Below are positions 1 through 64,000 of a DNA stretch of 64,000 nt, in pieces (positions within the stretch are counted from its first letter, which is position 1; every line of letters starts with the position of its first letter). Source of the DNA: Litorimonas sp. GTDB taxonomy: Bacteria > Pseudomonadota > Alphaproteobacteria > Caulobacterales > Maricaulaceae. The position numbers were made by a program, and so were the translations under genes. Under the pieces are notes generated by a model. That model searched no databases and had not been told where the DNA came from. It saw only the letters and a program-made list of their open reading frames with translations. The stretch is from NCBI GenBank assembly GCA_039975855.1, contig JBDWGH010000001.1, forward strand, positions 31 through 64,030, in the 5' to 3' direction.

Positions 1-112
1 AGTTAACGTTGAGCTTATCGTGCCAATCGCGATGGAAGAGAAGCTTCGCTTCGCTATCCGTGAAGGTGGCCGCACAGTCGGTGCCGGCGTCGTCGCAAAG
101 ATCATCGAATAG
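1..112 (+). CDS. tuf: Elongation factor Tu, C-terminal fragment (gene starts upstream of the window)
   Basis: The frame starting at nt 2 reads [36 protein letters not shown], then TAG at 110-112. This is the conserved EF-Tu C-terminus. It is followed by tRNA-Trp-secE-nusG, the usual context of one tuf copy. Confidence 0.93.
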
Positions 113-171
113 GGCTGAAAACCTAACATACCAGGCGGCGTAAGTTGCCTGGATACCCGGGTCGAAAAGGA

Positions 172-247
172 AGGGGTGTAGCTCAGTTGGTAGAGCACTG
201 GTTTCCAAAACCAGCGGTCGTGAGTTCGAGTCTCTCCGCCCCTGCCA
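172..247 (+). tRNA. trnW: tRNA-Trp (anticodon CCA)
   Basis: The 76-nt cloverleaf was folded by hand. Acceptor AGGGGTG/CGCCCCT, anticodon arm CTGGT-TTCCAAA-ACCAG, T-loop TTCGAGT, encoded CCA end. It is near-identical in layout to E. coli tRNA-Trp. The T stem has one U-U mismatch (GTGAG/CTCTC). Confidence 0.95.
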
Positions 248-288
248 ATCGAAAGCCCCTTGTAATCAGGGTTCGGGACTACAAGATA

Positions 289-325
289 ACGCGCTACCGT
301 CTCTATTTGGCGGTGCGCGTTTTTG
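289..325 (+). terminator. Putative intrinsic terminator after tRNA-Trp
   Basis: ACGCGCTACCG ... CGGTGCGCGT imperfect stem (one bulged A), followed by TTTTT at 320-324. Confidence 0.5.
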
Positions 326-371
326 GCCGTTAAAGCTCATACTGAGTTTGGTCGCAGAATTTGGAACTGAA

Positions 372-665
372 ATGCCTAAGAGCAAGAACAAGCGGAAGAA
401 TGCAGGCAAGAAAAAGCCTGTCGATGCGCCGGTGGCGGAAGCTACCGCCGCTGCGTCGGAATCTGCTGCGCCAAAAGTTGGTCCGGTTAAATATATCGGG
501 CAAGTCCGCCAGGAAGCCCGTCGGGTTGTTTGGCCTGGGTGGCCAGAGGTTTGGAAGACGACCATTTTGGTTATGATCTTGTTTGTGCTGATGGGTATTT
601 TCTTCTTCTTCGTCGATTTGGCGCTTGCCAATATCGTGAAACTCGTCCTCGGTCTGGGAGCCTAA
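372..665 (+). CDS. secE: Preprotein translocase subunit SecE
   Basis: Lys-rich N-terminus, then VKYIGQVRQEARRVVWPGWPEVWKTTILVMILFVLMGIFFFFVD, a single C-terminal TM typical of SecE. It lies directly upstream of nusG. The ATG at 372 is preferred over the TTG at 348. Confidence 0.9.
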   Translation: MPKSKNKRKNAGKKKPVDAPVAEATAAASESAAPKVGPVKYIGQVRQEARRVVWPGWPEVWKTTILVMILFVLMGIFFFFVDLALANIVKLVLGLGA

Positions 666-668
666 TTT

Positions 669-1199
669 ATGGCAGCGAAATGGTATATCGTTCAGGCTTA
701 TTCGAATTTCGAGAAGCGTGTGAAAGAAACGTTGGAGCGTGATGCGGCTGAAAAAGGTTTGGATCACCTGTTTGAAGAAATTCTCGTGCCGACTGAAACC
801 GTTGTAGAGGTTCGCAAGGGCCGGAAAATGGAATCTGAGCGCAAGTTTTTCCCTGGTTATGTTCTCGTAAAGGTCGATCTGACGGATGAGGCTTATCACC
901 TTGTCAAGAACACGCCGAAAGTCACAGGGTTTTTGGGCTCAGCAACTAAGCCGATGCCGGTTTCCGAAAAAGAGGTCGCGCGTATTGTGGGTCAGATCCA
1001 AGAGGGTGTGGACAGTCCGCGTCCGATGATCAGCTTCGATATTGGCGAGATTGTCAAAGTGGTCGATGGTCCGTTTCAGAGCTTTAACGGTTCTGTTGAA
1101 AGCGTTGATGAAGAGAATGCTCGCTTGAAGGTGCTGATTAATATTTTTGGGCAGGGGACTCCTGTCGAACTGAATTACACTCAGGTTGAAAAAAGCTAA
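669..1199 (+). CDS. nusG: Transcription termination/antitermination factor NusG
   Basis: MAAKWYIVQAYSNFEKRVKE... NGN domain and C-terminal KOW (GEIVKVVDGPFQSFNGSVESVD). Conserved secE-nusG-rplK order. Confidence 0.97.
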   Translation: MAAKWYIVQAYSNFEKRVKETLERDAAEKGLDHLFEEILVPTETVVEVRKGRKMESERKFFPGYVLVKVDLTDEAYHLVKNTPKVTGFLGSATKPMPVSEKEVARIVGQIQEGVDSPRPMISFDIGEIVKVVDGPFQSFNGSVESVDEENARLKVLINIFGQGTPVELNYTQVEKS

Positions 1200-1400
1200 A
1201 CCTGTGTGATTGATTTTCGTTGGGCTCTCCTTGGGGAGCTCAGCAAAGCAAAACAACGAAGAGTGTTGTTTTGTTGTCGATTTTTTCTCTCGAAAAATTC
1301 GACTTGTGGGAGGTCCTTCTAAGTCCAGAAGGTGCCGCACCACAAACCACGAAGGTGGATGCAATTCCGCATCTGCCGCCGACACTTGAAGGAGTGGATC

Positions 1401-1832
1401 ATGGCAAAGAAGATTGATGGCTATATTAAGCTGACGATCCCGGCGGGTTCTGCAAACCCGTCTCCACCGTTGGGGCCTGCATTGGGTCAGCGCGGTGTAA
1501 ACATTATGGAATTCGCGAAAGCGTTTAACGCTAAGACGGACGAGATTGAAAAAGGTGTTCCAACGCCAACAATCATCACTGTCTTTAACGACAAGTCTTT
1601 CACATTTGTGACGAAAACAGCGCCTGCGTCTTATTACCTCAAAAAGGCTGCCGGAAAAAAGCAAGGATCTAACAATCCTGGTTCCGAAGTTGGTGGTACG
1701 GTCACAATGGATCAGTGCCGCGAAATCGCAGAGGCCAAATTGGCCGATCTGTCCGCGAACGATATTGAAGCTGGTGCGAAAATTATCGCCGGTTCAGCTC
1801 GTTCGATGGGCTTTGACGTGACGGGAGAATAA
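1401..1832 (+). CDS. rplK: 50S ribosomal protein L11
   Basis: [47 protein letters not shown] Shine-Dalgarno at 1391-1394. The ORF-track start at 1332 is an upstream extension. Confidence 0.97.
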
Positions 1833-1834
1833 GC

Positions 1835-2527
1835 ATGGCCTCAGGTAAGCGTTATAGAGCGGCTGCAGCTACAGTAGATATCACGAACGATCTCTCAGTT
1901 GCTGAAGCTGTAAAATCTGTCAAAGCAAACGCCACGGCGAAATTTGACGAAACTATTGAAATTGCTATGAATTTGGGTGTTGATCCACGTCACGCCGACC
2001 AAATGGTTCGCGGCGTGTGTAACCTTCCAAACGGTACAGGTCGTTCGGCACGCGTTGCTGTTTTCGCGAAAGATGCAAAGGCAGACGAAGCGCGCGCGGC
2101 TGGTGCGGACATCGTAGGTGCGGATGATCTCGTCGAGAAAATTCAAGCCGGCGAAATGGATTTTGATCGCGTGATTGCTACGCCAGACATGATGCCACTC
2201 GTTGGTCGTGTTGCGCGTGTTTTGGGTCCAAAAGGCATGATGCCTAACCCAAAGGTTGGTACGGTCACAATGGACGTTACGAAGGCTGTCTCTGACGCCA
2301 AAGGCGGCGCCGTTGAATTCCGCGTTGAAAAAGCTGGCGTTATTCACGCCGGTGTTGGCAAAGCGTCTTTCACTGAAGATAAGCTGGCTGAAAACGTTAC
2401 GGCATTCCTTGCTGCTATCCAGAAGGCTCGTCCTGCTGGTGCAAAGGGTGTGTTCGTGAAGAAAATTTCACTGACGTCGACAATGGGCCCTAGCGTCCGT
2501 ATCGCATCATCAGAAGTTCCTTCTTAG
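1835..2527 (+). CDS. rplA: 50S ribosomal protein L1
   Basis: 230 aa, [15 protein letters not shown]...[20 protein letters not shown]. Starts 2 nt after rplK. Confidence 0.97.
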
Positions 2528-2820
2528 GGGCTTAAAACAAGAATTTGGCAAGGGCTTCGGCCTGCGTCATTTGCCCCCACCGTTCGCGGTGGTGGCCTGT
2601 CCGAGACCACCGGTGCTTGTGTTTTTTGATTAAAACACGGGCTTAATTTCCGGCGCAGACAGGGTGAGACCAAATATCAAGCGAACCAGGCAACTGGTTC
2701 AATGGGTTTGGTTCGAGTTCTGGGACAGACAACCGCTCGCGGCCCGTCTGGCAACAGGTGAGACGCGAGTATCTTATGGACCTCCGCATGGTGTGGGGGT
2801 CTGCAACAAGGAGACCGCAA
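2528..2820 (+). promoter_or_regulatory. rplJL 5' leader, probable L10/L12 autoregulatory and attenuation region
   Basis: A 293-nt untranslated spacer with several hairpins: CCACCG-TTCG-CGGTGG at 2577-2592, an alternative pairing CGGTGGT 2587-2593 with ACCACCG 2606-2612, and a T6 run at 2622-2627. Leader-based autoregulation of rplJL is established in other bacteria. Confidence 0.4.
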
Positions 2821-3336
2821 ATGGACCGTTCTCAAAAAGAGATCGCAGTCAAAGAAATCGAAGAGATTTTTGACGGCGCAGGATCCGTGGTTATGGCCGC
2901 TTATTCGGGCATGACTGTTGCGGAAATGACGGAATTGCGTGCCAAGCTTCGTGAGCGTGGCGCAACAATCCGTGTTGTAAAGAACCGTTTGGCTAAGATT
3001 GCCTTGAAAGGGAAACCTTTCGAAGCAGCTGCTGAGAAATTCACCGGACCTGTGGCGATTGCCTGGGCCGATGATATGATCAGTGCGCCAAAAGTGGCAG
3101 TTGAATATGCTAAAGATTCCGACTTGTTCGAAATCATTGGTGGATTCATGGGCGAAGAAGTTTTCGATGTCTCTGGCATTGAAACTCTATCCAAACTGCC
3201 ATCCCGCGAAGAGCTTATCTCTATGGCGGCTCAGCTTCTGCTGGCACCGGCAACGAGTGTGGCTTCTGCTCTTACATCGCCTGCACGGAGCCTTTCTGGC
3301 GCCATCGCAGCGATCGAAGAAAAGGCTGCGGCGTAG
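2821..3336 (+). CDS. rplJ: 50S ribosomal protein L10
   Basis: MDRSQKEIAVKEIEEIFDGAGSVVMAAYSGMTVAEMTELRAKLRE. AAGGAG Shine-Dalgarno upstream of the ATG at 2821. The ORF-track start at 2758 is an extension. Confidence 0.96.
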   Translation: MDRSQKEIAVKEIEEIFDGAGSVVMAAYSGMTVAEMTELRAKLRERGATIRVVKNRLAKIALKGKPFEAAAEKFTGPVAIAWADDMISAPKVAVEYAKDSDLFEIIGGFMGEEVFDVSGIETLSKLPSREELISMAAQLLLAPATSVASALTSPARSLSGAIAAIEEKAAA

Positions 3337-3411
3337 TTTTACGACTTCATTCTCGCAAACTCGACCTAAACCGCCCTCACATTGGGGGCAAAAAACTAAA
3401 GGAAATACATC

Positions 3412-3783
3412 ATGGCTGATGTGAAAAAACTCGCAGAAGAACTCGTTAAGTTGACGATTTTGGAAGCAAAAGAACTAAACGACATTCTCAAAGACGAGTA
3501 TGGAATCGAGCCAGCAGCTGCCGCTGTTGTTGCCGGTCCTGCTGCAGGTGGCGGCGAAGCTGCCGCTGCTAAGACTGACTTTGACGTTGTCATGACATCT
3601 TTCGGCGGAAACAAAATCTCCGTCATTAAAGAAGTTCGCGGCATCACAGGTCTTGGCCTGAAAGAAGCCAAAGAGCTTGTCGAATCTGCTCCTAAAGCCG
3701 TCAAAGAAGGCGTGCCTGAAGCAGAAGCAAACGACATCAAAGAAAAACTAGAAGCGGCCGGCGCAACAGTCGAACTCAAGTAG
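3412..3783 (+). CDS. rplL: 50S ribosomal protein L7/L12
   Basis: [38 protein letters not shown]... Ala-rich hinge and C-terminal [18 protein letters not shown]. Confidence 0.98.
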
Positions 3784-3829
3784 TTTCTTTGATAGCTAGC
3801 CGACGCATGTTGGGTAGCGCTCAGTTTAA

Positions 3830-3856
3830 GGGCGGCGCGGGTTTCCCGCGTCGCCC
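3830..3856 (+). promoter_or_regulatory. GC-rich hairpin in the rplL-rpoB spacer (candidate partial terminator/attenuator)
   Basis: GGGCGGCGCGGG-TTT-CCCGCGTCGCCC, a 12-bp stem with one G-T pair. There is no T-tract, so a full terminator is unlikely. An attenuator at this position is known in E. coli. Confidence 0.45.
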
Positions 3857-4026
3857 ATTGCCGCATTCATGTGGCCCACATTTTTCAGGCCCGGAAACGG
3901 GTGTGGTGAAATTGAAAACGAGACCTGACGGGACAGGCTAAACCCGATGAAATTCCAGGGCTGTCAAAGGGCAGGGGCGTGCACACCCCAACCCCGAAAC
4001 ATCCCATAAAAACAAAGGTTGCTTTG

Positions 4027-8112
<4,086 letters not shown>

Positions 8113-8120
8113 CTCATTCA

Positions 8121-8147
8121 GACCTCTGCCTCTCAAAGGCAGAGGTC
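8121..8147 (+). promoter_or_regulatory. Perfect 10-bp hairpin in the rpoB-rpoC spacer
   Basis: GACCTCTGCC-TCTCAAA-GGCAGAGGTC. There is no adjacent T-tract. It is a candidate RNA processing or pause element. Confidence 0.45.
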
Positions 8148-8205
8148 ATACGAATTTTTACGGACAAGCCGGACGCGGCACAGTCCAATTTGAAAGGGAA
8201 ATACC

Positions 8206-11200
8206 ATGAACCAAGAGGTCATGAACATTTTCAACCCAGCGCAAGAAGGCCCAACCTTTGACCGCATAAAAATCTCTCTCGCCAGCCCAGAGAAAATTTT
8301 GAGCTGGTCCTTTGGCGAAATTAAAAAGCCAGAGACAATTAACTATCGCACGTTCAAGCCGGAGAAAGATGGCTTGTTCTGTGCGCGTATCTTTGGCCCG
8401 GTCAAAGATTACGAATGTCTTTGCGGCAAATATAAGCGCATGAAATACAAAGGCGTCGTTTGCGAAAAATGCGGCGTTGAAGTTACCGTCACGCGCGTCC
8501 GTCGTGAGCGTATGGGTCATATTGAACTGGCTGCACCTGTTGCGCATATCTGGTTCTTGAAGTCCCTGCCGTCCCGTATTTCGACAATGCTCAATATGAC
8601 ATTGAAAGAAGTCGAGCGCGTTCTCTACTTTGAATCCTATATCGTCACAGAACCCGGACTGACATCTCTCGGTGAGCGTCAAATCCTGTCCGAAGAAGAA
8701 TATGTCGACGCGCAAGCCGAATTTGGCGAAGACAGCTTCACAGCCGGTATTGGCGCGGAAGCCATTCGCGACATGTTGCAAAATCTCGACTTAGAAGCTG
8801 AGATCGAGCGCACTCGTTTCGATATGACGGAAACAGGTTCAGAACTGAAGCTGAAGAAGTTCTCTAAGCGTTTGAAATTGCTGGAAGCTTTTGTCACATC
8901 CGGTAACCGTCCGGAATGGATGGTCTTGACCATCGTTCCTGTCATCCCACCAGAGCTTCGCCCGCTCGTCCCATTGGATGGTGGCCGTTTTGCGACGTCT
9001 GATCTGAACGATCTTTATCGCCGCGTTATCAACCGAAACAACCGTTTGAAGCGTTTGATCGAGCTGCGTGCGCCGGACATCATTATTCGGAACGAGAAGC
9101 GTATGCTTCAAGAATCTGTTGATGCCTTGTTCGATAACGGCCGTCGTGGCCGGACAATCACGGGTGCGAATAAGCGTCCGCTGAAATCCATGTCAGACAT
9201 GCTGAAAGGTAAGCAGGGTCGCTTCCGTCAAAACCTTCTTGGTAAACGGGTCGATTACTCTGGACGTTCAGTTATCGTGGTTGGACCCGAGTTGAAGCTC
9301 CACGAATGTGGTCTGCCAAAGAAGATGGCGCTCGAGCTGTTCAAGCCGTTTATCTATGCGCGTCTCGACGCCAAAGGCTTGTCCGGCACCGTCAAGCAAT
9401 CGAAGAAATTGGTCGAAAAAGAACGCCCTGAAGTTTGGGATATTCTCGACGAGGTTATCCGTGAGCATCCAGTTCTCCTGAACCGTGCGCCGACACTCCA
9501 TAGACTTGGGATTCAAGCGTTTGAACCAAAGCTGACTGAAGGTAAGGCGATCCGTCTTCACCCGCTTGTCTGTGCTGCGTTTAACGCTGACTTTGATGGC
9601 GACCAAATGGCCGTTCACGTCCCGCTCTCTATCGAAGCTCAACTCGAAGCGCGCGTGTTGATGATGTCCACGAACAATATTCTTTCGCCGGCCAATGGTA
9701 AGCCGATTATTGTTCCATCGCAGGATATTGTCTTGGGTCTTTACTACATGTCCCTGATGCGTGACGGCGAAAAAGGCGAAGGCATGATGTTTGCCTCTAT
9801 GGCTGAACTCGAAATGGCGCTCGATAACGGGCACGTCTCGCTTCACGCCAAAGTCAAAGGTCGTTTCCCGGTCACAAACGAAGATGGATCAACATCATAT
9901 GAAGTCGCTGAAACATCACCAGGCCGTTTGAAGCTGGCTGAATTTTTGCCGCGTCATCACCTGATCCCATATTCTGTCGTCAATAAAATCCTGACGAAGA
10001 AGGAAATCGGAAAATTGATCGACACGGTTTATCGTCATGGCGGCCAGAAGGCGACTGTGATCTTTGCGGATAAGATGATGGGTCTCGGATTTAAGGAGGC
10101 GGCGAAAGCCGGTATTTCCTTTGGTAAGGACGACATGATTATCCCTGATGCGAAGTATACATTGGTTGCGGAAACATCCGCGGCTGTCTCCGCATTTGAG
10201 CAGCAATATTCAGATGGCCTGATCACCAAAGGCGAGAAGTACAACAAGGTTGTCGACGCTTGGTCCAAATGTACGGACAAAGTTGCGGATGCCATGATGG
10301 ACGAAGCTGCGAAGCCGCGTCAGACTATCAACTCGGTCTTTATGATGGCGGACTCCGGCGCTCGTGGTTCTAAGAACCAGATGAAACAGCTGGCGGGAAT
10401 GCGTGGTCTGATGGCGAAACCATCCGGAGAAATTATTGAAACTCCAATTACGGCGAACTTTAAAGAAGGTCTGACCGTGATGGATTACTTTAACAGTACC
10501 CATGGTGCGCGGAAGGGTCTGGCTGATACCGCTCTTAAAACCGCTAACTCAGGTTATCTTACACGTCGTCTCGTCGATGTTGCGCAGGACTGTATCGTCA
10601 CTGAACAGGATTGCGGAACTGAAAATGGTATCGAGCAAAAACCTGTTGTTGATGGCGGCGAAGTTGTTGTCTCCCTAGGCGAGCGTTGCCTTGGCCGGAC
10701 AACAGCTGAAGACCTGCATGATCCACGAAATGGTGAATTGCTCTTCCCAGCTAACACTTATGTTGACGAAGACATTGCTTCAGAAATTGACGCCTCTGGC
10801 GCGCAAAATCTGCGGGTTCGTTCCCCGCTGACTTGTGAAACTGTAACCGGTATTTGTGCCACATGTTACGGGCGTGACCTCGCGCGCGGAACGAAGGTGA
10901 ATATGGGTGAAGCGGTCGGTGTTATCGCAGCGCAATCCATTGGTGAGCCGGGTACTCAGCTAACCATGCGGACGTTCCATATTGGTGGTACGGCTTCGGT
11001 TTCCGATAAGTCTGTTATTGAATCTTCAAATGAAGGTACCATCCAGTACGAAGAAGAAGACGTCATCAAGACGGATCACAACTTCATCGCAAAAGCGCGG
11101 AAGCTTGAATTCCAAATCCTCGATCAGGACGGCAAGGAACTCGAAACCTATAAAGTTGATTACGGTACACGCTTGGCTCTGAAAAACGGCGCCAAAGTAA

Positions 11201-12375
11201 AACGCGGTGATCGTCTTGCGGAATGGGATCCATATGCCACGCCGATCATCACAGAAGTGGGCGGTACAGTCCGTTTGCTTGATATCGTTGACGGTGTTTC
11301 CGCTAAGGAAGAAACCGATGAAGATACAGGTATCTCCTCTAAGGTAATCGTTGACTGGCGTGCGTCTTCCAAATCTGGTGACATTCAACCTGTTGCAGTT
11401 ATCGAAGGCCCTGACGGCGAACCTGTCAAACTTCCAAACGGCAATATTGCGCGTTACATGCTCGCGGTTGGCTCGATCCTTTCTGTCGAAGATGGTGCTA
11501 CGGTTAAACCAGGTGCTATTCTGGCACGTATCGCACGCGGTTCTGCGACACAGCGCGATATTACAGGTGGTCTACCACGTGTGGCTGAGCTGTTCGAAGC
11601 CCGTCGTCCGAAGGATGATGCGGTCATCGCCGATATGGACGGTAAGATTGAATTTACGCGGGACTATAAGAACAAGCGTAAGGTTCAAATCACGCCGGAA
11701 GACGAAAGCCTAGAGCCTTCCACATTCCTAATCGCCAAAGGCAAGCATATGCTCGTCGCGGATGGTGATAAGGTGAAGAAGGGGGATTACCTCATAGACG
11801 GTAACCCTGCGCCGCATGACATCCTCGCAATTATGGGTGTTGAAGCGCTGGCTGAATATCTCGTCGACGAAGTCCAAGGCGTATACCGCTTGCAGGGCGT
11901 TCCGATTAACGACAAACATATTGAAGTTATCGTGCGTCAAATGCTGCAAAAGGTCGAAGTCTCTGATCCAGGTGACACGACGCTTCTGCGCAATGAGCAA
12001 ATGGATAAAATTGAGTTCAATAAGGTCAATGCGGCCTTGCTCGCGAAAGACAAAAACGCAACGCCAGCCGTTGCCGGACCAGTCTTGCTCGGTATTACTA
12101 AAGCCTCACTGCAAACACGCTCCTTCATCTCGGCTGCGTCCTTCCAAGAAACAACACGTGTCCTCACAGAGGCGTCTGTTCAAGGTAAGGAAGACATGCT
12201 CGAAGGTCTCAAAGAGAACGTCATCGTGGGTCGTCTAATCCCCGCTGGTACTGGTAGCAATCTGCGTAAATACCAGAAGCTTGCGAATGAGCGTGATCAG
12301 AAATTCCTCGAAGACCGTGCCGCTGCTGCGCCGTCGCTCGAAGAATTCCCAAGCGAGATCGCAGACGACGCGTAA
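8206..12375 (+). CDS. rpoC: DNA-directed RNA polymerase subunit beta'
   Basis: 1389 aa. Zinc-finger [23 protein letters not shown] and catalytic [12 protein letters not shown]. Confidence 0.98.
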
Positions 12376-12400
12376 ACCGCAAATGTCAGATAAGAATAAG

Positions 12401-12431
12401 AAAAGCCACCTTATCCGAGGTGGCTTTTTTG
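12401..12431 (+). terminator. Intrinsic terminator after rpoC
   Basis: AAAAGCCACC-TTATCCGA-GGTGGCTTTTTTG. GC stem followed by a T6 run. Confidence 0.8.
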
Positions 12432-12465
12432 TTGGGACATTCCCAAGACTAAGTTATGTGATCAT

Positions 12466-12987
12466 ATGTTTAGTAAGTGGATATTAGATCTCAAAACAAA
12501 ATATTATGAATTGATTACGCGAAATGACGTCCCCAGTCCAAAGTCCGAATGGGCCCTAGATTGGGATAAGATGATCCATCTGGATGCTGAAGAGCTTGCA
12601 GAACAAGGCCTGGCAACATTCTATGATTTTATTCAGCCTGAACTTTCCAAATTTATTGCTGCGCCAAACCCCTTAACCGAAATTCGTGATGAAAATGATT
12701 TTTACTTTGTTGAATCAGGAGGTTACGTTTGGCCAATCGTTGATGAAACTTCTATGACATCAGGCGATGTTTGGTTGAATGCGGCTTTCGCTTTTTTTGA
12801 AATGGTCAATCAGCAACTGAGAGATACGGACTATAAACTTTATGCCTTCTATGCGGGCAATGATTTAAGCGGTATGTTTCTGACTGAGGAAGAGGCAGAG
12901 CAAAGTATGGCAAAATTGCCCAGTAAAGCCGACTGGCCGTATCTTGTTACACTGGAACCAGAATATAACGGGCGGTACCACGATTGA
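12466..12987 (+). CDS. Hypothetical acidic protein (173 aa)
   Basis: Long ORF in visibly AT-richer DNA with no recognisable motif. Its stop overlaps the TTG start of the PhzF-family gene (sequence ATTGA). The start codon is uncertain because there is no clear SD. Confidence 0.5.
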   Translation: MFSKWILDLKTKYYELITRNDVPSPKSEWALDWDKMIHLDAEELAEQGLATFYDFIQPELSKFIAAPNPLTEIRDENDFYFVESGGYVWPIVDETSMTSGDVWLNAAFAFFEMVNQQLRDTDYKLYAFYAGNDLSGMFLTEEEAEQSMAKLPSKADWPYLVTLEPEYNGRYHD

Positions 12988-13832
12988 CCCAGTATTTCGT
13001 TTATGATGTTTTTACCGATGTGCCCTTTGGCGGAAACCAGCTCGCCGTTTTTCCCGACGCGCAAGGCCTCCCCGAAGACAAACTCCAATCTATTGCGGCA
13101 GAGTTTAACTTCTCAGAGGTGACTTTTGTCTATCCGCCGACTGACTCAGCCAACACCGCACGTGTCCGAATATTTACGCCGACGACGGAAGTGGATTTCG
13201 CAGGGCATCCCACCATAGGTACGTTGATCGCGCTCTCTGACATTGGCTATGGCTCGCCTATGATGCTTGAGCTGGGCGTTGGCCCACTCAAAGGCGTGGT
13301 GACAGAGAAAGGTGCAGCCTTCACGGCGTCACAGGGCTTAGAGATACTTTCTCACCCGGACCCAGCCTTAGTGGCTGAAACATTAGGGCTTCCGGAGGCC
13401 TCGCTTAAAACGGATACACATTCACCCGTTCAAGCGAGTATGGGGCTACCATTCACATTGGTTGAATTAAAAACTCGCGGTGCATTAGCAAGCTGCGATA
13501 CGAATATAGATGCGATACGAAGAGCGAATGGGCTTTACCCCTCAGGGCTCGACTTCGCAGTCTTTGCCTATGTTAGAGACGGCGGCGATATTCACTCTCG
13601 CATGTTTGCCCCGATGGATAATATCCCCGAAGATCCCGCAACGGGCAGTGCGTCCGCGACTTTGGCGGCGCTGCTGACCCAAACGCTAGGTACGCCTCAA
13701 AACCTCGCATTTGTCCAAGGCGAGGATATGGGGCGTCCATCATATATCGGAGCTCAGACCACGCTGGTTCCCCTCACAGTCAAAATAAGCGGGCAGGCTG
13801 TTCGGACGATGGCCGGACAGTTCATCACATAA
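12984..13832 (+). CDS. PhzF-family isomerase/epimerase-like protein
   Basis: N-terminus YDVFTDVPFGGNQLAVFPDAQGL...AAEFNFSEVTFV and ...PEDPATGSASATLAALL are the two PhzF/DAP-epimerase-fold repeats. TTG start. Confidence 0.8.
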   Translation: MTQYFVYDVFTDVPFGGNQLAVFPDAQGLPEDKLQSIAAEFNFSEVTFVYPPTDSANTARVRIFTPTTEVDFAGHPTIGTLIALSDIGYGSPMMLELGVGPLKGVVTEKGAAFTASQGLEILSHPDPALVAETLGLPEASLKTDTHSPVQASMGLPFTLVELKTRGALASCDTNIDAIRRANGLYPSGLDFAVFAYVRDGGDIHSRMFAPMDNIPEDPATGSASATLAALLTQTLGTPQNLAFVQGEDMGRPSYIGAQTTLVPLTVKISGQAVRTMAGQFIT

Positions 13833-13864
13833 AAACCCGACACCTTGGAAGGTGCCGGGTTTTA
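13831..13864. terminator. Bidirectional intrinsic terminator between convergent genes
   Basis: AAAAACCCGACACC-TTGGAA-GGTGCCGGGTTTT. A-run on the 5' side and T-run on the 3' side. Confidence 0.7.
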
Positions 13865-13901
13865 GTTAAGTCGTTATTGCCTGACAAATTCCTGCCAGGG
13901 A

Positions 13902-14735
13902 CTACTCAGTTGCAAATCCGCACTGACGTTGTTCCATTGTGATTTGTTTAGTTAAGCGTACGGCATTTTGTGAGTATGCTTCCGTGACAGAGCCGGAGTT
14001 TACGACCTTACCCCTCAGCGTGCTCACATCCTCACAGAGATGGAAAACAAGTTTGTTGGAAGACTTTGTTTCGCCGGCCTTAGGAGCGATCCAATAGACG
14101 ACGTCTTGACCGCCTGTCGCCTCAGCCACAGCTTCCGTATCACGGGCGATTTCTTTGGCTTGTTCCGCAACAGCTGGCGAGCAGGCCGTCGTGGCTTCAC
14201 CCGCTTTGATCTGACGCGCACATTCGTTCATGTCCTGCGTATATTGTTCGGTCGATGGCGGTTTGAAGTCGATTCCGACCGTCGTTGCCAGAAGCGCCAA
14301 GCCAACCCCAACTGCGCCTGCAATTTTCTTATTTTTTGGATCCATGTCTTTGTCCAAAAAGATCAAAGCCAATAATGGTAGGAAGGCAATGACCGTTATG
14401 ATCGCGCCAAGTTGATTTTGGACAAAAAACTTGAAGGGCTCTGATTTCGTCGCCGGATCGTGCCGATTGGACTTCTTCCAAAGAATACTGCCAAGAATTG
14501 CAAACACAGCGATGACCACTAAAAGGCCGATCAAAAGAACCAGTCCGCCGCTATTAAATGTGTCTTTCAGAAGCAAAACAATTGCTGCGATCTCAGTTGC
14601 TATTGCCACGAACCAAGACCCGCTAGCCATTAAGCGTAATTTCTTGGCCTTAGCTTTCTGATCATTTGTCGCTTGCCACGCTTTGGTGACATCTACCTCA
14701 GCTTCGACACTTTCTGTTGGTTCGTTATCGCTCAT
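13902..14735 (-). CDS. Hypothetical integral membrane protein with a Cys-containing extracytoplasmic C-terminal domain
   Basis: 277 aa. About four hydrophobic helices (e.g. WFVAIATEIAAIVLLL, LVLLIGLLVVIAVFAILGSILW), then a soluble tail with 4 Cys. GAGGGGA SD before the ATG at 14735. Confidence 0.6.
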   Translation of the reverse strand: MSDNEPTESVEAEVDVTKAWQATNDQKAKAKKLRLMASGSWFVAIATEIAAIVLLLKDTFNSGGLVLLIGLLVVIAVFAILGSILWKKSNRHDPATKSEPFKFFVQNQLGAIITVIAFLPLLALIFLDKDMDPKNKKIAGAVGVGLALLATTVGIDFKPPSTEQYTQDMNECARQIKAGEATTACSPAVAEQAKEIARDTEAVAEATGGQDVVYWIAPKAGETKSSNKLVFHLCEDVSTLRGKVVNSGSVTEAYSQNAVRLTKQITMEQRQCGFATE

Positions 14736-14993
14736 TTTTTTCCCCTCAAAAATATGCGCCCTTTGGGCAGTTTAACATATGAGGGCAGTGGGGTCACAAC
14801 GTTTTATTGGGCTGCGCCGGAGGAGGTGAGAATTGTTAGGTTCAGTTCATTTTTCAGGCTTAGGTTTCACCAATCACCTTTTTACACTCAATGATGCCAC
14901 GCCTTGTATATCAAAATGGAAAGGGATAATTCTAAGCGTGGGTTGGATTTCCCTCGCCAAGAATTTTCAATAGCTTTCGACTGAACCAAAGTT

Positions 14994-16355
14994 CTAACGC
15001 GATAAACGGGCGGTAAATAACGACTTCCCGATCTCCTCGAAAGCCGCGATAAGTGCAGACTGGTTACTGGCGTCAAAGAACTGGCTGTCGCCCGAAGCGC
15101 AATCGCTTAACATTTTTTTCGAGTCAGCATCGTCAAAATTATACGCGACTGTCCAAATATCGATGTTGGCGTCTTTTATGTTTTCACAGAGTTCAGCGGT
15201 AAGATCATTCGCTTCATCTTCGTCAGAGTGCGTGTGTTTTCCATCCTCATACGGGTCATTGAGAGACAGTGTGTTTTTACCATCTGTCATTAAGATCAAT
15301 GCACGCTTTCGTTTCTCTTCTTTGTTAGAAAGAGCTGAAAACGGTCTATCTGCATCGAGCATGCGCCATCCATTAATCAAACCAACCGGAATATAGGTGT
15401 TTCCGCTGGCTGAAAGGCTGTTAATTTTAGCTTTCACTTTTGTCATGTCGTCAGTGAGCGTGAGAACTTCTTCCCCACACCAAGCGTCCATTATGCCGGG
15501 AATGCGTTTTCCGCGGTAAGCTGCTGTTTTATTGTAGAGATTGTTGCGAGAGCCAATACATCCTTTCCATTTGACCTCTTTTGTATATGGCGATGGGCAA
15601 TATTCCTTTTCTGGACCATCATCTACATAGTTGGTGCAGTGATTATACTCTTCAGTGCGTTCCACACCGTCGGAGGTACGTGTCCGGGTTCGTGTTTCTG
15701 AAGACGTGCATTTTCTCGGTTGATACATATAACATTCGCCTGCCGGGACTTCGGTTGACTCGTCCAATGGTACTGAGATCCAATTTTCGTTTCTTCGCGA
15801 CATTCCAACATTGACGTAGTCTGAGAAGGGAACCACTGAAACGCGCGTATCTGCCTCATATTCTGCAAATTGGTCGACTAAAACGGCGGCCGCTGCTTTC
15901 AGGCTGGTCATATTTGCCCCGTCCATTGAGCCTGTTCTATCCAAAACTAGGGAAATGTTAATTGGGACTTCTTCGGGGAATTTAGCTTCTGACATAACGC
16001 CAACGTCCAATTCTTTTTTCCCAACGAAACCCATCATCATTGTGTCATATGGAGATTGGATTTCTACGGTTACTGTATCGCCGACGATTTTCAGTTCCCA
16101 ATCCAGATCGTAATTATTTAGGTTGTTACTTTCGATACTGGCTTCGACAAATTTCTTAATTTTGCTATGTTTGGTTTCCCCGGAGGTCACCGCCGCAAGA
16201 GCTGCAGCATCCGACATACTTTGCATAGTGTCTTTCTGGCTTACAGACCCTGCTAAATCGAGGGCTGCTGAAATGCAGAGGAGGAGCATCCCCAAGACAA
16301 TTGCGAACATCATACTGATGTTACCAGCTGTATCTGATAGATATCTTTTCAACAT
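14994..16355 (-). CDS. TadE/TadG-like N-terminal domain plus von Willebrand factor A domain protein
   Basis: N-terminus MLKRYLSDTAGNISMMFAIVLGMLLLCISAALDL resembles the Flp-pilus TadE/G-like prepilin-type helix. The VWA MIDAS-like motif is LVLDRTGSMDG. The ATG at 16355 is preferred over the alternative TTG/GTG/ATG starts at 16379-16373. Confidence 0.7.
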   Translation of the reverse strand: MLKRYLSDTAGNISMMFAIVLGMLLLCISAALDLAGSVSQKDTMQSMSDAAALAAVTSGETKHSKIKKFVEASIESNNLNNYDLDWELKIVGDTVTVEIQSPYDTMMMGFVGKKELDVGVMSEAKFPEEVPINISLVLDRTGSMDGANMTSLKAAAAVLVDQFAEYEADTRVSVVPFSDYVNVGMSRRNENWISVPLDESTEVPAGECYMYQPRKCTSSETRTRTRTSDGVERTEEYNHCTNYVDDGPEKEYCPSPYTKEVKWKGCIGSRNNLYNKTAAYRGKRIPGIMDAWCGEEVLTLTDDMTKVKAKINSLSASGNTYIPVGLINGWRMLDADRPFSALSNKEEKRKRALILMTDGKNTLSLNDPYEDGKHTHSDEDEANDLTAELCENIKDANIDIWTVAYNFDDADSKKMLSDCASGDSQFFDASNQSALIAAFEEIGKSLFTARLSR

Positions 16356-16694
16356 CCCTAAAGTTCCCCACATCACCAATAAGATGCCTTAATTCACACA
16401 ATTGAGCTAAGGTTTCAAAGGGGTCTCATATCTGGGAATAGTTTTATTTCGCTGAGGAATTAGGCTTTATTTATCGTTAATGCCCGTCAGCAGATTTATG
16501 GCTTGAGGTAGAAATCAGCCTAATGAAGTTTGTGTTATCGCAAGAAAGGGACTTTTCGTTGCTGAGTATATAATCAGAAGACGGACAAATTTTCATAATC
16601 TGTAAATTATACCTGTCTGGCCAAAGCAAACAGATATGTTATGACTCTGCCGAAACATCCGGCCAAAACTCTGTGGCGGGAGCGGGAGAGATAC

Positions 16695-17900
16695 ATGAAA
16701 TCATTGTCCAAATTAGCTGTCTCGATATTGGCGGGGTCAATTCTGAGTGCATGCGCTGATCCTATTGATGCAGAATCTTTACACGACCGGATTCTAACGC
16801 TTGATACCCACATAGATATTCCTTTGACCTATATGACTGAGATCGATCCTACGGGAGAGACCGATCTGCAGGTCGACCTACCAAAACTCACGCAAGGAAA
16901 ACTCGATAGCGGATTTTGGATTGTCTACACGCCCCAAGGTGATTTGGATGCGAGCGGATATGAAGCTGCGTCTAAGATCGCACAGACCCGTGTGAACGCG
17001 ATCGGGTCGCTGGTGGAGGTTCACTCAGAGCAGTTCGAACTGGCGCGAACGGCGTCTGATGTTCGCCGAATTGTCGCCGAGGGTCGCCGAGCGGTTCTAA
17101 TTGGAATGGAAAATGCTTATCCGCTTGGTCCGGATAATTATTTGGAGACATTGGCTGATTACGCGGATGCCGGTGTGCGGTATGTCGGGATTACTCACTT
17201 TGGGCACAATCAATTTGGGGATAGTTCTAATCCAAATTTTGTTAGGGACACCGGGCCTAAATGGAACGGTTTATCACCCGCAGGCAAAGATTTGATTGCG
17301 GCATTAAATCGTCATGGGATCATGGTTGATCTTTCCCACGCGGGCAAAGAGACCATGCTTCAAGCTGCGGAGCTATCCGAAAGCCCAATTATTGCGTCTC
17401 ATTCAGGGGTGAAAGCCGTTGCGGATACAGCGCGGAATTTGGATGATGAGCAACTTCGAAAATTAGCAGAAGTTGGCGGTGTCGCGCAAATGGTCGCGCT
17501 TGGCGCTTACGTAAAATTGCCTACGGCGGAACAGCAAGCTGCGCGAGATGCCCTGGACGCAGAGTTTGGAGATCGGGCAAGTTGGGATCAGGCTAAACGA
17601 GATCTTTATGGAAAACGCCGCGAAGTAATTTCTGCGATGGCGCCTGAAGCGACGGTTTCTAACTTTGTTGATCATATTGATCATGCTGTGAAAATTGCTG
17701 GTATCGATTCCGTCGGGATTGCTTCCGATTTTGATGGCGGCGGCGGCGTTGATGGTTGGCAAGATGCATCTTACACGCAGAATGTCACAGCCGAGCTCGT
17801 CACACGTGGATATAGCGAAGAGGATATCGCAAAAATATGGGGCGGGAATTTGCTCCGGGTGATGGAAGCCGTTGAGAGCGTTGCAGCAAACAAACAATAG
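16695..17900 (+). CDS. Membrane dipeptidase (peptidase family M19), lipoprotein, copy A
   Basis: Signal MKSLSKLAVSILAGSILSAC (lipobox). M19 motifs LDTHIDIP (HxD), LIGMENAYPLG (bridging Glu), ITHFGHNQFGDSS, VDLSHAG and IASHSG (His ligands), SDFDGGGG. GGGAGAG SD before the ATG at 16695. Confidence 0.88.
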   Translation: MKSLSKLAVSILAGSILSACADPIDAESLHDRILTLDTHIDIPLTYMTEIDPTGETDLQVDLPKLTQGKLDSGFWIVYTPQGDLDASGYEAASKIAQTRVNAIGSLVEVHSEQFELARTASDVRRIVAEGRRAVLIGMENAYPLGPDNYLETLADYADAGVRYVGITHFGHNQFGDSSNPNFVRDTGPKWNGLSPAGKDLIAALNRHGIMVDLSHAGKETMLQAAELSESPIIASHSGVKAVADTARNLDDEQLRKLAEVGGVAQMVALGAYVKLPTAEQQAARDALDAEFGDRASWDQAKRDLYGKRREVISAMAPEATVSNFVDHIDHAVKIAGIDSVGIASDFDGGGGVDGWQDASYTQNVTAELVTRGYSEEDIAKIWGGNLLRVMEAVESVAANKQ

Positions 17901-17977
17901 TCCAAGTCTATGACACCGGGTGTTTTGCGGCCCTGACCGCAAAATAACATAATGATTGCGGCAGTCTTTGGCGTCGA

Positions 17978-19192
17978 ATGCGGGAGGTTCAATTGAAACC
18001 AATATATAAAAACGGCGTCCTGTTGACGGCCGTGTTATTGCTCAGTGCTTGCGCAACGACCGTAGACGTCGCAGCCCTGCACGACCGAACCCTGACCCTA
18101 GATGCTCATATTGATATCCCGCTTACCTATATGGATGAAGTTAATCCCGGGTCTCAGACTGATTTACAAGTGGACTTGCCTAAAATGCGCCAAGGGCAAC
18201 TCGATGGCGGTTTCTGGACAGTCTCCACGCCGCAAGGTGAATTGACTTATTCGGGGATAAAGGCTGCGCAGGAAATCTCAGAGACGCGTCTGAAGGCGAT
18301 TTGCGACATGAGCAAAGCGTTTCCGGACCGTATCAGTCTGGCCAGAACCGCAGCAGACGTTCGCCAAATCGAATCCGAAGGTCGTCATGCCGCTCTCATT
18401 GGGATGGATAACGCTTATCCCTTGGGTCGGACGAATTTCGCTGAGGAGCTAAAAATCTACACGGGTGTTGGAGTGCGCTATGTCGGACTCACCCACTTCG
18501 GTCATAATCAGTTTGGAGATAGTTCCAATCCACATCCGACGCGAGATAATGGACCACGCTGGAATGGACTGTCTCCCGCGGGTTATAAACTTATCACCGC
18601 TCTGAATGAAGCAGGCGTCATGGTTGATGTGTCTAACGCAGGGAAAGACACAATGATGCAGGCAGCAGAATTCTCGCGCACCCCAATTATCGCGGCGCAT
18701 TCGGGCGTGAAAGCCATTGCAGACAGTGCGCATAACCTAGATGACGAACAACTCCGCAAAATCGCCGAAGTAAACGGCGTCGCACAGATCGTGGCGTCGG
18801 GCGATCATGTGAAACTCCCGACGGTTGAACAAAAGGCTGCGCGCATTGCGCTAGATGCAGAATTCGGAAATCAGGCGCTCTGGAGCCAAGCGAAACGGGA
18901 TCGTTACAATGCTCGGCGGGCTGCAATTACGGCGATGGCGCCTCAAGCTAATGTCTCCGACTTTGTGGATCATATTGACCATGTGGTGGCGGTTGCTGGT
19001 ATTGATCATGTTGGCATTGCGTCCGACTTCGATGGCGGCGGAGGTCTGGTGGGTTGGAAAGATGCGTCTGAGACACAAAACGTCACAGCAGAGCTCGTCG
19101 CGCGCGGCTATACCGAAACCGATATTGCAAAAATTTGGAGCGGAAATTTGCTGCGGGTAATGGAAGCTGTTGAAGCAGAAGCGACGGGGTAA
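17978..19192 (+). CDS. Membrane dipeptidase (M19) paralogue, lipoprotein, copy B with altered metal-ligand positions
   Basis: Collinear with copy A, roughly two-thirds identical by eye. Lipobox LLLSAC. It has GMDNAY instead of GMENAY and VDVSNAG instead of VDLSHAG. An alternative TTG start at 17993 has a GGGAGG SD. Confidence 0.85.
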   Translation: MREVQLKPIYKNGVLLTAVLLLSACATTVDVAALHDRTLTLDAHIDIPLTYMDEVNPGSQTDLQVDLPKMRQGQLDGGFWTVSTPQGELTYSGIKAAQEISETRLKAICDMSKAFPDRISLARTAADVRQIESEGRHAALIGMDNAYPLGRTNFAEELKIYTGVGVRYVGLTHFGHNQFGDSSNPHPTRDNGPRWNGLSPAGYKLITALNEAGVMVDVSNAGKDTMMQAAEFSRTPIIAAHSGVKAIADSAHNLDDEQLRKIAEVNGVAQIVASGDHVKLPTVEQKAARIALDAEFGNQALWSQAKRDRYNARRAAITAMAPQANVSDFVDHIDHVVAVAGIDHVGIASDFDGGGGLVGWKDASETQNVTAELVARGYTETDIAKIWSGNLLRVMEAVEAEATG

Positions 19193-19362
19193 GGGAAATT
19201 TTAGGTCGATTTTGGGACTGTTATTCCCTTAGCTGCTTTGAGAAAAATTTCTTGTAATTTAGACACATCGAACACGAGATTTTTCACGGTCTCTAAAACG
19301 AGAGTTCTCGAACCCCCAAAAGCCAGCTTCACATTGTATGATAGATCGGCAATAGCGCGCCA

Positions 19363-20577
19363 ATGATAACGTTCTTGCGTAATAATTTCCGGTGGATAGC
19401 AGGGGGACTTTTGCTGACCTTCTTTTCCTCATTCGGGCAGACCTTTTTTATAGGACTGTCTGGCGAAGAGTTGCGGGTTAAATTCGATCTCACAGATGGT
19501 GAGTTTGGCGGGCTTTACATGATCGCAACCATTGGGAGCGCTTTGACCTTGCCCTTTCTTGGGCGAATTTTGGATCATATGCCAGGATGGAAGGTTGCGC
19601 GTTTTGTTATTCCTGGGCTCGCCTGCGCTTGCCTGCTAATGGCCTTTTCGCCTAATCTTATACTCTTGGTTTTGGCAATATATGCGCTGCGTTTGTTTGG
19701 TCAGGGCATGCTGTCACATACGGCTTATACTGAAATCGGTCGTTGGTTTGTAGCTAATCGCGGGCGCGCTACATCGATGATCGTTCCCGGACATCAGTTA
19801 GGTGAAGCTTTACTACCTGTTCTATTCACCGTCATTGCTATTGGTTTGGGGTGGCAAGCGGGATGGTTCTTCGCCGCCGGATTTTTGATGATATTTGCGC
19901 TCCCGCTAATTATAAAACTTTGGAGCATTGAGCGCGTTCCCCAAAGCACCGACCCCGATATTGCGGATGCTCGCCTGGGGCCCGATAAAACTGTCGCGCA
20001 AGTCGCGGCGGATCCAGTTTTTTATGCCTTACTATCTGGCGTTCTTGCGCCGCCCTTCATTGGGACAATTATTTTCTTTCACCAAGACTACCTAATTGAA
20101 CTTCGCGGTTATAACGAATTTGCCTTTGCTGCGGCGTTTCCGGTTATGGCCCTAACGACGGTTACCTTCTCATTAGTCAGCGGGCAGTTAATTGACAGGT
20201 TTGGCGCCATACGATTGCTGCCATTTTATCTAATTCCGCTGTGTTTGGCATCTTTGACTGTGGCACTACTCACGCCTGTTTGGGGGGTCTATGCTTTTAT
20301 GCTTTTGATTGGCCTGAGTTACGGTTTCTCCGCAACGCTCATCGGATCGCTTTGGCCAGAGGTTTACGGCGTGCGAAACCTCGGGTCTGTGCGCGCCCTT
20401 GCCGTGTCGGCGAGTGTGGCCGCCACGGCAATCGGGCCGGGCCTAACAGGTTTGCTGATTGATCGGGGCGTATCACTTCCGACGCAAATGATTTATCTCA
20501 GCGCGTGGTGCCTTACGGCCTGCTTTATCCTCGCATTCACAGTGCCCTATATCCTGAGAAGAAATGCAACACACTGA
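19363..20577 (+). CDS. MFS transporter
   Basis: 404 aa and about 12 hydrophobic segments. MFS-like loop LGRILDHMPGWK between TM2 and TM3. Confidence 0.8.
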   Translation: MITFLRNNFRWIAGGLLLTFFSSFGQTFFIGLSGEELRVKFDLTDGEFGGLYMIATIGSALTLPFLGRILDHMPGWKVARFVIPGLACACLLMAFSPNLILLVLAIYALRLFGQGMLSHTAYTEIGRWFVANRGRATSMIVPGHQLGEALLPVLFTVIAIGLGWQAGWFFAAGFLMIFALPLIIKLWSIERVPQSTDPDIADARLGPDKTVAQVAADPVFYALLSGVLAPPFIGTIIFFHQDYLIELRGYNEFAFAAAFPVMALTTVTFSLVSGQLIDRFGAIRLLPFYLIPLCLASLTVALLTPVWGVYAFMLLIGLSYGFSATLIGSLWPEVYGVRNLGSVRALAVSASVAATAIGPGLTGLLIDRGVSLPTQMIYLSAWCLTACFILAFTVPYILRRNATH

Positions 20578-20761
20578 TGTTCACTCTCTCGGTTTAAGTG
20601 AAGCAGTTAGGATGTTGAGGTAATTTCTTAGAAGTGGGCGTTTGCTCTTTGTGGACGGAACGAAACCAGCCATCATATGACACACCTCTGATTTTCTCTT
20701 ATTTACACCCTCCGGAAACCGGGTAGGGTTTCGGTCTTTAATCCTGATACGGAGGAAGGGC

Positions 20762-21235
20762 GTGACCATCATCATTCGTTCTGCGACACCATCTGAATTG
20801 CTAGTGCTTAAGTCCTTTGAACAAGGGATTATAACGGCGGAACGTCCCTTTGATAGAACCCTGAAAGCGGACCCCATTAGCTATTACGATATTGGTGAAT
20901 TGATTGCGTCAGACGACGCCGAAGTCGCTGTAGCTGAAATCGACGGCAAACTCGTTGCTTCTGGTTATGCTCAAAAAAGACGGTCGCGCGACTATGTTGT
21001 GTCCGATTATCACGCATTTATCGGCTTCTTGTATGTGGACCCAGCTTACCGGGGTAAAGGTGTCAACAAACTGGTTTTGAACCATTTGTTTGATTGGGCG
21101 CAGCGAAACGAACTTCCTGATGTACACCTGACGGTGTATCCGGAAAACCTGCCTGCTATTCGGGCTTATGAAAAAGCCAAATTTCAACCGTATATATTAG
21201 CGATGCATTTGAATCTCGATGAGGATTCCCGGTGA
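20762..21235 (+). CDS. GNAT-family N-acetyltransferase
   Basis: 157 aa. Acetyl-CoA motif A-like VDPAYRGKGVNKLVLNHLFDWA. GTG start with a GGAGGA SD. Confidence 0.8.
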   Translation: MTIIIRSATPSELLVLKSFEQGIITAERPFDRTLKADPISYYDIGELIASDDAEVAVAEIDGKLVASGYAQKRRSRDYVVSDYHAFIGFLYVDPAYRGKGVNKLVLNHLFDWAQRNELPDVHLTVYPENLPAIRAYEKAKFQPYILAMHLNLDEDSR

Positions 21236-21240
21236 GACAC

Positions 21241-21276
21241 AAAAAAGCCGCTCCTTTCGGGGCGGCTTTTCTGTTT
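21241..21276. terminator. Bidirectional intrinsic terminator (GNAT / glnA convergent)
   Basis: AAAAAAGCCGCTCC-TTTC-GGGGCGGCTTTTCTGTTT. Confidence 0.8.
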
Positions 21277-21291
21277 GGTTCTAAGAGCTGA

Positions 21292-22701
21292 TTAGCACTT
21301 GTAATACATGTCGAATTCGACCGGATGCGGGTGAAGTTGCAGACGGTGAACTTCTTCCATTTTTAGGTCAATATAAGCGTCGATTTGGTCGTCATCAAAG
21401 ACGCCGCCGGCTTTCAAGAAGTCACGGTCCCCGTCGAGGCTCTCAAGAGCTTCACGTAGAGATCCACAGACCTGCGGGATGTCTTTTGCTTCTTCAGCCG
21501 ACAATTCATAGAGGTCCATATCCATTGGGTCACCAGGGTGAATTTTGTTTTTGATGCCGTCCAGGCCAGCCATGAGGAGTGCCGTGTATGTGAGATACGG
21601 GTTACCAGCTGGGTCAGGATAGCGAACCTCCAAACGCTTACCATTGCGGGACGCTGTCCACGGAATACGGATAGAGGCAGAGCGGTTACGGCTTGAGTAA
21701 GCAAGCATCACAGGCGCTTCGAACCCAGGAACCAAACGCTTGTATGAGTTTGTAGATGCATTGGCGAAAGCGTTGATGGCTTTTGAATGTTTGATGATGC
21801 CGCCGATATAGTGGAGGCACTGCTCTGAAAGACCTGCATATTCGTCGCCTGCGAAGAGCGGCTGCTTGTCTTTCCAGATTGACATGTGCACGTGCATACC
21901 TGTGCCGTTATCGTTCCACATTGGCTTTGGCATGAATGTCGCGGACTTACCGTAAGCATGAGCTACGTTTTGTACGATATATTTATAAAGCTGCATGTTG
22001 TCGCCCATCTGAAGGAGGGTGTCGAACTGCATGCCAAGCTCATGCTGAGCAGGTGCAACTTCGTGGTGATGCTTTTCAGGGCGGAGACCAAGCTCTTCCA
22101 TAATGGAGAGCATTTCACCGCGCATGTCCTGAGCTGAGTCAACTGGTGGCACTGGGAAGTAACCGCCTTTTGGTCCAGGACGATGACCCATATTTCCGCC
22201 AGCGTATTGTGTTCCAGTATTCTGAGGAAGTTCGGATGAGTCGATTGAATACCCAGTGACGTTTTGGTCCGTATCCCAACGGACGTCATCGAATACGAAG
22301 AATTCTGCTTCTGGTCCGAAATAAACGTCATCACCTACTTTGGCAGAGCGCATGTAGGCTTCTGCAGCCTTGGCCGTGCCGCGCGGGTCACGGTTATAGG
22401 CTTCACCTGTGTCTGGCTCCAAAACGTCACAGAACACTGAAAGGGTGTCTTGTTGGAAGAAAGGATCCATTTTGGCAGTGCCAGCATCCGGTAAGAGAAC
22501 CATGTCTGACTCGTTGATGTCTTTCCAGCCTGAGATGGAAGAGCCATCAAACATCGTTCCGTCTTGGAAGAGGTCTTCGTCAACCAAATCGGAGTGGAAT
22601 GTTACGTGCTGCATTTTCCCTTTTGGGTCTGTGAAGCGAAGGTCGACGAATTTAATATCTTCGTCCTTGATTTTTTTAAGAAGCTTTGACGCGTCTGACA
22701 T
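21292..22701 (-). CDS. glnA: Glutamine synthetase type I
   Basis: 469 aa, [32 protein letters not shown]... The adenylylation-loop Tyr context MDLYEL is present. It sits downstream of glnB. Confidence 0.97.
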
Positions 22702-22748
22702 GTCGATTTTTCCCTAGTCGTTTAGTGTCGTTTGATTTTCGTGTAGAA

Positions 22749-23099
<351 letters not shown>

Positions 23100-23363
23100 C
23101 TATGTCCCATTAGGCTCTATGCCGTCTGATGACTCCCGCATGGGCAGGAGTCGAGTGCATGATTTCTAGACCATGGTGCTCAGTCTCATATCCAAAGATA
23201 TTGCACAAAATTTGTTCGGAGGACAGGGCGGTCGATTAAAGGATGGGCAATAATCCGTGTGAATCTCCACGAAAAGGCGGTTTAGTTAAGCCTTTTTAAA
23301 CGTTGAAGAAGTGGTGTGATTCATTAAAGACAGCCGCCAAGACCCCGATTTTCACGAAGCACG

Positions 23364-23383
23364 TGTTCGCGACTGCAGTTCAC
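23364..23383 (+). repeat. 20-bp exact direct repeat, copy 1 (TGTTCGCGACTGCAGTTCAC)
   Basis: Identical to 23469-23488. It is flanked here by CACGTG on both sides (GCACGTG...CACGTGC). Confidence 0.9.
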
Positions 23384-23468
23384 GTGCGGAAATATAAGGT
23401 CTTTTTGAAACAGACATTTCGTCAAAACAGACGCCATTTTGGCGTATGAAATTCCATCATAAACCGGC

Positions 23469-23488
23469 TGTTCGCGACTGCAGTTCAC
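23469..23488 (+). repeat. 20-bp exact direct repeat, copy 2 (TGTTCGCGACTGCAGTTCAC)
   Basis: Lies 105 bp after copy 1 (start to start). It ends 2 nt before the GGTGGAG SD of the malic enzyme gene. Confidence 0.9.
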
Positions 23489-23503
23489 CCGGTGGAGATT
23501 ATC

Positions 23504-25798
23504 ATGAAAAAGCTTACACCTCGTCCGCCAAAAAAGACCTTCATCACAGATGAACAGGCCTTACGATTTCATTCCGATCCGACGCCGGGCAAACTTGCCC
23601 TACAGCCAACAAAACCAATGGCCACCCAGCGCGATTTATCGCTGGCCTACAGTCCTGGTGTGGCTGTTCCCGTGGAAGCCATCGCCGCCGATCCTGACAC
23701 TGTTTATGACTATACGTCCAAAGGCAATATGGTTGCCGTCATATCAAACGGTACCGCGATTTTAGGTCTTGGGAATTTAGGCGCTATGGCGTCAAAGCCC
23801 GTTATGGAGGGGAAATCTGTCCTCTTTAAACGTTTCGCCGATATCGATAGCTTCGATATTGAGGTTGAGGAAGAGGATGCTGAGGCCTTCATTGAATGCG
23901 TCAAACGTTTCGGAAACACGTTTGGGGGTATAAACCTTGAGGATATAGGTTCCCCTGAGTGTTTTATCATCGAGCAAGAGCTCCGAGACCTACTCGACAT
24001 CCCAGTGTTTCATGACGATCAACATGGTACGGCCATTATCGCGACCGCCGGCCTAATCAACGCGTGTCACCTGACCGGACGAAACTTTGAAGATATCAAA
24101 CTTGTGCTATCCGGTGCAGGCGCTGCGGGGCTCTCTGTCCTCAATCTTGTGAAGCGTCTTGGCGTGAAAGATGAGAACGCGATTGTAATCGACAGCCGCG
24201 GTGTCATCTATCGCGGACGAAAAGAATATATGGATCAGTGGAAGGCGCCGCACGCCGTTGATACGGAATTGCGGACGTTGGAAGAGGCTATGATTGGTGC
24301 AGACGTTTTCTTTGGCCTCTCTGTAGCTGGGATCGTGTCGAAAGATATGGTGAAATCTATGGCGCCAAATCCGATTATTTTTGCCATGGCTAATCCGGAC
24401 CCGGAAATCCTGCCTGAAGATATTAAAGCCGTTCGAGATGATGCGATCATTGCAACTGGCCGATCTGATTACCCCAACCAGGTCAATAATGTGCTCGGCT
24501 TCCCGTATATTTTCCGCGGAGCTCTCGATGTTCGGGCTCGGAACGTAAACGAAGAAATGAAATTAGCCTGTGCGCATGCGTTGGCAGATTTGGCACGTCA
24601 GGATGTACCCGAAGAAGTCGCCGCCGCGTATCATGGCAATCGTCCGAAATATGGTCCTGAATATATTATCCCAGCGCCATTCGACCCACGTTTGATTTCC
24701 GAAATCCCGCCTTATGTCGCCCAAGCTGCGATGGACACAGGTGAGGCTCGTAAACCGATTGAAGATATGGAGGCTTATAAAAAATCTCTCGCCCGTCGTC
24801 AGGACCCAACGGCTGCAATTCTCCAAGGTATTACGTCCGCTGTCCAAGATGAACCAAAGACGATTGTCTTTGCGGAAGGTGAAGAGCCGGCGGTCATTCG
24901 CGCCGCTCAAGCCTTTCAACAACGTGGATTGGGAAAAGCCATATTGATTGGCCGCGAAAAGCCGATTTACGATAATATGAAACTTCTTGGTGTCGAAAAT
25001 CCAGAAAGCCTCACGGTATTGAATGCACGGCTTTTTGATAGAAACGCGGAATTCACAGAATATCTATATAGCCGATTGCAGCGGAAAGGTTTCCTTCGGC
25101 GAGATGCACAACGCCTCGTGAATAATGATCGAAACGTGTTTTCATCGCTTTTGCTTCAGCATGGTTTGGCAGATGGTATGGTGTCCGGTGTGACTCGATC
25201 TTATGATGTTGTTTTGCGGGATGTTCGTCTAGTCCTGGCGCATCGTCCGGAAGAACGCACAATGGGTGTTTCGGTTGTTGTGAACCGCGGGAAAACACTT
25301 TTCATCGCAGATACCAATATCACAGAACTTCCCGATGCATGGGACTTGGCAAATATCGCTGAATCGACGGCCAATTTTGCGCGTGAATTTGGGTTTGAGC
25401 CGCGCGTTGCCTTTTTGTCCTATTCGACATTTGGCAATCCGGTTGGAGAGCGTATGAAAAAGGTTCGAGAAGCCGTTCAAATCCTCGATGAGCGCGAAGT
25501 TGATTTTGAATATGAAGGGGATATCGCTGCCGATGTAGCACTGGATCCAATGCATATGCTGACATATCCGTTCTCACGTCTTACCGATTCAGCCAATGTT
25601 CTGGTGATGCCAGCTATTCATAGTGCGTCGATCTCAACAAAGTTATTGGACACAGTCGGCGGAGCAACCGTATTAGGGCCTTTCTTGACGGGGCTAGAAA
25701 AGCCGGTTCAAATTTGTTCTCTTGGCGCCACGGCGTCCGAGATCGTGCAAATGGCGACCTTGGCGGCCTTTGCGCCGTCGCATCGTGATTTAGGCTAA
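23504..25798 (+). CDS. maeB: NADP-dependent malic enzyme (malic enzyme domain fused to a phosphotransacetylase-like domain)
   Basis: About 764 aa. SLAYSPGVA, FHDDQHGTAI and a GAGAAG NAD(P) fold, plus a C-terminal PTA-like half. The ATG at 23504 with SD is preferred to the GTG at 23492. Confidence 0.93.
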   Translation: MKKLTPRPPKKTFITDEQALRFHSDPTPGKLALQPTKPMATQRDLSLAYSPGVAVPVEAIAADPDTVYDYTSKGNMVAVISNGTAILGLGNLGAMASKPVMEGKSVLFKRFADIDSFDIEVEEEDAEAFIECVKRFGNTFGGINLEDIGSPECFIIEQELRDLLDIPVFHDDQHGTAIIATAGLINACHLTGRNFEDIKLVLSGAGAAGLSVLNLVKRLGVKDENAIVIDSRGVIYRGRKEYMDQWKAPHAVDTELRTLEEAMIGADVFFGLSVAGIVSKDMVKSMAPNPIIFAMANPDPEILPEDIKAVRDDAIIATGRSDYPNQVNNVLGFPYIFRGALDVRARNVNEEMKLACAHALADLARQDVPEEVAAAYHGNRPKYGPEYIIPAPFDPRLISEIPPYVAQAAMDTGEARKPIEDMEAYKKSLARRQDPTAAILQGITSAVQDEPKTIVFAEGEEPAVIRAAQAFQQRGLGKAILIGREKPIYDNMKLLGVENPESLTVLNARLFDRNAEFTEYLYSRLQRKGFLRRDAQRLVNNDRNVFSSLLLQHGLADGMVSGVTRSYDVVLRDVRLVLAHRPEERTMGVSVVVNRGKTLFIADTNITELPDAWDLANIAESTANFAREFGFEPRVAFLSYSTFGNPVGERMKKVREAVQILDEREVDFEYEGDIAADVALDPMHMLTYPFSRLTDSANVLVMPAIHSASISTKLLDTVGGATVLGPFLTGLEKPVQICSLGATASEIVQMATLAAFAPSHRDLG

Positions 25799-25856
25799 AA
25801 CACTGTCATCACCGCAAAAGACCAACGTCCTTGAAGGCTCGGTAGCTAAGCATATC

Positions 25857-27182
25857 TTGCGTATGCTGGGGCCGTTTTCTATTGCGGTGATCGCGATGAT
25901 TTCGACAGGCATCGTGGACACAATTTACCTTGGCCGCTTAGAAGACCCAAATAATCCAAATATTGCGCGCGCTGTTCTGGCAGCGTTGGGAATCGCATTC
26001 CCGATCAGCTTTATTGGAAACAGCGCGAATATCGGGCTTGGGGCTGGAACGATGAGCGCGGTTTCTAGAGCTTTGGGGCAGGGGGATGCAGCTAAGTCAA
26101 AGCGACATGCTGCTGCAGCAATCTTGCTCGGTTTGTTTGTGATGAGTTTTCTTGTGGCCTTCATGCTACTGGTGTCGCCCTTCATTCTGTCTTTGATGGG
26201 GCAAAGCGACGACGTTGAGCAACGGGCATTCGGTTATCTCTTAATTGTATTGCCCGGGCTCATATTGGTTTCGGTTGCTTCGATGAGCAATAATATTCTC
26301 CGCGCAGGCGGAGAAGCCCTTCTTCCCTCTTCAATCATGATACTCGGCGCTATCATTAACATTATTCTCAATCCATTTTTTATCTATGGATGGGGGCCAT
26401 TCCCACGAATGGAGTTGCAAGGCGCTGCGCTTTCGACATTAGTCGGAAATGGGGTTGGCGCGGCTTACGGATTCTACATTGTCTTGTTCCATCGCAAGGC
26501 CATCGATTTCGTTGGTATGACTATGAAATCAATGAAACATGCTTGGTCAATTATCGGGCAGGTCGGCCTTCCGGCAGCGGGAACTAATATTATTGTTCCT
26601 GTCGCAACTTGGGTTGTGGTGGCCATTATTGGTAACGTTTTGGGGGAGGCCGATGTCGCGGCTTTCACTGTGGCTAGTCGTGCAGAATTGATTTCTGTTG
26701 GGCTGTTATATGCGTTGTCCGCATGTATTGGGGCTGTGACAGGGCGAAATGGCGGCGCAGGACAAACGGACCGCGTGCGGGAAGCTTTTCGGGTTTGCTA
26801 TCTGATTTGCATTGTTTGGGGAACAGTTATGGCCGTCCTTTTGGCCGTCTTTGCAACGCAAATCGCCAACCTGTTCACCAGCGATGAGCTTCTCATCGAG
26901 AAAATTATTCCGTATTTTTATATCGTGCCAATTACGGTTTTTGCTTATGGCTTTGTTTTCGTCAGTGCGGCTGGTTTGAATGCATTGGGACGTCCTATGT
27001 TTGGCTTGATTTACACAATTATTCGGTCACTCATTTTATATATCGGCCTCATCGCCATAGGGGTGTTCACAGCTGGTCTTGTTGGTGCATTTGTGGGTGT
27101 CGCCGCTGCTAATATCGTTTCAGGATTTATCGCGATTTACTGGACTTTAAAGAAAGCACCTATGACCGCGAAAGAGAGTTGA
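25857..27182 (+). CDS. MATE-family efflux transporter
   Basis: 441 aa, 12 TM and a two-fold internal repeat typical of MATE/NorM-like proteins. The start is ambiguous (TTG at 25857 or ATG at 25863). Confidence 0.75.
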   Translation: MRMLGPFSIAVIAMISTGIVDTIYLGRLEDPNNPNIARAVLAALGIAFPISFIGNSANIGLGAGTMSAVSRALGQGDAAKSKRHAAAAILLGLFVMSFLVAFMLLVSPFILSLMGQSDDVEQRAFGYLLIVLPGLILVSVASMSNNILRAGGEALLPSSIMILGAIINIILNPFFIYGWGPFPRMELQGAALSTLVGNGVGAAYGFYIVLFHRKAIDFVGMTMKSMKHAWSIIGQVGLPAAGTNIIVPVATWVVVAIIGNVLGEADVAAFTVASRAELISVGLLYALSACIGAVTGRNGGAGQTDRVREAFRVCYLICIVWGTVMAVLLAVFATQIANLFTSDELLIEKIIPYFYIVPITVFAYGFVFVSAAGLNALGRPMFGLIYTIIRSLILYIGLIAIGVFTAGLVGAFVGVAAANIVSGFIAIYWTLKKAPMTAKES

Positions 27183-27222
27183 CGGATAAACTCTTGGAGG
27201 CTAACTCCCGCGCTCACATCGT

Positions 27223-27307
27223 GCGGGTGTGGCGGAATTGGTAGACGCGCCAGATTTAGGTTCTGGTATCTTAGGATGTGAAGGTTCAAGTCCTTTCACC
27301 CGCACCA
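27223..27307 (+). tRNA. trnL: tRNA-Leu (anticodon TAG), class II with a long variable arm
   Basis: Acceptor GCGGGTG/CACCCGC, anticodon arm CCAGA-TTTAGGT-TCTGG, long variable arm, T arm GAAGG-TTCAAGT-CCTTT, encoded CCA. Confidence 0.93.
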
Positions 27308-27396
27308 CTTTTCTCTCGGTATCGGGCGTTTAAACCCTTGTAATTATACAGTTTTCCTGTGGAAGTCTATAGCTTCTTTTACTGTTTTACGCGTCC

Positions 27397-27432
27397 TGCA
27401 GTACAAACTGTAGTACAATGTGCGGTACAAAT
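27397..27432 (+). repeat. Three tandem 12-bp units TG(C/T)(A/G)GTACAA(A/T)N
   Basis: TGCAGTACAAAC / TGTAGTACAATG / TGCGGTACAAAT are head to tail, 13 nt upstream of the integrase-relic ATG. Confidence 0.85.
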
Positions 27433-27444
27433 GAGGAAACTGGT

Positions 27445-27720
27445 ATGAAAGCCATAAGCCGCCCGAACCATTATCTTCAGCAACACGGAGAGGTTTGGTA
27501 GTATGTTCGCCGCGTCCCGACGATTCTCACGAAGAATATAGGACGCCGCATTATTTCCCGTTCACTAGAGACCGATAGCGCAAGCATGGTGCGTAGGCGT
27601 CGTGATATGTGAGCCGACGCAGACGATGCCCGCTGGCAAAAGCTTATGCTTAGCACCTTCGATAGGCTTAGCGTTGACCGCTCCAATTTGCAGACTCGAT
27701 TGGAAAAGAAACTTGTGATG
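27445..27720 (+). pseudogene. Tyrosine integrase N-terminal relic (two in-frame stops, catalytic domain missing)
   Basis: Single frame: MKAISRPNHYLQQHGEVW*YVRRRVPTILTKNIGRRIISRSLETDSASMVRRRRDM*ADADDARWQKL. The G-x-W/Y-Y-x-RRRVP ... SL-x-T-x-D pattern is characteristic of the N-terminal arm of tRNA-associated integrases. The stops are at 27499-27501 and 27610-27612. Confidence 0.6.
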
Positions 27721-27752
27721 GTAAAGCAGATATTGGCTGTGCTTCAGAACGC

Positions 27753-28259
27753 TCATTCATCGATCCATTTTAGTTTTTCTAATGGATACCCAAGATACCA
27801 TTTTGCTCGCTCAAGGATGATGCGTGTTTTTACGACCTTTATTCCTAGGTCCTCGCGAACACTGACCTCATCGATTAAAGCGTTGAGGGCCTGTGTGTTT
27901 GAACAGCATGTAAAACAGATGTAATCGACATCCCCCGTAATACGAAGACAGTCCATAAATTCAGGTATTGTCTCGATTGCGGCTTCGAACCTTTTCCGGA
28001 AAGAGGTTGTGTTATTTTCAAGCGTAAATTCTACATAGGCTAGAACGTGCTCGACCATGCGGTCCAAGTCTAGATCCGTATGAAAGCTAACGAAATACCC
28101 GGCCTCTTTTAAGGCCTTCATGCGTTGAAAACATGCGCTGGGAGACAGCCCCACTTTTTCTGCTAATTCTTGATTGGAGATATCTGAGTTCAGATGCGTG
28201 ATGGATAGAATTTTCTTGTTAATTGCATCCAGTTTCAGGTTCTTTTTCTTTGATGTCAT
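27753..28259 (-). CDS. Lrp/AsnC-family transcriptional regulator
   Basis: MTSKKKNLKLDAINKKILSITHLNSDISNQELAEKVGLSPSACFQRMKALKEAGY (HTH) plus a C-terminal RAM/AsnC domain. ATG at 28259 with a GAGGAT SD. The ORF-track start at 28445 is an extension. Confidence 0.88.
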   Translation of the reverse strand: MTSKKKNLKLDAINKKILSITHLNSDISNQELAEKVGLSPSACFQRMKALKEAGYFVSFHTDLDLDRMVEHVLAYVEFTLENNTTSFRKRFEAAIETIPEFMDCLRITGDVDYICFTCCSNTQALNALIDEVSVREDLGIKVVKTRIILERAKWYLGYPLEKLKWIDE

Positions 28260-28397
28260 CTCATCCTCACTTCTGTGGAAACATAAAGCGAATTTTGATT
28301 TGCCTTCAATGACGAAATTGTTCCGTGTCATGGCTATCCTATTCGATGGATAATTCTGTTTGGATGACGTTAGTATTCTTAAAAAGGGAATGGGTCT

Positions 28398-29681
28398 GTG
28401 GACGAGAATAGTGAATTTGCAGCAGTAAAGATTGCCAGCAATCAATTGGTGCCTTGGCCGCGCGTTGCCGCGGTCGGCGCCATGGTCGCATTTTCGCTCC
28501 CAACTTTTGTGACCGGACTAGAAGTCGGGGCTGGATTGAGCCCCTTGAATACAGTTTGGGCGCTTCTTTGGGGCTCAGTTATTATAGTCATCATTGGTGC
28601 CGTGATGGGCGTTATTGGTGCCAAATCACGCATGAGCTCTTATCTTTTGGTGAGGATTGCATTTGGTGATCACGGCGCGAGTCTGGTCAATATTGCCTTT
28701 GCGATATCCTTATTGGGTTGGTTTGGCGTGAACATAAATCTGTTCATGGATGCTGTCGCAGGTTTGGGGCGAGACGTTTGGGCCGTAGATTTGCCGCCTG
28801 TTGGGCTCGCGATATTTGCGAGTTTTTGTATGACGCTCACCACTTTAATCGGGTTCAAAGCTATCAATATTCTCGCCAGCCTACTGGTCCCTGTCTTGGC
28901 CGTTGTAACGGTTTTGCTCGCGAAACTAGCACTATCGACGCAAACGATTTCCGAAGTTTTCGCGGTCGAAAAGGTCGAGACCCTAACTGTCGGTGAAGGC
29001 ATTTCTGCAATTGTCGGAGCGATTATTATCGGCGCCATAATTCTTCCTGATATCACCCGATTTGTCAGACATTGGAGCGGAGCAATCTATACCGCTATCA
29101 TTTCCTATCTCGTTGTTCAGATGGCGGTCATGGGCGCGGCTGCGCTTGCCGGTGCGACATCAGGTAAAGATGATGTGTTAGAGATCATGTTGGATTTAAA
29201 CTTGGGCATAGGTGCATTCCTCATCGTCATTGCGGGCAGTTGGGTACTTAACTCACTCAACCTTTACAGCGCTGTTCTCGGCATGAAGGCGACTTTTCCC
29301 AAACTGAAAACTATTTTTCTCACGATTGCTTTGGGGGTCATAGGCGTCGCTGCGGCATTGATGAATATCCTCGATAGTTTCATCACATTCCTATTTTACC
29401 TCTCGGTTATTTTCATACCTGTCGCCGGTGTTTTGATCATCGACGCCCTGCTTATTCGGCCAAGTATCTACAAAATAGAGACTTTGGAGAATAACCGCAC
29501 CTTAAACTGGAAGGCCTTTGCGGCTTGGGCTGTTGGCGCTGTCATCGCCGTTTTAGCATCTGACGGATTTATTCCAACCTTGACCAAGATCCCGGCATTG
29601 GATGCGGTTATCCTTTCGGGCGTTCTTTACATCGCTTTGGCGTGGACACAGCGGGAAACGAAACAGGCGACTTCGGCATGA
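28398..29681 (+). CDS. NCS1-family (cytosine/purine/uracil/hydantoin-type) permease
   Basis: 427 aa, about 12 TM and a CodB-like size and layout. GTG start. Divergent from the Lrp gene. Confidence 0.75.
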   Translation: MDENSEFAAVKIASNQLVPWPRVAAVGAMVAFSLPTFVTGLEVGAGLSPLNTVWALLWGSVIIVIIGAVMGVIGAKSRMSSYLLVRIAFGDHGASLVNIAFAISLLGWFGVNINLFMDAVAGLGRDVWAVDLPPVGLAIFASFCMTLTTLIGFKAINILASLLVPVLAVVTVLLAKLALSTQTISEVFAVEKVETLTVGEGISAIVGAIIIGAIILPDITRFVRHWSGAIYTAIISYLVVQMAVMGAAALAGATSGKDDVLEIMLDLNLGIGAFLIVIAGSWVLNSLNLYSAVLGMKATFPKLKTIFLTIALGVIGVAAALMNILDSFITFLFYLSVIFIPVAGVLIIDALLIRPSIYKIETLENNRTLNWKAFAAWAVGAVIAVLASDGFIPTLTKIPALDAVILSGVLYIALAWTQRETKQATSA

Positions 29682-31216
29682 GAATAGGCATTGATGTTGG
29701 CGGCACCCATACGGATGCAGTCATATTAGATGGTGATAAAGTTATCGCAGCGACCAAGGCGTTGACGTCTTCCGATGTCATCTCTGGCGTGACCGCTGCG
29801 CTGGACGAAGTTCTAAAGCAGTCGGCGGTGAGTCAGTCTTCGATCAAAACGGTTATGATCGGGACAACACAATTTACCAATGCGATTGTTGAACGCCGAG
29901 AGCTGTCGAAAGTGGCGGTTATACGTATTGGGCTGCCGTCAGGGCGCGGGATGCCGCCGATGGTGGATTGGCCACAAGACATGATCAATGCCATCGGTGC
30001 GGAAATCTACATCCTGCATGGCGGCTATCTTTACAACGGCTGGCCGGTCGCGGAGATGCGAGATGATGAAGTGAACGCCGCTGTCGAGGATATCCAAGGT
30101 AAGGGCATCAAGAATATCGCTATCGCCTCGGCTTTTTCTCCGATGAATAACACGCCAGAAACGCAGGTTGCGGCGAAAATTCGAGCGGCAATTCCGGATG
30201 CAAACATAACACTTTCGCATAGTTTTGGCCGATTGGGCCTTATGGAGCGCGAGAATGCCGCTATCATGAATACGACCCTTTTGCCATTTGCGGATAGAGT
30301 GGTCAGCTCATTTTTAGGAGCTTTGGCACAACGCGGACTGAATTGCCCCGCTTTCATTAGTCAGAATGACGGAACGTTGATGAACGCGGATTTCGTGCGC
30401 GCTTACCCCGCTCTTACCTTCGCATCAGGACCAACAAATTCACTGCGCGGAGCGTATAAATTGACGGGTTTAGAGGATGCAATCGTTGTTGATATCGGCG
30501 GCACCACTTCGGACATCGGGGTGATCCAAAATGGCTTCCCGCGTGAGTCTAATGTTATCGTAAATATTGGCGGTATTCGCACGAATTTCAGGATGCCTGA
30601 CATTTTGGCGATTGGCTTGGGTGGCGGCAGTCATGTGTCTGATGATGGCACGAAAATTGGTCCGCAGTCTGTCGGGCATAAATTGGTCACAGAAGGCCTC
30701 GTCTTTGGCGGGAAAACCCTCACCACTACTGATATCTTGGTCGCCGGGGGTCATGCCGATATTGGAGATAAATCTAGGGTTGCGCCTTTGGACGGCTCCG
30801 TCCTGACGCGGGCTAAGGCGACGCTCCATAAAATGCTAAACGATAATATCGAGATGATGAAACCGGGTGGAAAAGAAATGCCAGTCATTCTGGTTGGCGG
30901 CGGCGCTATTCTTGTGACGGAGGGTCTCAATGCCGCATCCAATCTCCATCGCCCCGAAAATGCAGGCGTTGCAAATGCCATTGGGGCAGCGATTGCTCAG
31001 GTTGGCGGAGAAGCGGAGCGCATGTTGTCTTACCGTCAAACGCCGCGTGATGAATCCATTGCATCCGTGACCCATGCTGCAACGGAACGGGCGGTTAAAG
31101 CAGGTGCCGATCCAAACACCATAAGAGCTGTCGATATCGAAGAAACGGCAGTGCCCTATATGGACGAAGGTGCAACGCGTGTTCGGGTCAAAGTGATTGG
31201 GGAATTGGCGCGATGA
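29678..31216 (+). CDS. Hydantoinase/oxoprolinase-family protein (HyuA-like, ASKHA fold)
   Basis: MRIGIDVGGTHTDAVILDG... and DIGGTTSDIGVI are the two ASKHA phosphate motifs of the hydantoinase A family. Its ATG overlaps the permease stop (ATGA at 29678-29681). Confidence 0.85.
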   Translation: MRIGIDVGGTHTDAVILDGDKVIAATKALTSSDVISGVTAALDEVLKQSAVSQSSIKTVMIGTTQFTNAIVERRELSKVAVIRIGLPSGRGMPPMVDWPQDMINAIGAEIYILHGGYLYNGWPVAEMRDDEVNAAVEDIQGKGIKNIAIASAFSPMNNTPETQVAAKIRAAIPDANITLSHSFGRLGLMERENAAIMNTTLLPFADRVVSSFLGALAQRGLNCPAFISQNDGTLMNADFVRAYPALTFASGPTNSLRGAYKLTGLEDAIVVDIGGTTSDIGVIQNGFPRESNVIVNIGGIRTNFRMPDILAIGLGGGSHVSDDGTKIGPQSVGHKLVTEGLVFGGKTLTTTDILVAGGHADIGDKSRVAPLDGSVLTRAKATLHKMLNDNIEMMKPGGKEMPVILVGGGAILVTEGLNAASNLHRPENAGVANAIGAAIAQVGGEAERMLSYRQTPRDESIASVTHAATERAVKAGADPNTIRAVDIEETAVPYMDEGATRVRVKVIGELAR

Positions 31217-32307
31217 AGCAGATCGATTTAAGTCATCTCGACGATTTGGCCTTAGGTTCCGTCTTTCTAGCGACAGGCGGCGGAGGTGACCCGCATGTAC
31301 CTCAACTTATCACAGAACAAGCAATCAAGTCTTACGGGCCAGTATCTTTAATAGCGCCAGAGGCATTAGATGATAACGCATTCATTGTTCCCATTGGAAA
31401 TGTTGGCGCGCCAACAGTTAGCTTGGAACTTCTTCCATCTGTCGACGAGGCTGCCAAAACAATTGAAGCCTTTGAAGCGCATATTGGGCGTAAGGTCGAC
31501 GCACTCGCCTCTTTTGAAATTGGTGGGGGTAACTCTCTTATCCCTCTGGTAGCCGCAGCAGTCAAAGGCATTCCAGTCGTTGATGGTGATGGTATGGGCC
31601 GCGCGTTGCCAGAGGCCCAAATGATGTCTTATGCAATCGCGGGCGTGCGGCCAACACCTGCTTTAGCAATGGATTACGCAGGTAATGTGGCAACATTTCA
31701 GACGGATACGACGGAAGTGTATGAGCGCCATATTCGCAGTTTTGCAATGGCCGCAGGAGGTATGATCACAACAGCTGAGCACGCCATGAATGGTTCCGAG
31801 TTGAAGCGCTCTGTGATCCCTGGGACGCTAAGTTTTTCGGTCGAACTTGGGCGCATTTTACGAGAAAATAGAGGGCAAGCCGAAGGTTTGTTGGAACCCC
31901 TTCAAAACGCCTTCTCCGCGTCAATTTACGGGCAATGCAAACTAGTTTTTCAAGGTAAAGTTATCGACAAGGGGACACGTATTGTCGGAGGGTATGACGT
32001 TGGCGAGGCTATCATAGAGCGCTTCGATGGTTCAGGGGAGCCTCTCAAAATTAGAATTAAAAATGAATATCTTCTCGCGACTATCGAGGAGAAGGTCATT
32101 GCCAGTGTCCCGGATTTGATCGTGATTGTAGATTACGAAACTGGAACGCCGATTAATGCTGAGCGCCTACGTTATGGTCACCGAGTCGCCGTTTTCGCTG
32201 TAGGGTGTCCTGATTTTTACCGGACTCCAGCCGCGTTGAAAGTTGTTGAACCGCGCTGCTTTGGTTTTGATATCGATTATGTTGCGCTGGAGGATATTCA
32301 TCCATGA
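31213..32307 (+). CDS. DUF917-family protein
   Basis: N-terminus LALGSVFLATGGGGDPHVP matches the DUF917 G-rich signature. ATGA overlap with the upstream gene at 31213-31216. Confidence 0.8.
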   Translation: MKQIDLSHLDDLALGSVFLATGGGGDPHVPQLITEQAIKSYGPVSLIAPEALDDNAFIVPIGNVGAPTVSLELLPSVDEAAKTIEAFEAHIGRKVDALASFEIGGGNSLIPLVAAAVKGIPVVDGDGMGRALPEAQMMSYAIAGVRPTPALAMDYAGNVATFQTDTTEVYERHIRSFAMAAGGMITTAEHAMNGSELKRSVIPGTLSFSVELGRILRENRGQAEGLLEPLQNAFSASIYGQCKLVFQGKVIDKGTRIVGGYDVGEAIIERFDGSGEPLKIRIKNEYLLATIEEKVIASVPDLIVIVDYETGTPINAERLRYGHRVAVFAVGCPDFYRTPAALKVVEPRCFGFDIDYVALEDIHP

Positions 32308-32466
32308 TTCAGCAACCGCATAAGATGAAAAAAACAGCATCTTTGGCTCAAAGCAAACAATATTCCATCTTTAGAGGTCACTGCAGAATAGCCGAGCTTT
32401 ATCTTGTATTCGCGGCAGCATAACCATTACAAAGACTTAACTAAACCATATTTTGAGGGAAATATT

Positions 32467-35400
32467 ATGGGACTGACATCACCGAAATTTAGAGGACGCC
32501 TAACAGCTTCCGCAAGCTTACTAGCAATGTCGTTTGCTGGACTTTCGACAACAGCGACAGCGCAGGATGCAGCCGCAGATGACGTCATCGTCATTACAGG
32601 TTCGCGGATTCCTCAAGATCCGAACTTACTCTCTTCCATTCCTGTTCAATCTCTTGACAGTGAAGCTATCAAACTCTCTGGCGAAATTAGCTTGGCAGAA
32701 ATTGTCAATGATATTCCGGCGCTTGTCTCTTCTACATCCGTTGAAAATTCCGTTTCCGGCGGAAGTTCTCTGAACCTTCGCGGTTTGGGTGCAGCGCGTA
32801 CGTTGACGCTTGTAAATGGACGCCGCCATGTCGCAGGTTTCCGAGGAACATCTTCCGTTGATGTGGGTTCCATACCTCGTGCCCTTGTTGAGCGAGCGGA
32901 AGTCACAACTGGTGGCGCGTCTGCCATCTATGGTGCAGACGCTGTTACAGGTGTTGTCAACTTTATCCTAAAAGATGACTTCGAAGGGTTCGAAGCTGAC
33001 GTTAGAGGTGGTATCTCCACACATGGCGATGCCGAAAACTTCGTAATTGATGCAACTTACGGCAAGAATTTCGACAATGATCGAGGTAACTTTGTTATTA
33101 GCGCAAGTTATGTCGAAGATACGTCATTGACGAATGCCGATCGATCTTTTTCACGCAACAACAATATTGCTGTCGACCTGGCCAACCCCGCACTTCGATT
33201 GCAAGCGGGCGACCTTGGGTCCGATACGCCTAACTTTAACGACTTGACGATCGGGTCAACTCTTCTGGGCATAGACACGACAGGCCTGACGCTTACTGCG
33301 ACGGAACAAGCTTTAATCGCTCGTGCATCAGGTGCACCTGCGCGGATCATTGCACGAGACCCGCGCGTCTGGTTGTCATCTCAAACAGGTTCTATTGCAC
33401 CCGGATTTGGCGGGCGCGGCACGACCTATGTTGATTTGAACAATAACGGCATCGCCGATTGTCAGGAATCTCGTGGTGGACAAATCGGTTTTCTCGCGGG
33501 TTGTTGGATCACAAACTCAGACGGCTCGGTCAGTGTCTTCGAAGAGTCTCTTATCGGCGACTCCAGCTTCCGTGGCGTAGGGAATCCTGATGGCAGCGGT
33601 AGCGGTGGTTTGTTTAACTTTAATAGAGACACGCTCTATCCGGAAACAGACTCGTTCTCTATCAATGTGAATTCCAATTATGAATTGGCGCCAGGCCTTA
33701 CAGCCTTTGTTGAGGCCAAATATGTTACCGCCGAATCTCGCACGTTTGGGGAGCAAGATTCATTCTATGACACCTTATTCATCGCAGCAGACAACCCCTT
33801 TATCCCTGATGAGCTTCAACCTGTTGTCGCGCAAACAGGTGGATTGCTGCTCACGCAAGACCCGATTGATTTATTGGACAACAACCCAACAATTACCGAA
33901 CGCGAGACGTTCCGCATTGTCGGTGGACTGAAGTGGGAAACCGATAGCGGGCATAAATTTGAGGTTTCCGCCAACCATGGTGAGTTTAAGAATACACAAG
34001 ACTCTTCAACTGTATTCCTCGATCGCCAGTTTGCTGCGACCGATGCTGTTAGAGCGCCTGACGGAAGTATTGTCTGCCGATCTGACTTAGATCCGAACGC
34101 ATTCTATGAAATCGACTATTTTACGGCTGGGAACGGCTTTGCTGATGGCGGTTTTGCATCAAACCGGTACTATTCCTTCACTCCTGGTGATGGCCAGTGT
34201 CAGCCATTGAACCCCTTCGGCGATAATTCGGTCAGTGAGGCTGCACAAGACTTCTTGAGTGCGGATTTAACGGATGAAATCAAACTAACTCAAACTGTTA
34301 TTTCGGGCACAGCCGCAGGTAATATTGACGTACTTTCTAGCCTTCTTGACGGACCAATTGGTTACGCTATCGGTGCTGAATATCGAAATGAGACGAGTGA
34401 AGATACGAAAGATCCGCTCCGCTTGGGTGTGCTGCCACAAGGCACGTCTTTTACGCCCGGCGTATTGTCTAACACGATCGATCCATTCCTAAACTCATTT
34501 ATCAGCATCGATAATGATCAACAGTTCAATACAAGCGGTAGTTATGATGTTCGGGAAGTTTACGGTGAGGTTCGCATTCCAATCTTTAGGGATGCACCTC
34601 TCGCCAAAGAACTTACAGTTGATGCTGCTGTTAGATACGCGGACTACAGCACAGTAGGAGGTCAAACGACTTGGAAGGTTGGTTCAACTTGGGCGCCCAT
34701 CAATGACCTTAGTTTGCGAGGTACTATCTCGAGAGCCGTTCGTGCGCCGAATGTCGCTGAGCTCTTTGATCCTGAACTTCCAATCCAAATTGGCTCTGAT
34801 CAAGATCCATGTAACTTAGAAAATGTAACGCTTGGAACCGCTAATCGCGAAGCAAACTGTGTGGCCGGACTTCTGGCCGCGGGTGTTCCAGTTGCAGATG
34901 TTCAGGATGCAGCAGGTAACTATATCTGGGAAAATCCTCTGACTGGTCGCTTTACAGGGACGTCTGGTGGTAACCCAAATCTTGATGTAGAAACTGCTGA
35001 CACATTCACCATTGGCGCAGTCATTCGTCCTTCCTTCTTACAGGGTTTCTCACTGACTGTGGATTATTGGGATATCGAAATTGAAAATGCCATTTCCGCA
35101 GTTGCTGCAGGAGACATTTTAGAGGGGTGTCATGACTCTGCCGATTTCCCGAATGTACCATTCTGTGGAGCATTTGAACGTCGATCGGATGGAGGTTTGT
35201 CTGATCTAAGCAGTGGCCAAATCAACTTCGCCCGCCTTGAAGCAAGTGGTGTTGATTTCGCGGCGAATTACACATTTGATTTAGGCGAAAATTCGTTTGG
35301 TGCAAATCTTGTTGGATCATACCAAGAGAAACTGGATCGGTTCTTTAATCCGCTTGATCTGACTGAAGTTGATCCAGAATTGCAAGAGGTTCAACGTCCA

Positions 35401-35709
35401 GAGCTTTCAGGCAACCTTCTTCTATCTTGGGATCGAGGGCCAATTGGCGTTGGTTTCCAAACTAGCTATCAGAGCAAGCAATCGGTTGACGAAATTGAAG
35501 ATGTATTAGCTGGACAGTTTGGTGATGCAGGCTTCTTTGATGAGACCTTCATTTTTGACGTAAACGCATCCTATGAGATGAATGATCAATTCACCGTTTA
35601 TGGAGGCGTGAACAATATCGCCGATAAAGATCCATTCTCAACACAAACAGCTTGGCCGGTTGGACCGCGTGGACGCTTTGTCTTCCTAGGTGTGAATTAC
35701 AAAATGTAA
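32467..35709 (+). CDS. TonB-dependent outer-membrane receptor
   Basis: Signal peptide ...LSTTATAQDA, TonB box/plug DDVIVITGSRIPQ...NLRGLGAARTLTLVNGRR, and a long beta-barrel. The ATG at 32467 with a GAGGGA SD is preferred to the track start at 32404. Confidence 0.92.
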   Translation: MGLTSPKFRGRLTASASLLAMSFAGLSTTATAQDAAADDVIVITGSRIPQDPNLLSSIPVQSLDSEAIKLSGEISLAEIVNDIPALVSSTSVENSVSGGSSLNLRGLGAARTLTLVNGRRHVAGFRGTSSVDVGSIPRALVERAEVTTGGASAIYGADAVTGVVNFILKDDFEGFEADVRGGISTHGDAENFVIDATYGKNFDNDRGNFVISASYVEDTSLTNADRSFSRNNNIAVDLANPALRLQAGDLGSDTPNFNDLTIGSTLLGIDTTGLTLTATEQALIARASGAPARIIARDPRVWLSSQTGSIAPGFGGRGTTYVDLNNNGIADCQESRGGQIGFLAGCWITNSDGSVSVFEESLIGDSSFRGVGNPDGSGSGGLFNFNRDTLYPETDSFSINVNSNYELAPGLTAFVEAKYVTAESRTFGEQDSFYDTLFIAADNPFIPDELQPVVAQTGGLLLTQDPIDLLDNNPTITERETFRIVGGLKWETDSGHKFEVSANHGEFKNTQDSSTVFLDRQFAATDAVRAPDGSIVCRSDLDPNAFYEIDYFTAGNGFADGGFASNRYYSFTPGDGQCQPLNPFGDNSVSEAAQDFLSADLTDEIKLTQTVISGTAAGNIDVLSSLLDGPIGYAIGAEYRNETSEDTKDPLRLGVLPQGTSFTPGVLSNTIDPFLNSFISIDNDQQFNTSGSYDVREVYGEVRIPIFRDAPLAKELTVDAAVRYADYSTVGGQTTWKVGSTWAPINDLSLRGTISRAVRAPNVAELFDPELPIQIGSDQDPCNLENVTLGTANREANCVAGLLAAGVPVADVQDAAGNYIWENPLTGRFTGTSGGNPNLDVETADTFTIGAVIRPSFLQGFSLTVDYWDIEIENAISAVAAGDILEGCHDSADFPNVPFCGAFERRSDGGLSDLSSGQINFARLEASGVDFAANYTFDLGENSFGANLVGSYQEKLDRFFNPLDLTEVDPELQEVQRPELSGNLLLSWDRGPIGVGFQTSYQSKQSVDEIEDVLAGQFGDAGFFDETFIFDVNASYEMNDQFTVYGGVNNIADKDPFSTQTAWPVGPRGRFVFLGVNYKM

Positions 35710-35738
35710 AAGCCGCCGAGGGATCTGCTACAATACGG

Positions 35739-35765
35739 ACGGAGGCTTCGGCCTCCGTTTTTTTA
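35739..35765 (+). terminator. Intrinsic terminator after the TonB-dependent receptor
   Basis: ACGGAGGC-TTCG-GCCTCCGT followed by a T7 run. Confidence 0.85.
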
Positions 35766-35804
35766 TGCCTTTATGATGTTCGATAGAGCGATTAAGCCAA
35801 CTCT

Positions 35805-37592
35805 ATGAACGATGTACAGACTTACCAAAAGCTAATGTCTAAAGGCAAAGCGTTCCTAAAGAACGATGATTATTCTGCCGCAAAACTGTCTTTGGAGGCG
35901 GCTTTAGGTTTGGTGCCAGATAGCTACGAAGGCTGGTTAGATCTGTCGACTAGTTTGTACCACCTCAAATCTTTTTCTGACGCAATTAAGGCTTGCGAAC
36001 GCGCGGAAAAGTTCGATCCACTTAAGAAAGAGTTCCAACAGATTCAACAGGCTATGCATTCGCGCCAATTCGCGACGGCCCAATCCATAGCTAGGGATAT
36101 GCTCAAGAAACACCCAGGGCACCCACGAGCAGTGTTTACATTGTCTCATCTTTTACAAATGCGTAACGCTTTTGAAGATCAAGTTGCGATCTTAAAGTTA
36201 GGGTTAGAACATTCACCAGCAAATGTTCACTTGAGGAAAACCCTGATCGCCGCCTATCAAGACATGGGCGATGTAGAAGAAGCTATAAAATCCGCTACCG
36301 ATCTATTTGATTTGGAGAGTGGTTTTTCGAATGCTTGGTCACGCATCGGATTGTTTATTCGCTATGGTTTCAATGAAAGCGCTCTGAATGCCTGTCAGGC
36401 TGCGAGGCCGTTATGTGGAGATAATAAGGCTCTAATCAGCGAATTAGACTTACTCCAGGGTCACGCACTAAAAACCTTGGGTCGAAGGGAAGAGGCTATC
36501 GCTTCCTACCGCGCATGTATTGTCAATAAGCCGAAAAGCGGTGCTCCATGGTGGGCTTTAGCTGATCTCAAAACCTATGAGTTCTCTTCTTCAGAGATAC
36601 AAAGTTTGGAATCGCTAATTCAATCCAAATCTCTAAGCCCTGAACATCAGTGCCAAGCCTTATTTGCCTTAGCAAAAGCCCATGAAATGAAATCCGGATT
36701 AACGGAGGCCATGCCTCATTACGAACGAGCGAATGCTGCCTATCCATATTTTCGATTTGACGCCGTGAGGTTTAGAAATGGAGCCAAACTCCTAGTGAAT
36801 TCATTCAATAAATCCGCGGTCTTCAAACAAGCAAAGCCAATCCCGAATGGACCTAGGCCAATTTTCATTGTCGGATTGCCAAGATCCGGTTCAACCCTTT
36901 TAGAGCAAATTCTCGCAAGTCACTCTCGGATCGAAGGCACAATGGAATTGCCTGTTTTACCGAACATCAAACGCAAAATGCATTTGACCGCGCTCAATAA
37001 ATTTTCGAAGTCGTTTTTACAAAATCTCGACCTTTTCTCAGAAAAGGATCTAAGTCATTTCGGACAGGATTACTTAAATGAGAGTGCTGTTTTCAGATCA
37101 GAGAATGCGCCGTTCTTTATAGACAAACTCCCCCATAATTTTGAACATATTGGGCTCATACATAAGATTCTTCCTAACGCCGTAATATTGGATATCAGGC
37201 GCCATCCGATGGATTGTGGATTGAGCTTGTTTAAGCAATTTTTCGCACGTGGGGTGGAGTTTAGTTACAAATTGCAAGACATTGGAGCTTATTATTCTAG
37301 CTATCAAAACATCATGTCCCATTGGGATGAAGTTTTACCGAACCGTGTTTTGCACATTCAGTATGAAGAACTTGTTCAAAACTTGGAACCGCAATTACGT
37401 ATTATCTTAAAACATATAGGTGTGGACTTTGAGACAGCCTGTCTTGAATTCTACAAGTCCAAGCGAGCCGTTCGTACAGCCAGTAGTGAACAAGTTAGAA
37501 TGCCAATTTTCACTTCCGCTATTGGAGTTTGGAAGGAGGTTGAAGAAAATCTATCGCCATTGAAAACGGCATTAAATCATGGTGTGAACTGA
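35805..37592 (+). CDS. TPR-repeat-containing sulfotransferase-family protein
   Basis: The N-terminal ~330 aa are TPR-like helical repeats. The C-terminal domain has the PAPS 5'-phosphosulfate motif GLPRSGSTLLEQIL and DIRRHPMDCGLS. There is no signal peptide. Confidence 0.85.
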   Translation: MNDVQTYQKLMSKGKAFLKNDDYSAAKLSLEAALGLVPDSYEGWLDLSTSLYHLKSFSDAIKACERAEKFDPLKKEFQQIQQAMHSRQFATAQSIARDMLKKHPGHPRAVFTLSHLLQMRNAFEDQVAILKLGLEHSPANVHLRKTLIAAYQDMGDVEEAIKSATDLFDLESGFSNAWSRIGLFIRYGFNESALNACQAARPLCGDNKALISELDLLQGHALKTLGRREEAIASYRACIVNKPKSGAPWWALADLKTYEFSSSEIQSLESLIQSKSLSPEHQCQALFALAKAHEMKSGLTEAMPHYERANAAYPYFRFDAVRFRNGAKLLVNSFNKSAVFKQAKPIPNGPRPIFIVGLPRSGSTLLEQILASHSRIEGTMELPVLPNIKRKMHLTALNKFSKSFLQNLDLFSEKDLSHFGQDYLNESAVFRSENAPFFIDKLPHNFEHIGLIHKILPNAVILDIRRHPMDCGLSLFKQFFARGVEFSYKLQDIGAYYSSYQNIMSHWDEVLPNRVLHIQYEELVQNLEPQLRIILKHIGVDFETACLEFYKSKRAVRTASSEQVRMPIFTSAIGVWKEVEENLSPLKTALNHGVN

Positions 37593-37742
37593 TGTCAGAT
37601 CTGAGGGTGGTTGTAGTCAAAGCGTGAATTTTGTTTGCCTTTTACAGATACACAGTTGCAAATAGAATTTGTATGATAAGCGGCTAGTAAGGTTTTTAAA
37701 TTGCTGTAATTGGTAATTTGTCGAGCGGAAACTAGCTTAATG

Positions 37743-37763
37743 CCCCCGCACCATTTTTCTTTC
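37743..37763 (+). repeat. att-like copy of the tRNA-Leu 3' end
   Basis: CCCCCGCACCATTTTTCTTTC against CACCCGCACCACTTTTCTCTC (27297-27317): 18/21 identical with a 9-nt exact core CCCGCACCA. Confidence 0.5.
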
Positions 37764-37768
37764 TGAAG

Positions 37769-38950
37769 TTAAACCGACAGGACATCCCAACAGGCCCCCA
37801 TTGTATGGTAGCCTGTTTTTCCGTGTGGTGATTTTTTGTTGTCTATGGCTGACCCGTCACGATTGCGAACGCGAAACCATTCGCCATACGTATGGTCAAT
37901 CATATGATCCCAACTCCATCGCCAAATTCGCCGATAGTCCATTAAGTATTTTTCTTGACCCGTTGCCTTGTACAGCCTCCAGGCAGCTGCAAAACCTTCT
38001 GCTTGAACCCAGAAGTATTTTTCAGTCGCGCAATAGCTGGCATCGGGCGCGACGCCATAGACGATGCCGCCGAATTCATTATCCCAACCTGATCTTATAG
38101 CATTTTCATATAGGTTTTGCGCTTTAATGACCCATTTTTCATTTGGCCTTTCACCGTTCAATATCATGAGTAGCTTACTCCACTCTAATTGATGACCGGG
38201 CTGAAAGCCCCACGGTTTGTATCGGTCATTGGGCTTATCGATATTATACTCCATATCAACGTTCCAATTGGCGTCATAATGCTCCCAGATTTGTCCCTCT
38301 GACTGAGCGGCTAGGTCGACTGTAAATTTCTGCGCTAGCTGTTCAGCGCGATCTATAAAGCGAATATCTTCTGTTGCCTGCCAAGCAGCCAGTAAAGCTT
38401 CGCACATATGCATATTCGCGTTCTGTCCGCGGTAAGGGGACAGATTATCTAGAGTTTGATTGCGCTCATCAAAATATGCACCGCCTGAGGCGTCCCAAAA
38501 ATGGGTTTCCATAAAGTCGAAGGTCTCGTTTAACGTTTGGTGCGCTGAAGGGACTCCGACGCGAAGACACGCTGCGGCCGCCAAAATAACGAAAGCATGG
38601 CCATAGGCCATGACGCGAGTATCCGTGACAATGTCTTTTTCGATCAGCCAAGCATAATGACCATTGGGTTGTTTGTGGGCCGTGTTGAGAAAATTTAACC
38701 CCCATTTCGCCCATTCCAGATGCTTTGGATTGCCGTATAGGCGGTAGGCGGTCGCGTAGTTAAACACATATCTAGCGGATCCAACTAACTGACGACTGTC
38801 GGGGTCGAAGCACTCTCCATTGTCGAGGAAGCAGCCGTAGAAACCGCCGTCTTGGCAGAACACTCGTGGATCATAAAATGCAAGTGAGGACGCGATATGC
38901 TTCTCTAAGAAGTCCGGCCGTTCAAAAATAGAGTCGTCCAGCATGTTCAT
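37769..38950 (-). CDS. AGE-family (N-acylglucosamine 2-epimerase / aldose-ketose isomerase fold) protein
   Basis: 393 aa. (alpha/alpha)6-barrel family motifs RGQNANMHMCEALLAAW and GFQPGHQLEWSKLL. Confidence 0.8.
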   Translation of the reverse strand: MNMLDDSIFERPDFLEKHIASSLAFYDPRVFCQDGGFYGCFLDNGECFDPDSRQLVGSARYVFNYATAYRLYGNPKHLEWAKWGLNFLNTAHKQPNGHYAWLIEKDIVTDTRVMAYGHAFVILAAAACLRVGVPSAHQTLNETFDFMETHFWDASGGAYFDERNQTLDNLSPYRGQNANMHMCEALLAAWQATEDIRFIDRAEQLAQKFTVDLAAQSEGQIWEHYDANWNVDMEYNIDKPNDRYKPWGFQPGHQLEWSKLLMILNGERPNEKWVIKAQNLYENAIRSGWDNEFGGIVYGVAPDASYCATEKYFWVQAEGFAAAWRLYKATGQEKYLMDYRRIWRWSWDHMIDHTYGEWFRVRNRDGSAIDNKKSPHGKTGYHTMGACWDVLSV

Positions 38951-38970
38951 GGGTGGTCTCCCCCTGATTG

Positions 38971-40278
38971 TCAGGCTTTGGCTTGCATGAGTTCGGCGAA
39001 ACGGGCTTCTACGCCTGTGAAACCCATATACGCAATCACGAGAGAGAAGAGTAATATTAGGACGAGGATAAGATTTGAGATCAATCCATTTTTATATGCG
39101 CCCATCAATTTTGTCTGATTAGTGAGGTAGAAAATGCAGAGAACTGTTGCCGGAAGAATGATAGCACCAAAAGCCTGGGAAACGAGCATAACCAATACGG
39201 GTCTGGCACCTAGTAATGGCACAACTAACCCAAGCAGTGAAATAAAGAACACCATGATGCGATAACGCGAAAGCGTCATATCCCGGCTTGTGCCTCTATA
39301 ATCGCAGATCAACCAAGGTAGCATCAAAACATTTGGGAATTGGGAAGATACGCCAGCAGAGATAATTCCAATCGCAAAAATAGATGTCGCCAATGGCCCC
39401 GCCAGCGGTTCAAGAAGGCTAATCATCTGGGAAGCTTCTGTGAGCTTTATGCCTGCGACATGTAACGTTCCGGCGGCGGCGGCCATGATAGCGGCGCTTA
39501 TCACGAACATTAAGCTGACGGAGACAAGCGCGTCATTGCGCTGGGTTTTCTCATCGTCCAGTGTCCAACCAGCTTCTTTTACGAGCGTTGTGCGGATGAT
39601 GAATAGTCCCGAGAAAACGGTCGTGCCAACCATTGAAGCGATCACGAGTAAAGATCCTTTTTTAGCTGTGGGGTCCACCTCAGGTATTGCTGGAATGAGG
39701 CCTTTGAGAATATCCAGGGGAGGCGGCATCATGATAAAGAAATTTATCAAAAAACAGGCCGACATGATCGCGACGATAACGGCGAGGCTGCGCTCAAAAA
39801 ACTGCGTCTTTCCATTCCAAAAGATAAAAAAGACCAACGCAGAGAAAGTGGCGGCGAACCATATTGGCGCGATGCCGCCATCAATCATTGTCTTGGACCA
39901 TTCAAAACAAATATCAGCGACGATCCCCATAACACCCATGACGCTGCCAGCGACGCCCAACGTCAAAGCGACGATGAAATAAACACCAACCAAAGGATGA
40001 ATGTGTTTTTTGAAGGCCTGAAGGGCCGTCTCTCCGGTCACTAATGTATAGCGGCCGTAAAGGTTGATCATGAAATAAGTACAGAGGCAGGACGCAACGA
40101 GTGCCCAAAGAAGCGTCATCCCGTAATCTGCGCCGGCTTTGGCCATGGCCGTCACGCTTCCGGTGCCAAGATTGAACCCCAGAAGGAAAATTCCAGGAAG
40201 GAAAAGAGCCAAGGTACGGGCAAATTTTTGACGGGATCCTAATGCGTGAATTTCGTCTTCATTACTGACCTTGTTCAT
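38971..40278 (-). CDS. Nramp-fold (MntH-like) transporter lacking the canonical metal-binding residues
   Basis: TM1-2 region LPGIFLLGFNLGTGSVTAMAKAGADYGMTLLW aligns to Nramp GPGFLVAVAYIDPGNFAT..AGA.FGY.LLW, and ...RYTLVTGETALQA aligns to the RLGIVTG motif. DPGN is replaced by GTGS, and the TM6 motif A-T-V-M-P-H by T-T-V-F-S-G. ATG at 40278 with a GGGGAA SD. Confidence 0.75.
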   Translation of the reverse strand: MNKVSNEDEIHALGSRQKFARTLALFLPGIFLLGFNLGTGSVTAMAKAGADYGMTLLWALVASCLCTYFMINLYGRYTLVTGETALQAFKKHIHPLVGVYFIVALTLGVAGSVMGVMGIVADICFEWSKTMIDGGIAPIWFAATFSALVFFIFWNGKTQFFERSLAVIVAIMSACFLINFFIMMPPPLDILKGLIPAIPEVDPTAKKGSLLVIASMVGTTVFSGLFIIRTTLVKEAGWTLDDEKTQRNDALVSVSLMFVISAAIMAAAAGTLHVAGIKLTEASQMISLLEPLAGPLATSIFAIGIISAGVSSQFPNVLMLPWLICDYRGTSRDMTLSRYRIMVFFISLLGLVVPLLGARPVLVMLVSQAFGAIILPATVLCIFYLTNQTKLMGAYKNGLISNLILVLILLFSLVIAYMGFTGVEARFAELMQAKA

Positions 40279-40485
40279 AATGTTTCCCCAATTTATTCGC
40301 ACAATTGAATGAGGTTTTCTCCAGAACTCGACCCATTGTGACTTTGTTCGACGCTAGAGCGTGCACAAGTATATGTCTATGCCAATTGTGCATGCCATTT
40401 TTATGGACCAGTTAGAGCGTGACATTAGCTAGGTCGTAATTTACCCTGAACAGGTCTTCTATAATCCGGATGTGCCAATACGAAT

Positions 40486-41958
40486 ATGAGCCCGTTATCA
40501 GCCATTAATCTGCCCAATCAGATTCAGTCGTATGAGTATGACCGGAACGCAATAACATCGGGAATTGTCCATTTTGGAATCGGAAACTTTCATCGCGCGC
40601 ACCAAGCTGTCTATTGCGATGATCTTTTGAACCGAGGAGACACGAACTGGGGTATCACGGGCGTTTCCTTACGGTCTTCTTCCATGCGCGATTCCTTGAA
40701 ACCGCAAGATTACCTCTACACGCTAGCAACATTGGGTGAGACGACCGAATACCGCATCATCGGCGCAATCCAAGATGTGGTTGTTGCGCCCGAAGAGCCT
40801 GAGGCTGTGATCAATTTAATTTCACGTCCATCGACCCAACTTATTAGTTCGACGATCACCGAGAAAGGTTATTATCTTGCATCGTCTAAGATTGACTTTT
40901 CTCATCCAGATTTGCGCGCTGAATTAGCCTCATTGGATACACCTAAAACCATCTATGGATTTTTGGCGCGCGGTCTTATTTCTCGGGCGCAGGAAGATGC
41001 GCAGGCGAAACTGACGATAATGTGCTGCGATAATATCTCCAAAGGCGGTGAGTTTCTCAAGGATGGCGTCGCGCGTTTATTGGCACAGCACAGCCCGGAA
41101 ACCAGAGAGTGGGCTGACAAACATGTCGGCTTCGTTTCGTCTATGGTTGACCGTGTTTGTCCCGCGACGGATGAAAAATTACGGCAGTCCGTAAGCGAAG
41201 ATACAGGTCGAAAAGACGCCTGGCCCGTATCGGCGGAACCATTTTCACAATGGATTATTGAAGGCAATTTTGTGGGTGAACGCCCAAATTTCGAGGATGT
41301 GGGCGCGGTTTTTGTGGACGACATTAAGCCATTTGAGCAGATGAAATTACGTTACCTGAACGCTGCACATACTATCGCTTCGACGTTGGGGTATTTGAGC
41401 GGAGATGCTTTTGTACATGAAGCGCTCGCACGAGCGGAGATTTTCGACTTCATGCGACAGGCGCTAAAAGAAAATGTTCTGCCCCACGCCGCGGTGCCGA
41501 ATGGGTATGATGGGTATGACTATATTGCGAGTGTCATCAAGCGGTTCCAAAATGAAAACCTACCGTATGCCAATCTGCAAGTTGGGACAGACAGTTCTCA
41601 GAAAATTCAGCAAAGATGGTTCCCGACAATTGACGCCGCAGTCGCGAAAAATGCTGAAATACCTTATCTTGAATTTTGCCTTGGGGCATGGGTCATATTC
41701 ATTCAAACGGCACTGGAAAACGGAGTGCTGAATGACCCTAAGAAAGAGGCCCTCGCTCAGGTTAGGAGGACTGATATGAATACCTGTGTCTCATCCTATC
41801 TGGCAATTGCATCCGTGGCTGATTTCCCGTTCTCTCAAAAGATTGAAGTTACTCAGGCGGTCGTGCGTCATGCAGAAACAATTCAAACAGATGGAATACA
41901 GACCGCGCTAGAAAATTTCCTGCTTGCGCAAACACAGAAAGAGCAAAACTATGCGTGA
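40486..41958 (+). CDS. uxuB: Mannitol dehydrogenase-family oxidoreductase, probably fructuronate reductase (D-mannonate oxidoreductase)
   Basis: GIVHFGIGNFHRAHQAVYCDDLL N-terminal Rossmann motif, 490 aa. It overlaps uxuA by 8 nt. Confidence 0.75.
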   Translation: MSPLSAINLPNQIQSYEYDRNAITSGIVHFGIGNFHRAHQAVYCDDLLNRGDTNWGITGVSLRSSSMRDSLKPQDYLYTLATLGETTEYRIIGAIQDVVVAPEEPEAVINLISRPSTQLISSTITEKGYYLASSKIDFSHPDLRAELASLDTPKTIYGFLARGLISRAQEDAQAKLTIMCCDNISKGGEFLKDGVARLLAQHSPETREWADKHVGFVSSMVDRVCPATDEKLRQSVSEDTGRKDAWPVSAEPFSQWIIEGNFVGERPNFEDVGAVFVDDIKPFEQMKLRYLNAAHTIASTLGYLSGDAFVHEALARAEIFDFMRQALKENVLPHAAVPNGYDGYDYIASVIKRFQNENLPYANLQVGTDSSQKIQQRWFPTIDAAVAKNAEIPYLEFCLGAWVIFIQTALENGVLNDPKKEALAQVRRTDMNTCVSSYLAIASVADFPFSQKIEVTQAVVRHAETIQTDGIQTALENFLLAQTQKEQNYA

Positions 41959-43150
41959 GTCTTGGAGATGGTTCGGTCCAAATGATTCTGTAACTTTGGA
42001 CGAAATTCGCCAGACAGGTGCGACTGATATCGTCAGCGCATTGCATACCGTTCCGGCCGGAGATGTTTGGAAGATTGACGCGATTAAAGCGTACAAAAAT
42101 CTAATCGAAAAGACCCCTAACGGCATGCAAGCTCTCCGTTGGACTGTGGTGGAAAGCATTCCGGTTCATGAGGACATTAAATTGGGAAAACTGGGGTGCG
42201 AGAAGTATGTCGACGCGTGGGCGAAATCCATGGTCAATTTAGCGCGGTGTGGGGTAAAAACCATTTGCTATAATTTTATGCCCGTTATTGATTGGACCCG
42301 AACGGATTTGAAATTCCAACTTCCAAGTGGTGCCTACGCCCTGCGGTTTGATCAGGATAAATTTGCCGCATTTGATCTATTTATTTTGAAACGTGAAAAT
42401 GCAGAATCCGACTACTCCTCCGCTGAGTTAGAGACGGCCAAAGCTGTATTTTCGGAAATGAGCGACGCAGAAAAAACGCAGCTTACAAATAATATTATCG
42501 CCGGTCTGCCAGGCAAAATGACTGAGAGTTATGACTTGGACAGTTTCCGCCAACAGCTCGCCCAATATCAAGCCATTAGCAGCCAACAACTTCGACAGAA
42601 TTTACTTCGTTTTTTGGATGTCGTTCTACCCCTTGCCGAAGAACATGATGTGAAACTGGCCATCCATCCCGATGACCCGCCACGCGACATGTTTGGCTTG
42701 CCGCGAATTATCTGCACGGCTGATGATTTGAATACGCTTTTCGATCTAGCGCCAAGTCCCGCAAATGGGATTACACTATGCGTTGGAACTTATGGCAGTC
42801 GTCCGGATAACGACTTGCCGCAAATGGCGAAAGATTTTGGATCCCGCATTCATTTCTCTCATCTGCGTGGAGTTACGCGTGATCCGCGGGAGCAACGGTC
42901 ATTTTACGAGGCGAACCACCTCGACAGCGATATTGATATGGTTTCTGTCATTCGAAACTTGCTGTTAGAAGAGAAAAAACGGAGTCAGGGAGACGGTGAG
43001 GGCGCGGAGATATTCATTCGCCCGGACCATGGCCATCAAATGATGGGCGATATCAACAAAACCAATAACCCCGGTTATTCGGGTGTTGGGCGATTGAAGG
43101 GATTAGCTGAGGTTAGGGGCGTTATTCGCGCTTTGAAAGCTGTGATCTAA
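41951..43150 (+). CDS. uxuA: Mannonate dehydratase
   Basis: MRESWRWFGPNDSVTLDEIRQTGATDIVSALH... is the typical UxuA N-terminus. About 399 aa. Confidence 0.9.
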   Translation: MRESWRWFGPNDSVTLDEIRQTGATDIVSALHTVPAGDVWKIDAIKAYKNLIEKTPNGMQALRWTVVESIPVHEDIKLGKLGCEKYVDAWAKSMVNLARCGVKTICYNFMPVIDWTRTDLKFQLPSGAYALRFDQDKFAAFDLFILKRENAESDYSSAELETAKAVFSEMSDAEKTQLTNNIIAGLPGKMTESYDLDSFRQQLAQYQAISSQQLRQNLLRFLDVVLPLAEEHDVKLAIHPDDPPRDMFGLPRIICTADDLNTLFDLAPSPANGITLCVGTYGSRPDNDLPQMAKDFGSRIHFSHLRGVTRDPREQRSFYEANHLDSDIDMVSVIRNLLLEEKKRSQGDGEGAEIFIRPDHGHQMMGDINKTNNPGYSGVGRLKGLAEVRGVIRALKAVI

Positions 43151-43151
43151 T

Positions 43152-43904
43152 TTATGAGTTGTGATCTTGGAGAGTTGCGTGTTTTTTAATTCGAGCGAAA
43201 CTCTTTAGGCTGGAGCACAGATCCAGAGCGGCTTCCCAGAATATCGTACCGAGGATATACCACCCCGCTAGGACAACACCGCGAACGGTTCCGCTGATTT
43301 TCGAGACCCCAATTCTGGCGCGGTAATGGACAGGAACCTCAGTGCACCTAAGTCCCTTTTTCAAAGCCCGAACTTGCATTTCAACTGTCCAGCCAAATGT
43401 GGGCGCTTGCATATTTAAACGGTCGTAACTCTCTCGTCTGATTGCACGAAACGGCCCTAAATCGGTGAAGCGATATCCCCAAAACAAATGCATCAACCAA
43501 CAGGCCAAGGTATTTCCAAATCGTTGCTGCACAGTCAGAGAACCGGGATCGCAATCACCTAAAATTCGAGAGCCAATGACCATGTCAGCGTCGCCTCGAA
43601 GAATGGGATCCAGTAAGCTTGCAAGATCGCCGGGATCATCTGAAGCATCGCCGTCCATGAAAACTAAAATATCATGATCGCCTGCGGCTTTAATGGCGGC
43701 CAGACAGGCACGTCCATAACCAGGGTCTGGTACAGAAACGACCTTGGCACCGGCGGCTCTTGCGATCTCAGCAGTGGCGTCCGTTGAACCGTTATCAGCC
43801 ACGATGACAGCATCGACTAGATGGATGACGGAGGACACTACTTTACCAATAGCATCTTCTTCGTTTCGCGCAGGTATCACGAGTTTGATGTTAGGATCAG
43901 GCAT
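43152..43904 (-). CDS. Family-2 glycosyltransferase (polyprenyl-phosphate sugar synthase-like)
   Basis: LVIPARNEEDAIGKVV...VADNGSTDATAEIA...FMDGDASDDP (DxD). 250 aa and soluble. Confidence 0.85.
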   Translation of the reverse strand: MPDPNIKLVIPARNEEDAIGKVVSSVIHLVDAVIVADNGSTDATAEIARAAGAKVVSVPDPGYGRACLAAIKAAGDHDILVFMDGDASDDPGDLASLLDPILRGDADMVIGSRILGDCDPGSLTVQQRFGNTLACWLMHLFWGYRFTDLGPFRAIRRESYDRLNMQAPTFGWTVEMQVRALKKGLRCTEVPVHYRARIGVSKISGTVRGVVLAGWYILGTIFWEAALDLCSSLKSFARIKKHATLQDHNS

Positions 43905-45300
43905 AGCGTTTTGCTTTCAAACCATCCCAAACGAGAACTAGCAAGGGAATACCAAACTCCAGCGGCAGCAGAACTTTGGCGTATATGTCGTAATGTCCAG
44001 CTTCTCCGATCTTAAACCGGGCGAAGTAAGCGGCAGCCCCGATGGTCAAAAGCGCCAGTCCCCTCGCAGACCAATGGTTCAGTGCGAAAGGCAAGAACAT
44101 CAAAAACCAGATGAAATACCAAGGGTAACCCGTAGGAGAGAGTAAAACGAAAGCGGCCGAAAGCACCATGAGATGAGCAGGGATTGAGCTGTTATTCTCT
44201 GTTCTTATGAACCCTAACCAAAGACTGAGGCCCGTTAAAGTCAAGGCAACAACATAGCGAGCGATCCGGTCGGGATTGTCTAGAACCAATCCTAGGCCAT
44301 CTCTTAATCCGGGGAATAGAAAGCTGCTATTTGTCCAATTTGCGCTATAAGCCGCTAGTCCCGAATCCGAATGTAAAGACAGCAGCATCGGCGCAAGACT
44401 GGCGATAGTCAGTGACCCTATGAGAGCGGCTATACAAAGATAAAGAACCGGGCGATGTCGCCATTTCCTGAACAAAACAGGGGCCAATAAAAGCGGCCAG
44501 ATCTTTATTGCTGCGGCCAAGCTCAACATTAAAGCCGCGCGAACCGGATGCCGCCCCACCCAAAGTACAGCCACCATGAGAGGGGCTATGAGCAAGACGT
44601 CCATGTGTAGGCCGTTATATGTTGTAAAAATTATGATGGGGTTTAGCCAATAAGCCGCACTCCAAAGCATCGGTAAGTTTCGGCTTCGAAGCCCTGCTAA
44701 CATTGCGGCAAGCCCGAGGAGCTCAATAATTAAAAAAACGAGTTTCAACCCCCATTTTTCATAAGGCGAAATCCAATAAGCGACAGCAAACACGGCTTGC
44801 GCGGCCGGTGGATAAATCGTTGTTAATTTGGGACTGTTTATTTCTCCGGTGATATAGTCAGCGTCATTTGAACGAAGTGCGAGACGGGTCAAATCCGGAA
44901 CAGAACGCGCACCGACTTCACCGGCTTCGAAGACTTCAGATGGACTAAATCGATAGGGGTTTTCACCAGACGCGACAACGGAGCCGTCCCAGAGGTATCG
45001 TTTGTAATCATTTTCATAGACGGGCGTTGAGCCAAAAAATAAAAATCTCAAGCCGAGGCCAAGTAGTAGTAATGCAGCGAGCAGTGATCTTTTCGAGAAT
45101 AGGTTTTTTCTAAGGGTAAATACCAACCCCATCCACGCTATGCCAGCGATGATCAAGCTCAGGCAAAGTAAGATAACAGGATGTTCAGCCGTCAGTAGTC
45201 CTGACGCGAATTCAGGGGTAATCCAACGGATTACGAAAAGCGCCCCCGCCAGTAAAATGGCGAGAGCGCAGAGAATTAAGGCCGGGCGTGATGTTTTCAT
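43897..45300 (-). CDS. Polytopic membrane glycosyltransferase-like protein (GT87/DUF2029-type, GT-C fold)
   Basis: 467 aa and at least 10 TM. The first periplasmic loop YENDYKRYLWDGSVVASGENPY resembles the DUF2029/GT87 signature. It overlaps the GT2 gene by 8 nt. Confidence 0.65.
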   Translation of the reverse strand: MKTSRPALILCALAILLAGALFVIRWITPEFASGLLTAEHPVILLCLSLIIAGIAWMGLVFTLRKNLFSKRSLLAALLLLGLGLRFLFFGSTPVYENDYKRYLWDGSVVASGENPYRFSPSEVFEAGEVGARSVPDLTRLALRSNDADYITGEINSPKLTTIYPPAAQAVFAVAYWISPYEKWGLKLVFLIIELLGLAAMLAGLRSRNLPMLWSAAYWLNPIIIFTTYNGLHMDVLLIAPLMVAVLWVGRHPVRAALMLSLAAAIKIWPLLLAPVLFRKWRHRPVLYLCIAALIGSLTIASLAPMLLSLHSDSGLAAYSANWTNSSFLFPGLRDGLGLVLDNPDRIARYVVALTLTGLSLWLGFIRTENNSSIPAHLMVLSAAFVLLSPTGYPWYFIWFLMFLPFALNHWSARGLALLTIGAAAYFARFKIGEAGHYDIYAKVLLPLEFGIPLLVLVWDGLKAKRYA

Positions 45301-45330
45301 ATGTCCCGATCCTTGGGGGAATTTAGAGGC

Positions 45331-45882
45331 CTATTTCAACATGCAAGTGCCGTCATCTTGCGGCTCTGTCCCTGATGGGCAATTTGTGGGCTTCATAGAC
45401 TCGGACTTTTTCATCATTGTGTCGCCGTCTTTCATCATCTTGGCATCCGTCGCGGAAGAATGATCCTTCATCATAGCATCGCCTTTCTTCATCATGGCGT
45501 CACCGTCTTTCATCATTTTGGCATCTGTTGCAGAGGAATGATCTTTCATCATGGCGTCGCCCTTCTTCATCATGGCGTCTCCATCTTTCATCATCTTTGC
45601 ATCCGTCGCTGATGAGTGGTCTTTACCCTCCTTCATCATCGCATTTTCTTTCATAGACTCCGCTTTCATCGCGTCCTCTTTCATTTTTGCGGCTTTCAAA
45701 CGGGCTTTCTCAGCTTTCTTCGCAGCTCTTTTCGCTTTCCGTTCTGCTTTTGCTTTGGCGCGGTCTTCTGAGTTTTCGTAGCTGTCGCCCGTGTTTCCGC
45801 CGTATGAGGATTGAGCGTAGGACGGTGCGGCTGCGAAGGATAGTCCTGCGGCTGCGAGGGCGATAAGGGTAAAGCGTTTCAT
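45331..45882 (-). CDS. Secreted Met/Lys/Asp-rich repeat protein (MxKDx pentapeptide-type repeats)
   Basis: Signal MKRFTLIALAAAGLSFAAAPSYA, a Lys/Ala-rich segment, then three copies of KDHSSATDAKMMKDGDAMMKKGDAMM and a C-terminal CPSGTEPQDDGTC. ATG at 45882 with a GGAGAG SD. Confidence 0.8.
   Translation of the reverse strand: MKRFTLIALAAAGLSFAAAPSYAQSSYGGNTGDSYENSEDRAKAKAERKAKRAAKKAEKARLKAAKMKEDAMKAESMKENAMMKEGKDHSSATDAKMMKDGDAMMKKGDAMMKDHSSATDAKMMKDGDAMMKKGDAMMKDHSSATDAKMMKDGDTMMKKSESMKPTNCPSGTEPQDDGTCMLK
45403..45624 (-). repeat. 78-bp (26-codon) tandem repeat, about 2.8 copies, inside the Met-rich protein gene
   Basis: The peptide units are identical in copies 1-2. The DNA copies differ mainly at synonymous positions (e.g. 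GGAAGAATGATCC / AGAGGAATGATCT / TGATGAGTGGTCT on the + strand). Confidence 0.85.
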
Positions 45883-45991
45883 TGTGTCTCTCCGACTGTT
45901 TGAGTGTGGAGCTTGCATTCCACAGCAAGTCTTCAATGGGGATTCACGCTTCGGAGAGCAGGCGACACATTTTTGTGAGGCGCGTGTGATG

Positions 45992-47140
45992 TCACCTGGC
46001 GTAGAGTTCAAACATATCTAGGACCGGTCGCCCCAAGGCGGTTTCAAATGCGCGTTGATTGCCAGTTGCCGCTAATGTTTCTGATGTCTCAGATTCTCGT
46101 AAATTGGATTTGAATATCCCGGCGGCGCTGACGGGAAGGAAATCTTCATAGGTCAGAGGGTTTCCCGCCTCATCGAAAAAGGCCAATTTCTGCGTTTGCA
46201 GTTCCCCTTTAGTGTCAGGAAAGTCAGCGAAGTCTTTTCGCGCCAAACACTTGTCATAAAGCGCGCGCCCTTTGGGCGTGAGGGCAGCCCCTCGCTGTTC
46301 GATTTCTCCGAAGCGAGCCGTATGGTGAGCTGTTTCCCAACCGTTTTCTGTTTTAAATTCTACCGCTTCTGTCAGAGCTTTGAATGCGGTTTGCCGAAGC
46401 AATATCGGCTCCTGGCGGCGCGGGGGTCCTTCAATGGTATCTTTTACTTCAAGACCCTCAGCGGCCATCATTTCCTGCGCGGCATCTATGTCAGCCACTC
46501 GCGGTGTGAGGTGATTCATATGCGGTCCTTGGAAAGAAACAATGTCCGCGATGAGAGGGTGTTCCGCTAACAGTGATTGATAGGTGGATAAATCAACGTG
46601 AGCGCGTTTGCGCCAAGCAAAAATCTTCACCGATTCCTGTACAAAAGCCGCGCCATCAATTTCATTCAACCCCCCATCACGTTCAGCTTGAGCAAGTAAT
46701 TTGTGACCAGCCTCTGAGAATATAGATCGGGATGCGAGCGCGGATTCAGCGGTTTTGCGCAGTCCATCTGGCAACATATCTAACCGCAATAAGCTTGTGA
46801 ACATACGGAACGGGCTTGTGTTGAAGCCATCTTCTGTAATGGGCCGGAAGGCCGTTGAGTGTACGGGAAGTCCGGCAACGGATAAATCGTAATAGCCCAC
46901 GGGGTGGAGTCCTAAAACGGCGAAGACACGTCCGATGAGAGAGAGTTCCTGAGCTGTACCTAGTCGGATGGCACCATGTCGTTCGCCGTCGCTCCTGACG
47001 CCTTCATGTTCCGCGTTGATCCGTCCCACAATATCTATGAGCGTGCCATAGGCCGGAACTTCGGTACGGTACATGTCCGAGAGGGCTTGCGAAAAATCTG
47101 CGCGCAATTGATCGGAATGGCGAAACGTTTGATTGGTCAT
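45992..47140 (-). CDS. DUF1338-family metalloenzyme (HglS-like 2-oxoadipate dioxygenase/decarboxylase family)
   Basis: 382 aa. Motifs HGAIRLGT, NHLTPRVADID, LRQTAFKAL and HTARFGEIEQRGAA are typical of DUF1338. Confidence 0.7.
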   Translation of the reverse strand: MTNQTFRHSDQLRADFSQALSDMYRTEVPAYGTLIDIVGRINAEHEGVRSDGERHGAIRLGTAQELSLIGRVFAVLGLHPVGYYDLSVAGLPVHSTAFRPITEDGFNTSPFRMFTSLLRLDMLPDGLRKTAESALASRSIFSEAGHKLLAQAERDGGLNEIDGAAFVQESVKIFAWRKRAHVDLSTYQSLLAEHPLIADIVSFQGPHMNHLTPRVADIDAAQEMMAAEGLEVKDTIEGPPRRQEPILLRQTAFKALTEAVEFKTENGWETAHHTARFGEIEQRGAALTPKGRALYDKCLARKDFADFPDTKGELQTQKLAFFDEAGNPLTYEDFLPVSAAGIFKSNLRESETSETLAATGNQRAFETALGRPVLDMFELYAR

Positions 47141-47225
47141 ACTTCATTCTGACCGCTTGAGTTCGCGTTGAAAACCCCGCAAGTGCAATATTTATTCAAT
47201 ATATGATTCAAGAGGGAGACGGGCC

Positions 47226-48284
47226 ATGAAATCCATAGCTGTTCTGGGATTGGGTAAAGTTGGCCGCTTGGCGGCTCAGCTTTTGGTCGATAGTGATTTC
47301 GAGGTCGTAGGCGTAGATAGTGCCGCGAATCCTGACTTATTTCCCCACGAGGTTGCTGCAATTGATGTGACCGATGCTGGCGCACTTGGTGACATCTTTA
47401 CCCGCGTAGATGCCGTCTTGTCTTGCTTACCTTACCATTTGAATATTGGCGTTTCGAATGTCGCCCATGCAAAAGGCATTCACTATTTTGACCTGACCGA
47501 AGATGTCCCGACGACGAATCATATCCGAGACCTAGCGAAAAACTCAGAAGGATTGATGGCGCCGCAATGTGGTTTGGCACCAGGATTTGTTGGAATTGTC
47601 GGCGCCGATTTGATTTCTAAATTTGACGATTGCCGATCTTGCCGAATGCGTGTTGGCGCACTTCCGCAAAATCCTACCGGCTTGATGGGTTACGCTTTTA
47701 ACTGGTCGCCAGAGGGCGTGGTGAACGAATATCTCAATGATTGTGAGGTGATTGAGAGCGGCGAACGTAAATGGGTGTCCGCCATGGAGTGGCGCGAAAA
47801 GATATTTATTGAAGGGCTTGAGCTGGAAGCCTTCACGACGTCTGGTGGCCTTGGCACAATGTGCGAAACCTATCTCGGGAAGGTCAAAAACCTCGACTAC
47901 AAAACCATGCGTTACCCCGGCCATTTCGATTTGATGAATTTCTTCTTCCACGAACTATTGATGCGGCAAGACCGCGAAAAGGCGGGTGAAATCCTCGTCA
48001 ATGCTAAACCCCCGGTCGAAGAGGATATTGTTTATGTCCATGTCGCGGCAGAGGGCATGATTGACGGAAAGCTCTCTCGGAAAGAATTCGTGAACGGCTA
48101 TAAACCGTTGATGATTGCGGGTGAAAGCCGCACTGCAATCGCCTGGACAACGGCTGGCTCCGTCGTGTCCGTGATTGAGTTGGTTCGTGAAGGTAAATTG
48201 CCGTCCAAAGGCTTCCTTAAGCAGGAGGACATCCCGCTGGATGCGCTTCTCTCAACACGGACGGGTAGTTTCTACACGCGTTAG
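47226..48284 (+). CDS. Saccharopine dehydrogenase-family NAD(P) oxidoreductase
   Basis: MKSIAVLGLGKVGRLAAQLL Rossmann N-terminus and a C-terminal saccharopine-DH-like domain (...NWSPEGVVNEY...). Confidence 0.7.
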   Translation: MKSIAVLGLGKVGRLAAQLLVDSDFEVVGVDSAANPDLFPHEVAAIDVTDAGALGDIFTRVDAVLSCLPYHLNIGVSNVAHAKGIHYFDLTEDVPTTNHIRDLAKNSEGLMAPQCGLAPGFVGIVGADLISKFDDCRSCRMRVGALPQNPTGLMGYAFNWSPEGVVNEYLNDCEVIESGERKWVSAMEWREKIFIEGLELEAFTTSGGLGTMCETYLGKVKNLDYKTMRYPGHFDLMNFFFHELLMRQDREKAGEILVNAKPPVEEDIVYVHVAAEGMIDGKLSRKEFVNGYKPLMIAGESRTAIAWTTAGSVVSVIELVREGKLPSKGFLKQEDIPLDALLSTRTGSFYTR

Positions 48285-49144
48285 GCCGCATCCATTCCAA
48301 TATCGAAATTCGGTGCGCTGTGTGTCAGCGCGCCAATGGAAATCACATTAACGCCTGTCTCTGCCAAATCCTTGACAGTTCCCAAATTAACGCCTCCGCT
48401 GGCTTCCAATGTTGGTGTGGGTCCATCAAACTCACGGGCAATTTTTACCGCGGCTTTCAACATATCAGGGCCCATATTATCCAGTAGGACGACATCAGGT
48501 CCCCACGTCAGAACTTTCTTCAGTTGGTCCAGCGTGTCGACTTCGACACTGACCTTCGCCATGTGATCTGCGTTTTTCTTTATCGCGCCTAAAGCTGCGT
48601 CTACGCCGCCAGCAAGGGCAATGTGGTTGTCTTTAATCATGATTGCTGCAGACAGGCTCTCGCGATGCGTAAAGCCTCCGCCGGCTAACACAGCCTGTTT
48701 TTCCAACGCACGAAGGCCTGGTGTTGTCTTACGTGTGGCCGCGATGCGCGCCGAAGAGCCTTCGACCAATGATACATATTTCGACGTCAATGTGGCGACA
48801 CCAGACATGCGCCCAAGGAAGTTCAATGCGACCCGCTCAGCGGATAATAGGGATCTAGATGGTCCCGATATGCGTGCGATAATTTCCCCGGCATCGACCC
48901 ATGTGCCAGTCGGTGCCAAGACTTCGAAGGTCGCGCTGGGGTCGACAAGGTCATATGTCAATTGCGCGGCCTGCATCCCCGCGATAACACCAGTTTCACG
49001 GGCTCGCATGACGAGCGAACCTGTCGCGCTTTCAGGAATCAAGAGACGAGCGGTGATGTCGCCGGAATTACCAAAATCTTCGACTAAAGCCCGTTCGACA
49101 ATGGGGCGAACTATTGTTGGTGGAAGGGGAGATAAGTCGTTCAT
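48281..49144 (-). CDS. nadC: Nicotinate-nucleotide diphosphorylase (carboxylating), quinolinate phosphoribosyltransferase
   Basis: LVEDFGNSGDIT, IMIKDNHIALAGG, VLLDNM and ...EASGGVNL. The ATG at 49144 is preferred to the track start at 49183. Confidence 0.92.
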   Translation of the reverse strand: MNDLSPLPPTIVRPIVERALVEDFGNSGDITARLLIPESATGSLVMRARETGVIAGMQAAQLTYDLVDPSATFEVLAPTGTWVDAGEIIARISGPSRSLLSAERVALNFLGRMSGVATLTSKYVSLVEGSSARIAATRKTTPGLRALEKQAVLAGGGFTHRESLSAAIMIKDNHIALAGGVDAALGAIKKNADHMAKVSVEVDTLDQLKKVLTWGPDVVLLDNMGPDMLKAAVKIAREFDGPTPTLEASGGVNLGTVKDLAETGVNVISIGALTHSAPNFDIGMDAA

Positions 49145-49291
49145 AATCACCGAGTGGATAGATAGTTTAAAAGGGAAAACCAAGCGTATTTAATACACAA
49201 TCTAAGTGTTCTAGCTGAAAATACTACCTTGGGCTTTTATGGAGGGCAGATTTATGATACGGAAAGAATTACCATAGAGGAGGCGCAACCA

Positions 49292-50251
49292 ATGGTATCC
49301 AATTCTGATTTCAAAAAATATATTTCCAATGAAGGCCGATCTATCGGCATGGCCAAAACGGGGGACCCCCTTCTGGGGCCGTTCAGCCAACTCCCCGGGG
49401 AGTGGTCAAATGGGGAAGATCTCAAAGGGCGAGGCTGGAATATGATCGCCCTTCCATTCGTCAAAGATGGCAGTCGATTGAATTATCGAGTACTCGTCAA
49501 CCAATATAACGAAACGCTAAATTTTACGACTGTCGATACGGGCGTTCCAAATCGCGGAATTAAAACGGCTCCGTTGCAGAACAAAGACCAATTGATTGTC
49601 ACTCTGGATTACAAGCAAATTGTAACTCAAATGGCGGCGGATGACTTCCCAGAGAGCGGCCGATTACCTCCAACTCCGGTAGCCGGGATACATCATGAAC
49701 CGGGTTTGTTTTTGCATATGCGTAACTTCCCAGCGAACGGTCTTAATATTGCTCGATTGGGAACAGTTCCCCATGGCGACTCACTCCTAGCTTTAGGAAA
49801 ATACTCTGAAGCCAAACGAAACTCAGGCGGGCCCAAAATTCCCGATGTAAGTGCATTACCGATTGGCGGGCCGAGTAAGGATTTAGAGCATCCCTATTTG
49901 GCGCCTTATAAACACTATCACGACAATCCTTTTAAGGGGATTTTTGATGTGACGAACCCATCCGATTTGTTGCGCAAAGCAACGCCGGCGAGTGTGAAAC
50001 ATACAACAACGCTGCATTTTTCGACCAATAGTCTAACGGGAGGAATTGTGAATATTCCTTTCATTGTTAAACATGCGAATGCCTCTGAAATGGAATTCAC
50101 AATGTGGATATTGGAAACCGAAGATGATGTTTTCATTCAATATATGCAGGTTGTTATGCTCGATTTTTTCGAGCGATCTGACAATACGCCTGGGCAAATC
50201 CAATGGCCGCACATCAGTTTCAACACGATAAAGCGTCAAAAAAAGCAATAA
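49292..50251 (+). CDS. Hypothetical protein (319 aa), possible nitrobindin/lipocalin-like beta-barrel
   Basis: GAGGAGG SD before the ATG at 49292. The N-terminal LPGEWSNGEDLKGRGWNMIALPF resembles the GxWxGxG start of DUF1794/nitrobindin-type barrels. That resemblance is weak. Confidence 0.55.
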   Translation: MVSNSDFKKYISNEGRSIGMAKTGDPLLGPFSQLPGEWSNGEDLKGRGWNMIALPFVKDGSRLNYRVLVNQYNETLNFTTVDTGVPNRGIKTAPLQNKDQLIVTLDYKQIVTQMAADDFPESGRLPPTPVAGIHHEPGLFLHMRNFPANGLNIARLGTVPHGDSLLALGKYSEAKRNSGGPKIPDVSALPIGGPSKDLEHPYLAPYKHYHDNPFKGIFDVTNPSDLLRKATPASVKHTTTLHFSTNSLTGGIVNIPFIVKHANASEMEFTMWILETEDDVFIQYMQVVMLDFFERSDNTPGQIQWPHISFNTIKRQKKQ

Positions 50252-50259
50252 TTGCGTTT

Positions 50260-51786
50260 TTAGTTTAGCCGATCATAGGTCAGATAACTGGAACGCGCAT
50301 GAGGCTTCATATCCGGGAAATCCTCGCGAAAATGTCCGCCGCGGGATTCTTCGCGGGCGAGTGCGGCGGCGGCGATAATACGGCTGGCGACGAGCGGGTT
50401 GGCCCGACCAACCTGATTAATGAGACCGTCGATCAATGTGATCAATTCGTTTAATTTTTTTGCATCACGCCGCACACCGCACTTCGCAGTCATAGCATTG
50501 CGGAGTGTCTGGCTGACGCCTTTGCCCATGGATAACCAAGGTTGGATGCGGATGGTACCGGCTCGGCGTTCAGTCCAGTCACGACCGTTAATATAGGTAG
50601 CCGCACGGCCACCGAAGACAACGGCTTCCAATAGAGAGTTTGAGGCGAGTCGATTTGCCCCATGAACGCCCGTTGCGCTGCATTCGCCAATCGCCAAAAG
50701 ACTGTCGAGCGACGTTTGGCCAAAGCTATCCGTCGCTAATCCGCCCATATGGTAATGAACGGCAGGGGCAACGGGTATGAGAGCGGTCCGTGGGTCAATG
50801 CCAGCGCTCATGCAGCTTTCAAAAACGGTCGGAAATTCGTCGTCAAAATGACTGCCAATCGCCGTGCGGCAATCCAGGTAAGGCTGACGCCCAGCTTCAA
50901 TTTCAGCAAAAATTGCGCGCGCGACATCATCTCGAGGGGCCAGTTCGCCTTGCTCATGGTAATTTGGCATAAATCGCTGGCCGTTTTTATTTGTTAGAAC
51001 TGCGCCTTCGCCGCGCAGAGCTTCTGTAGCGAGTGGGGCAGGATCACGGCCAATATCAATGGCAGTTGGATGAAATTGGACGAACTCCATATCGCGAAGT
51101 TTTGCGCCGACAACGGCGGCCATACCCAGAGCATCTCCGCGCGCTGTGCGAGGGTTTGTTGTAACGGCGAATAATCCGCCGACACCGCCTGTCGCCATAA
51201 CTGTGATGTCAGCTTCAATGCCTAACATCGACCCGTCATCATTTCGCGCTAATGCGCCTGCGATTGCGCCGTTTCCATCTTGCAATAGGCTCTCCGCTCG
51301 CCATCCGATCAGGCCCGTAATATGGTCTGCGGCTTGTGCATGTTGGACCATGATTTTGATAATTTCTGCGCCTGCGGTGTCACCTTTTACACGGGCGACA
51401 CGCGGCATGGAATGGGCTGCTTCGAGCGACAGGTAAAGTTTGCCATTATTATTGCGATCAAAGGGAACACCAAGCGCAGCCAGATCATGTACTCGATCCG
51501 GGCCTTCGGTTGCGAGGATGCGCGCAATTTCTGGGTCGACGAGCCCGTCACCTGCGGCAATCGTATCTTTGGCGTGGCTTTCCGCAGAATCGTCGGCGGA
51601 CAAAGCAGCGGCAATTCCGCCTTGTGCCCAGGCACTGGCCGCGCCCACGGAGGACCGCCGTGATGTGAGAATATACACCTGCCGAGGTGCGAGTTTAAGC
51701 GCGAGATAAAGCCCGGCTAATCCAGCGCCAACAACAAGGACGGCGCCAGGCGGCAGGCGTTTTGTATCGAGGTTTCCTAGAGGCAT
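50260..51786 (-). CDS. nadB: L-aspartate oxidase
   Basis: VVGAGLAGLYLALKL FAD fold, HYHMGGL, and the flavoprotein/succinate-dehydrogenase-like layout. 508 aa. Confidence 0.93.
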   Translation of the reverse strand: MPLGNLDTKRLPPGAVLVVGAGLAGLYLALKLAPRQVYILTSRRSSVGAASAWAQGGIAAALSADDSAESHAKDTIAAGDGLVDPEIARILATEGPDRVHDLAALGVPFDRNNNGKLYLSLEAAHSMPRVARVKGDTAGAEIIKIMVQHAQAADHITGLIGWRAESLLQDGNGAIAGALARNDDGSMLGIEADITVMATGGVGGLFAVTTNPRTARGDALGMAAVVGAKLRDMEFVQFHPTAIDIGRDPAPLATEALRGEGAVLTNKNGQRFMPNYHEQGELAPRDDVARAIFAEIEAGRQPYLDCRTAIGSHFDDEFPTVFESCMSAGIDPRTALIPVAPAVHYHMGGLATDSFGQTSLDSLLAIGECSATGVHGANRLASNSLLEAVVFGGRAATYINGRDWTERRAGTIRIQPWLSMGKGVSQTLRNAMTAKCGVRRDAKKLNELITLIDGLINQVGRANPLVASRIIAAAALAREESRGGHFREDFPDMKPHARSSYLTYDRLN

Positions 51787-51896
51787 GACTGCCCTTTAAC
51801 GGGTCCAACTGCTGCAGGAAAGCTAAACAACGCGCATGGTGGGTATTAAAAAACCCGGCGCGGAATCACGCCGGGTAAAATGTCAAAAATTGGGGG

Positions 51897-52298
51897 TTAA
51901 AGGAACTTTTTGGCCAAACCACCTAGTCCACCCAAACCACCAACGGAGTCTAGTAGAGAGCCGCCGCTGCTTGCTTTATCAACTAGTTGCGGGAGAGCAG
52001 ATTGAAGGCCTCCCAATAAAGAGCCTTCGTCAGTGCCAAGTTCTGCTGCAGCTTGGGAAATTTGTTCGGCGCCAAGGGCGTCCTTGAGCTGGTCTGTTGA
52101 AATGTCTTTATTGGCGCCATCGCCCAACCAAGATGATGCGAGGTCGCCCAGGCCTTTTTCTTGCAAATTCCCGACGAGACCGGCCACGTCCATTTTGTCA
52201 CCATTACCAATCAGTTTGTCCATGATGCCGCCGACTACAGCGTTACTCACGCCTAATTTTTCGGCTAGCATGCCTGAAGCGATGTTCTTGATATCCAT
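51897..52298 (-). CDS. YidB/DUF937-family protein
   Basis: 133 aa and Gly-rich. ...GLGDLASSWLGDGANKDISTDQLKDALG...LGGLQSALPQLVDK is the DUF937 pattern. Confidence 0.7.
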   Translation of the reverse strand: MDIKNIASGMLAEKLGVSNAVVGGIMDKLIGNGDKMDVAGLVGNLQEKGLGDLASSWLGDGANKDISTDQLKDALGAEQISQAAAELGTDEGSLLGGLQSALPQLVDKASSGGSLLDSVGGLGGLGGLAKKFL

Positions 52299-52404
52299 TT
52301 TGATAGTCTTTCTTTTGGTGAGGGTAAGGCCCTCGACAGGACCACAATTTGGCCCATGAAATGATTACCAAATCAAAGCCAAATGTAACCTGAATAGAAT
52401 GGGG

Positions 52405-53577
52405 TTAGATCACCTGCACGTCTTTTTCCGGTAGGTTCGGGTCGAAGTGCCCCTTTACTGGGTCAAACTTCACATTGATCATATCCATGACGGCTTTGTG
52501 CGCTTTTTGGCGCATATCTTCTGGGACTAAAACCTCATTAGATTCATCGCGTAGGCAGTCATAGACGCCTTCTAGTGTAATGCGTTTCATATGCGGGCAA
52601 AGATTACATGGCCGGACAAAATCGGTTTCCGGATTGGCCATGGCCACATTGTCGGACATTGAGCATTCAGTCAGCAGAATAACATTCGTCGGTTTATTGT
52701 CTGAAACATAATCGCTCATCGCTTTTGTGGAGCCGGTAAAGTCGGATTCGGCGACGACTTCAGGCGGGCACTCTGGATGCGCCAGGACCGTCACGCCGGG
52801 ATGCGCTTCACGCATATCTTTGATATCTTGAGCGGAGAAACGTGCGTGCACTTCGCAGCGACCATGCCAGGCAATGACCTCGATGTTGGTTTGCTTGGCG
52901 ACATTCTTGGCGAGGAATTCATCTGGCAACATAATGACCTGATTGACGCCCCATTCCGCGCAAATATGCTCGACGATTGCAACAGCATTTGACGATGTAC
53001 AGCAAATATCGCTTTCGGCTTTTACGTCAGCGGATGTGTTCACATAGGTCACCACGGGAATACCGGGATAACGCTGTTTGATGAGCTTGATATCGTCACC
53101 CGTTATGCTTGATGCGAGGGAGCATCCAGCGCGCATGGATGGGATGAACACCCGCTTCTCCGGGCATAGAATTTTCGACGTTTCCGCCATGAAATGAACG
53201 CCGCCCTGTATGATCATTTCAGCGTCTGTTTTCGTCGCTTCAATCGCGAGACCCAGAGAGTCGCCTTTGTAATCCCCAATGAGGGCAAAGATGTCTGGCG
53301 TCATATAATTATGCGCGAGAATAACAGCGTTCTTTTCCTTTTTCAGCGTGTTGATGGCGTGGACGAGCGGGGCGTAAGCGGGCCATTCGAATTCAGGAAT
53401 GAAATCGGAAACTTGTTCGTAAAGATGATCCGTCGCGGCTTTAACCTCATCGGTGTATTCAAGACCTTCGGGCAGCCCGTCCAAATCATTTCCAGGTGTT
53501 GCGCAGACACCATTGGGAACTTCTAAAGTCTGGCCAATCCAACGGCCATTTTCCCAATTTACAAGTTCCTTGCCCAA
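52405..53577 (-). CDS. nadA: Quinolinate synthase
   Basis: AVILAHNYM, GGVHFMAETSKIL and conserved Cys residues for the 4Fe-4S cluster. TTG start with a GGAGA SD. Confidence 0.9.
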   Translation of the reverse strand: MGKELVNWENGRWIGQTLEVPNGVCATPGNDLDGLPEGLEYTDEVKAATDHLYEQVSDFIPEFEWPAYAPLVHAINTLKKEKNAVILAHNYMTPDIFALIGDYKGDSLGLAIEATKTDAEMIIQGGVHFMAETSKILCPEKRVFIPSMRAGCSLASSITGDDIKLIKQRYPGIPVVTYVNTSADVKAESDICCTSSNAVAIVEHICAEWGVNQVIMLPDEFLAKNVAKQTNIEVIAWHGRCEVHARFSAQDIKDMREAHPGVTVLAHPECPPEVVAESDFTGSTKAMSDYVSDNKPTNVILLTECSMSDNVAMANPETDFVRPCNLCPHMKRITLEGVYDCLRDESNEVLVPEDMRQKAHKAVMDMINVKFDPVKGHFDPNLPEKDVQVI

Positions 53578-53646
53578 GGTCAGTCTCCAAAGCGGTTTGT
53601 TATGAGCGCTATATAGGAAGCCGGTTGGGGTAGGGCCAGTGGAAAG

Positions 53647-53946
53647 CTAGAATAATAAGTAAGCAATCGAAAGAGCCACGAGACTTGTTAAGCTTGTTAC
53701 TAAGCTGAAAATCGCAGCTTTTGATCGATAGGGACGTGTTTCGAAAAAGCCTAAAATACCAAGGAAAAATCCTGCAATAGAGAAGAACAGACCTGTCCCG
53801 ATAAACAACGTGATTGTTTGAGCAATGGTCCCGCTGGCGTGAGGGTCCGAGAGCCAGAGATCAACATATATCCATAGACTTAGAGCAATCGACAATACGG
53901 CAAGAATAGCCGCAATCGAGCCAATAATGCCAAATCTACTTTTCAA
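53647..53946 (-). CDS. Small hypothetical membrane protein (99 aa, 3 predicted TM)
   Basis: Almost entirely hydrophobic helices. It lies 6 nt downstream of the KAS III-like gene on the same strand. Confidence 0.5.
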   Translation of the reverse strand: MKSRFGIIGSIAAILAVLSIALSLWIYVDLWLSDPHASGTIAQTITLFIGTGLFFSIAGFFLGILGFFETRPYRSKAAIFSLVTSLTSLVALSIAYLLF

Positions 53947-53952
53947 TGATGA

Positions 53953-55098
53953 CTACGCAACCCGCCTTACAAATATCGCTCCCGCTGAGTAACCCGCACC
54001 AAAGGAGCAAATCAGCCCCGTTTCGCCATCTTTGAAATCCGCGCTATGTTTGTGGAAGGCAATGATGGAGCCAGCTGAGGATGTATTGGCATATTCATCC
54101 AACACGACAGGGGCTTGTTCAATTTCAACATCCTTACCGAGGACCTTTTTGGCAATCAGGACATTCATGTTCAAATTGGCCTGATGCAGCCACATGCGCT
54201 TGAGGTTGTTCGGATCAATATCGTGTGTTTCACATTCGTCATTGATGAGTTTGGCCACCATTGGGACAACTTCTTTGAACACGCTGCGACCATTTTGGAC
54301 GAAGAGCTTATCGGTTAAACCCATTTTCCCGCGCGTGCCGTGCAAGCCGTCATCTTCGGGCGCGGTGTGATTGAGGAAGCCGAAATTATTGCGAATATTG
54401 TTGGAAAATTGCGTGATGAGTTTCGCACCGATGATTTCCCAATGGGCTTTCGGTGCGACGGAAATATCCTCGACGAGGAGCGCTGTTGCAACATCCCCGA
54501 AAATGAAATGCGCATCGCGGTCTTTCAGGTTCAAATGCGCGGTGCAAATTTCAGGGTTTACAACGAGAACGGATTTCGCTTGCCCGCCCGCGATAAGTCC
54601 GCGCGCGGTTTCAATACCAAATGTTGCGCTAGAACAGGCGACGTTCATATCAAATGCAAAGCCAGAGGTGCCGAGAAGGGACTGAACTTCGACGGCTATG
54701 GCAGGATATCCACGCTGGAGGTTTGAACAGGCCACGATAACTGCGCCGACATCTTCTGGTTTGCGGCCAGCGGTTTCGAGCGCTTGTTTTGCCGCCGCTA
54801 CAGCCATTTCGGCGAGAATGGACGGCTCATCATTTGGCCGCGCGGGGATGCGCGGCGCCATGATGTTTGGATCTAACATTGGCTCTTTGGAGATCACAAA
54901 GCGGGATTTTATGCCTGAGGCTTTCTCGATAAAGGCGGCATTGGAATAGGTCAGGGCCTCTTTCTCGCCGCTTTCAATTTCAGCCGCGTTTTCGGTGTTC
55001 CATTTATCAACATAGGCATTGAAGCCTTCCACCAATTCTTCATTGGATACAGAGTCAGTCGGTGTCCAAAGACCCGTCGCAGAAATAACAGCCGTCAC
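53953..55098 (-). CDS. Beta-ketoacyl-ACP synthase III-family condensing enzyme (long form, 381 aa)
   Basis: Active-site contexts NVACSSATFG (Cys), LHQANLNM (His) and FGAGYSAG. It is longer than canonical FabH. Confidence 0.8.
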   Translation of the reverse strand: MTAVISATGLWTPTDSVSNEELVEGFNAYVDKWNTENAAEIESGEKEALTYSNAAFIEKASGIKSRFVISKEPMLDPNIMAPRIPARPNDEPSILAEMAVAAAKQALETAGRKPEDVGAVIVACSNLQRGYPAIAVEVQSLLGTSGFAFDMNVACSSATFGIETARGLIAGGQAKSVLVVNPEICTAHLNLKDRDAHFIFGDVATALLVEDISVAPKAHWEIIGAKLITQFSNNIRNNFGFLNHTAPEDDGLHGTRGKMGLTDKLFVQNGRSVFKEVVPMVAKLINDECETHDIDPNNLKRMWLHQANLNMNVLIAKKVLGKDVEIEQAPVVLDEYANTSSAGSIIAFHKHSADFKDGETGLICSFGAGYSAGAIFVRRVA

Positions 55099-55314
55099 GT
55101 CACATCCTCTTCACGCAAATACATTCGGTCCGCTATGCCCGCGCGGGCGAGTGGTCTCAAGGTTAGATTTGCACCCGTCGCCGTCCAAATTCGCTGCGCC
55201 GACCGGGCGTGCCAGCTGTGATTAGGGCGCGCTTAACCCTGTTTCAGAGGTCGAAATTAACCAGGTTCTGCCATTTTACCCACGATTAATGCGTTTAATT
55301 TGTGGGTTTTTGGC

Positions 55315-56526
55315 ATGTTGAAATTTACGGCACGGGACCGTTTGCGGCTTTTAGGTGGCGGCGGGGCTTCTCTTCTTTTGGCGGGATGCGGCGGGAGCAC
55401 GGCGACGCCCAACCTCTCGGCGGAAACGCCTCAAACGCCTGTGACTCCAACGCCTCCGCCCACCGGTAACACCGGCGGAGTGCCGGACGGCATGCTGCGA
55501 GACCGTTTCGCGAGCAGTTTCAAAACCGGAGCCGTCTTGTCGCGGAATCAGGTCGACCAGATGGACATCAATACGACTTTGGCGCTCTCGCAATTCAACA
55601 GCCTGACCCCGTCTTATGAGCTGAAACCGGATACGATTGCCCCAACCGAAGGCGTGTTTAATTTCGAGGCCGCCGACAGTATTGTCGATTGGGCGATTGC
55701 CAATGGGATGGAGGTCCGTGGTCATGCCTTGGTTTGGCATGAAGCCACGCCGGAATATTTTTACGACGGAACGCCCGCGCAAGTTCGAGCGCGCTTGGAA
55801 AATTACGTTCGAACGGTTGTTGAGCATTTCCGCGGCCGCATCCAAGTTTGGGATGTCGTCAATGAAGTTGTCTCTGTTGATATTTTCAGCGGCGATGCCG
55901 GCGTCGGCCCTGACCGCAGGGGCCGTTGGTACGAGGCAGCCGGCAATGCCGATTATATCGATTGGGCGTTTCGGGCGGCGCGCGATGCCGATCCGAATGC
56001 GCTGCTGTTCTTGAACGAATATTCGACGGAGCATCCGATTAAAGGGCCTTGGATGATGGAGATTTTACAACGCCTCCAAGATCGCGGTGTCCCGATTGAC
56101 GGCGTCGGTCATCAATTTCATTTGTTCCAAGGCAGTGATCCGGCGGAGCTCATGCAAGCGATTGATACCATCGATAATCAATTCATGGGCCTCATCCAAC
56201 ATGTCACCGAAATGGACATGGATTTTTACGATGACCCGGGAAGCTGTTGGAGTTCGCAGACAAATTGCGACCCTGATCTCGGACCTGTGTCACCACCGTC
56301 CATGCTGGCAAGACAAGCGGAAGTTTTCCGCGCGGTTTTTGATGGCCTAAGCTCAAGATCCAGTGTCACATCCGTGACAACATGGGGCGTGACGGATAAT
56401 GAAAGTTGGCTCAATACCTCCCCAACTGAACGTTATAATTTCCCGCTCATGTTTGACCGGGAAGGCGAACCGAAACCCGCATTTTGGGCGGTCGTCGATC
56501 CGGATTACGTTATCCCGACTGAGTAG
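55315..56526 (+). CDS. Glycoside hydrolase family 10 endo-1,4-beta-xylanase, lipoprotein
   Basis: Lipobox LLLAGCGG. GH10 motifs RGHALVWH, WDVVNEV (acid/base Glu) and HVTEMDM (nucleophile Glu). Confidence 0.88.
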   Translation: MLKFTARDRLRLLGGGGASLLLAGCGGSTATPNLSAETPQTPVTPTPPPTGNTGGVPDGMLRDRFASSFKTGAVLSRNQVDQMDINTTLALSQFNSLTPSYELKPDTIAPTEGVFNFEAADSIVDWAIANGMEVRGHALVWHEATPEYFYDGTPAQVRARLENYVRTVVEHFRGRIQVWDVVNEVVSVDIFSGDAGVGPDRRGRWYEAAGNADYIDWAFRAARDADPNALLFLNEYSTEHPIKGPWMMEILQRLQDRGVPIDGVGHQFHLFQGSDPAELMQAIDTIDNQFMGLIQHVTEMDMDFYDDPGSCWSSQTNCDPDLGPVSPPSMLARQAEVFRAVFDGLSSRSSVTSVTTWGVTDNESWLNTSPTERYNFPLMFDREGEPKPAFWAVVDPDYVIPTE

Positions 56527-57103
56527 GAACAAGACAGCCGTATTTGCTCGCAGCCCCGGTTGAAACAATGATTTCAACATAGGTGGCTGCCGTCGTATTT
56601 ACAAAGCAGGACGTGCCCGCAGGAATGTCTTCCCGACGGAATACCGTAAGGGAAAGTAGAGTTTTGTTTTACGCGAAGACGTGTGCATGTGTTTGTCAAA
56701 CAAATGCACCTCCTGCGGCAATGGTTTTTGAAGAAGCGGCCGGTCATAATCCCCACAAGTCATGCCATTAGACAAGGTGGTCGGCTCTCACTCCTAAAGT
56801 CCCGGCACCTCCAGAGTTCTCACACTCCGACGCTCAGACCCATCGTCTCCCAAACCAGTCCCAGCAATTTTCCGAAGGAAAAATGCAAGGCGTTTCTGTG
56901 TTGTTACCAACATAGAAACGAGGTGAGCTCCTACCTGTCCCGAGTTTGAAAGAACTTGATGGTTTTAACATGGGTCCGGGGAGTCGCGGATTATGTTTTT
57001 TTGAAGCGTGGATGCATCTTCAAAAACAGTCCATAAAACCGAAGAAACGAAACTGAAAATATGGGGACAGAGAAAATCTGAAACGGGGATTGCAGCTTTA
57101 GAA

Positions 57104-57706
57104 TTAGTGAAACGTTCCCTTTATCGTTAGCAGGTCACCGTTATCGTCATGTTCCACAAACAGGTTTTCTACCTCTGAAATAAGCCATTCATTAAAGCTT
57201 GGCCATTGCTGCGAAAAATCATCAGGAGCTAAAGGGTCGTAGCTGATAATCGACCCATCATCTAAGCAGCAAACGATGTAGACGTTTAATGCATCATCTC
57301 TACCAATCACCAATGCGTTATTTGGAAGTAACTTTTTAAGCCATGATTGGTTGTTTTTTTCGACGATATTGCTGGGGAAGCGCCATGGTTTAGAGTTATA
57401 CTCTGGAAGATATTCTTTTTTGGCTACTCCAAAAACATCAAACCCAGCAGGGTTGAAAAAGCAGGCGCCGTTGAACAATTCGAGGAAATCCCGATATTGT
57501 TTTGGGAAACTAATTCCGAGCGCTTGTTCGGCGGCTACAACCTCTTCGATGTCTCCTGATTGGTAGAGTATATGGAGATAGGCCAAAGGGGTGTTTTTAT
57601 CGTAATGGCCGATAAATTGACTTTGATATTCGTCAGTTTTTTCGCCGAGGTGTGACCATCTTTTCAGCCGTTTCATAACTTTTTTGTTAAACGTGTTTAA
57701 ATCCAT
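57104..57706 (-). CDS. SMI1/KNR4 (SUKH-1) family protein
   Basis: ...LGISFPKQYRDFLELFNGACFF... is the hallmark SUKH-1 core. AT-rich gene. The ATG at 57706 avoids overlap with tag. Confidence 0.7.
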   Translation of the reverse strand: MDLNTFNKKVMKRLKRWSHLGEKTDEYQSQFIGHYDKNTPLAYLHILYQSGDIEEVVAAEQALGISFPKQYRDFLELFNGACFFNPAGFDVFGVAKKEYLPEYNSKPWRFPSNIVEKNNQSWLKKLLPNNALVIGRDDALNVYIVCCLDDGSIISYDPLAPDDFSQQWPSFNEWLISEVENLFVEHDDNGDLLTIKGTFH

Positions 57707-57710
57707 GTTT

Positions 57711-58334
57711 TTAAAGCGCTCTATTGTTCCTGCAGTCCCCATAAACGTGACAATCAGTGCTGTGGTCGTTGATCATCCCGACGGCCTGCATGAAGGCATA
57801 GATGATGACAGGGCCGACGAATTTGAATCCGCGTTTCTTCAGGTCTTTCGACATGGCTTCTGATTCCGGAGACTTCACCGGCGCGTCTTTGAATTTTTTC
57901 CATTTATTCTGAATGGGTGCGCCGCCGACAAAGCCCCAAAGATAGTCAGAGAAGTCGATGCCTTCTTCGCGCATTTTCAAATAGATTTGCGCATTTGTGA
58001 TCGTCGCGTTCACCTTCAACTTTGAACGGATTATGCCAGGATTGTCGAGCAAACGCAGACGGTCCGCATCCGTATAATGCGCCACGATATCCGGGTCGAA
58101 GCCATCATAGGCTTTTAGCATATTATCGCGTTTTCGAAGGATAGTGATCCAAGACAGTCCTGCTTGTTGTCCATCCTGAATCAGTTTCGAAAACAGAGCT
58201 TTCGGATCGCGGATGGGGCGGCCCCATTCTGTGTCGTGGTAGTAACAATACAGACGATCATTCGGCGGCACCCATCCACATCGCGGAACATCAGGGTGAT
58301 CATAGTCTTCGGGAACGTGGGTTTGTATGTTCAT
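57711..58334 (-). CDS. tag: DNA-3-methyladenine glycosylase I
   Basis: RCGWVPPNDRLYCYYHDTEWGRPIRDPKALFSKLIQDGQQAGLSWITILRKR matches Tag, including the Zn-snap residues. Confidence 0.92.
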   Translation of the reverse strand: MNIQTHVPEDYDHPDVPRCGWVPPNDRLYCYYHDTEWGRPIRDPKALFSKLIQDGQQAGLSWITILRKRDNMLKAYDGFDPDIVAHYTDADRLRLLDNPGIIRSKLKVNATITNAQIYLKMREEGIDFSDYLWGFVGGAPIQNKWKKFKDAPVKSPESEAMSKDLKKRGFKFVGPVIIYAFMQAVGMINDHSTDCHVYGDCRNNRAL

Positions 58335-58699
58335 TGGGTCTTCTCCCGCTCATCCGAGGAGACTTCAATATAATTCGATGTGCCGGTCTTCTTTGATCCG
58401 TTCAGCCATGCCCAATTCATGGCGAGCCTAAGACTTTCGTCCGCGTCACGAGAAATTTCTACCGTTGCTTCTCCAGCTTCCAATTCACCCGTTCTGGCGC
58501 GAGAGTGATAGAGGAGTTTCATTTCCGCTTCGCCGTGCATCTGTCCTATAATGTGGCCGTCAAAGACGTCCGGGCCGTTGTAATGCGCGGTGATGTTTTG
58601 TCCGGATTGAGAGAAACGAAAGAGAGTGTCTCCGTCGACGCGCCCGTCTTCCGAATTTTGCAGCGGTTTGAACATGCGTCCGTTCAAGTTGAACTTCAC
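58331..58699 (-). CDS. Conserved hypothetical protein (122 aa, beta-rich)
   Basis: 4-nt overlaps with both neighbours. I recall similar ~110-aa proteins carrying a probably wrong 'N-acetylglutamate synthase' label in databases. No catalytic motif is seen. Confidence 0.55.
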   Translation of the reverse strand: MKFNLNGRMFKPLQNSEDGRVDGDTLFRFSQSGQNITAHYNGPDVFDGHIIGQMHGEAEMKLLYHSRARTGELEAGEATVEISRDADESLRLAMNWAWLNGSKKTGTSNYIEVSSDEREKTQ

Positions 58700-59163
58700 A
58701 GATGTTTCTCCATGCCAATATTGGCGCGCGCATAGACGGGATGCGGGCCTTCATGGTTTACGGTCCAGCCGTTACGAGCATAAAGACGTAACGCGGCGGC
58801 ATTTTTTGTGTTGGATAAGAGAAACAGGTAATCCAGACCAAGTTCGTCTTTGGCATATGCCTCAACCGCCGTCATGATGTGTTGCCCGACACCATTTCCG
58901 CGAAAAGCGCTATCGACCGCCATTTTCGTCAGTTCATATCGACCATCATCATGTTTCTTAAGCGCGCAAGCGCCCGCGACTTTTCCGTCAATATGCGCGG
59001 AGAAGACATGATTGCCGTTTTGCGTATAGATCTCGGGATGCGCGACCATCAGCTTGTCAGACTCTTCAAGATAATGAAGGTCCTCAATCCACTCCGCATT
59101 CAATGCGGCAAAGCGGGGCAGGGCAGACGGGTCATTTCGGCGAATGGTTACGGGGTTGGTCAT
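58696..59163 (-). CDS. GNAT-family N-acetyltransferase
   Basis: Motif A VDSAFRGNGVGQHIMTAVEAYA. The ATG at 59163 gives MTNPVTIRRND... The alternative GTG at 59208 has no SD. Confidence 0.78.
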   Translation of the reverse strand: MTNPVTIRRNDPSALPRFAALNAEWIEDLHYLEESDKLMVAHPEIYTQNGNHVFSAHIDGKVAGACALKKHDDGRYELTKMAVDSAFRGNGVGQHIMTAVEAYAKDELGLDYLFLLSNTKNAAALRLYARNGWTVNHEGPHPVYARANIGMEKHL

Positions 59164-59291
59164 GTCTGTGAATTGGCATAATGTCCCCGTTTTCGCAATG
59201 TCGGACACGGAGGACGCGGTGTCGGACGCGAAAAGCTTTGCATTTTTTGCGGTCTCGCCCTTAGGTTTGATGACAGCATGAGGAGGCGGGA

Positions 59292-59912
59292 ATGAAAAAG
59301 ACCGAAAAAATTGAAGTGCGCGTCAGCTATGAAGAGAAAGAACGGCTGACCGAATTGGCAGAGCAGCGCAATCAAAACATAAGTGAGCTGATCCGTGATC
59401 GTATGGCCGGACAATATACCGTGCCGGCGCAGACAATATCGCGCGATATTATGTGGAATCGCGGTATCTCGGTCGTGGCGCTGGTTTTGGGCTCAATTGC
59501 GTTCTTATGGGGCATTATCGGGATGATGGTTGACGGAAAGTCGAATGCCTCTCCAATCCTTTCCACCGTCCAAATGACCGAAGCGGAAGAGTTTTTTCCA
59601 GCTCTTGAAACCAAAATTGCCCATCGCGATGGTTTCACGAAAAGCTACATAATCCAAACGGCAGAGGGGAGCTATCAAACGTCTCACTTGGTTGAGGAGG
59701 CAGGCGGAGTCTTTCAGCTAAAGGTGGGTCTATGCCGGGTAGAGGGCGAAAGCTGCGTGCCGCTCCAAAGCAAAGAATTAATACTGTCTCCGCCAAGCCG
59801 AAATGCGCGCCAAAGTACGGCTCTGTTTTTCGATCAAGAGCAGCCGATCTTCAAAGTCACGGCATTCCCGCAACCGCAACCGCAATCCGAAACGGAAAAA
59901 AGCGAATCCTAA
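59292..59912 (+). CDS. Membrane-anchored ribbon-helix-helix (CopG/MobC-like) domain protein
   Basis: N-terminus KIEVRVSYEEKERLTELAEQRNQNISELIRDRM has an RHH beta-alpha-alpha pattern. One TM follows (ISVVALVLGSIAFLWGIIGMMV), then a ~115-aa extracytoplasmic domain with 2 Cys. GAGGAGG SD. Confidence 0.6.
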   Translation: MKKTEKIEVRVSYEEKERLTELAEQRNQNISELIRDRMAGQYTVPAQTISRDIMWNRGISVVALVLGSIAFLWGIIGMMVDGKSNASPILSTVQMTEAEEFFPALETKIAHRDGFTKSYIIQTAEGSYQTSHLVEEAGGVFQLKVGLCRVEGESCVPLQSKELILSPPSRNARQSTALFFDQEQPIFKVTAFPQPQPQSETEKSES

Positions 59913-60679
59913 ATATTCTCGCCCGTCACACTGCTCATCACGGTGACGGGCGCATCGTTGAGCGTTAAGTCATGTTCCGCTGCGCGGAGGCGGTCTAAAC
60001 GGATCATTGCTATTCCCGAATTGCCATTCGTGTGCAGGATGTCGCCAATAACTCTTTCGCCTGACAGGACTCGATCTCCTGCCTTCGCGTTTTCGTCTGT
60101 GATGATGCCCCGCATGCGTTTCTTCACCGTCGTCATCCGTTTCATCCGGCTGACGACTTCTTGACCAACGAAACAGCCCTTCGAGAAATTGACGCCGTTC
60201 AGCAGGTCCATATTGGCGTCGGCGGGGAAGACTTGCTGCGTTTCAAAGTCCCATTCGCTGTCTGGCACACCAAGTGAGAGGCGGTGCGAGTCATAATCTG
60301 CCGTCTCCAACATTGGGGTTTCTGTCACCACGCGATTCCCCAATGAGGCATGACGTGGGTCTGGATGGCCCTGCATGTCTTCCTCATCCCAGACAGCATA
60401 AACGTGTAGATCTGTCTCGGCGATCTCAATCGGCGCGCGCAAACGGTACATGCGTAGGCGTTTGTGAAGGCCTTCCGCAAACTTTGTGGCTGTTTCCAAA
60501 AGAAGGTCTTCGCCGTCTTTATATATAAAGAAATCCGCGATGATCTTGCCCTGAGGCGTTAAAAGCGCAGCAAACGTGATGTTTTCCTCTATGGAATTGG
60601 TTGTCAGCCCGGATAACCAATCACTTACGCCTTCACCGGAGAGACGGAAAACTGTTCTGGAGAGACGTGCGCTGGACAT
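59909..60679 (-). CDS. ygfZ: Folate-binding YgfZ/CAF17-family protein (Fe-S cluster repair / tRNA modification associated)
   Basis: Signature KGCFVGQEVVSRMKRM (K-G-C-[YF]-x-G-Q-E) and GcvT-like fold length (256 aa). Confidence 0.85.
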   Translation of the reverse strand: MSSARLSRTVFRLSGEGVSDWLSGLTTNSIEENITFAALLTPQGKIIADFFIYKDGEDLLLETATKFAEGLHKRLRMYRLRAPIEIAETDLHVYAVWDEEDMQGHPDPRHASLGNRVVTETPMLETADYDSHRLSLGVPDSEWDFETQQVFPADANMDLLNGVNFSKGCFVGQEVVSRMKRMTTVKKRMRGIITDENAKAGDRVLSGERVIGDILHTNGNSGIAMIRLDRLRAAEHDLTLNDAPVTVMSSVTGENI

Positions 60680-60773
60680 GCCGAGGATATGGGCTGCGCT
60701 GTAGCCGCCTGCAAGGCATTAGAACGCTGTTTCTAATGCGGCGCTAAAGCATCAGAAACAACAGCCTGTGCTG

Positions 60774-60802
60774 TTGACGTTTCGCGAATCTCCCCCTATA
60801 GG
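60774..60802 (+). promoter_or_regulatory. Sigma-70-type promoter candidate for rpsL-rpsG-fusA
   Basis: TTGACG (60774-60779), a 17-nt spacer, then TATAGG (60797-60802). This predicts a leader of about 185-190 nt before the rpsL ATG. Confidence 0.5.
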
Positions 60803-60994
60803 CGCGCTCGTTGATAGGCATGCTGTCCGGAGAACACTCTGGAAACCTTGTTTGAGACGAGACTAAAACTTTTAAATTCAAGTCATTATGGCCCGCTTCG
60901 GGGGGTAAAGGTGGCTTTTGGAGCGAATAGCCGGCCCCGCGGACAATGATGTCATGCGGAGATGGGCTTTTTGCATATTTGTGCAGGATATTAA

Positions 60995-61366
60995 ATGCCA
61001 ACGATTCAACAGCTGATCCGGAAGCCCCGGAAAGACAAGCGTAAGCGGAACAAGGTTCCGGCGCTAGAAGCCTGCCCGCAAAAGCGTGGCGTGTGCACCC
61101 GGGTCTATACAACGACACCAAAGAAACCGAACTCAGCCTTGCGTAAGGTTGCTAAGGTTCGTCTCACCAACGGTTTTGAGGTTCTCTCATATATCCCAGG
61201 TGAGGGTCATAACCTTCAAGAGCATAGTGTTGTGCTCATTCGCGGCGGCCGCGTAAAAGATTTGCCGGGTGTGCGTTATCACGTCCTTCGTGGTGTCTTG
61301 GATACGCAAGGCGTCAAAGATCGTAAGCAACGTCGTTCGAAATACGGCGCGAAGCGTCCTAAGTAA
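60995..61366 (+). CDS. rpsL: 30S ribosomal protein S12
   Basis: [52 protein letters not shown]... Confidence 0.98.
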
Positions 61367-61378
61367 GGAGACTGATAC

Positions 61379-61849
61379 ATGTCACGTCGTCACCGCGCTG
61401 AGAAACGCACAATTCTCCCAGATGCCAAGTTTAATGACTTGATCCTGGCTAAATTCATGAACGCCATCATGCTTGATGGTAAAAAGTCTACAGCTGAATC
61501 CATCGTCTATGGCGCCATGGATATCGTTCAAGACAAAGCAAAGACTGAGCCTCTTTCAGTTTTCCACGACGCTCTTGAGAACATCAAGCCGGCTGTCGAG
61601 GTTCGCTCCCGCCGTGTTGGTGGTGCAACCTATCAGGTCCCTGTTGAGGTTCGTCCGGACCGTCGCCAAGCACTAGCCATTCGTTGGTTGGTCAAGGCGT
61701 CACGCGCCCGTAACGAGAACACAATGCGCGAGCGTCTCGCGGGTGAGCTTCTCGATGCTTCTAATAACCGCGGCTCTGCCGTTAAAAAACGCGAAGACAC
61801 ACACAAAATGGCGGAAGCTAACCGTGCGTTCTCGCATTACCGCTGGTAA
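61379..61849 (+). CDS. rpsG: 30S ribosomal protein S7
   Basis: [40 protein letters not shown]... Confidence 0.98.
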
Positions 61850-61878
61850 CTTTTACTTACTCCTAGGAATCGACTGTC

Positions 61879-63963
61879 ATGGCTCGCGAATACGACCTTA
61901 AAGACTACCGGAACTTCGGTATCATGGCCCACATTGATGCGGGCAAAACAACATGTACCGAGCGGATCCTCTACTACACTGGTAAGAACCATAAAATCGC
62001 TGAAGTTCATGATGGCGCCGCCACTATGGATTGGATGGAGCAAGAGCAAGAGCGTGGCATTACGATCACCTCCGCTGCAACAACCTGTTTTTGGGACAAT
62101 AAGCGCCTGAACATCATCGATACACCGGGTCACGTTGACTTCACCATTGAAGTTGAGCGTTCCCTTCGTGTTTTGGATGGTGCTGTTGCGCTTCTCGATG
62201 CCAATGCTGGTGTTGAGCCGCAAACAGAAACTGTTTGGCGTCAAGCTGACAAGTATAATGTCCCGCGTATGATCTTCATCAACAAGATGGATAAGATCGG
62301 TGCTGACTTTTATGCGTCTGTTCAGTCTGTCAAAGATCGCCTCGGCGGAAACGCGCTGGAAATGCAGCTCCCTATTGGTGCTGAGGATCAGTTCATCGGT
62401 GTTGTCGATCTCGTCAAAAACGTTGCTTACACATGGGCGAAGGACACAGAGCTTGGTGCGAAATATGACACCGTCGATATTCCTGAAGAGTTGAAAGAAA
62501 AAGCTGCTGAATACCGCGAAGCGCTCATCGAGGCTGTTGCTGACATGGATGACGCGGTCATGGAGGCTTATTTCGAAGGTGAAATGCCATCCGTAGAGAC
62601 CATTCAGCGTCTCGTTCGTGAGGCAACGATCGCAAATAAAGTTGTGCCTGTCTTCTGTGGTACGGCCTTTAAGAACAAAGGTGTTCAGCCTTTGCTCGAT
62701 GCTGTTGTGTCTTACTTACCGTCTCCGCTGGATATTCCTGCGATCACTGGTATCGACGTAAAGACTGGCGAAGAAACAACGCGTCCTGCGTCAGATGACA
62801 CGCCGCTCTCCATGCTTGCGTTTAAAATCATGAACGACAGCTTCGTTGGCTCGCTCACATTCTGTCGTCTTTACTCTGGTGTATTGACTGCGGGTTCGAC
62901 TGTTCTCAACACAGTTAAAGAGAAAAAAGAGCGCGTTGGCCGTATGATGATGATGCACTCTAATGATCGTGAAGACATTAAAGAGGCGTATGCGGGCGAT
63001 ATTATCGCTGTTGCGTCCCTGAAGGCGTCAACAACAGGTGACACGCTTTGTGATCCAGCGCATCCTGTTATTCTTGAGCGTATGGAATTCCCAGCACCGG
63101 TTATTGAAATCGCGGTTGAGCCGAAATCCAAAGCTGACCAGGAAAAACTAGGTGTTGGCCTTCAGCGCTTGGCGGCCGAAGATCCTTCTTTCCGTGTTTC
63201 AACAGACCACGAGTCTGGTCAGACAATCATGGCGGGGATGGGTGAGCTTCACTTGGATATCCTTGTTGATCGTTTGAAGCGTGAATTTGGCGTTGAAGCG
63301 AACATTGGTCAGCCGCAAGTGGCTTATCGTGAAGCCTTGGCTGCACCGGTTGATATCGATTACACGCACAAGAAGCAGTCTGGTGGTTCTGGTCAGTTTG
63401 GCCGCGTGAAAATTCGTTTCGAGCCGCTTGAGCCAGGTGAGGGCATCGTCTTCGAAAATTCCGTTGTTGGTGGTAACGTTCCACGTGAATATATCCCGGG
63501 TGTCGAAAAAGGCATTCGCACAATGGCTGAAACAGGTCTTTTGGCTGGTTTCCCAGTTATCGACTTTAAAGCTGAGCTTTATGATGGTGCTTACCATGAT
63601 GTTGACTCCTCAGTCATGGCTTTCGAAATTGCGGCTCGTGCTGCGTTCCGTCAGATCAAGGTTGAAGGTAAGTTGAAGCTCCTTGAGCCAATCATGAAGG
63701 TCGAAGTTGTGACGCCGGATGAGTATATGGGCGACGTTATTGGTGACCTAAACTCACGCCGCGGCATGATCGAAGGTACTGAGATGCGTGGCAATGCAAA
63801 CGTCATCAACTCAATGGTGCCTTTGGCAAATATGTTCGGTTACGTGAATGATCTGCGCTCAAAAACGCAAGGTCGCGCACAGTTCACAATGACCTTTGAT
63901 CACTATGCGGGCACACCGCAGGCGGTCGCTGACGAAGTAATTTCAAAGCAGGGCGGCGCGTAA
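61879..63963 (+). CDS. fusA: Elongation factor G
   Basis: 694 aa. The G1 P-loop reads AHIDAGKTT, then [13 protein letters not shown] and NKMD. Confidence 0.98.
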
Positions 63964-64000
63964 CTCGCGCCCCTGATTAACGTTTAACCTCAGAGAGATA

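Follow-up and report, generated by a model that had tools for sequence, protein, structure and literature searches.

A decayed, strain-specific genomic island at the tRNA-Leu(TAG) gene of a Litorimonas genome

The window, i.e. the whole stretch of 64,000 nucleotides that we analysed, comes from Litorimonas sp. (GCA_039975855.1, contig JBDWGH010000001.1), the source genome being a MAG. It contains an intact tRNA-Leu(TAG) gene, which ARAGORN and Rfam both place at 27223–27307 on the + strand, in agreement with the first-pass annotation, where it ended at 27307. Malic enzyme and MatE precede tRNA-Leu in 13 of 15 related genome loci, and in the remaining two the tRNA lies beside MatE, on the opposite strand. 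The features between the tRNA and the far repeat are as follows.

27223–27307, + strand: tRNA-Leu(TAG) gene (ARAGORN, Rfam), with the attachment site (attB) at its 3' end
27292–27314, + strand: family core at attL, CCTTTCACCCGCACCACTTTTCT, of which 16 nt belong to the tRNA end and 7 nt follow it
27308–27444, + strand: left arm (P' arm) derived from the element, filling the gap from the tRNA to the start codon of the integrase
27445–27699, + strand: integrase relic, first ~85 codons, DUF6538-type tyrosine integrase (Pfam, homologues, conspecific DNA)
27700–27752: junction spacer, between the integrase deletion breakpoint and the Lrp stop codon
27753–28259, – strand: Lrp/AsnC-family regulator, first gene of the block (Pfam HTH_24, HTH_AsnC-type, AsnC_trans_reg)
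28398–29681, + strand: NCS1-type permease, cytosine/purine/hydantoin family (Pfam Transp_cyt_pur)
29642–31216, + strand: hydantoinase/oxoprolinase A-like protein (Pfam Hydant_A_N, Hydantoinase_A)
31213–32307, + strand: S-Me-THD-like (DUF917) protein (Pfam S-Me-THD_N, S-Me-THD_C)
32404–35709, + strand: TonB-dependent receptor (Pfam Plug, TonB_dep_Rec_b-barrel)
35805–37592, + strand: TPR-sulfotransferase, last gene of the block (Pfam Sulfotransfer_3 plus TPR)
37593–37742: AT-rich spacer where the right arm (P arm) belongs, with no convincing arm left
37743–37763, + strand: attR remnant, CCCCCGCACCATTTTTCTTTC (18/21 versus the attL 21-mer; conspecific breakpoint)

The frame starting at 27445 reads as had been claimed, with in-frame stops TAG (27499–27501) and TGA (27610–27612), except that the residues given as YVRRRVP are actually YVRRVP. 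Relatives have TAT or TAC at the first of these positions and TGC at the second (codons compared with those of L064 and L076; L numbers denote the loci compared). With the stops masked, the relic reaches 34.6 bits against Pfam DUF6538 (PF20172), whose gathering score is 27, and the match spans model positions 1–58 of 60. The proposal that this is an integrase N-terminus is thus borne out; NCBIfam returned no match on the relic. Full-length members of the family are 449–461 aa long and carry DUF6538 plus Phage_integrase. These relatives have a C-terminal catalytic domain (PF00589), with its R..HxxR..Y residues, which is deleted in the window copy, and a tblastn search with the C-terminal part of a relative found nothing significant anywhere in the window. 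The frame had originally been quoted as integrase to ~27752. This holds up to ~27684–27699, but the last ~17 codons are not integrase, and neither the integrases nor the related loci compared show homology to the spacer at 27700–27752. Just past the relic lies the Lrp/AsnC gene on the – strand, where it was expected. The relic is therefore a gene fragment of the DUF6538 + Phage_integrase family, not a functional member. DUF6538, of which a literature search found no mention, presumably binds arm sites, judging from the position of the domain.

A conspecific Litorimonas MAG (GCA_039978495.1) defines both edges of the segment. It is 97–99.7% identical to the window through the end of the tRNA (glnA 99.0%, P-II 99.7%, malic enzyme 98.7%, MatE 97.1%, tRNA 100%). 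After the tRNA 3' end, identity falls to 91.2% in the left arm and 85.8% in the relic, the latter compared with codons 1–80 of an intact DUF6538 + Phage_integrase gene (460 aa) that lies at the same distance from the tRNA, and no homology is seen past 27684. Homology restarts with 97.6% identity precisely where the CCCGCACCA core of the repeat lies, at 37745, and here the conspecific has a perfect attR (...CTTGGAGCTTGCTGCAC-CCTTTCACCCGCACCA-TTTTTT...). The conspecific slot spans ~35 kb and holds two islands with two intact integrases of two subtypes, followed by the same right flank. The six-gene block is absent from it; likewise, the best match to the TPR-sulfotransferase among 5.8 billion proteins, the window's own record aside, shares 75% identity, which means that the conspecific carries none. 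These breakpoints fit an island and uphold the suggested attL/attR geometry of ~10.5 kb, although the slot was not seen empty within the species, the conspecific one being occupied by different islands.

The DNA to the right of the repeat, by the same comparison, lies outside the island.

37764–43180: native right flank, colinear with the conspecific at 97.6%
37769–38950, – strand: AGE epimerase (Pfam)
38971–40302, – strand: Nramp (Pfam)
40486–41958, + strand: UxuB-like (Pfam)
41924–43150, + strand: UxuA (Pfam)

Loci in MAGs of other species had pointed to a larger unit. L001 has an empty site, in which tRNA-Leu abuts a homologue of 43205–43916; in L004, also empty, the tRNA abuts an HGLS homologue; and L007 carries a short unrelated insert at tRNA-Leu. 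An island of 15.9 kb (27308–43180), absent beside tRNA-Leu in all three, was rejected because the conspecific shows the uxu block to be native. At the 43181 junction no tRNA-derived repeat was found (2 of 11 bases match), and an element-arm-like 27-mer at 43017–43043 was dismissed as coincidental, since it falls within the part of UxuA covered by the domain match (up to residue 405 of 408). A metagenome scan with the epimerase returned matches of at most 74% identity, with Nramp–epimerase adjacency and no tRNA, sulfotransferase or repeat.

The direct repeat reported by the first-pass annotation, in which the 21 nt at 27297–27317 recur at 37743–37763 with 18/21 identical, is real and exceeds chance. 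A search for the 21-mer with up to three mismatches found these two sites in the window and nothing else, compared to 0.01 expected by chance. In an unbiased scan of 20 kb downstream on the same strand, using a 45-nt query (tRNA end plus flank), the top match was the 37743 site, with a score of 14 versus 9.9 ± 0.97 for shuffled sequences, none of which (0/60) reached 14. Of the 16 tRNA-derived core bases, attR keeps 9–11, namely CCCGCACCA and one further C. Apart from tRNA-Leu ends and att repeats, CCCGCACCA is seldom encountered: 1.66 Mb of strand sequence has 39 occurrences, with those ends and repeats counted in. Gapped alignment of the attL and attR neighbourhoods revealed no similarity past the 19–21-nt repeat. 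The repeat is short, and its T-rich half is of low complexity.

Pfam finds only regulator, transport, hydantoinase-like, S-Me-THD-like and sulfotransferase domains in the six ORFs, and none for conjugation, relaxase, replication or phage structural genes; promoter and terminator scans and Rfam gave nothing relevant. The six genes are colinear in L068/L069, at 73–89% aa identity, where otsBA and a NosD-like gene flank them and neither a tRNA nor an integrase nor a repeat occurs within 10 kb. The block is therefore not dependent on this element. By gene, aa identity is 82% for the regulator (L068/L069) and, in L068, 77% for the permease, 78% for the hydantoinase-A-like protein, 76% for the S-Me-THD-like protein and 89% for the TonB-dependent receptor, which is 88% identical in L071. 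In L009, homologues of the permease (58%), hydantoinase (75%) and S-Me-THD (74%) genes are found at tRNA-Leu, behind an arm of the L008 type, which belongs to the other integrase subtype.

Occurrence of the same cargo elsewhere without tRNA, integrase or repeat had been named beforehand as an argument against an island. Formally the six-gene block provides such a case, but the conspecific breakpoints outweigh it. Composition had also been proposed as a check. The island is only mildly atypical against the backbone, with a GC content of 47.4% versus 49.5–50.6% and a tetranucleotide distance of 0.146 versus a null of 0.105 ± 0.014 (maximum 0.138), stemming mainly from 33–40 kb. One could then suppose that the six genes are native, that the stump is the sole remnant of a vanished island, and that an AT-rich spacer merely happens to match the 21-mer at 37743. 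The block without att features in other genomes, the weak compositional signal, and the shortness and low complexity of the repeat would all suit such a scenario. However, conspecific homology breaks exactly at the tRNA end and the repeat core, the conspecific is without the six genes, the repeat tops the unbiased scan at a level that no shuffled sequence attains, and CCCGCACCA is rare; we consider native genes extremely improbable. The slot, the identity of the relic, the breakpoints and the strain specificity are all established by these data, and 27308–37763 is a decayed, strain-specific genomic island at tRNA-Leu, ~10.5 kb long, with six metabolic genes.

Comparison across loci allowed the core of the integrase family to be delimited. 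In metagenomic contigs L057–L060 and L065, the same left arm comes after a 16-nt core that is not part of a tRNA. On its left side the core is delimited by the tRNA-less copies in L057 and L065, where identity begins at CCTTTCA, and on its right side by the empty site of L001, which has CTTTTCT in common. The left arm is conserved in L056, L057 and L061–L066. The element has been shared horizontally: arm and relic together are 85–87% identical in nucleotide sequence to loci whose MatE is only 67% identical. Different islands occupy tRNA-Leu in L002 and L056. Litorimonas sp. WD9-15 has tRNA-Leu, an integrase relic, a 7.7-kb island and a 21/23 repeat, which we read from its sequence as an independent recurrence of the same tRNA/relic/repeat geometry.

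We propose that the 3' end of tRNA-Leu(TAG) serves as attachment site for tyrosine integrases of ~450–460 aa with an N-terminal DUF6538. An element core would have recombined with the tRNA end, rebuilding the tRNA (attL) and leaving part of the tRNA end duplicated at the other boundary (attR); we infer that this integration was integrase-mediated. The left end has kept its arm and ~85 integrase codons, with the remainder of the gene deleted and two nonsense substitutions acquired, and the right end is reduced to its 9–11 core bases. Between both ends the six-gene block is self-contained, and the conspecific does without it. As the window has neither an integrase nor a catalytic domain, and attR is truncated, excision is predicted to be lost, and the segment would now be a fixed strain-specific accessory island. 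We are confident in this reading as a whole, that is, a DUF6538-integrase slot at tRNA-Leu whose decayed occupant, 27308–37763, is a fixed accessory island.

How the six genes came to lie there is a separate matter. When compared with bona fide arms, ungapped and anchored on the core, the spacer at 37593–37742 is 29–37% identical over 110 nt (p 0.01–0.27) and 38–45% over 60 nt (p 0.002–0.05), versus 74–76% among the bona fide arms themselves. Any colinear arm similarity would thus be at most marginal, and we do not claim a preserved right arm. Given the truncated attR and unrecognizable arm, one element simply decaying in place is just one of several possible histories. With the left arm 91% conserved, attR down to 9–11 of 16 bases and the right arm unrecognizable, the ends do not give the impression of having aged together as parts of a single element. 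So much decay is also difficult to reconcile with the ~2% backbone divergence from the conspecific, which points to deletions, or to homologous recombination that exchanged the entire slot, as opposed to slow decay in place. That the six genes were carried by the element whose stump remains is quite possible, if somewhat short of an even chance.

A collapsed tandem array would account for the asymmetry. Two or more elements would have been lined up at tRNA-Leu, until one or more internal deletions brought the newest element's left end next to what was left of an older element, its cargo and attR remnant, implying that the six genes were never part of the stump's own element. The two islands and two integrase subtypes in the ~35-kb conspecific slot, the junctions of core and left arm without tRNA in L057–L060 and L065, the contrast between a left end conserved at 86–91% and a heavily degraded right end, and the three L009 genes behind an L008-type arm are all consistent with this. 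On the other hand, 27700–37742 is free of further integrase fragments, internal repeats and additional arms, and the deletion endpoints must have spared exactly the six-gene block, which selection for the block could explain. We regard a collapsed array as possible but doubtful.

Alternatively, one recombination event, illegitimate or homologous, may have replaced the interior of a dead or dying island, between codon ~85 of the integrase and the mid-point of the attR core, with a chromosomal block from another Litorimonas-like genome; the block would then not be integrase-borne cargo. In line with such a replacement, the junctions fall within 53 nt and 150 nt of the outer stop codons of the block, the right junction is inside the core, and the block is an ordinary chromosomal cluster in L068/L069. 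MatE (97.1%) is also less similar to its conspecific counterpart than are genes farther away (98.7–99.7%), as expected near a recombination tract. No homology links the window spacers to those on either side of the block in L068, L071 or L072, although none is expected at such divergence, and no donor context is known. Replacement seems to us unlikely.

A bolder idea, which we think very unlikely, is that the tRNA-Leu slot is a cassette-exchange platform needing no resident integrase. The ~0.47-kb left end (tRNA end, arm and ~85 codons) shows 85–91% identity across hosts with far more diverged core genes, and is joined to unrelated metabolic cargo at different breakpoints in several lineages. 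The 10 homologues of the relic that a word-based search found at 62% aa identity or more (62–79%) are all short ORFs of 95–168 aa. N-terminal integrase codons have dN/dS values of 0.09–0.24. On this view the stand-alone DUF6538 fragment and its arm could be retained under selection, acting as a landing pad or regulator for integrases in trans, or as a homology anchor for cargo swaps. Since the window fragment is dead, with two stops, at most a DNA anchor could still act here.

The significance of the locus is mainly for annotation, in that 27308–37763 is marked as strain-specific accessory DNA in a Litorimonas MAG. In addition, within the Litorimonas/Algimonas group, tRNA-Leu(TAG) emerges as a hotspot of integration by DUF6538-type integrases, and the ~23-bp core of this integrase family is defined. 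The two near-identical genomes also provide a clean natural example of one slot holding a fossil island in one case and a live-looking tandem array in the other.

Islands of this type are already known; decay of an integrase, fixing its cargo at a tRNA gene, is textbook, and the present locus is an ordinary example. Tyrosine-integrase islands occupy tRNA 3' ends in enterobacteria, with P4-type representatives at leuX, pheV and selC. Like them, the island shows 3'-end insertion, an integrase beside the tRNA, a tRNA-derived direct repeat at the far boundary, and presence/absence and alternative occupancy among close relatives; integrase decay, which fixes the cargo, is frequent there as well. 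Unlike P4-type islands, it has an integrase of the DUF6538 (PF20172) + PF00589 family, which belongs to marine Alphaproteobacteria. Its cargo is a small block for metabolism and uptake in place of virulence or resistance genes, and its attR is truncated to 9–11 nt. With respect to PF20172 recombinases, the relic matches the domain end to end and its full-length relatives add Phage_integrase, whereas the window copy lacks everything past codon ~85 and has two stop codons. Tandem arrays of islands at a single tRNA or tmRNA attachment site are another known phenomenon. The conspecific MAG, with two islands and their own integrases, and the metagenomic core–arm junctions without tRNA resemble such arrays, whereas in the window, whose tandem past is putative, just one repeat and one integrase stump remain.

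The tRNA gene at the left boundary of the island was called by both ARAGORN and Rfam, and the regulatory gene beyond the broken integrase frame by Pfam:

27223–27307, plus strand, tRNA-Leu(tag)
27753–28259, minus strand, Lrp/AsnC gene

Translation from 27445 gives MKAISRPNHYLQQHGEVW, a stop, YVRRVPTILTKNIGRRIISRSLETDSASMVRRRRDM, a second stop and then ADADD... The stops lie at 27499–27501 and 27610–27612, as claimed in the first-pass annotation, whose spelling of the peptide has one R too many (YVRRVP is the true reading). Each differs by one base from the sense codon that relatives retain (TAG for TAT/TAC, TGA for TGC). That annotation had taken the frame for the N terminus of an integrase; with the stops masked, it matches Pfam DUF6538 (PF20172) at 34.6 bits, against a gathering score of 27, over model positions 1–58 of 60. 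An NCBIfam search of the peptide returned no match, and we found no mention of DUF6538 in the literature searched. Integrase homology stops at 27684–27699, and no catalytic-domain fragment of an integrase was found anywhere in the 64-kb window.

The two 21-mers, one at the tRNA end and one at 37743–37763, were written correctly and are indeed identical at 18/21 positions. With up to three mismatches allowed, they are the only matches in the window, where 0.01 would be expected by chance. To avoid post-hoc choice of the repeat's limits, we joined 25 nt of the tRNA end and 20 flanking nt into a 45-nt query and scanned the following 20 kb of that strand. The top match ends at 37763, with a score of 14 compared to 9.9 ± 0.97 for shuffles, and 0/60 shuffles equalled it. 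Gapped alignment of the two repeat neighbourhoods gave no extension past 19 nt.

A word-based protein search with the relic recovered 10 homologues (P0001–P0010; loci L056 and L061–L067) of 62–79% identity, each 95–168 aa long, containing DUF6538 only, and truncated or split at differing points. It yielded no full-length protein, though an intact 460-aa integrase in a conspecific MAG is ∼78% identical over these codons. An exhaustive HMMER search did recover full-length relatives of 439–480 aa, and 3/3 of those examined (449–461 aa) contain both DUF6538 and Phage_integrase. Across the 85 N-terminal codons shared by the relic family, dN/dS is 0.09–0.24, so the enzyme stayed functional for most of that divergence, and its loss in each host is recent.

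In five of these loci (L056, L061–L064), the relic follows tRNA-Leu with the window's 137-nt arm, the element DNA beside the core; L063 and L064 have the gene in two pieces (141 + 286 aa), and the Phage_integrase match falls in the second. A frameshifted, truncated relic in L008 starts 137 nt past the tRNA, and that of the window 138 nt past it. Five loci (L057–L060, L065) have no tRNA before the arm and relic but another conserved sequence instead, with identity beginning at CCTTTCACCCGCACCA, while in L001, an empty site, the tRNA is followed by CTTTTCT, common to the core. Together, the tRNA-less copies and the empty site delimit a family core of ∼23 nt, CCTTTCACCCGCACCACTTTTCT. In L057 (1709–1908) and L065 (749–949), and likewise in L058–L060, the relic and left arm are preceded by conserved right-arm sequence and a 16-nt core, and an RtcR gene lies upstream in L057 and L059. 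Such a junction either joins one island to the next in a tandem pair or is attP on an excised circle; the latter would be odd in that the integrase ORFs look truncated. This element end is horizontally shared: arm and relic are 85–87% identical at the nucleotide level to loci in which MatE is just 67% identical.

The complete genome of Litorimonas sp. WD9-15 (L002) contains tRNA-Leu, a frameshifted integrase relic with catalytic-domain motifs, 7.7 kb of cargo and a 21/23 repeat, CTTTyACCCGCACCATTyTCCTA (score 18, versus 9.45 ± 0.93 for shuffles). This is an independent example of the tRNA-Leu/relic/repeat arrangement. Its cargo (L002 11452–19136) encodes a 1731-aa DUF4011/AAA_11/AAA_12 helicase with an MTES_1575 nuclease domain and an M48-like peptidase, and resembles a defence system.

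Searching genomes with MatE, the gene on the left of the tRNA, gave 15 related loci, from Algimonas, Litorimonas, Hellea and other Caulobacterales. Of these, 10 keep malic enzyme, MatE and tRNA-Leu(tag) in this order on one strand. In L013 and L015 the tRNA adjoins MatE on the opposite strand, and in the remaining three no tRNA was seen, two of these loci ending at or just after MatE. Sequence 3' of the tRNA varies in nearly all loci compared. It is followed directly by a homologue of window 43205–43916 (GT2 glycosyltransferase) in L001 and of window 46001–47431 in L004, by an unrelated 2-kb insert and then GT2 in L007, and by the DUF4011 helicase-nuclease and M48 peptidase in L002. In L009, behind the arm of the other integrase subtype (L008 type), an Lrp remnant precedes homologues of the permease, hydantoinase-like and S-Me-THD-like genes, part of the window's block. 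The tRNA-Leu site is therefore a hotspot.

Window sequence from 27308 to ∼43180 is absent at tRNA-Leu in other species, whose flank resumes at 43181–43192 (TTTTTTAATTC; CTTTTCTAAGTC in L001 and TTTTTTAATC in L015). No tRNA-derived repeat was found left of this point, although in the window's species the uxu block lies between tRNA-Leu and GT2. A 27-nt segment inside uxuA (43017–43043) aligns with the right-arm repeats of L057 in 24/28 columns (0/300 shuffles); as no junction is colinear with this segment, the match was judged coincidental.

Comparison with the conspecific MAG, a second Litorimonas genome (GCA_039978495.1), was made on contig JBDWBG010000006.1 (88,880 nt), whose epimerase is 97% identical to that of the window. 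Window 12985–27684 aligns at 97.8%, and past 27684 this left-side alignment shows no homology to the contig.

Nucleotide identity between window and conspecific, left side
glnA, 99.0%
P-II, 99.7%
malic enzyme, 98.7%
MatE, 97.1%
MatE–tRNA spacer, 100%
tRNA-Leu, 100%
27308–27444, arm, 91.2%
27445–27684, relic, 85.8%

Alignment is regained over window 37745–48913 (97.6%), its first base being the leading C of CCCGCACCA within the second 21-mer. At that point the conspecific has a textbook attR: its right arm repeats TTGCCCTACA-like motifs and ends in ...CTTGGAGCTTGCTGCAC, the complete 16-nt core comes next, and the shared flank leads on into the epimerase. Epimerase, Nramp, UxuB and UxuA are native flank in this species, absent here in other species.

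Three side observations concern other parts of the window. Tetranucleotide deviation peaks (z ∼2–2.5) at 4001–12000, upstream of a region that ends in a match to RNA polymerase beta-prime of relatives; high gene expression, not foreign origin, is the probable cause. Between GT87 and HGLS, a 78-nt tandem repeat (45406–45624; 2.8 copies, 82% matches) gives offset blastn matches to the conspecific, where gene calling puts a 195-aa ORF lacking Pfam matches in this interval. Tandem paralogues at 16767–17885 and 18059–19183 both match one L002 ORF (76% and 69% aa identity); their conspecific counterparts are annotated as Peptidase_M19 (membrane dipeptidase).

The conspecific slot from tRNA-Leu to attR, next to the epimerase, spans ∼35 kb and was read from both ends. 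The intact 460-aa integrase, of the window's subtype, adjoins tRNA-Leu (L076 4260–5642). A second integrase of 458 aa, read without its first ∼83 codons, belongs to the L008/L002 subtype and is followed by a formate dehydrogenase/molybdenum-cofactor cluster (L075 11182–21182). This slot looks like a live tandem island array. Descent of the six window genes from an older neighbour in such an array, later collapsed by deletion, is possible and only slightly less likely than carriage by the element whose stump remains. The conspecific lacks these genes: a search with the sulfotransferase found nothing >75% identical beyond the window's own record (a single-member cluster). The six-gene segment is thus strain-specific; its left boundary is the tRNA end with the integrase stump, its right boundary the repeat.

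In the window's attR, CCCGCACCA and one C are all that is left of the 16 core bases derived from the tRNA. Over the 110 nt on its left side, identity to genuine right arms is 29–37%, compared with 74–76% among those arms themselves, and over 60 nt there is only a marginal colinear signal (p 0.002–0.05). The left arm, unlike this degraded right end, is 91% conserved. Damage of this extent is hard to fit within ∼2% backbone divergence. Deletions, or a swap of the entire slot through homologous recombination in its flanks, offer a more plausible account than gradual decay in situ. MatE is less conserved than the outer genes, as would fit a nearby recombination tract. Replacement of the interior of a dead island by the six genes is, in our estimate, unlikely.

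The six genes recur colinearly in another marine genome (L068/L069, 1921–11788), between otsBA and a NosD-like gene (aa identity: Lrp 82%, permease 77%, hydantoinase-like 78%, S-Me-THD-like 76%, receptor 89%, sulfotransferase 73%). No tRNA, integrase or CCCGCACCA lies within 10 kb of that block. The receptor–sulfotransferase pair recurs with other neighbours in L071 and L072. The six genes form a conserved block. The first-pass annotation would have counted such occurrences, away from tRNA-Leu and any repeat, against an island; they exist, but the breakpoints against the conspecific outweigh them. Composition is only mildly atypical. Spacer comparisons with other carriers of the block were uninformative between the three histories. 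Our tentative first choice is that the six genes were carried by the element whose stump remains. Overall, these data support an island anchored at tRNA-Leu that carries an integrase relic and an att-like repeat and is presumably immobile now, a kind of feature that is well known.

Follow-up and report, generated by a model that had tools for sequence, protein, structure and literature searches.

An Nramp-fold transporter without the family's metal site in a sugar-acid locus of Litorimonas sp., a candidate hexuronate importer

Genes and features of the locus

The window (the whole 64,000-nt stretch of Litorimonas sp. DNA analysed here) carries on its reverse strand a gene (nt 38,971–40,278) for an Nramp-fold transporter of 435 aa and 11 TM helices, in which neither the metal site nor the proton relay of the family is preserved. 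The ORF begins with an ATG at nt 40,278, just preceded by GGGG. The protein matches the Pfam Nramp family (PF01566) across the whole domain (profile positions 1–356 of 357, E-value 5.9e-57, 193.8 bits with a gathering cut-off of 29.8), and it is the only PF01566 protein encoded in the host genome. Scores fell below the cut-offs of the NCBIfam models MntH (NF001923; 91.3 against 430 bits) and nramp (TIGR01197; 29 against 272.5 bits), and only the generic model NF037982 was passed (69.7 against 50 bits). Modelling (AlphaFold; pLDDT 92, pTM 0.91) predicted a LeuT-type fold of 11 TM helices, TM1 and TM6 being unwound with helix breaks at residues 37–38 and 221–222, and a Foldseek search with the model returned DraNramp with a TM-score of 0.85–0.87. 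Pfam family and fold are thus shared with the canonical H+-coupled Mn2+/Fe2+ importers of the Nramp/MntH type (DraNramp, 8e5s/6c3i; B. fragilis MntH, 10ky; ScaDMT, 5m94). Sequence identity to these proteins is, however, 18–24%, and the gene lies in a setting of sugar-acid catabolism, whereas theirs is one of metal homeostasis.

The next gene of the same operon (nt 37,769–38,950, reverse strand) begins 20 nt past the transporter stop codon and specifies an aldose-ketose isomerase of the AGE superfamily (Pfam GlcNAc_2-epim, E-value 1.2e-99). Its best NCBIfam match, under the cut-off, is D-mannose isomerase, and it scores 403 bits (roughly 50% identity, judged by eye on the alignment) to PDB 5x32, presumably a Marinomonas D-mannose isomerase characterised on the neutral sugar. 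Divergent from the transporter is a uxuB-like gene (nt 40,486–41,958, forward strand) for a long-chain oxidoreductase of the mannitol dehydrogenase family (Pfam Mannitol_dh and Mannitol_dh_C). It scores 264 bits to fructuronate reductase and 288 bits to DalD in NCBIfam, both under the cut-off, and matches mannitol 2-dehydrogenase (297 bits) better than YdfI (230 bits) among PDB proteins. It is followed by uxuA (nt 41,951–43,150, forward strand), encoding D-mannonate dehydratase, which passes the equivalog model TIGR00695 (499.6 bits, cut-off 199.6). The uxuA ATG at nt 41,951 (start ATGCGTGA, N-terminus MRESWRWFGP) overlaps the end of the uxuB-like gene (stop codon at nt 41,956–41,958), and judging from this overlap the two genes are translationally coupled. 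A conversion of mannitol or mannose to fructose, as the likeness of the UxuB-like protein to mannitol 2-dehydrogenase might imply, was ranked low because of this coupling. These ORFs and their Pfam and NCBIfam assignments bear out the gene order given in a first-pass annotation of the sequence, with the AGE gene 20 nt from the transporter gene and uxuB-like/uxuA divergent from it.

Between the divergent genes lies a putative promoter region (nt 40,279–40,485), in which AATTGGCATAGACA and TCTAGCGTC recur as conserved blocks at five orthologous loci (L002–L005 and L020). A 10-nt inverted repeat (nt 40,359–40,368 and 40,386–40,395) is also present but was not conserved in the orthologous loci compared. 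Hydantoinase-type genes found 8 kb upstream of the locus carry their own NCS1 permease. The host genome (99.4% complete) returned no match to UxaC (PF02614), so that of the Ashwell pathway (UxaC-UxuB-UxuA) it holds UxuA and a UxuB-like gene, with the AGE protein as the sole candidate for fructuronate supply.

Loss of the metal site and proton relay

The transporter was aligned (phmmer) with DraNramp and B. fragilis MntH, and the alignments are free of gaps around TM1 and TM6. The D-P-G-N motif of metal-transporting Nramps, which supplies the Asp and Asn ligands, is replaced by G38-T39-G40-S41 (nt 40,156–40,167, reverse strand), corresponding to the changes D56 to G38, P57 to T39 and N59 to S41 relative to DraNramp, with G58 kept as G40. 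The TM6 motif A-x-x-M-P-H, with its soft-metal ligand Met and its His in the proton path, is likewise missing from the corresponding segment (GTTVFSGLFIIR, nt 39,592–39,627, reverse strand), where A227, M230, P231 and H232 have become T219, F222, S223 and G224. The first-pass annotation had claimed the exchange of Asp/Asn for Gly/Ser and of Met and His for Phe and Gly; both claims stand, and the computed alignments do not bring the ligands back into register. The losses extend further than that annotation had noted, to the proton relay of TM3 and TM6b: E124, D131 and E134 are replaced by L105, S112 and G115, and the second TM6b histidine (H237) by R229. DraNramp Q378 is retained as Q368.

These TM1 and TM6 motifs, including GTGS and R229, are nearly invariant among 73 relatives, which shows that the gene is neither a chance product nor a degraded copy. 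Homologs down to about 33% identity retain TM1 as G-T-G-S/A. From its motifs the transporter is assigned to a distinct, highly conserved clade with TM1 G-T-G-S and TM6 G-T-T-x-F-S-G...R. It displays all the features proposed for the clade, namely TM1 G-T-G-S/A, TM6 G-T-T...R-S/T/P and a place in an operon of the uronate/KDG pathway. (A quick tree of the relatives served solely to group them by taxon and context.)

Family members with an altered site and selectivity are known, such as the Mg2+ transporter EleNRMT (7qia) and plant NRAT (8ont), which match the fold of the transporter with TMt values of 0.82 and 0.72. Both still bind a metal cation and reportedly keep the TM1 Asp, whereas the transporter has Gly38 at this position and no acidic residue at any canonical ligand position. 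In EleNRMT the Asp is reportedly kept while Asn and Met are modified. An inorganic cation could nevertheless still be carried, for example Mn2+ for UxuA or the isomerase, or Mg2+, Ca2+ or Na+, coordinated by backbone carbonyls and Ser/Thr hydroxyls. UxuA is a metal-dependent enzyme, the host has no other PF01566 gene and the glutamine Q368 is conserved. Metabolic operons can also house canonical Nramp genes, and YcsG of B. subtilis has been reported as a Mn importer, MntG (PMC10448178). Against this, every one of the ligand side chains, Asp, Asn and Met, has been replaced, as has the entire acidic/histidine relay, an Arg is fixed on TM6b, and even the Mg2+ relative retains its Asp. The transporter also occurs without UxuA, as does a sister subfamily in alginate PULs, and its distribution tracks alginate lyases rather than a general need for metal (see below), all of which makes a cation substrate quite improbable.

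Precedent for an organic substrate within the family comes from PxpT of C. glutamicum (cg1142) and YcsG, which are genetically required for the use of 5-oxoproline, with support for uptake of the organic anion (PMC13274462). Like the transporter, they belong to the Nramp family and are encoded in an operon for the breakdown of an organic carboxylate, but their partners are pxpABC (5-oxoprolinase) rather than uxuA, AGE and uxuB genes, and identity to the YcsG model (9a52_A) is only 16%. In the Foldseek ranking the Nramps were followed by transporters of the APC superfamily (AdiC, LAT1/BasC, ApcT), which have the same superfold and a G-S/T-G motif in the unwound TM1; the listed hits share 11–15% identity with the transporter, with no family membership at the sequence level. 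In APC transporters the glycine-rich TM1 backbone binds the carboxylate of the substrate. This analogy suggests that GTGS might work in the same way, and the GTGS backbone and R229 are candidate carboxylate-binding elements. Throughout the clade, the metal ligands have given way to residues that are small or bear a hydroxyl group at the unwound centre of TM1 and TM6. On its sequence features, the protein is probably a secondary transporter with the Nramp/SLC11 fold that has lost the transport of divalent transition metals.

Conserved gene neighbourhood and distribution

Among the 62 related loci for which both flanks were available, representing Alpha- and Gammaproteobacteria, Bacteroidota, Planctomycetota and Kiritimatiellota, 55 have UxuA, UxuB, ManD or a manno-type isomerase (either AGE or a cupin of the PMI-like kind) as an immediate neighbour of the transporter gene. 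Linkage to sugar-acid genes is thus strongly conserved across phyla, and with the metal ligands not restored by alignment this supports the first-pass proposal that a transition-metal substrate is unlikely and that the fold may have been recruited for an organic substrate such as a hexose or hexuronate, or for a different ion. An isomerase is paired with the transporter in 37 of the 62 loci; AGE and cupin never occur together, as expected if they are analogous enzymes. A cupin of 364 aa is encoded, for example, at nt 5907–7001 of L021. The most frequent direct neighbour in Proteobacteria is UxuA (21 loci). In Gammaproteobacteria the order is UxuA-cupin-UxuB-transporter, and the isomerase, UxuB-like and UxuA genes form single operons in Alteromonadales. 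Several alginate operons (L010, L057, L060, L075) read PL17-KdgF-MFS-reductase-KdgK-UxuA-transporter, as does L044, which lies in a flavobacterial alginate PUL. Culturable carriers of the transporter gene include Litorimonas cladophorae KCTC 23968, Aliiglaciecola lipolytica E3, Gayadomonas joobiniege G7 and Zobellia laminariae. A sister subfamily, about 40% identical in sequence and likewise marked by GTGS...R, is carried by flavobacterial alginate PULs with PL6, PL7 and PL17 but without UxuA, where its gene follows MFS-SDR-KdgK-Eda.

Within the host's order the transporter gene was found in 10 of 201 genomes. All ten carriers have a PF05426 alginate lyase (31 of the 191 other genomes do) and seven have PL7 (8 of 191), while GH92 is present in none of them (24 of 191). 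These figures point to alginate degradation as the ecological tie of the transporter. Full-length UxuA occurs in just six of the 201 genomes, all of them carriers in which UxuA and the transporter share a cluster, either directly adjacent (G020, G133, G135, G173) or separated by the uxuB-like gene only (G000, G103). Carriers without UxuA number four (G019, G053, G068, G123), and in G019 the transporter gene closes a pure alginate operon that has neither UxuA nor an isomerase.

Other settings suggest neutral mannose instead of a uronate. In six loci (L055, L058, L066, L067, L073, L042) the transporter-cupin pair adjoins GH38, GH92, GH2, mutarotase and sulfatase genes, and such alpha-mannosidase-type contexts were seen in Bacteroidales, Polaribacter, a Planctomycetes and a Pontiellaceae genome. 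Those in Bacteroidota keep import of D-mannose, or another manno-hexose, as a live alternative, in which AGE or cupin would make fructose and UxuA would belong to an oxidative branch from mannose through mannonate to KDG. The closeness of the AGE protein to 5x32 and to the NCBIfam D-mannose isomerase, and the kinship of the cupin to class I PMI (1qwr/TIGR00218), fit this, as does a ManD-GFO-SSF cluster that is often close by in Alphaproteobacteria. No linear mannose pathway, however, would use an isomerase together with UxuB-like and UxuA proteins, yet their genes share single operons in Alteromonadales and uxuB-like and uxuA are coupled here. Carriers in the host's order have alginate lyases and no GH92, and the sister subfamily resides in alginate PULs. 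Mannose import is therefore considered unlikely.

If instead D-mannonate itself were imported, UxuA would catalyse the first cytoplasmic step, and AGE and UxuB, where present, would add other substrates to the pool. The rank of UxuA as commonest proteobacterial neighbour, and its confinement in the host's order to sites beside the transporter gene, are in line with this. Furthermore, three of five genomes with UxuA and the transporter only lack homologs of Mannitol_dh, AGE and cupin, so a different step or direct uptake of mannonate would be needed there; UxaC was absent from the two of the five that were searched for it (G004, G005). To our knowledge, however, free mannonate has no environmental source, and neither the tight pairing with an isomerase nor the carriers without UxuA would be explained, making mannonate a very doubtful substrate.

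A different uronate-type compound (D-glucuronate, L-guluronate, an unsaturated monomer or DEH, or KDG) was also considered. Glucuronate, like mannuronate, yields fructuronate on isomerisation, the host lacks UxaC, the alginate operon of G019 has no UxuA or isomerase, and the sister subfamily follows KdgK and Eda genes. Genomes with the cupin isomerase, however, retain UxaC. As UxaC already takes care of glucuronate, the additional isomerase acts on a different substrate, and for the same reason the view that the locus substitutes for UxaC in glucuronate use was given less weight. Characterised members of both isomerase families are manno-specific (5x32; class I PMI), and UxuA is not needed for DEH or KDG. 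A KduI-like isomerisation of DEH by AGE or cupin was rejected, as it would leave UxuA without a role. Import of any of these compounds is accordingly rated a slim chance.

A candidate route for mannuronate and its significance

The partner enzymes indicate a manno-configured hexuronate that feeds mannonate and then KDG. The transporter is accordingly proposed, with about even confidence, to import such a compound, probably saturated D-mannuronate. Released during alginate breakdown, D-mannuronate would enter the cytoplasm through the transporter and be turned into D-fructuronate by the co-transcribed AGE isomerase; the divergently transcribed UxuB-like reductase would then yield D-mannonate, which UxuA would dehydrate to KDG for the KdgK/Eda route. 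What we infer in this scheme is which substrate is carried, in which direction and with which coupling ion, and that the AGE enzyme acts on a uronate. The proposed role, supplying UxuB and UxuA, is that of the ExuT, GntP and TRAP hexuronate/aldonate transporters of the Ashwell pathway, but their folds (MFS, GntP, TRAP) are unrelated to that of Nramp, and the isomerase is non-orthologous, AGE or a PMI-like cupin taking the place of UxaC. Several points count against the scheme, among them the alpha-mannosidase contexts and the three genomes with UxuA and the transporter but no Mannitol_dh, AGE or cupin homolog described above. Alginate lyases give mostly unsaturated monomers, so saturated mannuronate should be a minor product; and the likeness of the AGE protein to 5x32, with the higher score of the UxuB-like protein to mannitol 2-dehydrogenase than to YdfI, speaks against a uronate route.

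A wider proposal, put forward only tentatively, is that the whole Nramp/SLC11 branch with GTGS and a TM6b Arg consists of uronate or sugar-acid importers, and that with AGE-type or PMI-like isomerases it forms an undescribed route from saturated D-mannuronate through D-fructuronate and D-mannonate to KDG in alginate-degrading marine bacteria from several phyla. Literature searches linking Nramp or MntH to alginate lyase, Nramp to alginate or uronates, PULs or TonB, mannonate dehydratase and mannose isomerase, and mannuronate to fructuronate returned no paper describing the clade or this pathway; in one Alteromonas paper a gene of the alginolytic loci is simply named 'Nramp, metal-ion transporter'. 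Members of the clade are named divalent metal transporter in databases.

The textbook family SLC11/Nramp is regarded as limited to metal cations (Mn and Fe and, by variation, Mg and Al). If the proposal is true, a clade that moves sugar acids would widen the chemistry of the Nramp fold and offer structural biologists a natural experiment on the conversion of a LeuT-fold site from cations to organic anions. It would also add a missing inner-membrane step to marine alginate use, and may add a missing saturated-uronate pathway that is ignored by current schemes (lyase to DEH to KDG). Thousands of 'divalent metal transporter' database entries would then be misnamed, and as the clade, uniformly annotated as a manganese/iron transporter, abounds in marine metagenomes, annotations of metal homeostasis and of PULs would be distorted.

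Nramp fold and metal-binding motifs

The transporter gene (38971–40278, minus strand; ATG at 40278, preceded by a GGGG ribosome-binding stretch) specifies a protein of 435 residues that matches Pfam Nramp (PF01566) across the entire profile (E = 5.9e-57, 193.8 bits). Its AlphaFold model (mean pLDDT 92, pTM 0.91; input alignment of 66 sequences) has eleven long helices, with breaks at residues 37–38 (TM1) and 221–222 (TM6). Solved Nramps ranked first when the model was searched with Foldseek (TM-scores of 0.85–0.87 for DraNramp, 0.86 for B. fragilis MntH and 0.82 for EleNRMT), APC-superfold amino-acid transporters fell far below them, and the assignment of the Nramp fold is secure.

The first-pass annotation described a gap-free match to the Nramp TM1 region in which the Asp and Asn ligands become Gly and Ser, and a TM6 in which Met becomes Phe and His becomes Gly. 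Both descriptions were borne out by direct translation and by phmmer alignment, in which TM1 and TM6 align without gaps to the canonical metal transporters DraNramp and B. fragilis MntH: G38-T39-G40-S41 corresponds to DraNramp D56-P-G-N59, and T219-T-V-F222-S223-G224 to A227-T-V-M230-P-H232. Proton-pathway positions in TM3 and TM6b are also replaced in the phmmer alignment (DraNramp E124 by L105, D131 by S112, E134 by G115 and H237 by R229), and Q378 is the sole survivor, as Q368. The protein falls far short of the curated MntH models (91 versus 430 bits, and 29 versus 272.5 bits). Both motifs and R229 occur without variation in 73 relatives and, judged from sequence, the motif loss in this clade is a selected state rather than decay. 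An antisense ORF of 180 aa within the gene (39440–39982, plus strand) is seen again in 40–47 related loci; the simplest reading is that it arises from the conserved coding sequence of the opposite strand and is not a gene.

Gene neighbourhood and partner enzymes

ORFs were called in 80 fetched loci and clustered, and the clusters were named using Pfam and NCBIfam. Of these loci, 62 extend 1.5 kb or more to each side of the transporter, and in 55 of the 62 it directly adjoins UxuA, an AGE isomerase, a 364-aa phosphomannose isomerase (PMI)-like cupin, a UxuB-like dehydrogenase or ManD, which supports the earlier proposal that the fold was recruited for an organic substrate linked to sugar-acid genes. 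AGE is found in 13 loci and the cupin in 24, never together, as expected if they are analogous enzymes. In Alphaproteobacteria, transporter-AGE is divergent from UxuA-UxuB, as in the window. Gammaproteobacteria show either TBDR-UxuA-(cupin)-(UxuB)-transporter or UxuA-transporter joined to a full alginate operon (PL17-KdgF-MFS-reductase-KdgK), and in Bacteroidota, Planctomycetota and Kiritimatiellota transporter-cupin lies within PULs. One of these (L044) is an alginate PUL; several others hold GH38/GH92 alpha-mannosidases, GH2, mutarotase and sulfatases, and for such alpha-mannosidase contexts mannose would be a better-fitting transporter substrate.

In the window, the divergent promoter region (40279–40485) contains blocks common to the orthologous loci of related genomes, AATTGGCATAGACA and TCTAGCGTC, which are candidate operator or promoter elements; no regulator gene lies near this region. 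UxuA passes its equivalog model (499.6 versus 199.6 bits), and its start codon (ATG at 41951) overlaps the stop codon of the uxuB-like gene ahead of it (40486–41958, plus strand), indicating translational coupling. By score alone the dehydrogenase is equally near to mannonate oxidoreductases and to mannitol 2-dehydrogenase; given the coupling, its product is most plausibly mannonate. The AGE protein (37769–38950, minus strand) matches PDB 5x32, probably a Marinomonas enzyme characterised on D-mannose, with 403 bits and about 50% identity, judged by eye on the alignment, and the cupin is a divergent relative of class I phosphomannose isomerase, so that both isomerase types have manno-specific characterised relatives. 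In cupin-bearing genomes the cupin is not a substitute glucuronate isomerase, since these retain UxaC.

Many Alphaproteobacteria carry, adjoining the module, a cluster of ManD, a GFO/IDH/MocA oxidoreductase, an SSF symporter and a protein of ~280 aa (L004, L006, L016–L018, L052, L079, L084, L090 and L091); in the Litorimonas genome it lies away from the window (C3:238934–243124). Its ManD passes the D-mannonate dehydratase equivalog, and the cluster could process saturated uronates reductively or mannose oxidatively.

Immediately upstream of the AGE gene, a TonB-dependent receptor (1101 aa) is followed by a TPR plus sulfotransferase protein (32404–37592, plus strand); neither is kept beside the module in related loci. 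Farther away, genes for an NCS1 permease, a hydantoinase/oxoprolinase A-type protein and an S-Me-THD-like protein lie divergent to an AsnC-type regulator; this group (27753–32307) forms a separate, putative catabolic cluster for a cyclic amide. Two tandem M19 membrane dipeptidase genes (16641–19192, plus strand) are followed on their 3' side by an MFS transporter (19363–20577).

Family distribution and association with alginate lyases

Word-indexed and exhaustive searches returned thousands of relatives. Those of 57–91% identity come from Alphaproteobacteria (Hellea, Litorimonas, Algimonas, Robiginitomaculum), Gammaproteobacteria (Aliiglaciecola, Glaciecola, Gayadomonas, Porticoccus, Pseudohongiella), Flavobacteriaceae, Saprospiraceae, Pirellulaceae and Pontiellaceae, and a quick tree sorted the close family by class and context type. 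TM1 G-T-G-S/A and TM6 G-T-T...R are retained down to ~33% identity; relatives at 24–31% instead carry G-P-G-T and V-V-P-Y-N-L-F-L-H, and the one tested (P0226) scores nearer to canonical Nramps. Databases name the proteins Nramp-family divalent metal transporters, and the only literature found to touch the clade is an Alteromonas paper labelling one member 'Nramp, metal-ion transporter' in alginolytic loci. Possible pseudogenes or assembly errors are an internal stop in the homologue of a Flavobacteriales MAG (L074:7001–8251) and a Zobellia laminariae cupin gene apparently in two ORFs (L032:8244–9339).

Among 201 sampled genomes of the host's order, ten carry the transporter. A PF05426 alginate-lyase gene is present in 10/10 carriers versus 31/191 non-carriers, a PL7 lyase in 7/10 versus 8/191, and GH92 in 0/10 versus 24/191, while full-length UxuA occurs in only six genomes, each a carrier; the genomes are related, and these counts are descriptive rather than statistical. 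UxuA directly adjoins the transporter in four of the six, and lies across the uxuB-like gene in the Litorimonas genome and G103. The nesting is all the same complete in both genus and family. UxaC is found in 47/201 genomes, mostly without UxuA, and is absent from the Litorimonas genome (99.4% complete). The lyases of that genome are one PL7 (C2:891200–892135) and one PL17-like, the latter in an alginate utilisation locus separate from the window (C4:476314–493924) with Eda, MFS, GntR, a beta-hydroxyacid-dehydrogenase-type reductase and a TBDR.

The close family (at least 60% identity) occurs in 3 of 151 Flavobacteriaceae genomes, with a relative at 47% in G221; about two dozen hold a paralogue of ~40% identity with the motif GTGS...FLSRP. 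Ten of the twelve flavobacterial loci fetched represent this paralogue, which in six lies within alginate PULs, beside PL6/PL7/PL17 lyases or ending a GntR-MFS-SDR-KdgK-Eda operon. In one such PUL it adjoins a shikimate-kinase-type gluconokinase/6-phosphogluconate dehydrogenase fusion (L098:8489–10369, minus strand), which would fit L-guluronate reduction to D-gluconate. Together with the close-family contexts, this links the GTGS clade to uronate catabolism through two distinct subfamilies.

Proposed pathway and probable substrate

Only one linear pathway runs through an aldose-ketose isomerase, then a long-chain dehydrogenase and finally UxuA: aldohexuronate to fructuronate to mannonate to KDG. 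The aldohexuronates yielding fructuronate are mannuronate and glucuronate. Three points favour mannuronate: the association with alginate, the manno-specific relatives of the isomerases, and the persistence of UxaC in genomes that have the cupin. Against it, lyases release chiefly unsaturated monomers, leaving the supply of saturated mannuronate unexplained, and some carriers have no recognisable isomerase or UxuB; at UxuA-only loci, alginate-operon reductases could turn mannuronate straight into mannonate. Supply of metal to UxuA is a possible role but fits poorly, as every ligand is lost, the transporter gene is also found without UxuA, and the sister subfamily has its own contexts in alginate PULs.

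With small and hydroxyl residues at its centre, where TM1 and TM6 unwind, the transporter would have a larger, neutral pocket. In APC transporters the substrate carboxylate is bound by the G-S/T-G backbone, and R229, which does not vary, is a candidate counter-charge. Conceptually, the nearest precedent is PxpT/YcsG, which belongs to the Nramp family, is needed for growth on 5-oxoproline (PMC13274462) and has also been claimed as a Mn importer (PMC10448178); its identity to the transporter is only 16%. The interpretation of the transporter as a sugar-acid-linked member of the known Nramp family is supported, and we infer that its substrate is organic.
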